The position numbers were made by a program, and so were the translations under genes. Positions 1 through 64,000 of a stretch of 64,000 nucleotides of DNA are shown here, piece after piece; the stretch's first letter is position 1, and each line of letters starts with the position of its first letter. Where the stretch lies: contig CAJFCJ010000020.1 of the NCBI GenBank assembly GCA_904063045.1, forward strand, positions 302,916 to 366,915, in the 5' to 3' direction. Source of the DNA: Dimorphilus gyrociliatus (lineage: Eukaryota; Animalia; Annelida). Below the pieces are notes generated by a model. The model searched no databases. It was not told where the DNA came from and saw only the letters and a list, made by a program, of their open reading frames with translations.

Positions 1-296
1 CAAAAGAAAATATTTTGAAGCGTGCCTTAACATACACCCATATAAAAATTTTGTTAGCTGTACAACTATTGAATTAAAAAAGCACTAGATGGCATCAGTT
101 AAAGCTCACCAAACTCTTCCCCAATAATCGTCCGTCTTTCATCCAAACTACTCTGATGTTGTTTGTGTTTTGTTTTGTAATTGTACAGTCTATAATAAAG
201 TCATCTCCATTCGTGCATGTTACGTTCTGAAGAGTTTTACTAAACAACAGAAATTAATTAAATCGTAATGGAAGTGATTTGAAATGTCATAAATTA

Positions 297-953
297 TTAC
301 ATAAAGCTTAACGAAGATGTTTGTTGATATCTCTCTTTTTCATTATCATACGAAGATAGTTTTTCTATCGAATTTTTTGACGAATCACCAATTTCGTCTT
401 CTTCTGCTAAACTTTCTATGTCTAAAAAGAAAAATCCTATAGCTTAACAAGACAATGAGAAAAAAATTGCTCTTTACGAACGAGCTTTTCCGACGGAGGA
501 AAATTGCTTTCGATGCCCATATTGCTGCTGATATTTCTGCAATAACTGTTTAGTGGAACTTCTCCTCCCACCTTCACCCTTTTCTGTAAAAGGCGATAAA
601 AATTTCTTATTATAGGATAAAACGACCTTGAGAGTTTATATACCTGGGCGAATAACTTCGACATAGCTAACACTACTTATTTTTCCAACGTCATTTGTAA
701 TCACGCACTTATAGTCTCCCGTATCCGAATATCGACAATCGTAAATTTCCAAAACGTAGGCATAATCTTCTATAAAAACTTCATATTGCTTCCCGTTAAT
801 TTTCATATTATCCTTGAACCATTCTATTTGAGGCTCAGGTGCTGCATCAACAACAATTTGCAGCCTTGCGATACCACCGAAAGATACTCTAACGTCTTGT
901 AAATCTTCAACAATTGTTGGGGGCTGACCATCCGGAAATTCCGCGTCCGACAT
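297..953 (-). CDS. Small protein (~178 aa) with one Ig I-set domain and a low-complexity tail
   Basis: Exons 953-644, 583-482, 421-297 are in frame (537 nt). I-set hallmarks PPTI..L.D..V..G..ARL, P.PQIEWFKD and D.G.Y.C...N..G are present. Splice acceptor at 961 and a probable non-coding exon ending at the gtaagt donor at 1309. The exon-2 donor is ambiguous (481 vs 477). Confidence 0.7.
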
Positions 954-2066
954 GATAAAACTAGAACGGTAAACGAAGAATTTTCTTTTCCTGTTCGAAC
1001 TCTTTAACTTTGTTTCACTTATGAATAGATTTAGCTTGACTTTATCTGACAATTTTTTTTAATTTTAAGATAGAATCTACCTTTAAATGTTTTATTTACG
1101 GCGGCTATCGAAGAGATGAAACAGGACGAATTGCTTTTATCAAAATGATTTGTAATAGCATGATGGCCTACGTCAATGTTGACTCGATGTTATTTACGAC
1201 GATCAAACAAAGGAATTTTAAGAGTGTCAACTTTTTATTACGCGTACCTAAATATGATCGGGTTTTTTTTTTAAGTGTATACCAACAGATCGCTTTTGTT
1301 ATGACTTACTTTCTTTTCGTATTTCATAAGCAATTTTATCTCCACTAGTCTATCTAAATTCCCCGGAAGCTTTCGGCCGCACAGCGAATTATTATTAAGA
1401 ACACTAAGATCGTGGGAGGGAGGCACAGAGGGAGTGGGAGTAAAGGTAAGAGACAACTCTCTTTTGTTTATGCGATATTTATGAGCAAATACTTTCCTCT
1501 TTCTTTCATATATCACCATCTTATTATTCCTTTTTTAAACTTCGAAAAAATAAGGTCTCTATCAAAAATGACAGTATGTATTAGTTTTATACTCTATGTA
1601 AATATCTGAGGAATAAGAGCCACCTTATCAATAAGTTAACGTTATATATTTGCTATATAGTGTTGTGTGAACATTTAAAATTATGATAAGTTCAGGAATT
1701 TCTTTTTAATTACTTATAAAAGGGAAGGTTTTTTTTAAAATATACGTAAGATAAATTATTATGTTCGTAACTATTTTTTGCCTGTAACGACTTAAAAAAA
1801 ATGAGATAGTAATGTGTACAAAGTGTTTATTAGTTGAAATTACCAGGCTAGTCTGACCTCTTTAGTACTCGTATAACATTTTAGCTTATTAATAATTGAA
1901 AACGTTTCACATCACTAATACTCATCAGTCCAATTGCTCAAGTTAGTAAAGTTATAGATAAACGCTTTTGGGGGTTTTAGTAATTATGTTGCAAAACTAC
2001 AAAATGCTTATAATAACATTTTCTTTCCTAATTGTGCATCATATATATTCTTAAGTATTTCTTAAA

Positions 2067-2180
2067 TATATATATTATATATATACAGTATATATATTAT
2101 ATATATATACAGTATATATATATTATATATATACAGTATATATATATTATATATATACAGTATATATAAATTATATATAC
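2067..2180. repeat. AT-rich minisatellite, 24-bp period (TA runs interrupted by CAG)
   Basis: CAG interruptions at 2086, 2110, 2134, 2158. Related TATACAGTATA cores also occur near 5421, 27410, 52765-52860, 61375 and 63160. Confidence 0.85.
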
Positions 2181-2830
2181 AACATATATTTAATATATTT
2201 AAATGTTAATACTCTTTTCGAAGAAATGTCTTTCCAGGTCAACATTACAATTAAATATCTTTTCTAACAGTTTAAAAACAAAAATCAATATACTGAGTAT
2301 TAAATTTGCTTCTCTCATAAGAGGCTTTTCTTTCACCTTTTTCTCTATTTGACTACAGAAAGCACTTAAACATTAGTAAGGAAATTGAAATGTTTCTCTA
2401 GTAAGTGAATTTCTTAAAAAGAAAAACAAGTTTTAGTTTATATATTATCTTGAATATCTTAGTTATAGCATCTGCCATTCTCTTCTTAACAGCTCTATGG
2501 ATATGACTCCAACTGTTACCGACGGCAAAGACGATATTTCCGTTTCAATAAAGAAAGTCTTAAATAACGAATGATCAATCTTTGCAGCTTTTTTTTCGTT
2601 GTCAACTCGGAAAATATTTTAGAAGTGAACTAATCTAAGTGAAATTGGAAGTCTTAGTTTTCATACGCCTGCGAAAGCAGATATACAAATGACCCAATAT
2701 TCTAGGTATTACCTTCTTTAACAGATTCGTTTTTTATTCTCAGTAAATTTTGATAAGTTTACGAATAAATAATTAGATAAAAGAAACGACTAAAACGTTA
2801 GGTACGATGCAAGATAACGAGATGGAAGGA

Positions 2831-3935
2831 TTATCCTCTAGCCGGTACGAACTGACCTCGTTTACTCTCTTCCATCAATCTCTCTTGAATATCTTCATAT
2901 AATTTTTGTCTTGCCACTTGTGATAAATAATTTTCCAATTTAGATTCAACATTTTCATTCAGTCTTTTACCCCTCATTGCCGAAAAAGAACGCTATTGAA
3001 AAATTAAAACATGAAAAATTAATAATTCTATATAATCTCAAAATGTTATGATGATTTCTAAATTTTCATTCAGTTAGAAGAAAGAATAAGAAAAAAAAAC
3101 TAGTTAACTTCCAATTAGAGAAGGAAAATAGAGAAAAGTAGTCAAGGTTTTTGTTATTTTGTTTTAGGACAGCTGTAGAACGAAACTAAATAGAATAATG
3201 GCTTGGCTTCAGCTTTCAGACTGAATTGTACTCATTGACCTAAACGAGCTAATGCATCATCTTCAATGTTCGTTTTCGTCAAGACAGTTTTGTGTTTTGG
3301 TGTTTTCAGTATTTCTTAATTGATAAAGCACAGTTTGTACTAATACTTTTTTTTTATGTTTTCGTTTAAAAAGACATCTTACTAGTCTCTTTCAAATGAG
3401 AAGAGACTTAAATTTCTTAATAAATCAAACTTAATCTGATTCATTTTCTAAATATTCGGTTAATCTGAGATTTTTAATTAATATTCATAAGAAATATCTT
3501 TAAAAAGGGATTAATACATCTTAATTTCGAAGAGATCTTTGGTCATGAAAAATTAATCATAGGGATCAGAGAGCTTGAAAAACAAATAGATTTTATTCAA
3601 CAGTTTATTAAATATTTATATCCATCGACAAAAATAACTAAAGTAGTCAAAGCTTCTAAAGACTTTATAAATAACTATCTTTTTAAGTTAAATATTAATT
3701 TTTACATTGAACAATTGCAATACAGTAAAGAAACTTTAAGCGTTTTTCTCTGATTGATTTTGGAAAAGAGAGTTTTACCAAACATTTCTGTCCGTGCCCT
3801 GATTTAATAAGATCGACTTACCTTTTCTATTCCGACCTTATTAGAGGGGTACTGGAGGCTGATAGTTGATGGAACATCCAATAATATTATCCCAAGAACG
3901 AAAACAGCTAAGCAATAAGAGGTGTATTTAGTCAT
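2831..3935 (-). CDS. Tachykinin-like neuropeptide precursor (91 aa); predicted peptides SFSAMRamide and GQFVPARamide
   Basis: Exon 3935-3822 (signal peptide, ends ...GIEK|gtaagt) plus exon 2992-2831 (tttttcaatag| acceptor). Protein MTKYTSYCLAVFVLGIILLDVPSTISLQYPSNKVGIEKRSFSAMRGKRLNENVESKLENYLSQVARQKLYEDIQERLMEESKRGQFVPARG*. KR sites and amidating Gly are present; F-x-A/P-x-R-amide fits lophotrochozoan tachykinin variants. Absent from the ORF track. Confidence 0.8.
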
Positions 3936-6090
3936 GTTTTTTATCTTTTATTTCTTTCTCCTCCTGAAATAATTTTTTCCGAAAAAGGAATAATTAATTT
4001 CATAATTGTTAAATATGTCTATTTAATTCTTAGAAATCGTTTAAAGACTGTAAAAAGAACTTTTAACATATCAGTTTTAAAATAAAATATTCAAATATTT
4101 AAACACATGAGGGAAAAAGAGCTATAAAAACCTTTAGCAATAGCTTTTCTCTCTTTAACTATGGTAAGAGAATAGGAAGACGTATCAAAAGTTTATCATA
4201 ATTTATTATTTGAGAAAAGATGGCGCTGTCAGCTATGAAAACTACCGGGCAAAATTTTTTTCTACACAAACTTATTATATACTGTTTTTTGTGTGTATTA
4301 TGCACTAAAAACAATGCATATATACGTCTATAAAACAAACAGTATAGTGAAAGATATAAATGTTCTATCTTTGTATTACTAATGCTAATAATCTGTGTAG
4401 ATTAATAATATATTGTTAACAAAAAGACTCTAAAAAAGACACCGTTTTTATACGCTTGACTAAAAACCGCTTAAAATATTAATTATATTGTCAAAATATA
4501 AAAGAAATGTATATTAAAGCTATTGATAAAAAGAGAAAGAATAAAGTATATTTCATAAGTTTACCACTAGACAAATGAATGACTTGAAGTAAAAAAGACT
4601 TTGTAATTAGTGCATCAATTGAGAGGTAACAGTCAATATTTTGAGTGTGATGAAGAACTTCTTAAATATATTGAATTTTCTCTTTTCTTTATGATTTATA
4701 TTCAGTTTAATATTGAAAAGAAGGTGTTGTAATCTAATCAATTGATAATGAGGAAAAAAATTATATTCATTTCTTAGATGATACTTTGCCATATTCCCTT
4801 TCTAATTTATAAGACAGATATCTACATCCAAAAACAGTAGATTTTTTGAAAATCTCTTTCAAAGTTCGTTAATAAACTATGAATTTAATGAAGCGACATA
4901 CTATTCAATTGAAAATATGTTAATTATTCATTTGTTACAGATTGAGAGAAAGCAAAAAAACGACAACAACCTTTAAAAAAACGTTTGCTCGTAAACAACA
5001 GAGTAAAAGGGAAAGTAAGCTTGTTTTCAGCCATTATTATAATCATTCAGTTTAATTAGATTACTTAAACCGAAACGAACTATTATCTTTTCAAAAGGCG
5101 TTTTAAAAACAAAAGTACGAGAAAAGTAGTCTTGTAGTTTGCTATATAATTGTCAAAAAAAGATATAATTAAGTATTACTTGAATAAAACACATGGGGGA
5201 AAATACGAAGGAGACGGAGGAGTAAAACTGTTTAAAAAGAATATTTTATTAGTTTATCTTTCAAGGAAAAATTACAAAAATTATCACTGAAGCATTGAAT
5301 AACAGCTAATGTAGATATTTCGCCCAAGGTGTTTCCTGTGCGTATGATTTGATATTTACAAAAGTTGGATATAAAAGGATAAGTATTTAGTTGTTTTTAT
5401 ATATTTTTCTGTTGATTTATATACAGTATATGTAAATATTATACAGATATATAGATTCTAATTAGCATTTTTAAATTGATCAAGGAGTTTTGATTTTACA
5501 CTTTAATTTTGGTTTAATTGTTACTATTTTTAATTATAAAACAATGCTGTATAGTGTAAACAAAGCTTATTAATTAATTGCTGTTTGTCAAGTAATATAG
5601 ATCATTACTAGTTTTATTTTTACTCACATTTAACATCTATTACTATTACAGAATTGTGTAATATTTGTTTAATAATTTTACTAAAGAATTTTTACGGCTA
5701 CTGTAAAAACCTTTTAAATAGCAATTTTTGAATAATTCATGTTTTTATTGTCAGTAATATAGTCCATTATTTTATTAACAATTAGAAAATGAGAGAAAGT
5801 TAGGAAAAGACACCGGAAGTAGAGCATGCACAAATATGACATTATGTTATTGAAAAATTTGTTCATTACAAAATCTTTCCTTGACCCAGCTACATCCTTC
5901 TTAGACTGTTAGTTTTTTTAGTTTATTAACAAGATAATTAATCAAACTTAATTGTTAATTAGCTTTTACCACCATTACATTTTCTCTTTATCAGAAAACT
6001 TATAGCCTTTTCCGTGATTATCTCTTTCGTTTAACTTTTTAAAATTAAACTTTCAATCCCACAAAACTACATGTAATGTCTACTACTTAC

Positions 6091-6231
6091 ATCTTAATTA
6101 GAGAAAAGAGTTATATTTCGTTTTCATCAACAGATGTCGCTTCAAATGCTTTTTAGACTAGCTACAATTTCTAATAGGATACAATAACAGGATATCTCTC
6201 TACCCACACAATTTTTAATTGTATCTTTATA
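6091..6231 (-). promoter_or_regulatory. Candidate TATA box and non-coding first exon of the tachykinin-like gene
   Basis: The ATG exon has an atttcag acceptor at 3965-3964. The best upstream minus-strand gtaagt donor I found is at 6090, with TATAAA at 6231-6226. Confidence 0.3.
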
Positions 6232-8237
6232 TGAGCAAATAGCAAATTTAAAAACGTTTTTTTACGCTGCATTTGTAACCTCATTCTACTTTTTATTTAA
6301 AATACATTAAAACCTCTAAAGTAATCTTTAATCAAAACTTTTATTACCAGTATTCAATCTGTAGTACATATTATATAGTTATATATAGTTTTTCCCTTGA
6401 AAATAATCAGCTAGCAATCTCATAGTTGATTTATTTAGCTGTCAATGATCAAATATAAGTAAACAATCCGTTTCATATTGATATTAAAGATTTTAACATA
6501 GTCTTGTTTATTATTCTTGATAAATTTTTACAATATTTTCTATTTATTTAACTATTTTGTTTACATTTAGAAACGTATTAATCATTTATAATTCATATAT
6601 ATTTTATGTTCAAAGATAAGGGTCAAAAAACTCTGCAGAGCTGAATAAAGAGATTATTTTCGCTTAGTATATATTTTTAAAAGTATTCTAATCATAGTTT
6701 TGATTTCGCTTGTTGAAATGTGAGAAGAAAACTCATTTAACAGGTCAAAATCAGACATCTGGGTCATTCAAATTTTCTACTGAATATTAAAATAAATAGA
6801 AAATTAGTAAGAGCGTGACTTGAAATTTGAAAATTTAGTTCTTGACTTTGTAAAAAAAGTATCTTTATTTAAATTTAATTGAATAAACATTGTAATATGA
6901 CCGATGCATCTAGTGGGTAATATTTTATTAGTTAATTGAAGTTTCTAAAGACTTTATATTGTACTAAGAACTCATAAGGATACATATATTTTAATTCATT
7001 AATTAATCATTAATTATGTGTCTTTAGACAAGGGGGTAACTGATCATGAGACGAAGATGGAAATCAAAAGGGATGTGGTTGTGGAAATAATCCGGAAACT
7101 CTAATAAACTCGATCCTTCTCATTGAGAACACTATTTTATAACCAAGTTTCTTAATTACTTCTATTAGAAGATAAAGGAGGTGTGTTAAGTCAGTTAGTA
7201 GTTTCATTGAATAAATAAGATTCACAATAAAGAAAGCGACAATTTCCGTATCCTTGTCGTAGAGAAGTTGTGATTTTCCTATAATTTTTGACAAAGTAGT
7301 TATAAATAGAGTACATAGGAAAGATATATTTTTCTTTTAGACCTCTAGCGATTCGAACTTATTCCATGCTTTTATGCGTGAAACTATAACACAAAGAATA
7401 TAGGATTTTTAAATGAAGTATGAATGCAATAAGTACATTTTTAATATTGAAGTGGTATCATTCCTATAGATATCTTAAAATAGTACCCAATAATGCTCAA
7501 TATACTGTATTTTAGATTATCTCATTATGATTATCATAGCGAATTGTCTAATTTCAATATCTTTATTTTATACTAAACTAATCCATAAGAATTGTGTATT
7601 AATAGAGAGGGAGTGTTTAAATTAGGCAAAAAATTGGTACTCACTAACCTCTTGTATTTATTTTGGGTATGTCTTCAATCGAGGTCTGAGTAAACAAAAA
7701 CCATTTTTCCTTATACTTTTGCAAACTAAGAATTAATAACATTATATAACAATATTTATAAAAAATGCTATATATTAATACACTCTATAATTATATAAAT
7801 AGCTTAAAAAATATTATTTTGGCTCCATCTATCGGGTATAATGATTATAATTGTAAACAATTACTTAGAGCTTAGATTATTTTAATAGCGTAGAAAAGGA
7901 AAGAAGAAAATTAGTTATGTTATTATAAAGTTTTTTTTATATATATTACAGATTTGTTACAGCTTTAATAGATGATTATGAAAGAAGTTTTATTGATTTC
8001 TACATAATATCTTTCTCTAAACGTGTTTGAATTTTAAAATGATACAAAATAACTTAAACTATTCCAAAAAATATTAGTTAAGTGCAAGTCGTGATGAGAG
8101 CTCGGAATATACGACAAGGCTATTCGTGATTTGATAAAATATAGACCAAATTATTGAACTTGCCTTTATAAGAACCTCGAATTGATCGGGTTGCTTATAT
8201 CACCTTCTAATTTCATTCAGAACAGTTGAAATTAATC

Positions 8238-8588
8238 ATGAATTCTCTTTCAATTGTTTGTATCGTGGCTTTGGCATTGTGTAAGTAGATTTATTCTATA
8301 CTTTTACAATTATAAATCATTAATTATAGTACTTTTTATTTTATAGTCGCCTGTGCTTACTGTCAGGAAGGTCGAACTGGAGCAACGGGAGCAACAGGCT
8401 GGGGAAGAACGGGAGCAACTGGAGCAATGGGTTTTACTGGTATGACCGGTGCGCCCGGACCAGCCGGTCCAGCCGGTCCACCCGGTCAAGGAGGATTTGG
8501 AGGTAATGTGGACAGCCGTGGAAAACTTGACAGTGGAAAACTAACCTGTTTCTTAAGCTGTTTGAATGAGAAATGCGGAATTCTGTAG
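8238..8588 (+). CDS. Mini-collagen-like secreted protein A (94 aa)
   Basis: Exons 8238-8280, 8347-8588: [94 protein letters not shown]. Confidence 0.92.
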
Positions 8589-9249
8589 ATTGAATACTAT
8601 GAAAATTTACAATAAATGTAACTTTTAAATTCTTTTTCTTTCCCATTTTTCTGTGATCTGAATAAAATAATTTGCTTGAAAAAACTTGCAAAGCATCTGA
8701 ACGAATATTTATTAGTTTTTGATCTAAGATTCAACTGCAAAGGGTATAAATCGAAAAAAAAACAGTCTAAAAAATTATTTAGATGTTTCAACAGTCTTAA
8801 TATAAAAGATATATTTTATGATTACATCTAAAAATACTGTATTCTAAGAGACCATTTACTATGGTCAATTTCCTATTATAAAAGTGAATTAGAGAATTTT
8901 ATCTTATAATAAAGCTCATTTCATATTGTCATTAAACTAATGACATCAGGGCTTCACATCGGTATTTCAGCAGTATGTACTGAAAATTTAAACTAATGTA
9001 TATTGCAAACTACAAAATTACGTGAGTTATAGCTGAAGCTGAGCGTTGGTTATAAGAGAAAGGAATTTTTTCCAGCATGTTCCGGTCCACATTTAAATGA
9101 GGTGTCGTGAGAGCCAGCTGTGAGCAGATTATACTTCGTGACTACCAAATAGGTTTGATAAAGAGATATTTTACTATAAAAACACTAAAAGACTCTAGTT
9201 TCATTTGAAGGATCTCGTGCTTAGGTCCTTTAAAGAAATAAGATTTAGC

Positions 9250-9755
9250 ATGAAATCATTTATATTTGTTGGCATTTGTTTGGCAGCCTTTGGTAAACTT
9301 TAAATCATTTATGAAAAAAAGTTGCACGTTATTTTCTCAATATTAATAAAGATTCTTTCAGTGGCCTTGTCCAGCTGCCAGAGGGGTGATGTTGGAAGAA
9401 TGGGACCAACTGGTGCAACTGGTGAACCTGGTCGACCTGGTCGGGGCGATACAGGTAGTACTGGAAACACTGGACCATCGTACAGAGGTCCAAAAGGACT
9501 TGATGGCAGACAAGGTGCAACAGGACCACAAGGAATGCCAGGACCAGTAGGACAAAGAGGCTCACCAGGTGAAACACTTAGCGGCAGTAGTTCTTTCGCT
9601 TGGACTCCAGAGCGAGGTATGAATGAAAGTGTAAATTTTAAAAATAAAAAAGTTAAAATATAATATTTGTTTTGGAAGGTTATGGTGTAAAACCTGGATC
9701 ACAAGGAGTTGGATGTTTCCTTCAATGCCTGAAAAATGATTGTGATTTATTGTAA
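9250..9755 (+). CDS. Mini-collagen-like secreted protein B (124 aa)
   Basis: Exons 9250-9292, 9362-9616, 9679-9755. Signal MKSFIFVGICLAAFVALSSC-Q; Gly-X-Y blocks of 6, 4 and 10 triplets; C-terminus GCFLQCLKNDCDLL*. Confidence 0.92.
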
Positions 9756-10952
9756 ATCTCCGATAAAATTGAATATGAAATTTGAACGAAAACCGATACT
9801 TTGAAATTTGCTGCAAGATTAGAAAATTATATCTTTTCCTACTGTGAAACTCTCTTTCTCCTTTGTCTTTGAAGAGTATGTTTTGTCTTGAATAAAGTAT
9901 GTTATAATTCAGAAAAATGATCTTTTTTATACATCTTCTCTGTGTAAGTATAGTAGGTTATACTAATTTGTTCAGTAAAATGAATTTTCCTTCCATTAAT
10001 TACACAAATTATTGTTATTATTTTCATCCTAAAAACAATCTGTTTCGGTTAATTCATAATGAATTGATAAGATTAGGATATTATAAAACTCTCTACGACA
10101 ATGTATTTTAATTAACTTCAACATAATCGCTTTAATCTGGAATTTCTTTTTAAAAAGTTAATTAATCATATTATATTTAAAGATTATTATCTTTGGTGAA
10201 AAACAAAGTTGATATAGTTATCCTTTCCCTGCAATTCAATGTTTAATTTAAAAGATATTTAAAAATATGAAAAATACTTCGCTAGATGGCATCCGTAGCT
10301 GCTAACTTTATAGCTTATCTGAAAGAAATATAAAATTCATTTTATTAACTAAAATTGAAGAAAAATCTCTAAATTCTTATGTTTTTTAAAGTAGCCAAAT
10401 ATCTTAATTGATTATTTTCTGCAAAATAGATAGTAGGTGATTTTCATAATGAAAGCGTCTACAATAAATAATGAAAAAACATTTAAGCTTGAATTTTCTA
10501 CCATTTTCTGAAATTCCTTAAATATTTTTATAACTAAATTGAAGCATTGGTTTTTAAATACCGTAAACTAATTTATTTTTTAAAAAATTCTGTTTAAAAC
10601 CTTTATGATGTTATACTTCCAGCTAAACTCCTTTATAGGTGTATCATTAATATTAGCATATTTAGCTCTAAAATAGTTATAATATGGTAATTAACACAAT
10701 CTAGAAGATAAAACTTTAAATCTTCTCGAGTGTGAAAATGGAATCACGCATGTATATTAACCTTTTCTCTTTTCAAAAATTTGAAAAACATTATTCCAAA
10801 ATTCTCGTGATCTAAAATTGACCTTAAATTCAAAACATTCGTGACACAATGTAGGCCAAAAAATTTTACCTCTGGCATATAAAGGCCAGTGAAGTCCTGA
10901 GTTTCAGTCAATGTATCCTGTGGTCTTAGACTCAACCAGTTGAAGTTTAATA

Positions 10953-11321
10953 ATGGATTCACTTAAAATTGTTTGTTTGATGATTTTAGCATTTTGTAAG
11001 TAGTGCATTATATATATTTTAAAGTTGAGTATTGGTAATTGTTATACTTTTTGTTTTATAGCTGCTTGCGCCTTCTGTCAGGAAGGTCAAACTGGAGCAA
11101 CGGGAGCAACAGGCTGGGGAAGAACGGGAGCAACTGGAGTAATGGGCTTTACTGGTTCGCGTGGTCGACCCGGTCCAGTCGGTCCACGCGGTCCACCCGG
11201 TCCACCCGGTCAAGGAGGAAAAGGCGGATTTGGAGGTAATGTGGACAGCAGTGGAAAACTCGACTATGGAAAACTAACCTGTTTCTTGAGCTGTTTGAAT
11301 GAGAAATGTGGAATTCTATAA
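10953..11321 (+). CDS. Mini-collagen-like secreted protein C (100 aa)
   Basis: Exons 10953-10995, 11062-11321. [33 protein letters not shown]...GPRGPPGPPGQGGKGGFGGN...LTCFLSCLNEKCGIL*. Confidence 0.92.
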
Positions 11322-11485
11322 AATGAACAAAATGAACTTTTTCAAGACAAAATATATTCGTTAATGATATTTTCAATCTTTCGATAATTACTATGATTAT
11401 TACTTTTATTAAAATATATCCTAATAAACTGAAATGTACCAAATCTCTGTTTTATAGTATATACATTAACTAAGTGTCGTACAGT

Positions 11486-11518
<33 letters not shown>

Positions 11519-12250
11519 CGCACGGTTGCAATTGGTGAAAATGTTAATATACAATCTTTGATGAGAAAAAATTATAAGCTCCCTTCTAATCATCATATTA
11601 TGAATCTCCTAAAGTGATAAGAGAGATAAAGATATAATAAAGTGTAATTTCAAAGAAATAGAATACTTAATTTGTTCAAAAATATAAGGAAATATAAAAT
11701 TTCTGGTGGATTGGTCAAAAAATATCCAACATTTATTGAATAAATTACATAATAGAGCATCATGCTATGTAGTATAAACAAGAAATGATTATTTAACAAT
11801 TTACTATTAAAAAATGTATTTATTTATTTTCAGAGTACTGAACACATATCTGAAAAGTATTTCTGAAAGATGTACTGTGTCTACAATGTGTTCTTATTTG
11901 TTAAATACTTTTTTGGGCTATATTTTTTAATTAATATAGAAATAGTTCAGAAATCTAGAATACATAATTTTTCAAAGGTTAATTAATTGGTATTCCGTAC
12001 TTAACTTTCGAGATTTTCAACTCTCAGTTTAGCAAATAAATACAAAGATTTTGTAGTTTCAGTTACATGTTCGTTCACATATGCAAAGCATATTAAAATT
12101 AAGTGTCGTGAGAGCCAATCGTGAACAGACTACACTTCGTGACTAGAAAGGAAGGCCAAACAAAGACCTATCGTCTTATAAAAGGGCAGAAATTTATTCG
12201 TTTCATATCGAGAGCTGCAAGGGAGGTTCAATCGTAAATTAATACTTAGT

Positions 12251-12756
12251 ATGAAATCATTAATATTTGTTGGCATTTGTTTGGCAGCCTTTGGTAAACT
12301 TTAAATCATTTATGAAAAAAAGTTGCACGTTATTTTCTCAATATTAATAAAGATTCTTTCAGTGGCCTTGTCCAGCTGCCAGAGGGGTGATGTTGGAAGA
12401 ATGGGACCAACTGGTGCAACTGGTGAACCTGGTCGACCTGGTCGGGGCGATACAGGTAGTACTGGAAACACTGGACCATCGTACAGAGGTCCAAAAGGAC
12501 TTGATGGCAGACAAGGTGCAACAGGACCACAAGGAATGCCAGGACCAGTAGGACAAAGAGGCTCACCAGGTGAAACACTTAGCGGCAGTAGTTCTTTCGC
12601 TTGGACTCCAGAGCGAGGTATGAATGAAAGTGTAAATTTTAAAAATAAAAAAGTTAAAATATAATATTTGTTTTGGAAGGTTATGGTGTAAAACCTGGAT
12701 CACAAGGAGTTGGATGTTTCCTTCAATGCCTGAAAAATGATTGTGATTTATTGTAA
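12251..12756 (+). CDS. Mini-collagen-like secreted protein D (124 aa), near-identical copy of B
   Basis: Exons 12251-12293, 12363-12617, 12680-12756. Offset +3001 from B; only the codon 4 difference (TTT F vs TTA L) was seen. Confidence 0.92.
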
Positions 12757-13732
12757 TTCAAGTGTTGGAAAAATAAAAGTCGAAAAACGAAACCCAAAGT
12801 TAATTTGGAAATATGAAGAAAAACTCTACAGCATGATGTTTCATACTCTATTCTTTTTTTATTTACATATTTGTATTGAATATATTTTGTCTTGAATAAA
12901 CAAAATTCTAAACAAAATTACAAACTTTGACTAGTTTTGATAGTTATTAAATAAAGTACTGTTGCCAAAGCAAATTTATAGAGTATGAAAATTTTTTCGT
13001 TCATATTAGAAATCAGAAAAAGCCTTTTAATACAATTTTCAACATTTTAAAACGATTTTTGCTTATATTGTTTACTATTCTGACAAGTAAGAAGAAAATA
13101 CACCCTAAAGTTAGACTTTATCACCATTGGCAAAAAGTCTATTTGTAATATACTATTAGGAGTAACGTCTAAGAAAATTTATGTAGATAACCCTACATTT
13201 TTGTTAAATGTTGGAATTTGTTGGAAGTTTTCATGAGTTATAAATTAATTTAATTTTAAAAAGCAAAAATTATGGTTAAATCCTGAAGTTTGTAATATAT
13301 CTAATGTAACGAGTGATACTGTTGCTAATTGCCTCTGTATAGTTATTCTTTAAACCCTTTAAAAGAAACTTAAAAAATTGTTTTGTAATATAGATATTGT
13401 ATTTTTTCAGATATGAAATAAATAAACCTAACGAATATGTTAATTTATTGCATTAAATATTATCTGTAAATAATGATGTTATAAAAGACTGAAACATTTA
13501 CTTTAAAAATAATATTCAAAGCAAAATGAGATTGAGGTTTAATGTAGGTAAATCAACAACGCCGATTGTTATAGAAAAGGTCGAATCGTGAGCGATAAAT
13601 ATATGCTGAACGAGTTCGTGAGTTGGAACTGGGTTAAAATTTGCATATTATCGAAATATAAAGAATTGAAATAAACTTTTAGCCTCATACTTCAGTGTGT
13701 TTAGCAGGAGAGAACCTCAAGTATAATTCACC

Positions 13733-14140
13733 ATGAATTCTGTACTTCTCTTTTGTTTCTTAGGTTTTATCCTTTGTAAGTAATACTTCTATTTTTTTAT
13801 TTATTACTTCTATATTTAATCAATTACAGTTGCCGGCTCAAATTGTCAAAAAGGCTATACCGGTGATACTGGACCAGAAGGACCTACTGGAGCGACTGGA
13901 GCAAGAGGACATGGTAGTACAGGCGCCACCGGATTAAATGGAAGACCGGGATATGGTAGAATGGGCGGAACTGGATATACTGGTTACACCGGAGATCGTG
14001 GAGATTCTGGCATTTTAGGACCAAAAGGCTTCAAAGGAGCTCCAGGATATGCGTCAAACAGCCAAGGTTACGGTTCTGTAGATTCTACCAGATTTGGGTG
14101 TGTTTTGTCCTGCATGGATGAACCATGTGGAATTGCTTAA
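13733..14140 (+). CDS. Mini-collagen-like secreted protein E (117 aa, Tyr-rich)
   Basis: Exons 13733-13775, 13830-14140. MNSVLLFCFLGFILFAGSNC-QK; Gly-X-Y blocks of 6, 4 and 11 triplets; C-terminus FGCVLSCMDEPCGIA*. Not in the ORF track. Confidence 0.92.
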
Positions 14141-15301
14141 AGAAAATGAAAACAAACTATTCAAGGCAAAATATATTTGTAAAATTCTTACCTAATCTTA
14201 TTTCTAAAATTCTTTCTTTTATGTTACCAAATACAAAATTTAAAAATAAACATTTTTAAAACTTAGTTCATTTATATTCATCCTAATACAAAACACTGTA
14301 ATAAACTCCCATCTAGATTACTTAAGAAACATCCATCAATTGTAGAATGCCGATGTAAACTTAATTATTATTAAGACTATCATAAATTGTAAATTTAGGC
14401 AAATTCCATCTTTATAAGGCATATTATGAAAAAAGAGTAAAAATGATACACTTCATGACATACAAAAATGCCCAAAAAATACTTTAAATAAAAAGTTCTA
14501 AAAGCGACTGACTACCTGATTTAAACTTTGCTCCTTTTACATGATGTAAATAGTCCATGATCTTATATAATATTAGAAAATTTTACTTCAGCATTCTATA
14601 GTTCACATAGTGTTTCAATATAATTAATAAGAGCAACTTTTTCAGAAGTTAATCAAATTTTAGATAAATAAAAGTAGATGCGCATCTTCGATTAAATTAT
14701 AACTAATAAATAATGCACTAAACTAATTAATTAGATGTAGAAAATAGACAAAAAAATTGTCGAATATTCAATATAAATGATTTTTAGGATAAACGGAGAG
14801 TTGGGAATATCTTTTTTCAACCGAAAGTTGAAAAATCGTGACAAAATCCTAATACAATAGAAAGGAAAATCGATTGTAATACGTCGTGTTATGCAAAAGG
14901 TATATTAGTACAAGTATTTAATACTTTAATAAACTTTTCAAAGTTTTTATGAACAATTTAAAGATTCTATTCGTATAATAACTCTTAAGGTATGAAGAAA
15001 ATGCTTTTAGTCGTGAAAAGTAGTATAATCAAAGTCCTAGCTTCGTTGTCACTATTTATTCATTAAACATCCAAAACGGATGTGGCAAAAGGTAAAAGTT
15101 TTCAAGAAAATAAAAGACCATAGGAAAGATTTTTTAGGATCTCGGTCGTGAGGAGAGAGGGAAATATTGCATGTAATCGTGATATCCTGAGTAGGCTAAA
15201 ACTCTCACATATCGTTATAAAAGCTGAGAAGATTGTCCATTTCTCTTATACTTTTCGAGGTTTTCCAATAAGCTACAAGATAGTACTTCAGTAGAAAAAT
15301 T

Positions 15302-15670
15302 ATGAATTCTCTTTTAATTGTTTGTATCATCGCTTTGGCATTGTGTAAGTAGATTTATTCTATATTATTACAATTATAAATCATTAATTATTGTACTTTT
15401 ATTTTTTTAGTTGCCTGTGCTTCCTGTCAGGAAGGTCGAACTGGAGCAACTGGTGCAACAGGCTGGGGAAGAACGGGAGGAACGGGAGCAATGGGTTTTA
15501 CTGGTATGACCGGTGCGCCCGGACCAGCCGGTCCACGCGGTCCACCCGGTCCACCCGGTCGAGGAGGAAATGGCGGATTTGGAGGTAATGTGGACAGCAG
15601 TGGAAAACTCGACCATGGAAAACTAACCTGTTTCTTGAGCTGTTTGAATGAGAAATGTGGAATTCTATAA
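15302..15670 (+). CDS. Mini-collagen-like secreted protein F (100 aa)
   Basis: Exons 15302-15344, 15411-15670; A-like sequence ending LTCFLSCLNEKCGIL*. Confidence 0.92.
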
Positions 15671-16616
15671 AATGAACAAAATGAACTTTTTCAAGAAAAA
15701 ATATATTCGTCAATGATATTTTCAATCTTTCGATAATTACTATGATTGTTACTTTTATAAAAATACATTTTAATGAACTGAAATGTAAAATATCTCTATT
15801 TTATGGTATATACATTAAACGGATGTTATACAGTCTATAAATTCATAGTACATTTTGCACTCGGTGAAAATTTAAACAATATATAACTTGAATTAAATTA
15901 CAAAGAATATGCCAAATATCATAGCATGGCGAATCTTGTAATTGAAAATACTGAGAACTTGTAAATTTCAAAATGTTCCAAATCCTAAATCTCTTTTTAG
16001 CTAGTAGTATAGCATATATTCATATTTTTGAAGACTAGTAAACGACAATTGCTATTTAGGTTACTTTACATCATTCAATATACAGTCCTCTATTTTGTGT
16101 GGTGAAAATTCGTGACTTTCCAAAAGAGTAAACAACATGTGGCTAAACATTTTAGAATATTATTATCATTGAAAAATATTTCAAAATTTAAGCATTCAAA
16201 AATATTTCTGTTAGTGCTAAAATATAAATATTTAGCATCTGTTATTAGGTGCAGAATACATAAATAAATCTATTAGATCTTTTACTCTAATCTGCCTTTT
16301 GTTTTAAGCAATTATTAACGATTGAAAAGTGCAAAGTTATTTTTTTTCAAAATTAAGCAAAACTATTTGAAATTGGGAATCATTTCATTGTCTAACTTCT
16401 AAGATACAAAATGAAATAAGAAAATTGTATTAAAATATTTCCGATTTAAACAGTCTGAGGTTAAGGGCACAGTCGTGAGAGAAGAGACTTTTTCGCACAG
16501 CGAAATTCGTGATATTTCATATAGGCCTATATTCCTCTTTTTTAGTATAAAACCTAAAAGGATTGGCAATTTCCCTCATACTTTTCAGAATTTTTACCAA
16601 GTTAAGTAGAAAAGTT

Positions 16617-16994
16617 ATGAATTCTCTTTCAATTGTTTGTATCGTCGCTTTGGCATTGTGTAAGTAGATTTATTCTATATTTTTACAATTATAAATCATT
16701 AATTATTGTACTTTTATTTTTTTAGTTGCCTGTGCTTCCTGTCAGGAAGGTCGAACTGGAGCAACTGGTGCAACAGGCTGGGGAAGAACGGGAGGAACGG
16801 GAGCAACTGGTCCAATTGGTGTTGCTGGTATGCCCGGTGCGCCCGGACCAGCCGGTCCACGCGGTCCACCCGGTCCACCCGGTCGAGGAGGAAATGGCGG
16901 ATTTGGAGGTAATGTGGACAGCAGTGGAAAACTCGACCATGGAAAACTAACCTGTTTCTTGAGCTGTTTGAATGAGAAATGCGGCATCCTATAG
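16617..16994 (+). CDS. Mini-collagen-like secreted protein G (103 aa)
   Basis: Exons 16617-16659, 16726-16994; A/F-like with an extra triplet (GPI GVA GMP); ends LTCFLSCLNEKCGIL*. Confidence 0.92.
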
Positions 16995-17838
16995 AGAAAA
17001 GACATTAAAAACATTACAACGTTTTAAATATATTTACAATAATTAATGTGAAAATATTCATAAATCAGTAATAAATACAAAATCTTTACAAAAGATAACT
17101 TTCATTTTTGAAATGTTTTAAAGAAAACTGGTAGATTAATGAAATTTAAAAAAAAGATTAAACAATACATATTAGTTATAGTAAAGTAAAATTGTAATAT
17201 AACATATTAGAGATTTTACTCTAAATAATTCACTTTTAGAAATTTAGAAAGAGTAAATGATTGTTCATTCTTTTTAAAAGAATATTCAATTTTTTAATGT
17301 TTCATTTATTAAACACTACTTAATCAGTCTGTTTTTATCATTAGAAATAATGAGATACAACATTTTAATCGAATTTAACAATGATATATAAAATTAGTAT
17401 ATTTAAAATAAAAGTAACCAGTAATTACATGTTTTAGTAAAAATACGATATATGGAAATTTTATAGCTTAATTGAAGCTATCTTATGCTTTTGGTTTGTT
17501 TTTCGGAATAAGATGATATTTCTAAAAGAACTTTCTTCTTTATTTCATCTAATTCTGTCCTGGCTATGTTTCAAATTGACATATAATCTAATTTTTGTAT
17601 TTCCATTAAAACAATTATAATTTATATTATCAATAAAAGTGTACTTTGATGAAGTTCAAGTTTTGAAAAAATTTTCAGATTTCTACCATATAGTCGTGAT
17701 TGAAAATATTGTTGTGCAGTATAGAGTTCGTGATATTACTTGTAGGCCTATGTTCATATTCTTATTTATAAAGGCTTGAAATACGCCAGAGTGCTTATTT
17801 CTATCACAATATTCAAGTGAAAATCTTCGAAAAAAGTT

Positions 17839-18242
17839 ATGAATTTTCTCCCAATTATCTGTATCATTGCTTTGGCTCTTCGTAAGTAGACTAGCTTATA
17901 TGACAAAAATATTATATTTCAACTAGCATTTCTAAAATTCCAGTAACAGTTGCCAATTGCCAAAAAGGTTGGCCTGGGCCTACAGGTCCCACTGGAGCGA
18001 CTGGAAATACTGGAGAAGGCAGAACAGGTGCAACCGGAGCAACAGGGGCGACAGGACAAGGCATACCCGGTGACAATGGAAACATAGGACGTAAAGGAGA
18101 AAAAGGTTTTCGCGGTGCCACAGGACCTCGAGGACCAAGAGGTTTGCCAGGCGGATTCAATGAAGCAAACCAAAGTCCAGCAGATTCCGGGAGACTCTCT
18201 TGTTTCGTAGCCTGTTCGAGACAAGAGTGCGGTCTCTTTTAA
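17839..18242 (+). CDS. Mini-collagen-like secreted protein H (113 aa)
   Basis: Exons 17839-17881, 17944-18242. [22 protein letters not shown]; Gly-X-Y blocks of 5, 4 and 11 triplets; C-terminus [15 protein letters not shown]. Confidence 0.92.
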
Positions 18243-20287
18243 AGAAAATCAGCAAAAACTATTCAAGACAAATTATATTCATGAATTATATTTTATAATT
18301 AAAATTTTCCTTTTCTTTCAAATAATAAAATAAATAAACACGTAATCTTATTAGTTGAAATTATCTAGTTCCTATTGAGTTTACTAAAGATTTATAGTAA
18401 AATTTTAAAGACGATAAATTTCTTTTAAGTTTCTTTTGAATTATAGAAAAGTTATTAACAAAATTCTTAATTAATGAAAAATCTTTGAGAATATCTTGGA
18501 AGAAATTCATATGGTAATTTATACTGAGAGAATGCATAGCATGTTTAAACAATAATGACTTTCTATTTGTTAATTATAAAAAAGAAATCTTAGTATTTGT
18601 CTAGTTTATTTTATTTTATTTCAAAAGTCTTATATGCATATTTAAAAGTAAAATTGACAACTTTAAACATAAAATTTTCCCAAAAAATAACAAAACCTTA
18701 CAGTGCAATTAGTTCAAGGTTATCCAGTTTGGAAACCGAATAGGCCATAAAATGATTCGTGACGAGTTGGATAGTTTAAAAATAAGTAAAGAGGATAGGA
18801 GAGAAAGACATACATTTACACAAAATTCATATTGGAGTTATAATACATAGTTTCAAGATTAATCTTGAATATATATTCTATGAACAAAGGAAAAAATCAG
18901 TTTTGTTTGAAACAGCAAATTCCTTTAGCAAAGAACTTTATATTTTATAAACGTTTCTTTGTTTTTCATACGAGGAGAGGTATTTCTATTATTACATCTA
19001 TATTATAGACTATTGCTGTATTGTTTATTTTTCTTTGTTTAAATAATACTTTGCATAGTAATGAAAGGATTTGAGATATGTTTTTAAAACTTGAATCAAA
19101 GTTAAATACTTCATATTTTTTCTGCTAAATAATAATTGCAATTTGATATGAAGGTATATATGGTAACCTACTTTTTTTATATAATTAAAGTGTTTAATAA
19201 ATAATAATCTTCATTTTGAATAATTATATCTTTTTAATACACATTTTGTATGTAATGAATAAGATAAAATATACACTAATCATAGTTATATTAATTTCAA
19301 TTGTTCATTGGTAAAATATTCGTGACTTTAAATATAGGCAAAACTTTTAAAACAGCTTTTTTTCAAGGGTTAACTCGATCAATAATCTATTGCCGTTTCC
19401 TCATAATTTAATACAGCGAGAAGAGATTTTCATATGTTCAATTACTATATTCCTTTAATTGATATCTTACTTTCAAGTTGTAAATTAACCAATAATAAAC
19501 TAATAAAAAGTATAATATGGTTACAAATTTTGATACTGAGAATCAACTTCCCCTATGGAATAAATCCTTAATCCATAATTAAGGAGAAATAACTTTAATT
19601 GAATGAAAAGATAGAATAATCAATTAGAAGCATAGGGTATACATTATTTTAAATTACTCTTTCATTTAAATAATTCTTTATCATTTTGAAATAAAAGAAC
19701 AATACAAGTTTAAGAAAAAACGTTACCAAAGCTAAATTGAAGTACTTCAATTATTGAACTTTTGAACTTATTCATAAGTGATGCGTGATAGAGTCTGAAA
19801 AATTTGGACAAGAATTAATGCAATCCGACCACAACGTATTTAAAAATTTTGAATAGCAAGTATTTAAAGTGTACAAACTAGAGAAAAAGTATAAATTACG
19901 CAATATTTATAATTTATTCGCTAATATAGATGGAAAGATAACGATAATTTCAATTTATATTTTTTTAACACAACGTGCTTCGGAAAATATGAAATTTTTA
20001 ATATTTAGAAGTATTAGACCTATAGAAGATGCCTTATGAAAATTATACAATCAATGTACACAAACAGCAAACAGTTGCCTTAGGTAATTAATGAAAACAA
20101 ATATTGATCAATAGGTTTTTTTCAAATGGAAAGCCTGTTGTCGTGAGCAAAACATATCAAAAAATATAATTCGTGACACTATATAGGCTTCTGGTGTGTT
20201 TACAATACTTTTAAAGTATAAATTTTTAGGTCAGTTGCTTAATATCTAGTTTTTCTCCACCAAAAGTACATCGGAGCAAAAATAAGA

Positions 20288-20686
20288 ATGAAATCGTTGG
20301 CAATAATTCTTGTCTGCACTTTTATAATTTGTCAGTATTGTTAAAGTATCTTATTAAACAGCTTATTAACATTATTTTGAACTTTTCTTCAGATGTAAAC
20401 TGTCAAAACAATCCAGCACCTGGTAACTTATAATCAGTTTCTTTTAATATTTGTGAAAGTAGTTTTTTCTTTCTCTCAGACCAAACTTATGGATCACAAC
20501 AACAAACTGGACCCAATCACAATACTTGTAACTTACAAGCAAGTATGGCATATGGACCAGGTAATAATATATCTAAGACAAGAAACTTGAAATATTTAAT
20601 CTTTAATATTTTTTCCAGCCAAACTTAATCGTGATAGATTATCCCAATTTTTGAGATGCATAAATGTGAGATGTGGAATGCTTTGA
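20288..20686 (+). CDS. Collagen-less member I of the same family (73 aa)
   Basis: Exons 20288-20330, 20393-20422, 20480-20560, 20619-20686 (all introns GT-AG, phase 1; 222 nt): MKSLAIILVCTFIIYVNC-QNNPAPDQTYGSQQQTGPNHNTCNLQASMAYGPAKLNRDRLSQFLRCINVRCGML*. Confidence 0.8.
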
Positions 20687-23600
20687 AGGACGATCAACGA
20701 CATCTTCCAGAAACAAGGAATCTTATATGAAAAACTTGTATATCTAATCTAATATTTAATTTCGCTCTTTACAATAAAGTAATGCTTTCCAGTCTATTTC
20801 CGCTTCAAAATAAATGTTTTACATTATTAAAACAATTGTTGTAAAGTTTACTATAAACTAAGAAATTAATTACAATAGAAAAAAAAGTAGGAAATGTTCT
20901 TTGTACGAGATGAAAATACTAAAAGATGCGTCTAAATCCTATTTTAAAGCTTTAAAAGGTGTTATAAGATAAAATAATTTTAACACACCTAGGACATGTA
21001 TAACAAGACATGTAGCGAAATAGGTTATATGCATATTGAGAATATTGTCACGCCATTCCCAAAATAAAAGTACAAATAAAGTAAAAATTCTCCACATATG
21101 TCGTGACTGAAAGAAGAAGAGAAAACAATACGTTTCTCCAATATTTTTGGTAGCCTATGTACATACTTTATAAGTTTTAAAATGTTCAATTCATCTTTAA
21201 AATAGATTATTTACAATTGATTTAAAAACCAAGTTGTGGAAAATTCCTACTTTTCAATGTCGAATCTTGGCAACTGATCTAGATCTATATTTCTAGAGCA
21301 AGAGTTCATACCTTATTTTTTATTATCTAAGAATTAGCATTCGTATTACTTAGTGTGTTATATTCCTCATTAATAGAAAATTAATAAGAAACTTTTTCTA
21401 ACAATTAATAATCTATAGTTTCGTTAGAATTAAATTTTTCCCTGACCTCTCAATATTTGTTAACCTTCTAATATCATTCAATATTCATAATGTACCGCTT
21501 ATAGTTTATTCACATCAATAATTCAAAAAGTAGATATAAATACTGAAACATTAATTATGTAGTTCTGAAATATTTCTAAAATACAATTGTAAATATATCT
21601 AGGAAGGAGAGGAATTTTATTTTCTGTTCCTACAACTAGATGGCACTACCTTACAATATTTAACTATTTTCGATAAGAATAAATGGCATTCTTGACAAAT
21701 CTATAAAACTGTTATACTCTGACTACATACAAATACTTATGATTCTGCAAAAAAACTTATAGTGACTTACTATAAATAAAATCTCTCATTTTTAAGATAC
21801 AGTAATATTTAATAAAAATAAAATTAGCAACTAATACAATTTTAATTATTGGCTTGCTTAGTCATCTTAAATTGGAGACAAATTTATTTTAAATCCATCC
21901 TTCTACCGTAATGGCGATTCCTAGAATGATTATGACTGATATTTTCAAAATCGTAATTTTCTAAATTAACTAAACGTTGTCGTCTGTTTTTAATGTAAAA
22001 TTAATAATTTTTGACATATTTTAGCAATATATGCAGATTGTGAATGATGCTTAATTAGTAAATTGAAGTAACAATAGTCGAAAGAAAACTGTTACTCTTA
22101 TAGTTCCCTTCCGAGTTTTATTTAACAGTCGAAGAAAGGAAAGAGAAAATGATTTTGTTTTTACTTTCTTTTCCCTCTAGGGAGAGAAAATTGCAGATAA
22201 GGAAACTTTTATTTAAATAGTATATAATCTTAAATAATATAAAATAGATTCCTAATTCTAGACAACAAATATAATATCTTGCTATGAAAACGAAAGAGAT
22301 GAAGGACGAATATCAACGATGCAAAAGACGTCATCAGCTTTTCTAGAAGCAAGAATTATTTGTTTTTTTTTTATGTGACAGTGCCTACAATACTAAAAAG
22401 ATTGTTTTATTGTTTTCTTTTAAAATAATAAGAATCATTTTTCCAGGCAAATTGTAATAAATTCGTCAGTAAATTCTAAACAATTACACTTTTTCAACAA
22501 AATCATTGCTTTTTATATTCGTTAAAGATTAATACAATATGTATTGAAAACTAATTAGAAAAGTTATGGATAATATTTCATCTAATGAGGTTGATTGATG
22601 ACTTTTATAAGGTAGAATTTCTAATAGAATCGTATTTAAAAAAGAAGTAATACAACGCCTTCTTTGGTTTATTCTAGAAATAGAATTAAATAATTATATA
22701 ATAAATAATAAATTAAGAACTATATCAGAAAAAAAACGCTTACTGCAAATCTTTGTCTTCCTCTTTAATTTGTTCATACGTAATAAGAATTCTATTTTTA
22801 TTATTTCTATGAAAATAGACAATAATGTCGAAAAATTTCATTTCAAATCCAAGAAAAGATATAAAAGAGATTGAATTTCGTTATCAAGTTATAAAAAGCT
22901 CTATATCTTATTAATTGTAATGATAGATCTTTATTCATAATTTCTTCTCATAAACAACCCAAGATAAATTCTTTACTAAATTTATTGAATTCCTATAGCT
23001 AACTGTTCTTAATTTCAACTGTGTGAAGAGAAAAGAAATGTGCAGTATGGTCTAGATTTTTAATTAGCCCATAGTATTACTCGAAACTCGATAAATTGAA
23101 TTGTTATGTAGAAGAAATAGGAAGGAGAAAAAAAAAAGAAATATAGCAATATCTAATAATACTCTATCAGAATGATGGAATCTTAAGTATTTTATAGATA
23201 ATAAACCCAAAGATTTGCTGGCAAACGATAGTTCCAAAGTAACTGTTAATCGAAAACTATTACGAAACAGATTATTTTAACTAGACTTTAGATGTTTGCA
23301 ACTTATTACGAGAGAGAGAAAGATTTTTTTCTTTATTTATTACATCACTCTGTTTTTAAACATACACTCTAATTTTGTAAATCTTTTGTTGATATACAAA
23401 GACGGTAGAGTACATGTATAACTCATAAAGAGTCTTTAGAAGTAGTTGATGTGATATACACACATGTACTTACATTGGCCAACAAACTACATTTATATTC
23501 TTTTTATCCGGATAAAATCGTTATAACCTGTATTTAAATAGAAGCGTCGAAAAGAGCCGTTATTTGAGGCATCTTATCATCCTCGAGAAAGCTTTCAACC

Positions 23601-23912
23601 ATCTCAAAGCACTCGAGACAGTTTTATAGCGAGCCACTAACACTTGCTAGTCATATACGCTCTATAGATATTGCAAAAGTCTAAAAAGAATATTGGACCT
23701 TTTTTCTTTTTTTTCTATATTTTCCATTTATTTATAATTATTTCTTTTTGATTTCATGCTGTTTAAACAAAATTATCTTTTTTTTTTTTCTTGAACACTT
23801 ATGGGTGTTATCACAAATATTATACTTTCTACATAGTCTAAAACATAAATTCTATGTCATTTAAGGTGGGAATTTTTAAGAGGAGAGTCGCGTCGCAAGA
23901 TGTCTAATCTTC

Positions 23913-26228
23913 CTATCCCCCCTGAAAAGGTCTTGGCTCGTGACCCTGAAAAGCTCTAACTAAACCATGAGCTGAATCGTAGATTCCTAGTACACTACAG
24001 ACTAAACCGAACGTTATTATTCCGTAATTCCTCGTCTTTTGCCAAAGACCTAAAGTTCCTTGTCTCAATTTTAAGTGAAACCAACAGGGCCATACCAATG
24101 ACAACATATTCCCTGTAAATGCTCCAATAAGACCCATTAAAACGTTAAAATGAGGTATGTATATTGCGAAAAGCATGGTTAGAATTACTAATCCTATTCG
24201 AAGAGTTAAAGCCCAGACGGTCATGTTTGCATTTGAATCATAGCAAGGTGGAAACACTGTAATAGGGCGCCCTTTAAATAGGGCGGTTTCCAACAGCTGC
24301 ACTGCGGCGAAGTACGGAAGAGGATAAGAGAGCAATGCTTTGGCCACTAAGAACAAATTAACGACACTTTTCAAAGCATCGTTCGATAAGTTGTTCGTAA
24401 TCACCTCTTTAGTCGAAAATCCCCAGGTTACGAAGCCTATGTAGGAGAATAGTGCCTTGAATACAGCAGCTGCTATATGAGTCCACTTCAGCATAGGTCT
24501 AAATAAACGTCGGTCATGTAAACTGCCTTCCAAACTTGGTAGAAAAATTTGAGAAGTATAACTGAACACAACAATGCCAACAGATATTGGAAGAGTCCAG
24601 ATATCAATCCGTATTTGGACGTCGGCGAATTTCCAATCCGATGCCTTCGTTAGGCAATAAATGATAATAATAGCGTTGATGAACATGTGGGCAACAGTAC
24701 ACCAAAATGAAAACCAGCTAACCGCCCTCAGGGATCGAAGGAAGGCGCAAGGTACTAGAAGGAACGTGGATAGCATAATCCAACTCGCCAGGTTCATATC
24801 GGAATTAGGCATAAGTCCTACCATTAGATCACCACATAGTAAAACGTAGAGAATACAAGTCATTAGTAGTTCAATGAGTAGAGCCGTATGAACAATCCGA
24901 CCACCAATACTTCTTCCCCAGACATCTTCGGCTATTCTCACGTAAGAATCCCTTACTCTTACTCTCATACCCATGTCATCAGTTTCGTAGAGGCATTCCA
25001 CCAAAATGTTACCAGTGTAATAACATATCCAAGCAACCCCAATCATAGCAAAAATAGCCCAGTAACCACCTTCTAAAACGCAATATGGGAACGTCACTAT
25101 AAACATACCCTGTATAGGAAAAACGACAGAAGGAAAAAAGAGATGAGAGTCTATAAGAAAATTTTTTTATGTATCTTTTTGGCAGCTGAACTTTTTTCGG
25201 CCATTTTCGTTGATTACTTTTTTAAAACTCAACAGTTTCATAGGATTTTTGTATTATTGTTAGCACAAATTTCATTAGTTTAGGTAAAAGGGATTCTCAT
25301 TAGACCTAAGTAGATATATTTAATAAATGTAATATGAATAGTGTCATGCACATCTTCATCTAACTTGTAAATATTCCTTTTCCATTGGTAGATATATATA
25401 TATATATATATATATAAGTGTTAAGTATATCTGATGTATTTACACTTAACAACAGTTTAAAAAGCCACATTTTTCCACTAAGAACTCTGAACGTCACGTA
25501 AAAACTTTTTGCTCTTCTAATAAACTCTAATAACGTTAATCAATCATACGAGTTACGATTAATTATTTCCTCTACATAATATATTTAACGGGAGAATAAG
25601 ATGGTGGGAGGAAAAGAAAACTCTGCTAAGTGCAAAAATCCGCCTACGTTGGCTCGTTAGTTAAGTTCTAATTTTTTTAAGTTAGCTAGACCACGTGACT
25701 AGACGGCAAAATTGTTCTTTTTTTCTTAAGAGAAAGAGAAAAAGAAAAAAATCTAGTATTCGGCAGAATGGAAAAGAAGAATGGCAGAAAATTCGATGCT
25801 TTATCAATGCGGATTGGAGAAGGGGAAAGAGAACGCTAGCCGTATCGGTCGATAAGCAGCTGTGTGTCGCCAACCAAAAATTGCAGCTGGCCCGCGCCTC
25901 GTCAATCATAGAAAATTGATTTAATAAGCGTCTAACAATTCAAAGTAAATCACCGAGCGTTCGCTTATACAAAGAGCGTTTGTCGTCGCAAGCAAACAAA
26001 TTAATCGTATTTAATTACCTGTATGGCGTTGGTGACATTCCATCCGGCTTGCCAAGCGGATATTTTTTCGACATTCTCCTCATCCGTATGCGTCTCAGTT
26101 TTTGCTGAACCGTTCGATATGTTTGTCATCTCGGTAGCTTCATTTTCGAATTGTACAAATCCAGCTTTTTCGCTCTTCTCAGTTGTTGGAAGAAAGTTCC
26201 TTACTTGACTTATCAGCATCTTAGCCAT
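23913..26228 (-). CDS. SLC32A1: Vesicular GABA/inhibitory amino acid transporter (468 aa)
   Basis: Exons 26228-26019 and 25109-23913 join as WQAGWNVTNAIQ|GMFIVTFPY. Also CYYTGNILVECLYE, VFSYTSQIFLP and KALLSYPLPYFAA motifs of VGAT/unc-47. Confidence 0.97.
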
Positions 26229-27325
26229 GTTTATAGCTTTCTTTCTCGCAAGCTCCTATGTTAATACTTTTTCAATAAGCCATTTTTTTTCTTTTCCGTT
26301 ATAGTTGATTTTCTAACTGTGATTTTCGGTCATGATATAAAATATTTCAAACAAGGCTGAAATTCACCTGACAAACATACTTGTCAAGGCGTCACTATAA
26401 TTTCGTTGCCTTCCAACTGGATTGCCACAATCAAGTAACTATCTTTTACAGGGTCACGTGTCGCGTTTGTCGAGAGCTGATTGGACGATGATAGCCTTCG
26501 TTGATGTTCCATAACAGACAAACAATTAGCGGCACGGCGTTTTTTCAACAAAACTCACGCAAACTTTTAGGCCTAACTCTGGCAACAGATACCCTCTATT
26601 TTCGGTTAAAATAACACCATCACTAATTTACAATTGGCAATGCTGTATTGTCGATAGATGGCGGGATGTAGTACTCAAAAGTAAAAGAAAGCGAAAATTA
26701 CAAACATTTTTTACTCTTTCAAACAAGGGCAGTGAGCATCTCCCAGAAGCGACTGGACAGAGATGTATGGTTCTTTAGATTTTATAAAATTCACTGTTCG
26801 AACAGTTCTGAAGATGAACCTTGATGTAACAAATTACGGATGTTGAATGATACGTGATTCTAAAGGGAATATTTGTATTCTTACAAATCGGCACCGTGGG
26901 AAAATTTACTTTCTCTTCCATTGCTAAAAAGAACTTACAAAACTGTCCTTTCTCCATTAAGATTGATTAGCTTCATCTCGACAGATGGCGTTCCTACGGT
27001 TTAGCGGTTGATATCTAACTATTGAATTCCTGAAGAGTTTATCTATAGTATATGGTTTTTTTTAAAAAAAAGAATTATTAAAAGAAATAAAAAATAGAAA
27101 GAAATATAATTGTAAATTATACATGTTTACACGATCATAATAGGAAAAGGGCTGGTTCGATAAAAATTCGTAAAATGTTTGCGCAAGTGCAAAATAAATT
27201 AGTTCATACGCTTAGTTTATTCGCTAACTGATATGAAAGTTTGTTCTGTTCACAAATATACCAATGATATTTTCTTTTGATCGAACAGCGGAAGAAGAGA
27301 GACAATTTGAAAAACATAAATAGAT

Positions 27326-27328
<3 letters not shown>

Positions 27329-27366
<38 letters not shown>

Positions 27367-27430
27367 AACAGTATAAATATATATATATAAATATATATAC
27401 ATATCATTACATATACTGTATATAGATTAT
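27329..27430. repeat. (TA)n microsatellite (similar tracts at ~11491-11518, 25391-25416, 52750-52870, 61615-61645)
   Basis: Direct reading of the sequence. Confidence 0.9.
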
Positions 27431-28803
27431 ATGCTTCTTAAAGTAAGAAAATAGCTATTTTCAATAAATATAAAAATATTCTTATTTAATAAAAACTCCT
27501 CTATATAGCTCAGGCCCTTAAAATATATAAAAATGCTTTTTGACAGTTGATTACGAAGATAAGGTAGAGTGATTTAGGCCTAGCGTTAACTATAAATTTC
27601 CTTTCGTGATTTCTTTCAACATTTACCGATCTTTCTTTTATCTTTCTTTTTAACTTTTTGTAAATATTTTTTTTTAAATCAGTTAAAAGTTTTCTATTGC
27701 GAAATTTTGTTTACTATCAATAAAATGTTTCATTAGTTTTATATTAAGTTACTTCTTTAGAAGGCCTAGAAGACTTATCGAACAGAGCAACGCCCTTGAG
27801 CACAACTACAAGGGAGACTTGAATGCGTTCATTGATCAGACTATCTACGTAAAAAAATATAAAGCAAAGTGGCAAATGTTGTTATTAACCAATCATAATC
27901 TTTAAGCAATGTCACGTGATGCTATCGATCACTAGGCCGAAGTTGAAGGCCTTCGTCTTCAAATACTATGGTTTATTTATAATATAATGAAGCATTGTTG
28001 CCAGTGTTGACAGTAGTTTAAGCCATTTTTAGTATGAACGAGAGACGTTTTTGGTTGACTTTGTTTAAAAGCATACTTCGCCGATCCGCCTTTACGTGGA
28101 AATTTGAGAAGATTTAACTTTCGGTGCTATTTGTGCAATAATTCAACAATAGTTGCAGTGTTCTCCAATCAACACTTTATAAACTGACAAAGACCAACAA
28201 ATTTGGTTGGATACTAGTTTTTTATCGAACGTTTTTCACCTTAAAGGTTAACTGTCAAGCATACTCTGGAAGGTGATAGCACAAGATAAGGTGATAGGTC
28301 TAGGAGTACGCGGAACATAAACAGGACAGTAGAAGAGCCTGCTAAAAGTTATCAACAACTAAAACATATATTGAACAAATATATATATATATATACTTTC
28401 ATATAGATATATATATAAATATTTTTAGTACACCTAATTAAAAGGAATAACATCAAACACCGTGTTCCGGACAGGCAAAATACCGATTCTTCAACAGCTC
28501 AAAGGATAAAATAAATATATTTTTTTGCCATCTTTCACCTTTGAATATTATCTCTCTTCCCTGATCGTAAATTCGATCATTCTATCTGCATTATTCAAGT
28601 GAATGCTCAGATTGTTGACCGCGGTTCTGACTTCGTTTTATATAAACCTGGAATTTGGCCAACTGATTTAATTCTGCGTTGATATCTTTTTGCACATTTG
28701 AAACTAATATCATATAATTAAATTTGACTAACTAACACGAAATATTATAAAAACTCTAATGGTTACTTAAGAAAATGATACCCAGCCCAAAGAAGAGATA
28801 ACT

Positions 28804-29992
28804 ATGATGGATAATTCAGAAAAGCATGTACGCTGGGGAGAGCAATTGGAGGCCCCGCCAACTAGGAGGAGTGATGGTTCTAGACCAATCACGCCCATTA
28901 TTAAACGCAGAGGATTTGCGGGAAACGAAAGAGCAAGGAGTATTAGTGAACCATCATCGCCTGTTGTGCATGGTAAGTTCTTCACGTTTAACAAAGACGG
29001 CGAAAAAGTTACTTTATTAACCGATCATAAATCAGAAGATTCAATGAACAACAATACCGATGAGGATCAAACTTATAGAACGGCTAGTTTTCTGAATTTT
29101 GAACCACCTAAAGCTGCCAAACATGTGCATAGGAAAGAAGTGAAGAGAAAGCCAAGGAATAATTCAGTAGGTAATGCAGTGACCACTATTTGGAATGAGC
29201 AAGAAACGAATGACAAAGGGAATGACTCTGTAGCCACAGGCACTGGCCTGGCGAATCGATATTCAAACTCAGATAATGCGGACAATATTGACTGGAATAA
29301 GAAAAAAAATGAAACCATGAGGTCACCTACCCCATCCGCTCTCGACAATTTTTCTCAAATATTCTCTAAAGATTGTCCTGGTATAATGGCTCAAATAAAT
29401 AATAAGGAAATTAATCCAGACAATCTGCCAGAAAGAGATGAAAATGCTATTAAAGAATTTTTAACCAAACAATATCCTCCTAAATCACCAAAGTCGCCTT
29501 CTTCGCCGTCTCTTTCAGAGGCCAGTAGTGAAGCGAGTCGTTCAACGGCTGGGTCTGAAAAAGTGTTGACCAGAACAAGGCGAAAGAAAAAACAGAAAAG
29601 CAAAACACCTAATGTGGCTAGCATGTTGTTTGTTGCAGATCAACCTTCTGAAGCAGAGAACTTATGGAAGCAATATTGTGAAACGAGCAAAATTTCGAAA
29701 CCAGAAACAACTCTAACTCAAGAAGATTATATAACAAGGAGCAAGATTTTGAATAATCAATGGAAAGCTCTACAACTCAGTTACAACAACGCCAATAATA
29801 ATAATAACATCAATAACAATAATAGCGACAGTGAAACATCTCCAACTGCCCATCGCACGGCATTCAGTGATACTGAAGCATCGGACGAAAACCTTCAAAG
29901 GAATTGGAAAAGGTTATCTCTAAGAAGTAGGCGGTCGCCAAACAGTAAATTACCCGTATTACAAGCGTGGGATTCTAAAAAGGAGAGACAAG
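28804..29992 (+). CDS. Long Ser/Lys/Asn-rich disordered exon (~396 aa); either the N-terminus of the CLASP gene or a separate gene
   Basis: 410-codon ORF with a phase-1 donor CAA G|gtaac at 29992/29993 that matches the phase-1 acceptor at 31058. A short alternative terminal exon (acceptor 30050) is also possible. Contains an SxLP motif (NSKLPV, 29944-29955). Confidence 0.65.
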
Positions 29993-31057
29993 GTAACAAA
30001 ATACCTATGATTATTAATATTTATTTTCCTCAGTAGAAATAATTATTTAGCTCGCCTCTGTAAAAATTTTGCTCGTAAATCAAATATTTGATTGTTAGTG
30101 GAAGACGACTTGGCGTCAGGGTATATTGTATTTTGCAGCTAAATATTTTATAGAAGGAGTAAAAATTTAACAAACACTTTCCTGTTCTTCCTATCCCTTC
30201 TTTTTTTTAATTTTAGCAAGTTCCTTCTAATGCTATTCATATATTTTTTAACTATTATGTAATTGAAGAGAGTTTTTCTAAAAAGGTCATTCTTAATGGT
30301 AGGCACAGGGCAGCTACAGAAAGAATGAGGTTAGATAGAAATATATAAATAAATCTACGGTCGATACTTTAGAGATACCTTACTGTATGATATAGATATA
30401 TAAATAAATATATATATATATATAAAGTATATAAAAATATATCAGTGCATACAAAGTGAAAGGCTAGTAAATGACAGTGGATATAAAGGGTAAATTTTGA
30501 CTGTCCTTTTTGGCATTCTTGGCACATATGTGGTGTATAAACTAAATACGCTCCATTGTTATGAGAATTCCTTCAACAACCCAATACGATTTTTATCTCC
30601 TTAAATAATCAGAAAGACCTGGCTGTTTTCGCGATAGTCATAAACCTAAACTTTAAAGACTAGAATTGCCTACTCATTTTGCGGTTTTTGACTATGGTAG
30701 TCAAGTATAAACAAAATTATATTGGTCTATGCATAAAAGGCAAAAAAGGGATAGAAAAGGGAAGAAAGGATATTATAATTGATTTCAGTAAGTTTTTACC
30801 GAGTTTAAAGGAATAAGAGAAGGGAGCTGGAAAGTAGGAGGTGGGGGGGGGGGGAGAGAGCACTGGATTGAAAAGGAAATATTTCAATCGAAACCGCTAA
30901 TCGCCTCCGAGGCGCGTCGGTAAACTTTGAAAGAGGATGCAACGTCCCTTCGATGTTTGACGACAAAAATATAGAGTCTCTTGAGACATTCGATACGATA
31001 CGACGGAAAAAAAATTTTTTTATAGATTTTAATAAAGAAGATATGCACTTTTTATAG

Positions 31058-34000
31058 AGTCTTCTTCTGTACCATCAACCCCCACAAACCATTCTAACTT
31101 CACATCAAACAATGAAGAAAGGGTCGCAAGCACAAAACTTAAAAAATCTTCAAGCTTTAGTGGAACTTCCTGTTCAAACTTTACGAAGAATGACCGCCCC
31201 ACAGTGTCCTCTATTGATAGAGATGCATTCCTCAAGTGTTTCGAAGAAGATTTTATACCTGTAAAAATAGTTAACGTGAAGGATATGCAAGATAGAATGT
31301 TCCAAATCAAATTAACGTTAGCATCACCTCATATTGATTGGGAAAAACGATGTAGTACGGTTAGTATATAATTATTTAAATTTACATGTGATAAATCAAC
31401 TATAGCAAGATCTGCATATAGTAGGCTTAAATACCCCTCTTCTAGGCTAGTGAGGACACTTTTACACAAAAAAGGGTTATTACGTTTCTCCGGTTTCAGT
31501 TCCATTTAAAAGACATTGTAGAGTTTAATAAAGCGATTTTGATACAAATTTTGGCGGCTTTTCACAAATTTTTAACCTTAACTCAATCTGACAGCTTTCA
31601 TCAGCCGCTTAGAATTCTTCCAATATAATTAAAATTGTTTTATTTTTTAATAGGCCTATTAACTTTACGAGAGTAAAATTACTTTGTGCACTAATTTCTC
31701 TACAAATATTGAAGTTAAACACAATGGAATAACGACTTTTTTTAACTATTATGAGAATTATATAAGGAATTAATCTCTACAGTTAATGCTATTATATTAT
31801 TTACAATAATTATAAGATCACCCGAAAAGTTTGAATATATCACAAAAAACATATTGTTAAATACTTTAATAAGTATTTTTTTATGTATAAAAGAACTTCC
31901 AACCTTTCATTTGTTATTTGATTCTATCAAGGGATATTACTTCTCTAAACGGTCTTAAAGATGGCGACACCTTCGACATTCTATTCTTTTATTTTTACAT
32001 CTTTACACTATGTAATGTTTCCTTACTACTTGTACCTTAAAAAACTCGGTTAATATTATCTAAATATCCGTTCTACGAGCACTACATTAAGTAAACACTT
32101 GGAAATACTATCAAACTAAGTTCAAAACCAACAAAAGAGAATGGAATTAAGCCTACTTCGAATGAAATTATATAAAAAAATCTTATGTTTGTTTTTAAAT
32201 AGCTAAAGGAAATCCGGTCGTTGATTGCTAATGGGGCGACAAGATACGATGAATTTTTTTCTTGCCTTCGACTCTTAGAACCCTCAATGCAAGTTACTTT
32301 AAAAGATTTGAGAAGTCAAGTAGTCCGTGAAACCTGCATCACTCTTGCATACTTGTCCGTAAAGTTACGGTCGAAATTTGATCATTTTACGGAAATTATA
32401 CTCTCTTATTTGTTTGCCTTAATACCTAACGCTGTCAAAGTAATGTCGAGTTCTGCTTGTACCTGCATAAGTTTCCTTTTAGAGGTAATTTAAGTTACAA
32501 TATTTTGAAATAAGAGAAATATTAAGTATTTTGATAAAAAATCAACAAACAACACAATAGAATTCCCGAAACTCAAACGTTCTGTCAAGCCTGTTGAAAC
32601 AATTGAAATCAAAGTCAAATGTCATTCGGCGAGAAGGTTACGATTTCATAGCTCTAGTTCTGACGAAATGGTCAACAAGATATTTGGAAAAGAATGCCGA
32701 CGCAATTCAGGAATGTATAGTAGCTGGCTTGTCCGATGCCGATTCGGACGCAAGAGCACACGCCAGAAGGTAAATAAATATTATAAATATATATTTATCT
32801 AATAAGAAATCTAATAAAAATAATATTCCAATATAGAGGTTTTTGGGCGTATGCCGACCACTTTCCGAACAAAGCGGAACAGTTAAGGAGATCATTAGAC
32901 TTTTCAAAACAGAAATTGTTACAAGGAAAGATTAATGGTGTTGTTACAAAGGTCGCCAGCTCGATAAGAACCCGATCACAAAGCGCTGATAGGAGGTAAA
33001 TCAATAGCTAAATAATAAATTAATCAAATATTACAATATAGCGCAAGATAGTGTAAATACCTAACGTTCTTCAATTTTATGATTTACGATATTAAAACAT
33101 TTTAGTAGACTATAGAATGAAAAAGCATAAAACATGTTGAAATGTATTAAATTCAATGGAAGCGGGAAAGTTTGAATGAATTGTTTATTTTTTGGAGAAC
33201 CTATCATTTTCTTTTCTAGTAGTAATAGGTTTAATAAAATAGTGTAAATAGGTGTTTTATCCGAATCTAAAGTGGAAATTTTGAATTTTTATGTAACAAA
33301 AAAAAGGTTCTCAACAACTTTTAGAAATTTGTATTCAATCGATTAAAATTTTCTTTTTGTGTTTTCTTGACATACAGTAAAAGCAAAGATATTTCTCATT
33401 CAGCAAAAGTCGACACACCTCAAAGACCAAGGCAAGCTACCTGCAAAAATCTTGTTAGTATTTTGAATATATTATTCAATTTAGGCCTAGTTTTCTCTAT
33501 TATTTCCTATATGAATTATAGAATTTGATTTTTTTTTTTGATGATTTCAAAGAAAGTTAAAAGATTTGTTCAAGATAATTTTGAACCTGAAAGCGATGAC
33601 GCTCACAGCGAAAGCTCTAGTTTGTATTCAAACACTTCTTTTAGTAGCCACGGAAGTAGATCTGAAGTAATAAAGACTTTTTATAATATTTACACTCTTT
33701 CACTAATAATACCATTAAATATCTATTAAAAACAGGATCTTCTACACGTTATCAAGAACCTAGATAATTCGTTATGGATGGATAAAAGGGAAGGTCTGCT
33801 ATCTCTGAAAAGTTTATTATTGAACGGCCGTAAATTGAATTTCGAAGAATTGAAGCAAATAATGGAGTGTATTGTGCGTACACTTCATGAACAGCATGCA
33901 AAACTTTTTTCCTCTCTCTTGGATGTTATACCAGAACTAATTTCTACTCATAGTAACATGTCAAATTGGTTATACATATTGTTAGTTCGATTACTATTAA

Positions 34001-35211
34001 GAGGTGGGAGTTCTGATGTCTTAGGTTCCCTGCAAATTAAACTATGGAAATGCCTGCAAGTTATAAGAGATACGTTTGATCCTAGTGAGCAAATTCAGTG
34101 TCTGGCAAAGATCATAATTGAACCCTCATTGAGCTTGTCACTTAAGGTTAAAGAGACTATTTCTACTTACGCTATAGAAGTAGTTAAAAGGATAGACGGT
34201 GAAATCATGGAAAAATTGTTAAAGGATAATGGAATTCGTTTAGCTGTCTCAAAGATAATTATGTGGACGTCGGAGCCGAAAAGTGGCGAATTAAGAACAG
34301 CCAGTTGTAAATTAATCGTAGCTTTATTTGACTGCAATCCACCTGCTTTTCAAAGCATTCTTTCTTCGATGCCTCATTCCTTCCGACAAAAGACAACTGC
34401 CGTCCTAAAAACATTTGTTAAAAGGGCAACAGGCGATGAGCATAAAAATTCCAGATTTATCTCACCATTCCCGCCCCCACCACCTCCAGTTGTCGATAAT
34501 GGCGTGAATGACATAGACATAGATCAATTATTGCATAACTTATCCAACTATGAGCTAGAAAATGGAAAACGGATGGACCATTTTAGAGCTTTGCTAAAAG
34601 TAACCACCTCTGGTTCTATTCCAGAAGATGAATGGGACAGCTTTTATTCTAGTATACTTTTATTAATTTTAGATGCTGTTTCCGGAAAAGAAGAAGAAGA
34701 TAACCTTAAAGAAATTGCTTTAAAAACTCTTAATGAACTTTTGCAAAGTGACATAACAAAAGTTGGAAAATATTTAGATTTAACAACGAAGAAAATACTA
34801 GAATGTAAGCTATCAGAAAATTCACAAGGGATCAAAACTGTCGCTGATAAATGCTTAAAAACCTTAATGAAAATGTCTGACCTACCTTTACTATTAATTT
34901 CTATATCTTCTTGCATTACCGCCGATTTACACGAATTAAACGTTATATCTCTCCATGCTCTAAAGGACCTCATTGAAAAGTCCAGTCGTGAACAATCGAT
35001 GGATGCCCTGTCATCAATAGCTTCTAAAGTGATATTAGCTTATTACAGCCCTGAATCATCAGTACGAAAATGTGCAGTAGTTGCTTTAGTGGCTCTATAT
35101 ATGAAGGTCGGAGACACAATTTTAAAGAATTATTTAAAAGATCTAGCTCCAGCCAAATTACAGTTATTAGAGTTGTATATAGAAAAATTATCAAAAAAAG
35201 AAAGAAATTAG
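31058..35211 (+). CDS. CLASP: CLIP-associating protein (TOG2, TOG3, CLIP-interacting domain)
   Basis: Exons 31058-31359, 32203-32484, 32561-32769, 32837-32995, 33378-33453, 33553-33666, 33736-35211. Motifs DWEKR, KDLRSQVVRETCIT, D.DSDARAHAR..FW, SDDAHSESSS, W.DKREGL and SSVRKCAVVALVALY are typical of CLASP. Confidence 0.93.
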
Positions 35212-35911
35212 AGCCTATATCTATTATATATATAAATGTATATATAGATATTTTTATATAAAATACCGTGCAATACGAAGATGAAGCAAAAATGAAAAAG
35301 AACCAGATAATCAAAATTAACATATAATGAGCAAAATCAGACATATGAACTTTTCTATCTATCTTTTACGTTTTCCTTCCTTTCAAGCCAGCTCTTTTTT
35401 TACTTAGCATTTAAATCAAAGAAACAACTAATGAAGTTTAAAATATGTTTTTTTTTCTTTATCTCCAATTATCTCGTTCGAAAATAGTAGAAACAATTGT
35501 TTTTAATGTCTGTATTATCTTTTCCTACTTTCTTCCTTTCTCTGTCTCTCTGTCTCTCTATAAATTTACATTGAGAATATTGAGCTTTATTTTTTCAATA
35601 CAATAGTTATATTTGTTGGCGAGCATAGAACTAAAAATATGCTGCCATTTTACTATTCTTTGCTAAAATCTTACATTTAATGGCATTATCAGTGGTACTT
35701 ATTGAATATTTTACTCCTGTTTATCAAATTATATGTTATATAATGAATGTCAATACTTTATGCAAATTTTTGAAGAATTTTTAAAATTTCTAAGGTGTTT
35801 TAAAACGCTCCTCAACTTTTTTCTAATTATAAGGTTCTATGCTTCTATTTGTTCAGGGAACAGACCACCCCTATGCTCTGACCGATTTTAGACACGTACG
35901 ACTGTTTACGC

Positions 35912-35930
35912 GTTACGTAAGTTACGTAAT
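35912..35930. promoter_or_regulatory. Two abutting TTACGTAA palindromes (PAR-bZIP/E4BP4-type consensus)
   Basis: Sequence GTTACGTAA GTTACGTAAT, between the 3' ends of CLASP and the minus-strand ZP gene. Confidence 0.4.
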
Positions 35931-36489
35931 CCATTTTTAAATAACGGTTGGAAAAAGTGAGATAACCGGAAAGGAGAGATTCGGCTTATCCGCTTTCATA
36001 AATTTTATAATAGACAAGAGATATCTTGTTTACGTGATTGAATAAGATAAGCTAAGAAACAGCGACGACCTTGGATAAAACAGCACGTTTTTCTTCTTCT
36101 AAATGGTAAAAGAACTGAAAAAAATTCTTCTTTGTATTTCGAATACGAATCACCATGGTAACAATCCATAGGGTGTGACGAGAGAATTGGGTCTGTTACA
36201 TTTAATGATTATAGGATCTGCGTCAGATTATACTCTCCATCACGATCACTGTCCCTTTTTCGTTTGCGACTCCGAAAATCGTTCTTATAAACAAATTACT
36301 CGAATATTACTAAATACTTGTTATAAACTCAGTATTAAACATTTACAATTGTATTATTTAGAAACAAATAAAAAAGAGTATAGCACACATAACTAAAATA
36401 TCTAATTTTAGAAATAATTAAATAATATTATCAATGGAAGTCGTATAATCTCACTTTTTTTTGTTCTTTTCCGTTTTGCTTTTACAGTT

Positions 36490-38442
36490 TTAAATATACG
36501 CTTCATCCTCTTTTTCAGCAGCTTCATTGTCGTATTCCCTTAATTTCAATTGAGCAGTTTGACTCTTTCGGAAAAGGCAGGCTGTATCATCTCTTCTAAT
36601 TACCTCTCTCCTGTAAAGATATAGAAATCCGATAGATGACGCTAGTAGTAGGAATATAAGGATTGATAGTATTGTAATGACACTGACGAAAGTTTGTCTA
36701 TTCAATTTGACATAGTTATCGTCAGATGGAATATCTTGAACGCTTTCCAATTCTTTTTCGGAGCTAAATCTAATCGACATTACAACGTTATCTTCTGCAA
36801 ACTGATCTGTGGCTCTCCTCTGTCTTTTCGATGACTTTAATAATGTAGAATTTGAACATACCGACGGGTTGCATTTATTCATTTCATTCATTAGACATAA
36901 AATAACTCTACAATGTAGAAAGAAATTACTTCCCGACGAAAATTTAAAGAGTTTTATCTTTCCAGTTTCAAGCATATGAGCCTGAGAAGAATATCTTCTC
37001 CAATTATTAAGGGAGTTAAATGTATTTTGGTTCGCTACGGGACATCCTTCAGCAATTAATGGCAAACTTAGACTGTCATCATCTCCCAGAGTATACGAAT
37101 TGCTAGCTATACAATTTCGAACTTTAATTGCCCCATAAGCGTCTCTCTTATTCAAGACGATTATAAACCTAACAGAATCTCCAACTCTCATATAAGTATC
37201 ACTTGGAACTCTTTCACCGATGGTATTTTCAATGAATGTTGAAAGGTTTGGTACACTGTGAACTCCAACACTCCCTCGAGCGTGTCTGTTATAGAGATAA
37301 CGACAATGAACAGTGAATCTATTACATAAGTATTTTAATTAGTTGTTTAGAAAAATCTTACTCAATTACTCCAACGGCTTGGAAATTCGATCGAACTTGT
37401 GTTATAAATTCGCAGAATGTATCGAATATAATATCATTTACAGATGGCATATCATACTTTTGAACATAGATTTTGCTTGAATATTTTATGCTATCGGTCA
37501 TCATAATTTTTCTCATACCACAATGATCTTCTTTTAATGGTAATTGCAATAAATAAGCTCCTTTATATTTACAATATTTCTCATTTGGTCGTCCTTGACA
37601 CTTTATATCTTCCCCATGATTATTGGTATATATTCTGGAACTCGTACTTAAGTTAATACCATCATGTTGAAAATAACAAACATTCATTGTCATTGTATCA
37701 ACCCAACATTTTACATCGACTGTATAAATTAAAAATAAATATAAGTAAAAAGGAATTCTCAATAAATTATGTGTTATATGCTACCGTGAATTATCTCGCA
37801 ATTTTCTCCTGATCTGGACGCCGGGCATAGACAACCGTCCTTTAATAAATCATCATTTATATCATAGCATTTCCCTTCGTTGTTTTCGCAAATAAAACAA
37901 TTAACATCTAAAAAGGTTGTTATCATTTGGGCGCAATACTCTTCGCCGTTTTTTCGAACGTGAAGAGTATTTTGATCGCACATACATTTATGTAATCCAT
38001 CAGATGAATCTGTACAAGAACTATGTTTCTTTAAACATCGTCTTGTTTCTTTTAAGCAGTGCTCTCCTATGCCAGGTAGAAATTGACAGCTTCCATTCTG
38101 CATATGATAGCTGTCTGATTCCTTGCAGAGACATCTTTTTGATGATCCATCAACTTCGATACAGTTCAGACTGTCAATATAATTAAGGGGGTCAAATTTT
38201 TTACAATCCTCTATGGTTTGGCACGTGGAATCAGTAAAAACATTTTCGTGATTTAAGGCTGTTTTTTTGTTCTAAATGTTAATTTACTTAAAGAAAAATT
38301 CATAATAAAAGTTTTATAGTAAAATATATGCAGATTAGAGATTGTAATACAAGAGAAAATACAGAAAACATGGCGTACCTGATACAGTAGTCAAAATCAC
38401 CGTATAAGTGTAAATTTCAAGTATTAAGTCCAATTTATTCAT
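36490..38442 (-). CDS. Cys-rich/EGF plus ZP-domain type I membrane protein (~563 aa)
   Basis: Exons 38442-38379, 38258-37785, 37719-37362, 37285-36490. Signal peptide, Cys-rich modules, EGF, ZP-N, ZP-C (FFLHCRVILC), furin site KRQRR, TM ILSILIFLLLASSIGFLYLY. Last acceptor (37285 vs 37318) chosen by alignment to the paralog. Confidence 0.85.
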
Positions 38443-39226
38443 TATTCTTTACTTCATAATTAACAAAAATTATGCTTGATAAAAAGCCAAAATATATTAG
38501 CTACAAAAGGAGTAAGAAAATTAATCTGAAATTGACTTTTAGTTGTAATGTTAAAACGAAAATGGCGCCTAAAGTTGAACAGATGTTCAATTGTGACCAT
38601 TAAACTTGAACTTTCGACGCTATTCATCAGCAGCTCAAAGGGATGAAAATGTTTTATTTATCAAATTATAATCGATATGCAAACCCATATATTTAGTAAC
38701 AAATATTTATCAATTTTAAACATAACCCTCTCTCTACATTTCAATTTTTATTTAGATAACAGATAGTGAGAAAGTATATAGAAAAAAATAGGCTAAAAGC
38801 AATAATTACATAAACGGTATTTGTCAGGAAAAAACATCATTCGATGCTACTTGATTATTGCTAAGTTATCATTTTAGAATCCAGGTAAAAAATGACTGTA
38901 TTCAAAAAAATATGTGACAGGTGTGTCAAAAATCTAATGTGTTTATGAGCTATGAGTTTGTCTATTGCAATATACTGAATGTATATAATATAGGTATATA
39001 AACTAAATCGTAGGCCCCCGCAAATTTCTCATGAGTCAGCAATGAAACCGCCTCACGAAAACAACCTGCAATGTACCAGCTGTTTTATTGGATAAACGTG
39101 AAATTTTTAACTAACAAGAGAAGAAAATCAATTTAAAAGTATATTCGATCATTTTTTTACATCTGTTGAAAAAATTCACTCTCCCACATATTTAGTGGTT
39201 CATTTATGCAAGTTATATCACACAGC

Positions 39227-41703
39227 ATGTTGGCGAGTATATTCCATTGTCTCCGATTTAGGTCGGTTATAACTTTCTTCCTCCTTGTCTTTATTGTTAA
39301 AACTTCTGCAGGTAATTTGATTTGAGCTTCTTATTTGTTTTTTTTTAATAGAAATATTCATAATTATCGTCCGGTGATGTTTTTGCCCTTAGATCAATTG
39401 GCCCTTAGTGAACCTAAACAATGTGAAACTAATCTTGATTGCAAAACCAAGCATAGCTACTGCAAGGTTATGGATACTTCAACTGGTACATCGCAAGGAA
39501 ATACTCCTCCTACAACAATAGGTCAAGGACAGACAACTTCCATGCATATCTCAACTGCTGGAATCACTAAAAGCAATTCAGAAACAACAAAAATTGCAAC
39601 TACGAAGGCAGATGAGCTGACAACGCAAAGTGAGACGATCAATGAAACGACTACGGGAATAGCTGTGAAACCGACAACTGTTGTCGAAATAACGACTCAA
39701 AACACTCATAGCCAGGCTATAACCACTGAAGGTTCTGAAAATCACACAGAGGGAACAACGACAAACGAAACTATTAGTGAGTTAACAACCAATAAAGAAT
39801 TTACTTCCAGAGCTACTCAAACGACTGATAAAACCGGGATATCTACAACGATGAATAATGTAATCAGCACAGAAAAACAGATTACAGAGCAGTTTACCAC
39901 TGAGAAAGCAGTACTTGAAAGAACTACGTACAGTCCTTCGCCAATAAAAAGATGCGTTTGTGATAGTTCAGCAGGCTGGTTCAAAGATGGAGATACTTGT
40001 AGTGAGTTCTTTTAAAAAATAATCAATTGATTAAATTCTACCATATGTATTTATTTATTCATGAATATTATATATGCTTTATTTCGTATTGATATTCCAT
40101 TAATACTATTACTTTATCAGAAAACTATGCAGACCTATACGACCCTTGTAGTTCAATAACAATATGCAAAGTAAGACATTCCCATTGTGTCTTTGATGGT
40201 GTCAACGTACAAGGAAAAAGATGTAAATGTAAAACTGGTTATATAGATGTTCAGCATAATGGTACTCTGACCTGTGGTCAAATTATAACGCATTACGATG
40301 ACCCTACATGCAGTATATGTGAAAAGCATGAAGGTATTTGTTATAGTTCAACCGGAAACGGCAGACGAGACGGCTGTAAATGTAAAAGTTCAAGACAAGG
40401 CGTTGACTGCGAGAAATTATTGGGTAAAGAAGTTAATAATTAATCGCTTAGTTCATAAATTCTATTATTCATATTCTATTCAGTGAACGTCTATTGCTCC
40501 GTTCCCGCTAACACAATGACAATTTGTTTCAAGCCAACAAATCGATTCAATTTTAAAACTGGAAATTCTGTTTTGCATGCTAAAGGTAAAGGTAAAGATG
40601 AAGCATGCAAGGGAAAGCCAGCAGACAAAGATTCAATATGTGATAAAGATTCAATAGCACTTGTCTTATCTTGGAAAGAAGAAAATAGACGTCGTTGTGG
40701 AACAAATCACTATACTGACGGAAAAGGGGAAAGAACTTACGATAATGTTATTGTTGCAGCTGAGGATTCAAAAATAAATACACAAAATGATTTGTATTTC
40801 AACACATATTGCAAATTTAGGAATTATGTTCAAAACACATTTAAAGGCATTGCAGTTCATGCGTTAGTTTTAATATGATATTAATTGTTTCGTATTAAAG
40901 TATGTTTTTGTTTATAGAGTGCCGGGAAATGACAGAGGGGAAACGAAATTGCCAAATTTACAATTTGCAGCCGAATTTCAAACTGGAAAGCTTATTGATC
41001 CTTCGTATCCTGTTAGAGTAGGGGATAAAATTCGTTTGATAATAAAAATGACAGATGTGGAAAGTTATTCTGCAATTCTTGTTACGGAAATGACAGCGTC
41101 TAGTTCATTCACTAAACCTGATCCTAAAGCGGTAACAGTTCCACTTATTATGAATGGTTGCCCTTACGAGAACCAAAAAACATTTACTAATGAAAACATG
41201 TGGAAAGTCGCACACAACGATCCTCGTCAGCTAAGAACTGGTCTTATACGAATGTTCAAACTTTCAAAGGGTAGTTCTGTTTTCTTTCACTCAACTGTAA
41301 GAATCTGTCTTATAGGAGAAGAAATAAAATGTAAATTAGTGAGTATTGCACTTTCTCAATTATTTAATCCGAATTTTTTACTTTGTAATTATTTTTGCAG
41401 CATAACTGTACATGGCCACTTCAAAAACAACAGTCTAGGCGCAAAAAGAGAGCTTTAAAGACATCGGAAGAAATAGATACTCTAGAACTCAGATGGTATG
41501 AAGATACTGGAAACTCAAGTAACGGCGGATTAACAGCTTTATTTTGTGTAATTGCCATAGCAACTCTGGCTTTAATCGGAATAACCGTCTTTTTTGTAAT
41601 AACCAAGAAAAAGATAACTTTTAAGAAACCTGAAGTTTGGACAACTCTACCGCAAAGATTTGCTATACCAAGATTAGATCAAAATAAGCATATTAGAATG
41701 TAA
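39227..41703 (+). CDS. Cys-rich/EGF plus ZP-domain type I membrane protein with a Thr-rich mucin tract (~699 aa)
   Basis: Exons 39227-39311, 39393-40001, 40121-40423, 40484-40862, 40918-41338, 41401-41703 (2100 nt). Furin site RRKKR, TM and short tail; clear paralog of the minus-strand gene (VRVGD..R.II, PLI..GCP..NQ.TF, TG.I..FK.S.GS..F.H). Confidence 0.9.
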
Positions 41704-42081
41704 GCAAGGAGGTTGATGAAAAGAAAGAAGAATGGCCTCATTTAAAACTATTTTTTTCGATTTGTCAGAATTAAATAATTAGTGTATGAGTGGTTCATTC
41801 AATATTTTTATAGGCGTAAAGTTATATATGATCAAATTTTCTATGCAAATGCTCGTCAATATTTAATCAGTATGTTTTCACCCCACAAAGAGCTAGTAAA
41901 GGAGCTACCTTAATAAAATGTACTCTTTTTTAAAAAACATAGAGTTGCTTGCCCTATGCATAATTGACCAACCGGAACTTGAAGTGATATAAAATAAAAA
42001 ATATTAATGAATTTATCGATTACTCTTGTTTTTATACAACAATATTTATGTCATTCTCATTCAATCTTTAGAAGAGAGATC

Positions 42082-42957
42082 ATGTCTGACTTCTTTTATG
42101 AAAACGAATCAAGAACTTCGTCGCCGAAACAACCGAGATGGCGTACAAAGATAAGCCCCACTGACAGATTTAGTGCAGAGAGATCCTCTCTGAGGAGCAC
42201 GAAAAGTAATCCAGCCGCAACCATTCATGTCAAACCTAAAGAACCCTTACGCAAAACGAAAAGTTTACCTACATCTAACACGGAAGGCTGGAATAAGACT
42301 AAGGAAGATTTGAGAAAGAAAGTACTCTTGAAAATGGATGAATCCGTTCGTCTCAAAAGGGAAAAGGAGGCAATTTGTTTGATAGAGGAGCAGCGACGGG
42401 AAGAGAAATTAAGAAAAGAGAAAGAAGAAAAACAGGAGAAGGTTCTCAAATTACAAGCCATTAGGGGTCAAATAGAAGAAGAAAAGACAGTCGTATACAA
42501 TGTAGTAAGTCATATAAATGATGACAAAGAGGAAGAAAAGCTATTTATGAAGTTATTTATAAAAAAAATGCTAAGTAATCCCAGAGCAAAAATGATACTA
42601 CAAAATTTCGTTTTAAAATACAAGCAAAGTCAAAAGGAACAAGAGAAAATGTTAGAAAAGGAAAAAGAAGAAGCTACAAACGAAAAAGCAATGGGGAAAA
42701 TAGCAAAGATTTACTCGGACTCCGAAGGAAAGACGCCAAAATTCATGGAAAAGACAAATTTTCCAAGTACGTGTTTCTTACCCGAATTGGAAAAGAAGCC
42801 AGTTTTCAGGACCTCATCAGTGGATAGTGACATGAAAGATATGTCAAAACAAGAGCTACGTCAATACGTACAGGCTTTACATAAAATTGTTGACGGAGAT
42901 ATTAAAAGCTTGGTAAAAGGTCAGAAAAAGGCTGAAAAAACAGATAAATTGAATTGA
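42082..42957 (+). CDS. Uncharacterised Lys/Glu-rich coiled-coil protein (~291 aa)
   Basis: Long uninterrupted ORF in AT-rich DNA; the first true ATG is at 42082. Helical charged runs; family not recognised. Confidence 0.75.
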   Translation: MSDFFYENESRTSSPKQPRWRTKISPTDRFSAERSSLRSTKSNPAATIHVKPKEPLRKTKSLPTSNTEGWNKTKEDLRKKVLLKMDESVRLKREKEAICLIEEQRREEKLRKEKEEKQEKVLKLQAIRGQIEEEKTVVYNVVSHINDDKEEEKLFMKLFIKKMLSNPRAKMILQNFVLKYKQSQKEQEKMLEKEKEEATNEKAMGKIAKIYSDSEGKTPKFMEKTNFPSTCFLPELEKKPVFRTSSVDSDMKDMSKQELRQYVQALHKIVDGDIKSLVKGQKKAEKTDKLN

Positions 42958-44382
42958 TTACTTGTAAAAAGATTCTTTAACTAATTTTCATATCTAATGA
43001 GTAGAATAGACGGATATTCTCAATTATGTGAATTGTTTCTATTGACTTATTTCATCTAATTATTTTAATTGCATGATGAGAATTTATACCAATACATATT
43101 GTAATATACACAATTTATCCTTTATTATAATAATTAAAACTTATGTAATATATTTATTAGTAAATAGGTGGCGACACCATGTGACATTAAATTTTTGCGA
43201 CACCTAGGTAGTAGAGTTACCTCTTCAATATTTATCGCAAACCTTTTAAACGACTTAAACGCGTAATGAAAAGACTTCTTACGTTCATAAAAAACACAAT
43301 TTAACCTCCGTAACATTATTGTAATAGTAATTCAGTTATAATAAAAAATACCAAGTGTTCGCATATACTATACGCATTTCATTGACAGTAATCTATAAAC
43401 ATATTTGTAAGTATTCTTAGGTAAATGACAAAAAAACAAAGCCTATATAATTAAAATAGATCTTAGACTAGACAAGTTCTTAAAATTAATTAATTACTAT
43501 GTAAAGTATATATATATCACTACTCAAGTGATTTGTGTATGAAAATGAAAAAAAATGGGAGTGAATATTATGAAAGAGTTTTATACTCTTACAAATTTTA
43601 TACTCCTTGTCGAGCATAAACAACGTAATTCATTTGCTAAAAGTTCTAATAAAAGGTAAAATTGTAATTTTTCGTTAGTTTCAAAAGGTATAATAATATA
43701 TCAACCTTTCAATACTACCCAACGTAGAGATTAAAAAAAAAGCATGTAGGACTAGCACACACCGAAGCTGACCGTAGCTGGACATTGGCAACGTTCCATT
43801 ATGTAATATTGCACAATCTGGGTCATGGGTTAGCCGACTTTCGCGTTGCAGGAGTGTCGGTAGATAATTAAAGTATTTCTATCCCAAATTTTTGCTAAAA
43901 AGTAGCCTATTAATGGCAAATCGGATATGTTCCGGACTGTTTTTAGTACTGCAGGCTTGAGCGGTGTCGGTAAATATTTAGAAAGATTGAATAATAGCAG
44001 CTAAAAATAGTTTTCCATGTCCTCCCGCTACCCCTACTAAACAAAGGAGCACATTGCGTCTAATGCACATCAAGTTGAATCATGCCAACTGAAAGTTAGT
44101 ACTCGTTCTCAGTGTAAAAAGCTCTCTTCTAAGAAGACTCTGCGAAAAAATTTGGACCTGTTATCGGTCATAAAGGATCAATATTTCGTTCCTCTTTCTG
44201 CATATACACAGGAATCACTGGAGTAAGGAGAAGATCGTAAATATTTCCAGATAATTAGCAAAAACATAGGAATATTGGACAACTAATACAGGGAAAACGC
44301 AAAGTGTATTGTAGATAGAAGGAGGGAAGTTTAGTCCTTTCTTATTCTTTTTACTTAGTAAATAAGGAAAAGAAGGAAGAAT

Positions 44383-46414
44383 ATGACCGATGCAAGTTCC
44401 GCTTATTTCGGGGGTCATGGCTATGACACTGCTGCTCAAGATCACTATAGTTCGACGGCCGCTCCGAATTCTGCAGGTGAATTAATTATATAATTGTTTG
44501 TAACTACTCACTTATATAATTTGCAATAAGTTGGAATAACAAAACTTTTTGTCCCTAAAAGCGGACGTAAAAAATGGCTACTACTCAAACGATTATGGAA
44601 ATCCCGAAGCCATCCACCCAGGTCTCAACATGGATCCCATGAGTGAAAGTTATATAGGTTCTTATTTTTCCCTTCTTTTTTTCTTTGTGAACACATATAG
44701 GTGGCGCCAACTTTATTTAGTTAATAATATTATTTTTATTAATGATATATAGATAAACTACCCAACCCTATAAATACTATATTTTCAAACCCACTAAAAT
44801 GCATATTACACTTATTTACCGTAACATTTTTCAAAGTATGATAAATAATTAAAGGGCAAAGTTTCTACATATTAAGCAAAATTAATAGGTAAAAATCGTA
44901 TTAAAACGCCTAAACAGCTGAACGTACATACGAAGAACAGGTGTAGGTAGTTTTAATTAGTAAATATATTATTCCTTCTTTTAGAAAAAAAGCGCAAGAA
45001 CGAATTTATTATAATAAATTCCATGTGACGTCACTATATTTAAAATGACTATATAAGACGCCGAGTCCGTAATGCAGGACCGCTATGATTCGTACTGAAG
45101 AAAACATGACTAGAAATCCATTTTTTTTCCCCTGGACAAACTTTCCCAACTTATACTCCTATAACAATTACCTTAAAGCAAGTGACGACTGCGTTTCAAT
45201 TCTGTTAGGTAAATATATAAGTTGTTACGTAAACCTAAAAATTTGTTGTTACAATGAAAAAAAAAGTGCGCCAATGGTGTTAGTGCTCCTTCCTACTAAA
45301 TCATCCATTTCCCTTCCCTTACTTAAAGATCCTTTCTTTAAATATAGGATCGAAGAAAGAACCGTGCCTCGATAGTATACCTAGGCAATTGTGCGAAAAG
45401 TCACTGGGTCGCCCAACCTTTGGAATGAAGACTCTAGAAGCGCCGACGACTCCAGTCGTTAATTCCCTACAAATTGCTGCAGGTACTAATAGGAGTACAT
45501 ATAAATAATAAGTAAAAGCGAGACGGGGGTAGAGAGACGTGTAATAATCAAACAAAAAGCTTGTAAACTAAGAAGCCATCAGCCAATCGGCAGTGTTAAT
45601 GACTAGTGAAGAAGGATACTAAAAGAACGAGTCCTTTAATGTGTCTGATGAGGAACGCCTAATGTTTTGTTAAAGCTATAACGAACTATCACTTCTTCAA
45701 CTCGCTTAATAAGTAGTCCCTTTGCCAATCGTACGTTTCAGCTTTAATGCGACAAATACGTATACCATATTGTTTCTATAGGCGCTAATTTATAAGGTGA
45801 TTAAAAGATGCTGTCTAGACAGTCTCGTATTTCTACAGATCGTACGAAAACTTGTTTATTAAAGGGTTGCGGTTGTTTTTTTTATACTTTGTATAATTCT
45901 ATAGCTTATCTTACTACATTCCCGCATAGCGCTTAAACTCACTGAGCGGACCTACTTTTATATTTTTTTTATAATTCAATTTCTTAGAAAAAGCTGTAAA
46001 CATCCTGGAATTTACAGCAAGATGGCTTTAAAAAATATAATTAGATAAGGAACTTAGTTGCGCCTAAGTTTATCTATTGATTTGTTCGAAACAGGTCAGT
46101 CACCTGCATTAGCTCACGCTTTAGCTCTCACTTCAGGTAGACCGAATCGTCCTCGGTCAGAAAAGAAATCCGTACCAGAGGATTTGAAGGACGATAAATA
46201 TTTCGAGCGTCGAAAGAGAAATAACCAGGCTGCAAAAAAGAGTCGAGAAGCAAGGAAAGCACGAGAAGACGAGATCGCAATACGAGCAAGTTTTTTGGAG
46301 AAGGAAAATGCGATACTAAGGGCACAAGTTGCGACTCTAAGGGAGGAAGCAAATTCTTTGAGACAGCTTTTGTTGCAGAAACGTTCTCAGCAGGTTCATC
46401 ACGGTACATCCTAA
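44383..46414 (+). CDS. PAR/CES-2-type bZIP transcription factor (~214 aa)
   Basis: Exons 44383-44476, 44562-44657, 45348-45482, 46095-46414 (all phase 1; 645 nt). bZIP KKSVPEDLKDDKYFERRKRNNQAAKKSREARKAREDEIAIRASFLEKENAILRAQVATLREE of the TEF/HLF/CES-2 group. Upstream exons are less certain than the bZIP exon. Confidence 0.85.
45025..45208 (+). promoter_or_regulatory. Probable alternative promoter (CRE palindrome plus TATA) and alternative first coding exon of the bZIP gene
   Basis: GTGACGTCAC at 45025-45034, TATAAG at 45052-45057, ATG at 45085, open frame to a phase-1 donor TTA G|gtaaat at 45208 that fits exon 45348. Confidence 0.55.
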
Positions 46415-46859
46415 AAGTTTTAGAACAGACGTTAATTCACGTGCTGAGTCTATGTGCTTTTTTGAAAATCTGTTAAAAATAATTGATAGTTTTAAGATTT
46501 ATATTGCCTGTATAACATATAGATTGATGTACGTTGCATATTACAAACTTTAAAAAATTGCACAATACCTATCTATTACTTTGCTTTAGTATTTAACTTT
46601 TTATTGATTTGTTACAATTCTTTTCTTATTTATTTATTCTTTTTCGCCTTAAACTCCGGCAAGAGATACTTAATATTCGTGAATTTTTTTTAACTATTTA
46701 ATGACCAACTTCTCGTGATTTACGTTTTAAGAGATTCTTTTAAGTAAAAGTTTAATAATGGTACGAAAGTATCTTTTAAAGTCTCGTTTGAATTTATCGA
46801 TAAGCAAATATTTCAAACTACTTGAAACGGACTCCCTCTTGATGTACTTTTCGTTGGAG

Positions 46860-46873
46860 CCACTAGATGGCGC
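46860..46873 (+). promoter_or_regulatory. CTCF-like motif CCACTAGATGGCGC (best of about a dozen similar sites)
   Basis: Matches the established CTCF core. Weaker copies at 82, 4218, 6905(-), 7821(-), 10279, 21633, 26651, 26978, 43165, 44697, 47591(-) and 51323(-). Confidence 0.6.
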
Positions 46874-49253
46874 AGTTTACAATTTAATGTTAATGATATC
46901 AAACAGAATACCATCTGTTGCCCGTACACTAAAACTAAAAGTTACATTACTCTTTATTCTGTAATACTAAACATATTAAACAAGATAGTGAACGCTATTG
47001 TCTACACAAAAAAAAAGCATTGTTCACGTTAAAATTTGTCCTGTAGGTCTATCTAAATTGCTGACTTGAACTTCGTTAAAATCTAAAACTATTATAACTT
47101 TGTTGTAATTAATGAATCAAAAAATACAATTAACTTTTTAAACAGAATAATAGATATTCATTGATTGTTTCCTTTTTAATTAGTATAAAAGAAATATTAT
47201 TAAATCATTTGGTTTTAATTTTAAAAGGCTTAAAAATTCTCTTCCTAATTCATCCCTCATTTTCTTTTCTTTAATTTATATGGTCTTGTAAAAATTCTGA
47301 AAGAAGTATATTATTAAGACGACTTATAATTAAGTAAAAGTGCTAATTTTGGGACATTTTTATCATCTTTATATCAATTAGAATTTCATTTGTAATCTTC
47401 TAGTGAAAGATATAAAGCCTCTTAATTATTTAAAATATATGAAATTTATAATATATATAATGAGCAGAAAAGACGAGCCAAAATGGGATAAGCTGGAAAT
47501 TTTCTAACTCGTTTCATTTATAATTGACGGACCGGAGAGATTTTGTCTATCCCCAAGTAAAAGTAAAAGTGTAAAAAAAAATATCTGTAAGCGCCATCTC
47601 CCGTGAAATTTAAAAAACAACTGCAAAAGTTTACAAAATATTGCTTTTGTTATGTTTTGTTTTTTCATAATTGATTTAACACGAATATATTTAAACTAAT
47701 TGTGAAACTAATAAAATTAAAATAGATCAAAAAAAAACACGACTGACAAATAAAAACAGAATTTGCTCATCAATTTTCTTTTAAAGGAGAGAACTAAACG
47801 TTGAAATGTTCACCTCTATTTCTCAAATACTTTTTACTGTCCTCCAGCAGGAATAATCTTATGGATATTCTGTTGGGAAATATTAAAAGTAACCATTAAT
47901 AAGGATAAGTTCAAAGAGATAAGGAATAAAAGGAAATAAAATTGTTAAGTGTTAATAATGACAAACTTTCTTATTTATCCTTCAGAGATGACATCACGTT
48001 ATAGTAGGAAGTTTTATAGCATTCCCTCATTATTCTTCGTGTTTCCATCTGTTAAAAGTAAGAGGTGAAAGTAATTTGTATTATTGTTAGGAGTCAAATT
48101 CATTATTGGTAGTATATTTAATAATAGCTTTATGTACATTGACCTTACAAGAATTAAACAAAGTTGGCATTTTAAAAGAATAGAATTGAGTTGCTGAAAT
48201 AACGGCTTGTGAGTACTTTGGGTGAAAATGATTATGGGTAATCCTAAATAATACGTTAATTAAATCCTAATATAAATATATTTTCCATGAATATACAAAA
48301 GTATATCCAACTTCAGAAGATCAGACAGGATTTAGTGGACTTGGTGTGATGCAGCAGGTCTAAATTGATTATTCTGCACTTTGACGATGGATATAGAGGT
48401 ATAATATAACTCTCGTCGGATTGTAGATTAAGACTTTTGTACTTTTGAAATCTATGTGAAATTGATAATCTAAATATTATGATTATTTACTATAATATTA
48501 GTTAATGAATATTTCAGATTATAAATAGCTTTAATGCATGGCATATTGAAAGACTTATATTTAATCTATGGATGCAAAGGTATTAAATGTAATTCCTTTA
48601 TTATTTAAGAAAAAATTTAAAGGTATAACTTCTATGACACAAAGTTAATTAGAATTTTTACAGTAAACGTTACATATAGTGAATGTTTATGTATATGTTT
48701 TTGTTATACAGTTTGTGCTTATTATTCTTTATAAATGTCAAGTTAAATCTACTACTTTAATGTCAGTATCAAGGTCTTTTTTGATGATTTTCTATTACGT
48801 ATAGAAGAGAAATTCAATATATCTTTTAAGAACCTATCAAACAATCAGAAGAGTCTTACTATGCATTCTTTTTGTTCGGAATCAATGCAATACTATTACA
48901 ATGTTGGATGGAAGAGGTCATCAAAAACAAGAGAAATAACCCTTGCTTCGAGACACTTCTTTTCGCTAAATCTGTTGGGTTAATATATTGGTAGGCCGGA
49001 AAACTAGGACTTGGAATCATCTTTTTTTTTTTAGTTGACAAATCCGAATATTAATATTCATCCGAAAAATATTTCCTTTATATCTTTATACTATTATTAG
49101 AATTCATAAGGAGTGTTTGGCAAACAATTGTTTTATGCCATAAATTATACGATCTTACTATTATAAAACATTTTTTCATACTCATTTTCAATTATAATTA
49201 TCACAATATCTTTGTATATTATAAATAAAATTGTTATAAAAGTGATACATTAC

Positions 49254-49469
49254 CTCGATCAGTTTAGAAATGAGTTTCGTTAAGGAAGGTCGTACTTTGC
49301 AAGGAAATTCTGAATTTTCACCATCATTTAATTTGGTTGGAGTGAAGAAAGTACTCCTTTTTCCTGCTTGCCAACCGTTGGAAAAGTGATAATTTTGGCT
49401 GTTTGCTTGCTCTATTTGATATACGGTGACCAACAGCAAGAGTACGGAAATTAATTGTATACTATTCAT
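49254..49469 (-). CDS. GnRH/corazonin-type neuropeptide precursor, main coding exon; peptide pQNYHFSNGWQA-amide
   Basis: Signal peptide, then QNYHFSNGWQAGKR, matching molluscan/annelid 'GnRH' (corazonin-type) peptides. Associated peptide C..RP....I.KLIE, then a phase-0 donor at 49253. 5' UTR acceptor at 49502 and donor at 49992. The final coding exon could not be resolved. Confidence 0.93.
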
Positions 49470-50087
49470 GTTGAAATTCTTTCAGTAAAAGTTTGGATAT
49501 CCTGTAGATTTTCGTTTCTATTAAATGACAAAATATATATGCATCATTTCATAAGAGAGTGAGCATAATATAAGTGATGGAAATTCAATTTAATAAATAA
49601 TATTTGTCCTAGTAGGTCATATACTTGAGAAAATTTATTACGAATTTTCGTAGAGACGCCTTTAGTCACGAACTATAAACTTAAGCAAAAAAAGCTTTAA
49701 TTTTGCCAAGTATTCCATCTATACCAATAGTAGATTAGGAAAATTTGTCTTATACATTATAGAGTAAATGGAGTAGTGAATGTCCAAATATTTTGAAAAT
49801 CGTTCATATTTATGCTGACTCTACGAAAGCTATTTTTTTCAATATTTACAAAGTGGAAATGAAAGAATAACAAAAGAATTAAGTGATAAGGAAACAAACA
49901 AACACACAAAAAAGGCAACAAAATATCAAAATAAAGACTTCTTTCAGTAAACTACAAACTATAAAATATAATAAAGTAATAATTATACTTACGTGTTGTA
50001 ACTCTCAATTGCTACTGGAATATTTGGAATGTAGAAAGTTCCGGAAATGTTTTTATCCTCGTGATTAGACGCAAGTTTCTAAAGTCA

Positions 50088-50148
50088 TTATTTAAGGCAT
50101 ATAGCATATTCCTTAGTCGTGGGCTTGTAATGACGTCACATCACGTGA
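50088..50148 (-). promoter_or_regulatory. Promoter of the GnRH/corazonin-like gene: E-box, CRE and TATA-like element
   Basis: TCACGTGA 50141-50148, TGACGTCA 50131-50138, TTAAATAA (minus) 50095-50088, upstream of the non-coding exon ending at 49993. Confidence 0.55.
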
Positions 50149-51668
50149 TCACAAAAGTAACCACTACAGATCCTGTATGATCATGAATTATTCATTAATC
50201 ATATTTAAATAACATGTTAAGTGTGTACTAGTAATTTGTCGGGTTTACCTGCTAACTTTACAACTAAATATTTATAGTTATAAGAAGTAAAAAGGAGAAG
50301 AAAAAGAAAGTCAATTACTTAGGCTGAACATGTTCTAGTTTCCTTTATTTATGCCACATTAATGTTGATAAGCAATCAATCAAATATACTTATTAGTATA
50401 CATTCTGTAAGCTTTACCTAATAAAGAAGGGATAGAAAGGAGGACAAAAGAATCAATTCAGTATTACACCAAACTATTTCCTTAAACGAATTCATTATTA
50501 GATATATTACAAGGCAGTTTGTACAAACAAATAGGCATATGGTCTCATATATCTCTTATTTATTTCGCTTACCAATTCCTTATTAAGAGAACTTATCGCA
50601 TGACGATCATAAACGAATACGTGATTCTGTACTCGTTAATTATATTCAATCATTCACGTCACCTTCATGTAAAAGTACTCCTCTTTTTTTATCAAATCTC
50701 ACAAATTTAGCCAGTGAAATATTTAAGTGTTTGGCAGTATTTAATGAGAAAAAATAGACCGATGATAGAAGTTCAAAGGAGACTTGCAGTGGAAGGTAAA
50801 GTAGTGGGAGGAGTAGGCGGAGGGGATGTAGAATGAAATAAACGTCAAAATGTCGTATTCATAAGTCGATTTACTATCGAGAGTGCTTACGCATAAGAAT
50901 CTAATATATTAGAACGTTTTTATTGCTGTACAGATTAAGGGTACCCCGTTACTCGACTTTCGAGGAGGTTTAGTTGTAGGATGATAATGGCCAATTAATC
51001 TCCTACTCTTTTTCACATGGATTAGTAACCTTTTTCTTGGTCTAATATTTCATTTTAACTTATCCGATATTTCCATTATCTCAGTTTTCGTCTAATTCAG
51101 TTGCATTAACATATATTTCATCAATTGATATAGAGATATTTATAATAATACATATTTATTAATATTGCATCAAGGAACTATTCTATTTTTAGCTTCTTAT
51201 ACTATTATATACTATAAGAAACATATTTGTATAAGCGTCACAAGATTAGGTCTATTCTCTTACTCTAAAGCGATAATAAAAATTTTAATAACAAAAGTAA
51301 AATTAAATGGTCTATTTTGGCAGCGCCATCTATTTCAATATCGATTTACTTTCTATATTATATATGGCAATTTCAATACGTTTTCTCAACAGGAACTTTG
51401 CAGAAAATTTCTAATAGCTCAGCAGAAAATTAATATTTTACTCAGATTTTACGAGATATATCTATTATCTATGACGATAGTTTCTCTAATATTAATTGAT
51501 GTGTATTAATCAATTTGTTTACAAAATTATTAGGCGCGAAAAGCCTTTTTAATGGATTTTAACGCAATTTTTACATTAATAATATAGATTTATAAAGATA
51601 TTTTCACATTTGGTACAATCCTTCAAAGATCGGCCATAATCTTGTAAACTTGAAATTGAAAGGAGGAA

Positions 51669-52803
51669 ATGTATAAAACCGAAGGATATTTGGAGCCTAG
51701 TAGTTTGAGTGCAGGCTATACGTCTAGTAGTGTATATTCTCATTCTGATCAATTTTCTCCTGGATATGATACAAGAGGTAAATAGATGTATAATAACTGT
51801 ATACCATTTAAATATACGGTATCTCTTTTATATAGTAGAAAGTGTATTAAAAGTAACAAATTAAAAGAGACATAGATGAAAACTGTTTCGACGTCCTTAG
51901 ACGACGTAATCAATTTTTTTTGAATTTAAATAGCTATCTTTCTAAATTCACTATGACTGGTTTAGAAATTATGCAGTCAACTTTTAAGGGTGAGCAAGGG
52001 GAATACAGAGAGAAATTCACTTATTAACCTAAGCTGTTCACCATATTCGAGAATTATTATTTGCTTGTTTACCCCATGAATACTGAATATTTATGTACAT
52101 TATACATAGGACGGGAGCTGTACATATAGCAATTATTATAAACGTACTAATACAACTATAAATCTATAAATGTACTCTGTATATCCTATTTATTCATTGT
52201 TTGTGTCGTTATTTTATCTTTCCTTTTCAGTGTAGGCCTAAGTATCTTGATTTTTAGGTTGTTGAGTTGAGTCATAGTTAAGCCATAACTGCTTAACTAG
52301 TTTTATCAGCAGTTTTTTCGCCTTAGGATAGCTCTGCATTACAAACAACCCAGAGAGTTTCTCAGGTACGAATACTTGACTCATCCTATATAAAATGCCA
52401 TGACTGATGCAGGCGGCCTCTTCAAAAGGCCTACATCTCAGCAAATTACGACTTTGCACTGTACGTATCCCGTACATACTCTAAACTGCATAGCATATAT
52501 CGAATAGGAAACGGGAATACGAAGTACTTTCTTTCCTATTGTTTAAAAGTATTCGATTAGTATTAGATAGCCTCATTGGCCTAAAGCGGTCGAAAAATAC
52601 TTAATCTTTATTTCTTAACGGATAATCCGTAAGTATTGCTTGGATGAACTAAATTTGCGTATAATATAATATTTATATATGATGGTGTATAAACATTCGT
52701 TTAATATACAACGCATAGTGATCAATATGTATTCACATTGTAATAAACGTATGATATATATATATATATACAGTATATACATCAACATAGAGACTAGATT
52801 TTG

Positions 52804-52834
<31 letters not shown>

Positions 52835-54411
52835 TTCCTCTATATAATATATACAGTATATATATATATGTTTATACAAATCTTTTTTTAGATCATTGCT
52901 CAATGCTCTTAATTTGATGAGAAAGATAAGATATACAGCTATAGCTAGAAATATCTTTAGATAACGGTCTATTTTCATTGCCCTAAGATTTATAAATTTT
53001 GTTTTCTTAAACTCAGACAAACATTACACACTTAATCATCGTAAGAATGAAGAGGAAACTGCACTAAAATCCGTTATGGATATTCGTAAAGATGAGCATG
53101 TATATGAGAAAGCAGTTTACGAGAGTTTCAAGTAAGATTTTATACAATTTCACAAGAACAAAGTGATGAATGTTATCAATCTTTATCTATGTTTTTTCCT
53201 ACTAAAATTACTCTCGGTCTTTGAACTTCAACTTTACATCTTTGTTTCGATAGGGAGAATCCAGTTACAAGAGAAATGAAGAACGAAAGGTAACAACTTT
53301 AAATATAAAAACTTTTGATTGTAATTTTATATTATTTTAACGCATTTAATATCAATAGAGTTAAAGTCAATCCAGTGTATCAAGCTGACGAAACTGACTA
53401 CATTAAGAAGAGTATCCCAAAATCTACAGTTTATCCTGGATTGTTAACTTTTGTATTAATTATTGTATATATTATATTTTCTAAAAATAAGCACATTTAT
53501 AGTAAGATTATAATTATTTATAGCTTTTCCTCGTATCGACTTGTGCCTTAATTCTTTCGATTATTACTGTTGGAGACGTAAAAGATCTTAAGGAATCTAG
53601 TACAAGAACGTCAACACCAAATTTTGTTCTGAGCGATAATTCATCGGCAAAGTGGTTAGAAGAGTTTAAGGAATGGAAAAAAGTCAAAGAACAATTAGAA
53701 ATCCGCCTACAGAGTCTTGAACAAGAAAACATAAAATTGAAGGATGGTATAGATAAACTAGTAATTATATACATAACTTTAAGGAGATGAATTGAATTAA
53801 TCCATTTTTATAACAACTTAGGAGAAAAAGTACGAACGTCAGACAGATAATGAAATGTACCTTAGGGAAGATATGAGAACTATAAAAAGTCAAATTCAAA
53901 CTACTGTGAACGGAACAGTATTTGACAGAGAAATAAAAGTAATTAATATTCTATTTAATCATAATTAAACTTAACGTTTTATATTTTTATTTTAGAAAAT
54001 TAAAGAAAATTTCGATTGTAAAGTGTACAATATGACGCATTCTTCTTCATTCGATCGTTCATTCACATATACTCCTTCAATGTATCCTTGCAAAAATAGG
54101 GATGTTCCTTATTGTCCCATTTCTAAGGAGGTTTTGTAGAATTCTATATTCTATATTACTAGTTTTTTATTTACAGTATAAATTTTAGTTTTTTTTTATC
54201 TAATTTTCTACTCTTTGAATAGGATCTACAGAAAATCACAATTATGTCTGCCTATTGTACGTCAAAGAATGCTCAAAGTAGTTTGTTAACCGAAACATCT
54301 AACGGTATCTTCAAATGTTATTGTTTCGGTAAGCACCCGGATGCTAAGTTGAAAAAATTAAATGAAAGAGAATGTACGATGTGGATAAGATATTGTAAAA
54401 AATCTGAGTAA
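51669..54411 (+). CDS. Uncharacterised type II membrane protein (~343 aa): Tyr-rich cytoplasmic tail, TM, coiled-coil neck, 8-Cys C-terminal domain
   Basis: Exons 51669-51777, 53017-53131, 53254-53289, 53359-53452, 53524-53760, 53822-53938, 53996-54130, 54223-54411 (1032 nt, all GT-AG, stop-free). The first exon and the donor at 53453 (alt 53465) are least certain. Largely absent from the ORF track. Confidence 0.75.
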
Positions 54412-57400
54412 TACATTTAAGGAAGCATAGAAGAATAGCAAAGTTTGGTGCTGTAAGAAGACACTAAAATGTTTTCATCTTTTGTTTCTGATATAAAATA
54501 AACGATAGTTTTCATTTTTGCTCTATTTTAGCATAAAATATATAAAAAATGAAATAATAAACTTATGAATCACTCAACAAAGGGAATTCATTGAGATAAA
54601 AAATTAATTTATACAAATGTATAAATGTATGAAGGTTGATATTGATATATAATATCCAATAAAGATATAAATCACCAATTCTTTAGGCTAATTCAATATT
54701 AATAAAGCTATTTTGTAGGTGACGGAAGTAGCGGAAGTATATATATATTGTATATACAGTGTATATACTTATTCATTCATATGCATATTTTGTCAGAATA
54801 GATTAGAACAACTATTCTTTACAACGAAAGAGGTAATGCGATAAAATAACTTTCCTATAAGTAAATGATTAAATAAGTGTTCAAGAGAAAGAAGCAAACA
54901 GAAACGGTGAAAGTCGACCTTAATGGTTTAGCAAATGTAATGTTTAACAGGATGTAAGAAATCGATAATTAAGATAATAATAAACATAGGTAAAAAGTTT
55001 GTTCCTTCGTATTAAAATTTTATAAAAGGCAAGTTAAATATAGAAAGTGTAATAGATAGAAAAAATTCTAAAATATTTGCTTAAATATATTAGACTTGAG
55101 CACTCATATTTTCTCAGTTATTTATATATATTTATAAAGATATTGCCTACGCAGTAAAAGAGGAAATTTTTACAAAGTACCGTTCTTATAATCAACAGAC
55201 TATACACTTACATATCGAGATGGTTTTGAATATTTACATATCCAAAATCTATAGCTTCAATTCAAGATTTATAAACTAAATTATTTACTCAAAAATTGCA
55301 TTGTTCATTTATTTTTATGTTGAATATACTTAGGCAAGACATTCAATTTTCATAGGTTTTTCCACCTATAAAATACTGTTGTTAATAATTTAATCCTTTC
55401 AAATTCAATCACAAATAACTTCTTCCTTTATAAATAATCAAGATTTAGTTTACGTTAATTAATTTTTACAAGTCTTTGCAATTTTTTGATTCAAAATTTT
55501 ACAAAAGCCTTTTGAATTAGAAATATTTAAAATGTATATGAATAGTTCTTCAACTATGTTGAAAATAATGCAAATAATTGTACAATGCTTATAGTTAACC
55601 ATTATATATCAGTTTGTTTCTTATAATTCTCCTATAACCTTATACCTCTTTAAAGTTATCAAGTGGAGGGGAGAGCGTGACTAGTTTCAATTAAAAGTGA
55701 TCTGATAAAAATAGATCATATGTATCACGGGTAGCTTCATTTCTTGATGAATATAAGTCAAGGTCTTAACTATTTTATAATAAAATTTCGTATAAAATAT
55801 GACGACAACAGTGGAATTCATAAAGTTTTGTTTAAAATGAAAAGTTGATACTATATAATGAAACAACGAAAACACATCATGCTTATTTTGTACAAATACA
55901 TAATTTATATGTTAAATTATATAATTATATTTAATTTAGTGTCATTGTATTTAATAGTATGTTATAGAGTTATTGTTCTTCCATAAGAGACAGCCTATCC
56001 TATCGGAGAGAGTATTAGCTAGCGATAAAGAAGAGAAGAACAATTAGATATTAAGCTATTTGGAGTAGTCTAGTTTCTATACTTATTTTTACTGTAATGT
56101 CTACTTTTTGTTAATATAATTTTTGTAGACGTTTATGGCTCATAATATTGCTAAATTCAGGATAATCTCTGTATAATACATTATAAAAATAGACTATGCG
56201 ATTTAATTGGAACAGTTTCAAAGTTTTATTTTCTATAAATAATTATCTAGAATCAACCTCTTCCGTTTGTGACTATATCATTATATATCTATTGAGTATT
56301 AGTTTTTTAAGGTTACTCAGTAATTGATGGGTTATTTTTTTCCTTCATATTAAGTGCACGAAAGGTTCGTAAAGAACCATCATCACTTTTTGTTCCTACC
56401 TACCTATGGAAAATAAGTTATTAATTCTATTTGATTAGTTCGGTTATTTACCTTTTCATAATTGAATAATTTGCTTACAGCGCAAAAATTAAGACATAAA
56501 TTAAGGATATAGTATGATACTCTATTACTTAAGTAATTGTTAATGTAAATAATTAACTATAACAAATAGTTGAACAATTAAAAAGAAAGTTTCAATAGTC
56601 TTGAACGCTTTTGACTTTTTTTTGGGTACTACGCACTTATATTTACCAAGTAAATATCTAAATCATTTATTTGCTACTTACTTGAAAGATGGCAATCTAT
56701 CTATTATCAAACTTAATGTAACTATCGTTTACTAAGTAAATTATTAATGTTTGAAAGAAAGTGAAAATTAGCTGTGTTTGCAAATCATAAATCTATTGAG
56801 TTCACGAGTATTGAATGCATCTTATAAATCGGTAGTTTTATGATTTTATTATACATACCTTAGTCTTAGTCAGGTTAATTGTATACATATGAAAACTTAA
56901 CTACCAAAGTTCAAAATGTTTGCCTATGATGCGGTACATTACATAAAAGAATATTTATTATAGATTGATAAAAGTATAAGTGAGGAATGGGTATTTATAA
57001 ACATTGAACATTTCTTGATCTCTTCGTCTAGATGAGATGAAAGAGATTTATAGACTTTCTTCGTTGCAGAAAATCTTTTGTTTATAGATCTCTATAATTT
57101 ATTTTAAGTGCATGTGGAAAGACAAAGAATATTTTATCAATCTGTATGGTTGACAGGGCAAACGATACTGCCATTTCAACGTATTACTAAAAATTGTCTG
57201 GCCAAAGTTTATTTTAATCAATCTATTGTTCTAACCTATTAACCTGATTAAATTAAGGTTACTTTTCGACCGTTACGGTAATTTCTACACAAAAACAACC
57301 TTAGTTTTTTCGGAATTTATTCTATTATCCAGACATACAAAAATCAATTTATTGGCTGAAAAAAATTTGTGTTTTTATCTCATTTTGCGGACACGCCTCA

Positions 57401-57454
57401 TCAACTCCCATTGATAATGAAGTACACTTCGTTCCGATAACTTGAAATGTTCTA

Positions 57455-60370
57455 ATGATAATAATGTCCACTAAAATAATATTTCTGTTTATTTGGTTTA
57501 TTTCAAAGGGAACTTGTGACCTTTCTCAACTGTTAAATTTGGAATTTGCAAATTCTGGTATATCGAAAGCAGGAGATGTTTATCAATGGAAACAATTACC
57601 ATGCTCGTATCTTGAATCACAGAATGTAACAACTATTCAACAGAATTGGGCCAACTATAAAAAGTTCAATTATTTATTTCAAGAAAAAAATGGTGAATTG
57701 ATTCCTCCACCAAGTGGGATAAGAAGTTCAGTGCCTTTAGGAGGTAGGTTCTTTAGTCTTTTCTGAGCTCTAAAGATAATTTCCTTCTCTTTTTTCTACT
57801 TAGGAATTTCAACTGGTGTCATAGAATTAAGAGCTGATGGAACTTTTCACGAGTGGACAATTGTAAATCAGAGTCCGGCTGGAGCGGGAAAATTTCAAGT
57901 CTTTGATGATGCTTTTTTCGCCATCAGAGAAACAATCAGCAATAACATAAAACTGAAATCGATTAACGGTGTTAATGAAATGAAAAGACCTAGTAGTAGA
58001 GCTTTTTCCATCCGAACAGGCCCTCCAGAAGGTATTCCAGGAGTTCAAGCAATTGAATACGGTGGTGAATTTCCAGTAAGTCGTTTGAAAATTCAAGACA
58101 CACGCTTAAGTGTTAATACAGAATTATTGGCCTATTCTTCTTATTTTGTGAATGATATGGAGTCTTCAGCAAAACCAGCTATTAGTTTTACATTTAACTT
58201 AGAAAATCCAACAAGCAATAGTATTTCTATTGACTTACTCCTGAACATGCCAATTGACATTGAAAAAGGTTATGAAAGAACCAGCTCCCAAAATGGTCAA
58301 GGAGGCCCTCCTGTTACAGCTAAACCAGTTAGAATAATAACTAATTTATCAGATGATGTTAGCTGCTCTGATGAATGTCAAAGAAGCAATGATTGCTCAA
58401 CATGGACCTTTTATAAAAGTACAAAACAGTGTAAGATCTATAACACGGTAAATTTAAATACATTCAACGAGGATGCCAGTTCTGGTTTAAAAGGTTCTTG
58501 GCAAATCGATTCTGTTGACCAAAATATGGACTGCGTAAGTTTGGTTAGGCCTGGAAATATGGGACCAAATGGAAATTTTTCCTTATGTGGAGTAAAAGAT
58601 ACAGGAGTACAATTTTCTTATGGAAGTTTCAGACATCTACAACATCTCTGGGAAATGTTCGAGAGAGACGGTAGCTTTTCTAGATCAGATATCCAACACT
58701 CACATGGAGCTATCATGATGAATACTCTATTAAAACCTGGTGAGAAGAAGCTGGTAACTTTTATTATATCTTGGTATTACCCCCATCGAGATTTTGTAAA
58801 TAAAATTTATGGAAACTATTATCAGAATCTCTTCAGTGATTCACTTCATGTAGCTAAGGAAATGAGAGATAGTTTACCTTCTTTAGCTGCTAGTATTTCC
58901 GGTATTCACAAAACATTCTTAGATTCAACTTTACCTAGCTGGTTATCAGACTTGTTTGTCAATAGTCTGAGTCATATCCGTACTGCCATTTGGTTTAAAG
59001 ATGGCAGATGGAGACAATGGGAAGCAACTGATTGCGTTAATATTGGTAAGGTAGAATTAATAGATTATGTTGTTTATATAAATGTATATTTTATGTATGG
59101 TATTCTGACATTTGTAGACTCTGTGCATAATGACGGAGAGAGACATATTCCTTATATTACGATGTATCCTGAATCTACAAAAAATAAGATACGAGCGTGG
59201 GCAAAATCTCAACAAGCCAATGGAATGATCCCTGAGCAACTTCGCTGCAATGCTGGAGGTCCAACTTCTGAGATCGATACACCTTGTGGCAGAAAAATGT
59301 CTGATGTTTCTTCTATGCTCATGGTTTACATTCTGGAAATGTATCAATGGGGTGGTGACGTCGACTTGTTAAAAGAAATGTACCCAGTGATCATAAAGGC
59401 TGCCGACTGGCATATTAATACGACAGGCTCCTATGGCATACCCATTAACCTACAAAACACATACGATATTCTTGCTTTGAATGCTTACACATTTTCAGCT
59501 TATAATTCCGCTTTTCATCTTCTAGCTATGAAAGTTGCTGAACATTTAGCTAGAGCAATGTCTGATACACCTAGAGCGTTAAAGTATAAACAAGCTTATG
59601 AAAAGGGTGTTGTAGGAATGGATAAGTACTTGTGGAATTCTACAATGAATTATTACAACTCATATGGGTCCATATCTTCTTCTGGTGAATTGCACACAGT
59701 CGGTGCTCTTATGACAGATACTTTTTACGCTCAAGTTTTAGCTTTCTCTTTAGGACTCGGCCCTCTCGTTGATGAGAAAAAGTTGAATACTCATATGGAT
59801 GCGGAGTTAAGATATAATGACTCTCCGTATGGGATGCTTGTACAAACACGAAGATACAAATATCCGGGCCCTCCTCAAGATAACGCTGTTTGGATGATGG
59901 GTAACCCAAATTGGGCAACTATTAAGATTCATCTTAAAGCCAATCCGCAGGAGGCGCTACTTGTCGCAAAAAAATCACTTGACAGATGGCGTTCAGTACT
60001 CAACGATCAATGGAACGTGGCAGGGATCATGGGTGGCTTGGGATATGGAGCTGAAGGCCAACCTTATATTACTTCGCATTATGGTTATTTCATGTCATCG
60101 TGGCATCTCATATTTGCATTATCTAGACAACAGACAGACCTAACCCCATCTAAATCTTTTCTGCGTTTTGATCCGTCTGTCAATTCACCGTACACACTTC
60201 CGTTTCTACTACCGGGTAGCATTGGAACAGTAAGCCGCGACGGATCTAGAATTACTCTAACTCTACTTTCTGGAAAAAACTTGGATGTTGCAGAAGTTGA
60301 AGTTTCCGGTAGTCGATTCCCATTTAGGGTCTCTTTAAAAGCGGGAGGCTCAATCTTTTGGAAAGTCTGA
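57455..60370 (+). CDS. GH116 (GBA2-like) beta-glucosidase with signal peptide and PAN/Apple-like insert (~927 aa)
   Basis: Exons 57455-57743, 57804-59045, 59118-60370. Motifs VPLGGISTGVIELRADG, WRQWEATDC.NIDSVH, QNTYD, SAYN...HL and SHY...M..W. The ORF track reads through a 72-nt intron. Confidence 0.9.
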
Positions 60371-60586
60371 GATTTCTAAAGGAGAATAAAAATATTTACA
60401 ACTCTGTTTTACTTAATAGAAATCCAGCAAATATAAATCTTAACTAAATAGCTTATTGAATAAATATACATTTTTTTTAAATATATAATCACCATCAAGC
60501 GTTTCTAGAAATAAAAAACTCTTATAGAGAGCGCCACACGCAAAACGTACGTAAATTACATAATTTAGACCTGCACATTTGCGCTG

Positions 60587-61619
60587 ATGGCGTGCAGACT
60601 AACTGTTTGTTTAGAAAAGGAGTATCCAGTTTATAAAACTACGGAAAAATTGGTTGGAAAAGTCGTATTAGATGCCTCGGAGAACTTTCTCGCTAAGCGT
60701 TAGTTAAGAAATTTATATTTCAAAATAAAAAGAAATTGTTCTGCTTAACATTTTAGGATTATTTAAGTAAATTTAACTAGAAAACTTAATATTTGCAAGT
60801 TGAACTTATTCCAATTATAGGAGTTGAAATTCAACTAAACGGGGATGCTGTCTTTGCCCTGGAAGATAGGGACGTATATAAGGAAGAGAGACGGATACTC
60901 ATAAAAGAAACAATTATATTATGGGGAGAAGGTAGAGGTTACTTTCATTTATTATTTTTCGAGTAAATTCTGTATATAATCACTTAAATATCAACTCGAA
61001 CTGGAATACGTTGTCATAGAAACACTGATCAAAAAAAAAAGACAAATGGATTTATGCATATGTAAAGTATGAGTACGTGTAAAACGTAGATACACATATG
61101 AAATTTGCGTATTGTCAATATTAATATTTAAAGATAAGGTGAAGTGCTTATACATATAAGTATATATATATATTTATGTATGAACAATTTACTGTATTTA
61201 TTTATGTAGAATGTTATTTATAAATGTTTATGGCAGTCAAAAATATTTACTACGATATTCTTTATACAATGTTTGAAACAGATTCTTGTTACTTACTACG
61301 TATACAATATATAGTATATTGTATTTTGTATATTGTGTATATTATATGTACAATATACATAAATGTGTATATCACAGTATATATATATATATACAGTATA
61401 TGTATTTTTCAATCACCATTTACATTGTATATATGTATACGCCTATTTGTTTATTTATAGAATTGTAATATAGAGTCGTATATTATTATAAATATTTGTA
61501 AACATGTTTACATAACTTTAGAAATTGCTGTTGCAATTTGCTGTTTAGTTAACTTTGTGCATGATTACTATTTAAAAATTTTTGAAATATTCACCTTCTT
61601 ATATTTATATACCATATAC

Positions 61620-61650
<31 letters not shown>

Positions 61651-63121
61651 AACAGCTAAAATGATGCATTTATACATATACATTATTTAGTAGCATTTCA
61701 CCAGGGCGTGGTTATTTGATGACAACTAACAATGCATTAATTCGATTAATTCAAAGCGACGTCTACTTTCGATCCATGTTATCCGCCAATGGAGGCAAAC
61801 AAAGGACAGCTACTGAAAAGAGATAATGAAATAGGGTTAGATAAATAGAAAATTATTCGAATAAAGTTTTTATTTGTTTGTTTATGGTTTCGTCGTCAAA
61901 CTATATTTTATTCTGTGTCTTGTTTGTTGGGAATAAATCGGATGATATGCATCTATTTACCTTTTGTTCCATATGCAAATAAATGTTGAAAGCCGTTTTT
62001 TATAAAGTTTACATTGAATTATTTTATAACACTTTATAAAATATTCAAATATTTAACTTTTCTAATCATTCTTTATTCTATATCCAATACAGCTAATTCT
62101 ATAATTACTAACGGACATGCAACGAGTGAGCCAATAAATACTGGTCGACATGCCTTCCCTTTTCAAATTAAGTTACCATCGAATCTGCCAACCTCAGTCA
62201 AATTGAGAAATGCGAGTATTTTTTATACTGTTCAAGCAGTCCTCCCCCTTTGTAATTCGAATAGTGTTGTATCGGAAAAACAGTCAATTACCATCATTCA
62301 ACCAAACAAGTGCATCGAAACTGAAATGATACAAAAAGAGAAAACAGCTGAATATTCCACTTGCACAAGATCTGGAAGGGTACATTGTGTTCTAAGAACT
62401 GTAAAGACTGAAGTAGTCCCAGGGGATAGTATTCTCTTTTCAACTGATGTTAACAATCTAAGCTTTAGGCGTATAAGGGGCGTTTACATTGTTTTTAAGC
62501 AATTAGCAAAAACAGGTGAACGTCTAGAGAAAAGAGATATATACCGAATAGACGGTCCCCAAATTAGAGCTGGTAAACGAGTATGCTGGAATCATTCAAT
62601 CAGAATTTCATCACTTCCTCCTTCTATGTCTTTTCATCAATTAAATATTAGTTATAGACTAGAACTAATTGTTGACGTCGTTGGATCTGAAGCAATCAAG
62701 TTAAATATAAAAGTTCGAGTTGGAAACGAACCTAGAAATAGTGCCTGCTATCTAATAGATAATTACCAACGTAAGTATAGGCCTATTTATTATCTCAGTT
62801 TACCCTTTTATGTTTTTTTTTAAGAGTAAAAACAACTATTTTTACATCTCATTTTCTTTTACTTTGGTGAAATTTTTGATAAATCGTATAAAGTATAAAT
62901 ATAGACTAGAAAAAACATTAATAAACAATACGCATTAAGTTTTTTTTTTACTTATAGAGCCAGATAAGTTGGAAAATGATAAATTATCTGATTATCCGTT
63001 CTATCCGATTTTCTCACTTAATCGGCTACCTAAAGTAGACGTTTCTATTTACAATCAGAGTCCAAGGAGACGAAGGAGAATACCCGAATTTCGGAAGTAT
63101 TGCAACGAGTCGTTCGCTTAA
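60587..63121 (+). CDS. Alpha-arrestin (arrestin domain-containing) protein (~354 aa)
   Basis: Exons 60587-60698, 60821-60931, 62093-62770, 62958-63121 (1065 nt). Motifs VY...E.L.GKV.L, LWG, G.HAFPFQIKLP..LP.S and ISYRLELIV. No PPxY motif seen in the tail. Confidence 0.88.
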
Positions 63122-63366
63122 TATACAGTTCATATATTTATATAGTTGTATACACAATATACAGTATATATAGTTTTTACTATATATTTATATTGTTTAT
63201 TTTTTGTTTTGCTTAAAGATAATCAGACGTTCATAAAATAGTTACGTTAAAGTTAATAGTTTAATATCACGCTATGTTTTGAACAAATGAGAATTTATAA
63301 AGAGAGCGCTTAAGAATTTAGTTTCCTGTTTTCTTTGATGATTGGTTAGCATTTTGATAATAATAT

Positions 63367-63930
63367 CTATAGCTTTTCGTTGAAGTTATTATTTTCATGT
63401 TGAGCTTCTAATTCATCCATTGAAATGGAAATATCTTGAGGAATTTGAAAATCGGAGACTACTTGTCTTTTAGCTCTTGCACGGGGAGTAGGTGTTAAAT
63501 CTTCTTTCCCTTGTTCAATTTCTTTTGCACTATCTACTTCCTTTTTTAATTCTTTTGATTCCAAGTTTTTAGTATTCATATTGGGTTTTTTTGGTATGCT
63601 TGGTTTACGTCTTAATAACTCATTATCTGAGTTTTTGGGATTCACTTGTAGTTTGTTCTCTTGTTGCTTTTTCTCATCGTTATCATTCTCTTGTAATTTG
63701 TTACCTTCGTTTTCATTCTGTTGCAACTTAGTCCCTTCGTTTTCATCCACTTGCCATTCGTTCGCTTCGTTTTCATTCATTTGCCATTCGTTCGCATCGT
63801 TTTGATTCTGTCGAAATTCATTTGGCAGTGTCATTATGGTTTTCCGAGAAAAAGGCAAAGGTCGTAGTATCATACTTCTAGCTGTCTTGGAGAAGATACT
63901 TCTCTTGACGAATTTGACTTCAGTATTTTC
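63367..63930 (-). CDS. Terminal exon of a gene entering from beyond the window; low-complexity N/E/Q/K protein
   Basis: Acceptor at 63932-63931, open frame to the stop at 63369-63367. Contains five degenerate 30-bp (10-aa) repeats at 63661-63810. Confidence 0.7.
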   Translation of the reverse strand, partial: ENTEVKFVKRSIFSKTARSMILRPLPFSRKTIMTLPNEFRQNQNDANEWQMNENEANEWQVDENEGTKLQQNENEGNKLQENDNDEKKQQENKLQVNPKNSDNELLRRKPSIPKKPNMNTKNLESKELKKEVDSAKEIEQGKEDLTPTPRARAKRQVVSDFQIPQDISISMDELEAQHENNNFNEKL

Positions 63931-64000
63931 CTGTTATAGATTTAAAGTAAAGGGTGCTATTTATTAAAATAAGAGCTTATTGTACTAACCATCCATTGAT

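Follow-up and report, generated by a model that had tools for sequence, protein, structure and literature searches.

Co-regulated tandem families of secreted structural proteins with shared promoter blocks are known from the insect chorion and cuticle clusters and from the nematode cuticle collagens. To our knowledge, the cis-regulatory logic of Spiralia is almost unexplored. Sites for Dysfusion (Dys) and NPAS4 usually lie in enhancers, and we know of no case in which both their orientation and their distance to a TATA box are fixed.

In Drosophila, the Dys/Tango (Tgo) site is TCGTG, and the fusion-cell enhancer of the Dysfusion:Tango target CG33275 contains two conserved TCGTG sites (PMC3896416). 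The Npas4 response element is also TCGTG (PMC5035142), and TCGTGA was the de novo motif in ChIP of zebrafish Npas4l (10.1101/461988), so that the specificity for TCGTG(A) attributed to Dys/NPAS4-ARNT in the original prediction for this locus is confirmed by the literature. Other bHLH-PAS and bHLH proteins use different sites, namely ACGTG for Sim/Trh, RCGTG for HIF, GCGTG for AhR and CACGTG for Clock (PMC3896416, Table 1). Regulation in Dimorphilus gyrociliatus is described as compact and TATA-dependent (PMC7854359), and a narrow type of core promoter with a TATA box and an initiator has been described for this worm.

Array structure and promoter elements

The stretch of D. gyrociliatus DNA analysed here (the window, 64,000 nucleotides) contains a tandem array, at C20:310-324 kb, in which nine neighbouring + strand genes of this miniature marine worm, with ATGs from 8238 to 20288, encode tiny secreted collagen-like proteins (mini-collagens). 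The transcription units were modelled as follows:

8238..20686, + strand, nine transcription units (gene models; Pfam Collagen matches on exon 2)
8588, 9663+, 11321 and 12833, + strand, model ends of genes 1-4 (12833 is the last base under an RNA contig)
14140, 15670, 16994, 18242 and 20686, + strand, model ends of genes 5-9

In these models a signal-peptide exon of 43 nt (47 nt in gene 9) is followed by a phase-1 intron of 54-69 bp and a collagen-repeat exon, with a third exon in genes 2 and 4. In the model of gene 9, a collagen-less sibling, the intron is 303 bp long and the collagen repeat is lacking. Splice joints were present in RNA contigs at 8280/8347, 10995/11062, 12292/12362, 12615/12678 and 13775/13830, and genes 1, 3, 4 and 5 were spliced and expressed in one RNA data set. 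An Rfam scan of the window gave no match.

Upstream of each ATG, the following promoter features were located:

8089..8237, + strand, gene 1 promoter: TCGTGA distal 8089 and proximal 8124, TAGACC 8142, TATAAG 8167, ATG 8238
9105..9249, + strand, gene 2 promoter: TCGTGA distal 9105 and proximal 9136 (a middle site is degenerate), TAGGTT 9150, TATAAA 9175, TCA initiator candidate 9203, ATG 9250
10805..10952, + strand, gene 3 promoter: TCGTGA distal 10805 and proximal 10839, TAGGCC 10852, TATAAA 10878, TCA 10906, ATG 10953
12106..12250, + strand, gene 4 promoter, a three-site variant: TCGTGA 12106, 12119 and 12137, AAGGCC 12152, TATAAA 12177, TCA 12205, ATG 12251
13586..13732, + strand, gene 5 promoter: TCGTGA distal 13586 and proximal 13616, TGGGTT 13630, TATAAA 13657, ATG 13733
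15146..15301, + strand, gene 6 promoter: TCGTGA distal 15146 and proximal 15177, TAGGCT 15192, TATAAA 15216, ATG 15302
16473..16616, + strand, gene 7 promoter: TCGTGA distal 16473 and proximal 16507, TAGGCC 16522 (in the palindrome TAGGCCTA), TATAAA 16546, ATG 16617
17694..17838, + strand, gene 8 promoter: TCGTGA distal 17694 and proximal 17728, TAGGCC 17743, TATAAA 17767, ATG 17839
20141..20287, + strand, gene 9 promoter: TCGTGA distal 20141 and proximal 20171, TAGGCT 20184, TTTAAAG 20210, ATG 20288

All nine promoters thus contain, as predicted, a pair of TCGTGA hexamers on the same strand at an interval of 30-35 bp, with distal-to-proximal distances of 35, 31, 34, 31, 30, 31, 34, 34 and 30 bp in genes 1-9. 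The proximal hexamer lies 43, 39, 39, 40, 41, 39, 39, 39 and 39 bp from the TATA box in the same order; the narrow spacing holds, and its range is 39-43 bp rather than the 39-46 bp first given. The TAGGC said to be usual between these two elements was found as a TAGGC-like element 24-27 bp before TATA in nine of nine promoters (exact in five, differing by one or two bases in the remainder), and the distance from TATA to ATG was again 71-86 bp. The description of the hexamer interval as about three helical turns is roughly right, the spacings forming two classes of 30-31 and 34-35 bp, but this spacing was not shown to be under stronger constraint than other lengths in the unit: the TATA-ATG distance has a similar coefficient of variation. 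The base at -1 is G in seven of the nine distal sites versus T in eight of the nine proximal sites, a consistent difference which suggests that the two sites may be non-equivalent or read by different complexes.

The hexamer occurs 38 times in the window, versus 16.5 ± 4.0 times in shuffled sequences. Between 8.0 and 21.2 kb there are 26 copies on the + strand and none on the - strand, and the rest of the window contains 12 (7 on +, 5 on -), in agreement with the earlier counts of about 25 and roughly a dozen. Seven further single copies lie between the units, all on the + strand and none on the - strand; these were considered as relics of pseudogenes, and comparison of the gene units with the intergenic pieces by blastn gave no match.

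TATAAA is present in seven of the nine promoters, or in eight with the inclusion of another TATAAA that lies a little downstream in gene 9; gene 1 has the variant TATAAG and gene 9 the variant TTTAAAG. Five genes (2, 3, 4, 5 and 7) have TCA at +28 to +32 from TATA, and gene 1 has it at +35; genes 6, 8 and 9 have other pyrimidine-A candidates only. RNA contigs for genes 3 and 4 have their 5′ ends at 10931 and 12234 (the latter adjoining adapter sequence), downstream of the predicted transcription start sites, as expected. One RNA contig crosses the promoter of gene 1, and the predicted site is therefore not the start of all transcripts.

Constraint and distribution of the module

In an alignment of the nine promoters both hexamers were invariant, while mean column identity was 51%. 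An unbiased k-mer count identified TCGTGA as the sole 6-mer present in nine of nine promoters, and the sole one present at least twice in nine of nine; in 2000 random sets, each of nine 200-bp pieces of the window, 6-mers containing G/C were common to at most six pieces. Identities of the spacers between elements were 50-53% versus a null of 47-50%, which is the level of random DNA, even between paralogs that are 90-100% identical from ATG to stop. In close paralogs, identity is at background except from about -15 to the stop codon, where it jumps to 90-100%, apparently as a result of gene conversion. This restricted jump implies that the promoters are far older than the coding parts appear and that the sites have nonetheless been kept. 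The elements are under purifying selection and the intervening DNA is free to vary.

Two tandem homologues of the array genes were found on L033, a contig from another organism (SRR23372229 / SRR31984831), with the same promoter layout and distances of 34/37/80 bp and 31/40/71 bp. Like gene 4, the second homologue has a three-site arrangement (13+18 bp), and its distal and middle sites lie within a nearly identical block of ~30 nt. The homologous protein is 51% identical, and sites and distances are retained nonetheless. We regard it as very probable that the nine promoters contain a functional shared cis-module.

Across the 77.9 Mb genome, the full composite pattern had 8 matches, every one of them in the array, versus 1 for the control. 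For the hexamer pair alone there were 47 matches versus 21 in the control, 9 of the 47 being the array promoters. Seven more were rejected as battery members because they arise by coincidence in coding sequence, where the zinc-binding HExxH motif is encoded, in a metalloprotease family with six copies on C34 and in a gene on C5; among the other pairs inspected, none had TAGGC and TATA in register. A pattern of proximal site, TAGGC and TATA-like sequence had one extra match, on C14, which is not followed by a gene. Single sites were not enriched (TTCGTGA-N32-38-TATAAA, 74 matches versus 78 in the control), and the one look-alike of this pattern, on C9, lacked both a distal site and a gene. The promoter code ascribed to a whole battery is therefore shared by these nine array genes and by none beyond the array in this genome: the composite pattern is absent from the remaining 77.8 Mb, and the genome scan for the same geometry, proposed as a check, did not find the module before unlinked genes.

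Candidate readers and alternative explanations

The first base of the hexamer is T in 19 of 19 array promoter sites (two per gene plus the middle site of gene 4) and in 5 of 5 sites on L033, which fits the TCGTG(A) of Dys/NPAS4 and argues against Sim, Trh, HIF, AhR and Clock-type sites. A Dys/NPAS4 orthologue is encoded in the worm genome, at C3:~667-671 kb: its bHLH exon (L060:5352-5540), with a basic region near-identical to that of NPAS4, has NPAS4 as best PDB match (E 5e-16 versus 3e-6 for AhRR), and its PAS part (L036:1156-1950) matches NPAS4 with E 6e-29 versus 2e-13 for AhR. An ARNT gene (L040:1453-2004) matches ARNT/ARNT2 with E 3e-47, and a second ARNT paralog was assigned by eye at C29:~232 kb. 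By reasoning, we set aside TCGTGA as a site for Su(H), Pax, T-box, bZIP, N-box or nuclear-receptor proteins, whose requirements misfit the invariant positions; the lack of any conserved position flanking TCGTGA was also counted against them. The supplements of PMC7854359 do not mention Npas4, dysfusion or collagen, and no single-cell atlas of Dimorphilus was found in the literature. Judged by motif and orthologue, the chances that TCGTGA would be read by Dys/NPAS4-ARNT are about even.

A functional module with some other reader is a substantial possibility, if one we would put short of even. That reader could be a dimer of ARNT and the divergent bHLH-PAS protein encoded at C19:~550 kb, or else a zinc-finger or other factor that is specific to the lineage and has a motif in which CGTGA occurs by chance. 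What is shown is constraint on the sites, and Dys/NPAS4 is named from motif resemblance; neither a rigid geometry near the promoter nor a -1 base that differs between the two sites is usual for Dys/NPAS4 elements, and a bHLH-PAS gene with an atypical basic region (L013) is present in the genome. Against another reader, the hexamer is the Npas4l ChIP motif and includes the Dys and NPAS4 cores, the basic region of the orthologue resembles that of NPAS4 almost throughout, and a literature search for TCGTGA as a whole-word motif returned only the Npas4l preprint and an AhR paper.

Readings that deny the sites an activating role fare much worse. The genes are tandem paralogs in an array with active gene conversion, and the hexamers might have been inherited passively, by common descent or patchy conversion, with no regulatory role. 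This is close to refuted: conversion tracts end at about -15, promoter spacers have random-level identity, twelve invariant columns across nine near-independent sequences cannot be chance, and sites and distances persist in another organism despite the divergence of the protein. It is also very improbable, though less so, that the elements are mainly boundary/insulator or repressor sites that keep the units separate or silent. All sites are on one strand, including the single copies between units, and CTCF-type motifs sit in promoters of the D. gyrociliatus genome (PMC7854359); however, activator and core-promoter grammars typically show such tight positioning relative to TATA (39-43 bp), the array genes are expressed, and the motif is not CTCF-like.

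In the activator model that we prefer, each gene would be controlled by a compact proximal promoter that occupies ~150 bp before the ATG and has four positioned elements: a distal GTCGTGA(G/T), a proximal TTCGTGA(Y) oriented alike 30-35 bp downstream, TAGGC(C/T) 24-27 bp before TATA, and the TATAAA box. A TCA-type initiator would follow ~28-32 bp after TATA. The TCGTGA sites would most likely be bound by heterodimers of the worm Dysfusion/NPAS4 orthologue and ARNT, with the ARNT half-site (GTGA) facing TATA; a putative TAGGC-binding factor and TBP would cooperate with the heterodimers, and the whole array would be switched on together in one secretory cell type. Taken as a whole, a four-element promoter driven by Dys/NPAS4-ARNT and co-activated across the array in one secretory cell type seems to us evenly poised between right and wrong.

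Comparison with known systems

The paired-site promoter of the array adds a clean new case to a known class. Footprinting across paralogs and species isolated a complete minimal promoter at single-base resolution with no experiment (two predicted activator sites, the TAGGC element, the TATA box and a candidate initiator), and the module could serve as a compact cell-type-specific driver. The array shows it to be possible that coding parts are homogenised by gene conversion while promoters evolve independently under motif-level selection. Since the motif matches a transcription factor whose site is known and whose orthologue is conserved, the hypothesis is directly testable. More tentatively, and with some doubt on our part, the array may be the first set of direct Dysfusion/NPAS4-ARNT targets to be identified in Spiralia, with a rigid two-site promoter and secreted mini-collagens as products. 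If so, this would suggest that Dys/NPAS4 ancestrally drove specialised epithelial or gland cells to secrete extracellular matrix and that neuronal-activity or vascular programmes arose later, and the 150-bp natural promoter would be a ready cell-type-specific driver for annelid transgenesis.

Like Drosophila Dysfusion:Tango enhancers, the worm promoters have two conserved sites with the same core, for which an ARNT/Tango heterodimer, established there, is predicted here, and the orthologue of the factor is in the worm genome with its basic region conserved. They differ in that the sites are promoter-proximal, in one orientation, at a near-fixed distance from TATA and repeated in nine tandem paralogs, and in that the candidate targets are lineage-restricted mini-collagens rather than tracheal genes. 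The hexamer is identical to the response element of vertebrate NPAS4 and zebrafish Npas4l (NRE TCGTG; ChIP motif TCGTGA), but NPAS4 works through neuronal enhancers that respond to activity and Npas4l on endothelial/blood genes, and nothing points to neuronal or vascular expression in the worm. As in the tandem families of the chorion and cuticle type, a short promoter block is kept among paralogs while the flanks have diverged, and the predicted regulation, compact and dependent on a TATA box, agrees with the description of D. gyrociliatus (PMC7854359). Unlike in those families, the motif set is another one, and the separation of homogenised coding sequences from fully diverged promoters is unusually clean in the array.

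A shared promoter in the tandem mini-collagen array

The nine tandem mini-collagen units were predicted to share a fixed layout of paired TCGTGA hexamers, a TAGGC element and a TATA box, and counts, geometry, alignment and a k-mer scan bear this out.

Start codons of the array genes (window positions)
Gene 1: ATG at 8238, + strand
Gene 2: ATG at 9250, + strand
Gene 3: ATG at 10953, + strand
Gene 4: ATG at 12251, + strand
Gene 5: ATG at 13733, + strand
Gene 6: ATG at 15302, + strand
Gene 7: ATG at 16617, + strand
Gene 8: ATG at 17839, + strand
Gene 9: ATG at 20288, + strand

The hexamer count for the window is 38 (16.5 ± 4 in shuffles): 26 copies of TCGTGA on the + strand and 0 on the − strand at 8.0–21.2 kb, and 12 in the rest. 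All nine promoters carry two same-strand copies, the distal and proximal hexamers, separated by 30–35 bp; the proximal hexamer is 39–43 bp from the TATA box, a TAGGC-like element lies 24–27 bp 5′ of the box in 9/9 genes, and the ATG follows the box at 71–86 bp. When the nine promoters were aligned, both hexamers were invariant and column identity averaged 51%. TCGTGA is the only 6-mer found in all nine and also the sole one present twice in each, while G/C-containing 6-mers in random sets of window pieces were common to 6/9 at most. The two sites differ in flavour (GTCGTGA(G/T) distal, TTCGTGA(Y) proximal), and five genes have a TCA initiator candidate 28–32 bp 3′ of the TATA box. The distance from TAGGC to TATA is tighter than that from TAGGC to the proximal hexamer (13–18 bp), and in genes 7 and 8 the TAGGC element is a perfect palindrome, TAGGCCTA (16522–16529, 17743–17750).

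Between the units or beyond them, the + strand carries seven more TCGTGA sites (14836, 15011, 16110, 18757, 19320, 20629, 21101), with 0 − strand counterparts (expected, ~1.5–2 per strand). The site at 19320 has TAGGC 9 nt downstream but neither TATA nor gene, and no pseudogene relics were found at the extra sites by blastn. The window's only non-array pair (46677 and 46713, 36 bp apart), just 3′ of a PAR-type bZIP exon recognized by eye (46058–46414), is without TAGGC or TATA and is probably due to chance. Large single-exon ORFs near the array, at 36490–37762 (−) and 40483–41458 (+), have ZP/cuticlin-like cysteine patterns by eye; the promoter module was found in none of them.

Gene models and expression

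Genes 1–8 each open with a signal-peptide exon of 43 nt, followed by a phase-1 GT..AG intron and then a second exon that encodes Gly-X-Y repeats; exon 2, which was used for protein searches, matched Pfam Collagen, and gene 9 is without the collagen part. Modelled introns in the array are 54–69 bp (genome median, 66 bp; PMC7854359). In genes 1, 3, 4 and 5, contigs from one public run skip precisely the introns that were modelled, and therefore the run is RNA and the genes are expressed. These contigs revealed a third exon of gene 4. In genes 2 and 4 the third exon is concealed by the unspliced ORF (9664–9758 in gene 2; intron 2 of gene 4 at 12616–12677), and the true C-terminus is unlike that of the read-through ORF ending at 9663 or 12664. 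One RNA contig (7976–8280 joined to 8347) spans the entire gene 1 promoter, with both hexamers and the TATA box, and extends ~74 nt beyond it in the 5′ direction; the gene 1 intron is nonetheless spliced out. This contig implies an upstream start or a read-through transcript. No gene was evident upstream of gene 1 at 4.5–8.1 kb of the window.

Selection and shared descent

The likeness of the promoters goes beyond shared descent. With a global aligner, identity was 50–53% over the 60-nt upstream stretch, the two spacers and the interval from TATA to ATG, against 47–50% for random window pieces, and these segments stayed near this null even for pairs 1/6/7, 2/4 and 3/6, whose introns and coding exons are 91–100% identical. 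By sliding identity, the near-identical tracts start ~15 bp 5′ of the ATG and end at the stop codon or, in genes 2 and 4, the last exon. Tracts of 90–100% identity, introns included, cover 8238–8588, 15302–15670 and 16617–16994; 9250–9758 and 12251–12759; and 10953–11321, while promoters, 5′UTRs and 3′ flanks of the same paralogs are at background identity. The transcribed parts have thus become homogenised; gene conversion is the simplest cause and looks limited to the transcribed core. The promoters are old and independent, with the four elements alone retained. On whether the spacing is conserved beyond neutral flanks, the sites themselves are, but the distances alone have weaker evidence behind them: hexamer spacing has the same coefficient of variation (~6%) as the TATA–ATG distance, and the only tighter distances are those from the proximal site to TATA and from TAGGC to TATA.

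Genome-wide extent

The genome (77.9 Mb, 349 contigs) was scanned for both hexamers, a TAGGC-like element and TATA in register. This full pattern gave 8 matches, all within the array (control, 1); gene 1 was missed because its box is TATAAG. Looser patterns occurred genome-wide at control level or were coding coincidences (HExxH codons in metalloprotease genes). The gene battery of the original prediction is therefore confined to the array. A six-copy family of near-identical genes (C34:9693–51756) and one gene at C5:3987227 carry antisense-strand TCGTGA pairs 30 bp apart, which derive from codons of the HExxHxxGxxH zinc-metalloprotease motif.

Homologues in another organism

A search of 5.8 billion proteins turned up a single relative of exon 2, P0001 (51% identity), whose contigs come from two public runs. 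They lie outside this assembly, because their promoters would match the full pattern genome-wide, and did not. One contig, L033, bears two tandem genes.

Promoters on L033 (contig positions)
Gene 1: GTCGTGA 1003, TTCGTGA 1037, TAGGCC 1050, TATA-like ~1074, ATG 1154
Gene 2: hexamers 2130, 2143 and 2161, CAGGCC 2177, TATAAA 2201, ATG 2272

The three-hexamer layout of L033 gene 2 (13 + 18 bp) is that of window gene 4 (12106, 12119, 12137); the ~30-nt block holding the distal and middle sites is nearly identical between them, and the remainder has diverged. In promoters of the gene 4 type, both species keep TTTCA at the initiator position. L033 provides an independent phylogenetic footprint of the sites, their order, orientation and distances. 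The minimal promoter common to the nine genes is real, selected and conserved across species.

Candidate factor and comparison with known systems

The site of Dys/Tgo is TCGTG, that of Sim and Trh ACGTG, HIF RCGTG, Ss/AhR TNGCGTG and Clock CACGTG (PMC3896416); the mouse Npas4 element is TCGTG (PMC5035142), and the zebrafish Npas4l ChIP consensus is TCGTGA (10.1101/461988). The first T, invariant at all sites, fits the Dys/NPAS4 class alone among the bHLH-PAS factors compared. Pfam PAS searches found about a dozen loci in the genome. The bHLH exon of a gene at C3 ~667–671 kb had NPAS4 as its best PDB match (E = 5e-16), followed by AhRR (3e-6); its basic region is nearly identical to that of NPAS4, and its PAS region matched NPAS4 at 6e-29 versus AhR at 2e-13. 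ARNT is also encoded (E = 3e-47). Two ARNT paralogs are present in this compact genome (C3 ~771 kb and, by eye, C29 ~232 kb). By eye alone, PAS loci were assigned to Sim, AhR, HIF, Trh/NPAS3, Clock, Bmal and NCoA and to one divergent gene; a divergent bHLH-PAS gene at C19 ~550–553 kb has an atypical basic region. The proposed switch, a Dys/NPAS4–ARNT heterodimer, is plausible and the best available assignment.

The array is of moderate interest, chiefly for a hypothesis that can be tested sharply and for a possible compact driver in a clade that has received little study. Tandem paralogs co-regulated by a shared cis-module of a known motif class are a known kind of system, of which the array is a clean new example; rigid, promoter-proximal, single-orientation use is atypical of known Dys/NPAS4 sites, whereas the array promoters show such use.

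Follow-up and report, generated by a model that had tools for sequence, protein, structure and literature searches.

Nine tandem genes in Dimorphilus gyrociliatus, eight of them encoding tiny collagens with a three-cysteine tail: candidates for a secreted structural material

Nine plus-strand genes form a tandem array between positions 8238 and 20686 of the window (the whole 64,000-nucleotide stretch of D. gyrociliatus DNA analyzed here), and eight of them encode very short collagens. We consider it probable that the array is a co-regulated, lineage-restricted family, and that its products are disulfide-linked mini-collagen rods of a material secreted by small marine worms. We infer secretion, trimerization, the disulfide pattern, glycosylation, polymerization and the tissue, and with them the reading of the array as a polymer system, for which cuticle, cocoon, adhesive or mucus would be candidate materials.

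The initial annotation had proposed a nine-gene tandem array with a common 43-nt first coding exon and a phase-1 intron, and our gene models confirm both: the exon and a GT..AG intron in this phase are present in nine of nine genes, and the first introns are 54-69 nt long. A six-frame scan and a search for ATG+40 nt+GT placed the start codons of the eight collagen genes at 8238, 9250, 10953, 12251, 13733, 15302, 16617 and 17839. We observed 11 Gly-X-Y runs of at least seven triplets, whereas shuffled windows did not yield a run of even four triplets in 100 trials. The spliced models also bear out the proposed protein lengths of 94-124 aa with 15-21 Gly-X-Y triplets, as follows:

8238..8588, plus strand: gene 1, type A; 94 aa; exons 8238-8280 and 8347-8588 (including the stop codon); intron of 66 nt
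9250..9755, plus strand: gene 2, type B; 124 aa; exons 9250-9292, 9362-9616 and 9679-9755
10953..11321, plus strand: gene 3, type A; 100 aa; exons 10953-10995 and 11062-11321
12251..12756, plus strand: gene 4, type B; 124 aa; exons 12251-12293, 12363-12617 and 12680-12756
13733..14140, plus strand: gene 5, type C; 117 aa, 21 triplets; exons 13733-13775 and 13830-14140; intron of 54 nt
15302..15670, plus strand: gene 6, type A; 100 aa; exons 15302-15344 and 15411-15670
16617..16994, plus strand: gene 7, type A; 103 aa; exons 16617-16659 and 16726-16994
17807..18335, plus strand: gene 8, type D, mRNA; CDS 17839-18242; 113 aa; exons 17839-17881 and 17944-18242
20266..20750, plus strand: gene 9, helix-less sibling, mRNA; CDS 20288-20686; 73 aa; four exons, 20288-20330, 20393-20422, 20480-20560 and 20619-20686; all introns phase 1

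Genes 2 and 4 are duplicates that hardly differ (one residue apart; 98% over 300 nt, spacing 3001), each with three exons and the tail on a separate, predicted exon. The introns of gene 2 measure 69 and 62 nt, each in phase 1, and its third exon was predicted from GT..AG, the phase and the regained conserved tail.

The chains share a layout of putative signal peptide, recognized by eye in the sequence, Cys-Gln, a region of 15-21 triplets, a Gly-rich linker and a three-cysteine tail. The proposed terminal C-X3-C-X4-C recurs in all eight collagen genes, with Cys at -13, -9 and -4 from the C-terminus. Cys-Gln, missed in the initial annotation, is invariant in all nine genes immediately before the first Gly, and its Cys may be a fourth, N-terminal cysteine of the mature chain, the count being three or four depending on cleavage. 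The helix region has one or two breaks at conserved places, mostly G-X-G; the linker is Gly/Ser/Asp-rich and spans 10-25 residues, the tail 25-38, and the protein ends four residues past the last Cys. Of the 127 Y positions, Thr occupies 51 and Pro 21. Across the gene models, Thr is found 40 times in the N-terminal half versus 11 in the C-terminal half, and Pro 11 versus 38 times, with no Pro at all in the N-terminal helix half of three of the four type A genes. Gene 9 lacks Gly-X-Y, as had been claimed, and has Gln in place of the first Cys of the tail motif, the last two being kept. The AlphaFold monomer is poor (pLDDT 40; only ~50 for the tail helix). An amphipathic coiled coil was considered for the tail and dropped because its hydrophobic moment was not significantly above that of shuffles.

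We searched a space of 5.8 billion protein clusters for homologues. A profile search of short proteins gave 1209 matches at E up to 1, and among the best 120 one (P0176) was a homologue with the tail. It belongs to a second species, in which the gene is unannotated (genomic contig L001). The family had been supposed to be lineage-specific and indeed looks lineage-restricted, with this single homologue, from a second species, among the matches listed. The gene structure on the second contig is that of the array (43-nt exon 1, 66-nt intron), the gene order B-A-B equals the array's alternation of types, Cys at -13/-9/-4 and the Gly-X-Y register are kept, and a promoter module (paired TCGTGA, TAGGC, TATA) precedes both genes. 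Within the array, synonymous sites are saturated between paralogues (pS 0.6-0.9). The tail displays a pN/pS of about 0.1, that is, purifying selection, versus about 0.5-0.9 for the helix within type A, a much weaker constraint. The tail, and not the helix sequence, is therefore the constrained part.

At the level of sequence, uninterrupted Gly-X-Y runs matching PF01391 place the proteins in the collagen superfamily: genes 8, 5 and 2 score 32.6-34.2 bits against a cutoff of 27.2, and gene 1, at 22.2 bits, falls under it. With E up to 1, the Pfam scan listed no domain other than PF01391. Absent from that scan were Col_cuticle_N (PF01484), expected of nematode cuticle collagens; C4 (NC1) PF01413, expected of spongin short-chain or type IV-like collagens; the C1q, C-type lectin and fibrinogen heads of C1q/collectin-type defense collagens; and the FN3, VWA and TSPN domains of multidomain FACIT collagens. 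Two minicollagen features are also absent from the chains: CX3CX3CX3CX3CC at both ends (the tail has three Cys and the N-terminus one at most), and polyproline flanks or a propeptide, the helix lying within two residues of Cys-Gln. A word search with the whole gene 8 protein gave only three weak bacterial-type collagen matches, which are not relatives, and for the gene 6 tail (region 46-85) no candidate had three 5-residue words in common. A profile of the family alignment, run against a library of 1.84 billion representatives, gave no CX3CX4C among the 150 matches listed, in a ranking dominated by long collagens, whose summed repeats result in high scores. The 32-residue tail had no match in PDB at E up to 10, the ESM Atlas returned generic collagen clusters only for both the whole protein and the tail, and JGI metagenomes contained no match to either of two degenerate DNA patterns, one for the helix-break motif and one for the A-type tail. 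The proposed mismatch to known collagens thus stands: no described short-collagen family tested has the same architecture, and the searches run assigned the tail motif to none.

The same data bear on a reading that we hold to be rather improbable, in which the products are soluble, non-structural secreted collagen-like molecules, serving as defense or recognition stalks or as signaling or antimicrobial peptides. Immune effector families are often rapidly diversifying tandem families, and this is a very small, quickly diversifying one, with helix positions that are relaxed or diversifying and no matrix-binding domain recognizable by Pfam. However, known soluble defense collagens require a globular head, which the Pfam scan did not find, and dibasic processing sites are absent. 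Moreover, the part under constraint is a cysteine tail of the trimer-knotting kind (PMC4863159).

For the structural reading that we prefer, we suggest the following assembly. The region of 15-21 triplets, if folded, would make a rod of about 13-18 nm. The C-terminus would set three chains in register, and the triple helix would be nucleated at the Pro-rich C-terminal triplets and zip toward the Thr-rich end, whose Thr residues may carry O-linked glycans like those of annelid cuticle collagen; interchain disulfides of the tail cysteines would then lock the trimer. Because the number and geometry of the cysteines would bar full pairing within one chain, spare valence could join trimers to one another, giving an extracellular material held together by disulfides. 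The product of gene 9 could be a cap or regulator of this linking, since, although helix-less, it retains the putative signal peptide and the greater part of the tail. C-to-N zipper folding of collagen has been described (PMC11923368), and the Thr and Pro halves fit it. In both minicollagens and FACIT collagens, a C-terminal cysteine cluster is trimer knot and cross-linker (PMC4863159).

Counting against a helix are the short, interrupted Gly-X-Y regions, of just 15-21 triplets, and the low imino acid content of the N-terminal halves, proline-poor in type A and without any Pro in three of its four genes; the monomer model, too, is unstructured. There is a small chance that no triple helix forms and that these are flexible secreted Gly/Thr/Pro-rich chains, such as mucus-like components or those of an adhesive coacervate, joined by Cys only. 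Against this, Gly periodicity is strict across paralogues despite the saturation of synonymous sites, the positions of the breaks are conserved, the Pro-rich block adjoins the tail in the manner of a nucleation site, and the register is the same in the second species.

The initial annotation had supposed that the genes are co-expressed. A motif search identified one promoter module upstream of each of the nine:

8089..20176, plus strand: shared promoter module
8089/8124; 9105/9136; 10805/10839; 12106/12119/12137, plus strand: TCGTGA sites of genes 1-4
13586/13616; 15146/15177; 16473/16507; 17694/17728; 20141/20171, plus strand: TCGTGA sites of genes 5-9

The paired TCGTGA sites are 30-35 bp apart, near -150 and -114 relative to the ATG. 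TATAAA follows at about -72 in eight of the nine genes, gene 1 lacking an exact copy, and five of nine upstream regions contain TAGGC. On the plus strand, 24 of the 33 TCGTGA sites in the window fall inside the array; the minus strand has five in the whole window. Because this promoter is shared and is conserved across both species, we argue that the genes are co-regulated, in line with the supposed co-expression. Its nine-fold repetition and presence in two species also make it a handle for finding the cell type and the regulator.

Spliced contigs from public runs confirmed all introns of genes 8 and 9, together with the first intron of both gene 1 and gene 3. Gene 8 is represented in runs X5 (17807-18264) and X2 (17812-18335), with the joint 17881>17944 and zero mismatches, and the contig ends at 18264 and 18335 adjoin poly(A) signals. 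All three joints of gene 9 lie within a single X5 contig. The junction of exons 1 and 2 of gene 3 is shown by loose ends in X5 and X2, and the 5'UTR of gene 1 is carried as a loose end on a spliced X5 contig. Reads were aligned to 16500-20750, with loose ends reaching genes 1 and 3; the read-based confirmation of splicing covers genes 1, 3, 8 and 9. A search of RNA runs with a 3.1 kb query listed no run, and a one-gene search across runs of any kind listed six. The spliced contigs begin 20-30 nt upstream of the ATG, stop after the stop codon near poly(A) signals, and contain no joint between neighboring genes. They represent small independent mRNAs, and not the larger spliced collagens that the initial annotation had named as one outcome that would overturn it. 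That the ORFs belong as exons to a larger collagen gene or a few such genes, or that they are pseudogene copies in decay, as the close spacing, single strand and alike collagen exons might suggest, is thus largely refuted and most improbable, given these contig boundaries, the intact frame and own promoter of each copy (with TATAAA in eight) and the purifying selection on the tail.

Returning to the secreted rods, we put forward only tentatively, as a rather doubtful extension, that the family is a bilaterian, convergent counterpart of cnidarian minicollagens, in which 13-18 nm rods with an N-terminal Cys and a trivalent tail would polymerize by disulfide exchange into a specialized secretion of a miniature worm, gene 9 would supply a chain terminator, and one transcription factor would switch on the whole set through the paired TCGTGA. 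To our knowledge, the other natural collagens of such shortness in animals come chiefly from the stinging capsules of cnidarians. A second, independent solution, in which a short helix is combined with a minimal three-cysteine tail and with Thr-rich, possibly glycosylated stabilization, would show how little sequence folds and cross-links a collagen. If true, it would provide a compact, recombinantly tractable module for matrix biology and biomaterials, and may identify the main protein of a molecularly uncharacterized structure (cuticle, egg capsule or adhesive) in meiofaunal annelids.

Cnidarian minicollagens are likewise a secreted multigene family with a very short helix and Cys clusters. 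Their helix has 12-16 triplets, versus 15-21 in the array, and they possess a six-Cys domain at each end as well as polyproline stretches and a propeptide (PMC4863159). The array proteins differ in having a single CX3CX4C tail, no polyproline and a Thr-rich, broken helix, and no sequence similarity to minicollagens was found. The COL1-NC1 knot of FACIT collagens (IX, XII and XIV) is similar in its short C-terminal non-collagenous end, whose two cysteines are four residues apart, like the last two of the array tail. According to the account of Lesage 1996 given in PMC4863159, these end cysteines form interchain disulfides after helix formation. FACIT chains, however, are large and multidomain and their first Cys abuts the helix, whereas the array has a linker of 10-25 residues and a third Cys; no homology to FACIT was detected. 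Nematode cuticle collagens share with the array small size, multiple copies, secretion, broken helices and cross-links by conserved Cys, although they are about 300 aa long and have Cys clusters around each helix block, as well as the N-terminal Col_cuticle_N domain that the Pfam scan did not find in the array. The sawfly silk collagens SfC A-C are also a small secreted set, low in Pro at Y and spun into an external material, with short Gly-rich ends without known homologues flanking the helix, as in the array (PMC3790195); their chains have 60-62 unbroken triplets, lack a cysteine knot and belong to a lineage unrelated to that of the array. Annelid cuticle collagens of the Riftia type are giant chains, unlike the proteins of about 100 aa with a cysteine tail and only putative glycosylation described here, yet they resemble the array in the dominance of Thr at Y (40% in the array). 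In the vent worm, glycosylated Thr at this position stabilizes the cuticle collagen helix (Mann 1996, as reported in PMC11923368).

The array is a real and expressed family of genes, conserved in at least two species. A six-frame scan of the window, which is AT-rich (GC ~25-38%) and holds about one gene per 3-5 kb, confined Gly-X-Y runs to 8.3-18.2 kb, all on the plus strand. Eleven runs of at least seven triplets were observed, and runs of even four were absent from 100 shuffled-window trials, which excludes a chance origin. Searching for ATG plus 40 nt plus GT with a hydrophobic translation recovered eight 43-nt first exons preceding the collagen frames; each, spliced to the next in-phase acceptor, gave a complete ORF (genes 1-8), and the introns in the array models are 54-69 nt long with GT..AG ends. 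Without a third exon, the frames of genes 2 and 4 run on into an unconserved end. Scan and spliced models thus bear out the initial annotation, which had described a tandem array of small genes, eight with Gly-X-Y repeats and a C-terminal C-X3-C-X4-C motif (the tail) and a ninth without a helix, with a common 43-nt first coding exon followed by an intron.

Features of the array (window coordinates)
Genes 1-8, plus strand: spliced models with products of 94, 124, 100, 124, 117, 100, 103 and 113 aa
9679-9755, plus strand: predicted third exon of gene 2, required to reach the conserved tail
12680-12756, plus strand: predicted third exon of gene 4, required to reach the conserved tail
20288-20686, plus strand: gene 9, four exons, every intron in phase 1, 73 aa, without Gly-X-Y

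The genes fall into four deeply diverged types (A, genes 1, 3, 6 and 7; B, genes 2 and 4; C, gene 5; D, gene 8) plus the helix-less gene 9, and synonymous sites are saturated between types (pS 0.6-0.9). Judging from their sequences, the pairs 2/4 and 6/7 are recent copies or gene-conversion products. Exon 1 codes for the n- and h-regions of a putative signal peptide, and an invariant Cys-Gln (precursor residue 20) stands immediately N-terminal to the first Gly in the nine paralogues and the second-species genes. In types A-D small residues at -3 and -1 form a good cleavage site two residues before it (A-x-A in type A), and therefore the Cys may stay on the mature chain. Since Cys-Gln is also conserved beyond expectation for a mere signal-peptidase -1 residue, an N-terminal Cys may be present on the predicted mature chain.

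The helix region comprises 15-21 triplets. In every type its first 3-6 triplets are followed by a G-X-G break, and types B, C and D have a second break ~34 residues ahead of the helix end. The Y position is occupied by Thr in 40% of cases (51/127) and by Pro in 17%. Comparing the N- with the C-terminal half, Thr counts are 40 versus 11 and Pro counts 11 versus 38, a polarity for which p-values are only indicative because the paralogues are not independent; the Thr bias is seen in all four types, and the Pro bias is due to type A and does not occur in type C. Helix and tail are connected by 10-25 linker residues rich in Gly, Ser and Asp. The Cys of the tail invariably occupy positions -13, -9 and -4 counted from the C-terminus, and the last of them precedes x-[ILM]-[LFA]-stop. 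Gene 9 keeps the last two Cys, has Gln for the first and carries one additional Cys upstream. Within type A, the tail shows pS of 0.24-0.39 with pN of 0.00-0.04, and the helix pN/pS of ~0.5-0.9; constraint thus falls on the tail.

An AlphaFold monomer built on a six-sequence alignment was poor (pLDDT 40), with a helix at tail residues 62-73 (pLDDT ~50). A coiled-coil tail was considered and dropped, and is not claimed here, because the hydrophobic moment of the tail does not exceed that of shuffles. A helical tail with Cys at i, i+4 and i+9 would expose the first and second of them on the same side and the third on the other. This purely geometric consideration speaks against an intrachain arrangement in which all three are paired.

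Expression was traced in public sequencing data. A one-gene search gave six runs, four of which were mapped onto 16500-20750; spliced contigs covering array transcripts are present in runs X5 (2017, filed under another organism label) and X2. The gene 8 joint 17881>17944 was confirmed by contigs 17807-18264 and 17812-18335 with zero mismatches, and a single contig contains all three joints of gene 9 (exon ends 20330, 20422 and 20560; exon starts 20393, 20480 and 20619). Loose contig ends from the mapped runs match the 5'UTR of gene 1 and the exon1-exon2 junction of gene 3. Splice confirmation thus concerns genes 8 and 9 and intron 1 of gene 3; splicing of genes 2, 4, 5, 6 and 7 is that of predicted models. 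No contig mapped to 16500-20750 joins neighbouring genes, and 3' ends lie near AATAAA or ATTAAA signals; the transcripts are therefore small independent mRNAs, not parts of larger collagen genes, and the refutation by such splicing that the initial annotation had named fails. The spliced gene 8 and gene 9 contigs carry no extra 5' (leader) sequence. Leader-free ends and intron lengths, together with ~30% GC, the gene density and identical sequence in runs filed under two organism labels (2017 and 2020), would fit a miniature marine annelid. They agree with the median intron of 66 bp and lack of trans-splicing reported for D. gyrociliatus (formerly Dinophilus) in its genome paper, which makes no mention of collagen or cuticle (PMC7854359). 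Separately, run X6 (2024) reads every listed cytosine in 16955-17558 as T, which suggests a library converted by bisulfite or enzymatically and a lack of methylation in this intergenic stretch.

A profile search of short proteins returned one homologue from a second species, P0176, the sole carrier of a CX3CX4C tail among the 120 collagen-like matches listed (of 1209). The contigs encoding it, L001 (SRR23372229) and L002 (SRR31984831), are genomic DNA. Their A-type protein is 51-54% identical to genes 1, 3, 6 and 7 and has the same helix-break motif around Trp; the gene order on these contigs shows that the window's alternating A/B order is conserved.

Features of the second-species contigs, in order, and of the promoters
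First: end of a B-type gene, with the CX3CX4C tail plus three extra residues
Next: complete A-type gene, 43-nt exon 1, 66-nt intron, 90 aa
Last: another B-type gene, its 43-nt first exon
Window 8089-20176; L001 1003-1075 and 2130-2205: paired TCGTGA modules, conserved between the two species

The nine array genes and both second-species genes are preceded by a pair, in some cases a trio, of TCGTGA sites spaced 30-35 bp apart (~-150 and ~-114 from the ATG). Gene 4 has a three-site module (12106/12119/12137), which is almost the same as that before the second-species B-type gene. TATAAA follows at ~-72 in 8/9 window genes; the exact hexamer is absent there from gene 1 and the second-species A-type gene. 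Between the downstream TCGTGA and the TATA box, five window genes and both second-species genes have TAGGC. On the plus strand, 24 of the window's 33 TCGTGA sites fall in the array; the minus strand carries 5 across the entire window. This enrichment and the common module support a probable co-regulation of the array genes. TCGTG is the core sequence recognised by bHLH-PAS factors of the NPAS4/Dysfusion type. Single sites also occur at 14836, 15011 and 16110. Genes 8 and 9 are separated by 1.9 kb, in which orphan sites occur at 18757 and 19320-19345, one followed by TAGGC. With tblastn, no coding exon was recognised downstream of them; they are possibly what remains of an array gene since lost.

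Beyond the array, the sole pair of TCGTGA sites so spaced (46677/46713, 36 bp apart) lies just downstream of a bZIP_2 transcription-factor exon (46058-46414, plus strand, E 2e-17). Two divergently oriented ZP-C genes, 16-20 kb from the array (36490-37762, minus strand, and 39335-41458, plus strand; Pfam E 1e-9 and 1e-8), have a weak cuticlin C-terminal match, and one of them also has a mucin-like stretch rich in Thr and a transmembrane end. Both possibly encode apical-matrix proteins. A 796-aa single-exon ORF at 57980-60370 (plus strand) contains the N-terminal and catalytic regions of glycosyl hydrolase family 116, with an inserted PAN domain.

The family is, on its sequence, not assignable to any described collagen family. 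Pfam matched the array proteins to the generic collagen repeat PF01391 and to nothing else; the tail had no relative in PDB at E up to 10, no lead in the ESM Atlas and no relative sharing sequence words among short proteins, and two degenerate DNA patterns found no match in JGI metagenomes. Nematode cuticle, spongin/type IV-like, C1q/collectin and FACIT identities were ruled out, as the required Pfam domains are missing. Minicollagens are defined by 12-16 triplets between polyproline and six-Cys domains at both ends (PMC4863159), flanking features all absent here. The earlier claim that known architectures do not match therefore holds, and the Pfam, PDB and Atlas searches led to no described short-collagen family. 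We rate the array products as short, putatively cysteine-knotted secreted collagens, for which a structural-polymer function is plausible. Functional analogies are found elsewhere: for the tail, in minicollagen C-terminal domains and FACIT junction cysteines, which form trimer knots (PMC4863159); for Thr in Y, in an annelid cuticle collagen, stabilised by glycosylated Thr at that position (Mann 1996, as cited in PMC11923368). Collagen folding is nucleated at the C-terminus and proceeds N-terminally (PMC11923368), which the Pro-rich block adjoining the tail fits. Sawfly silk, likewise analogous in function, is an external material spun from small, Hyp-poor collagens (PMC3790195).
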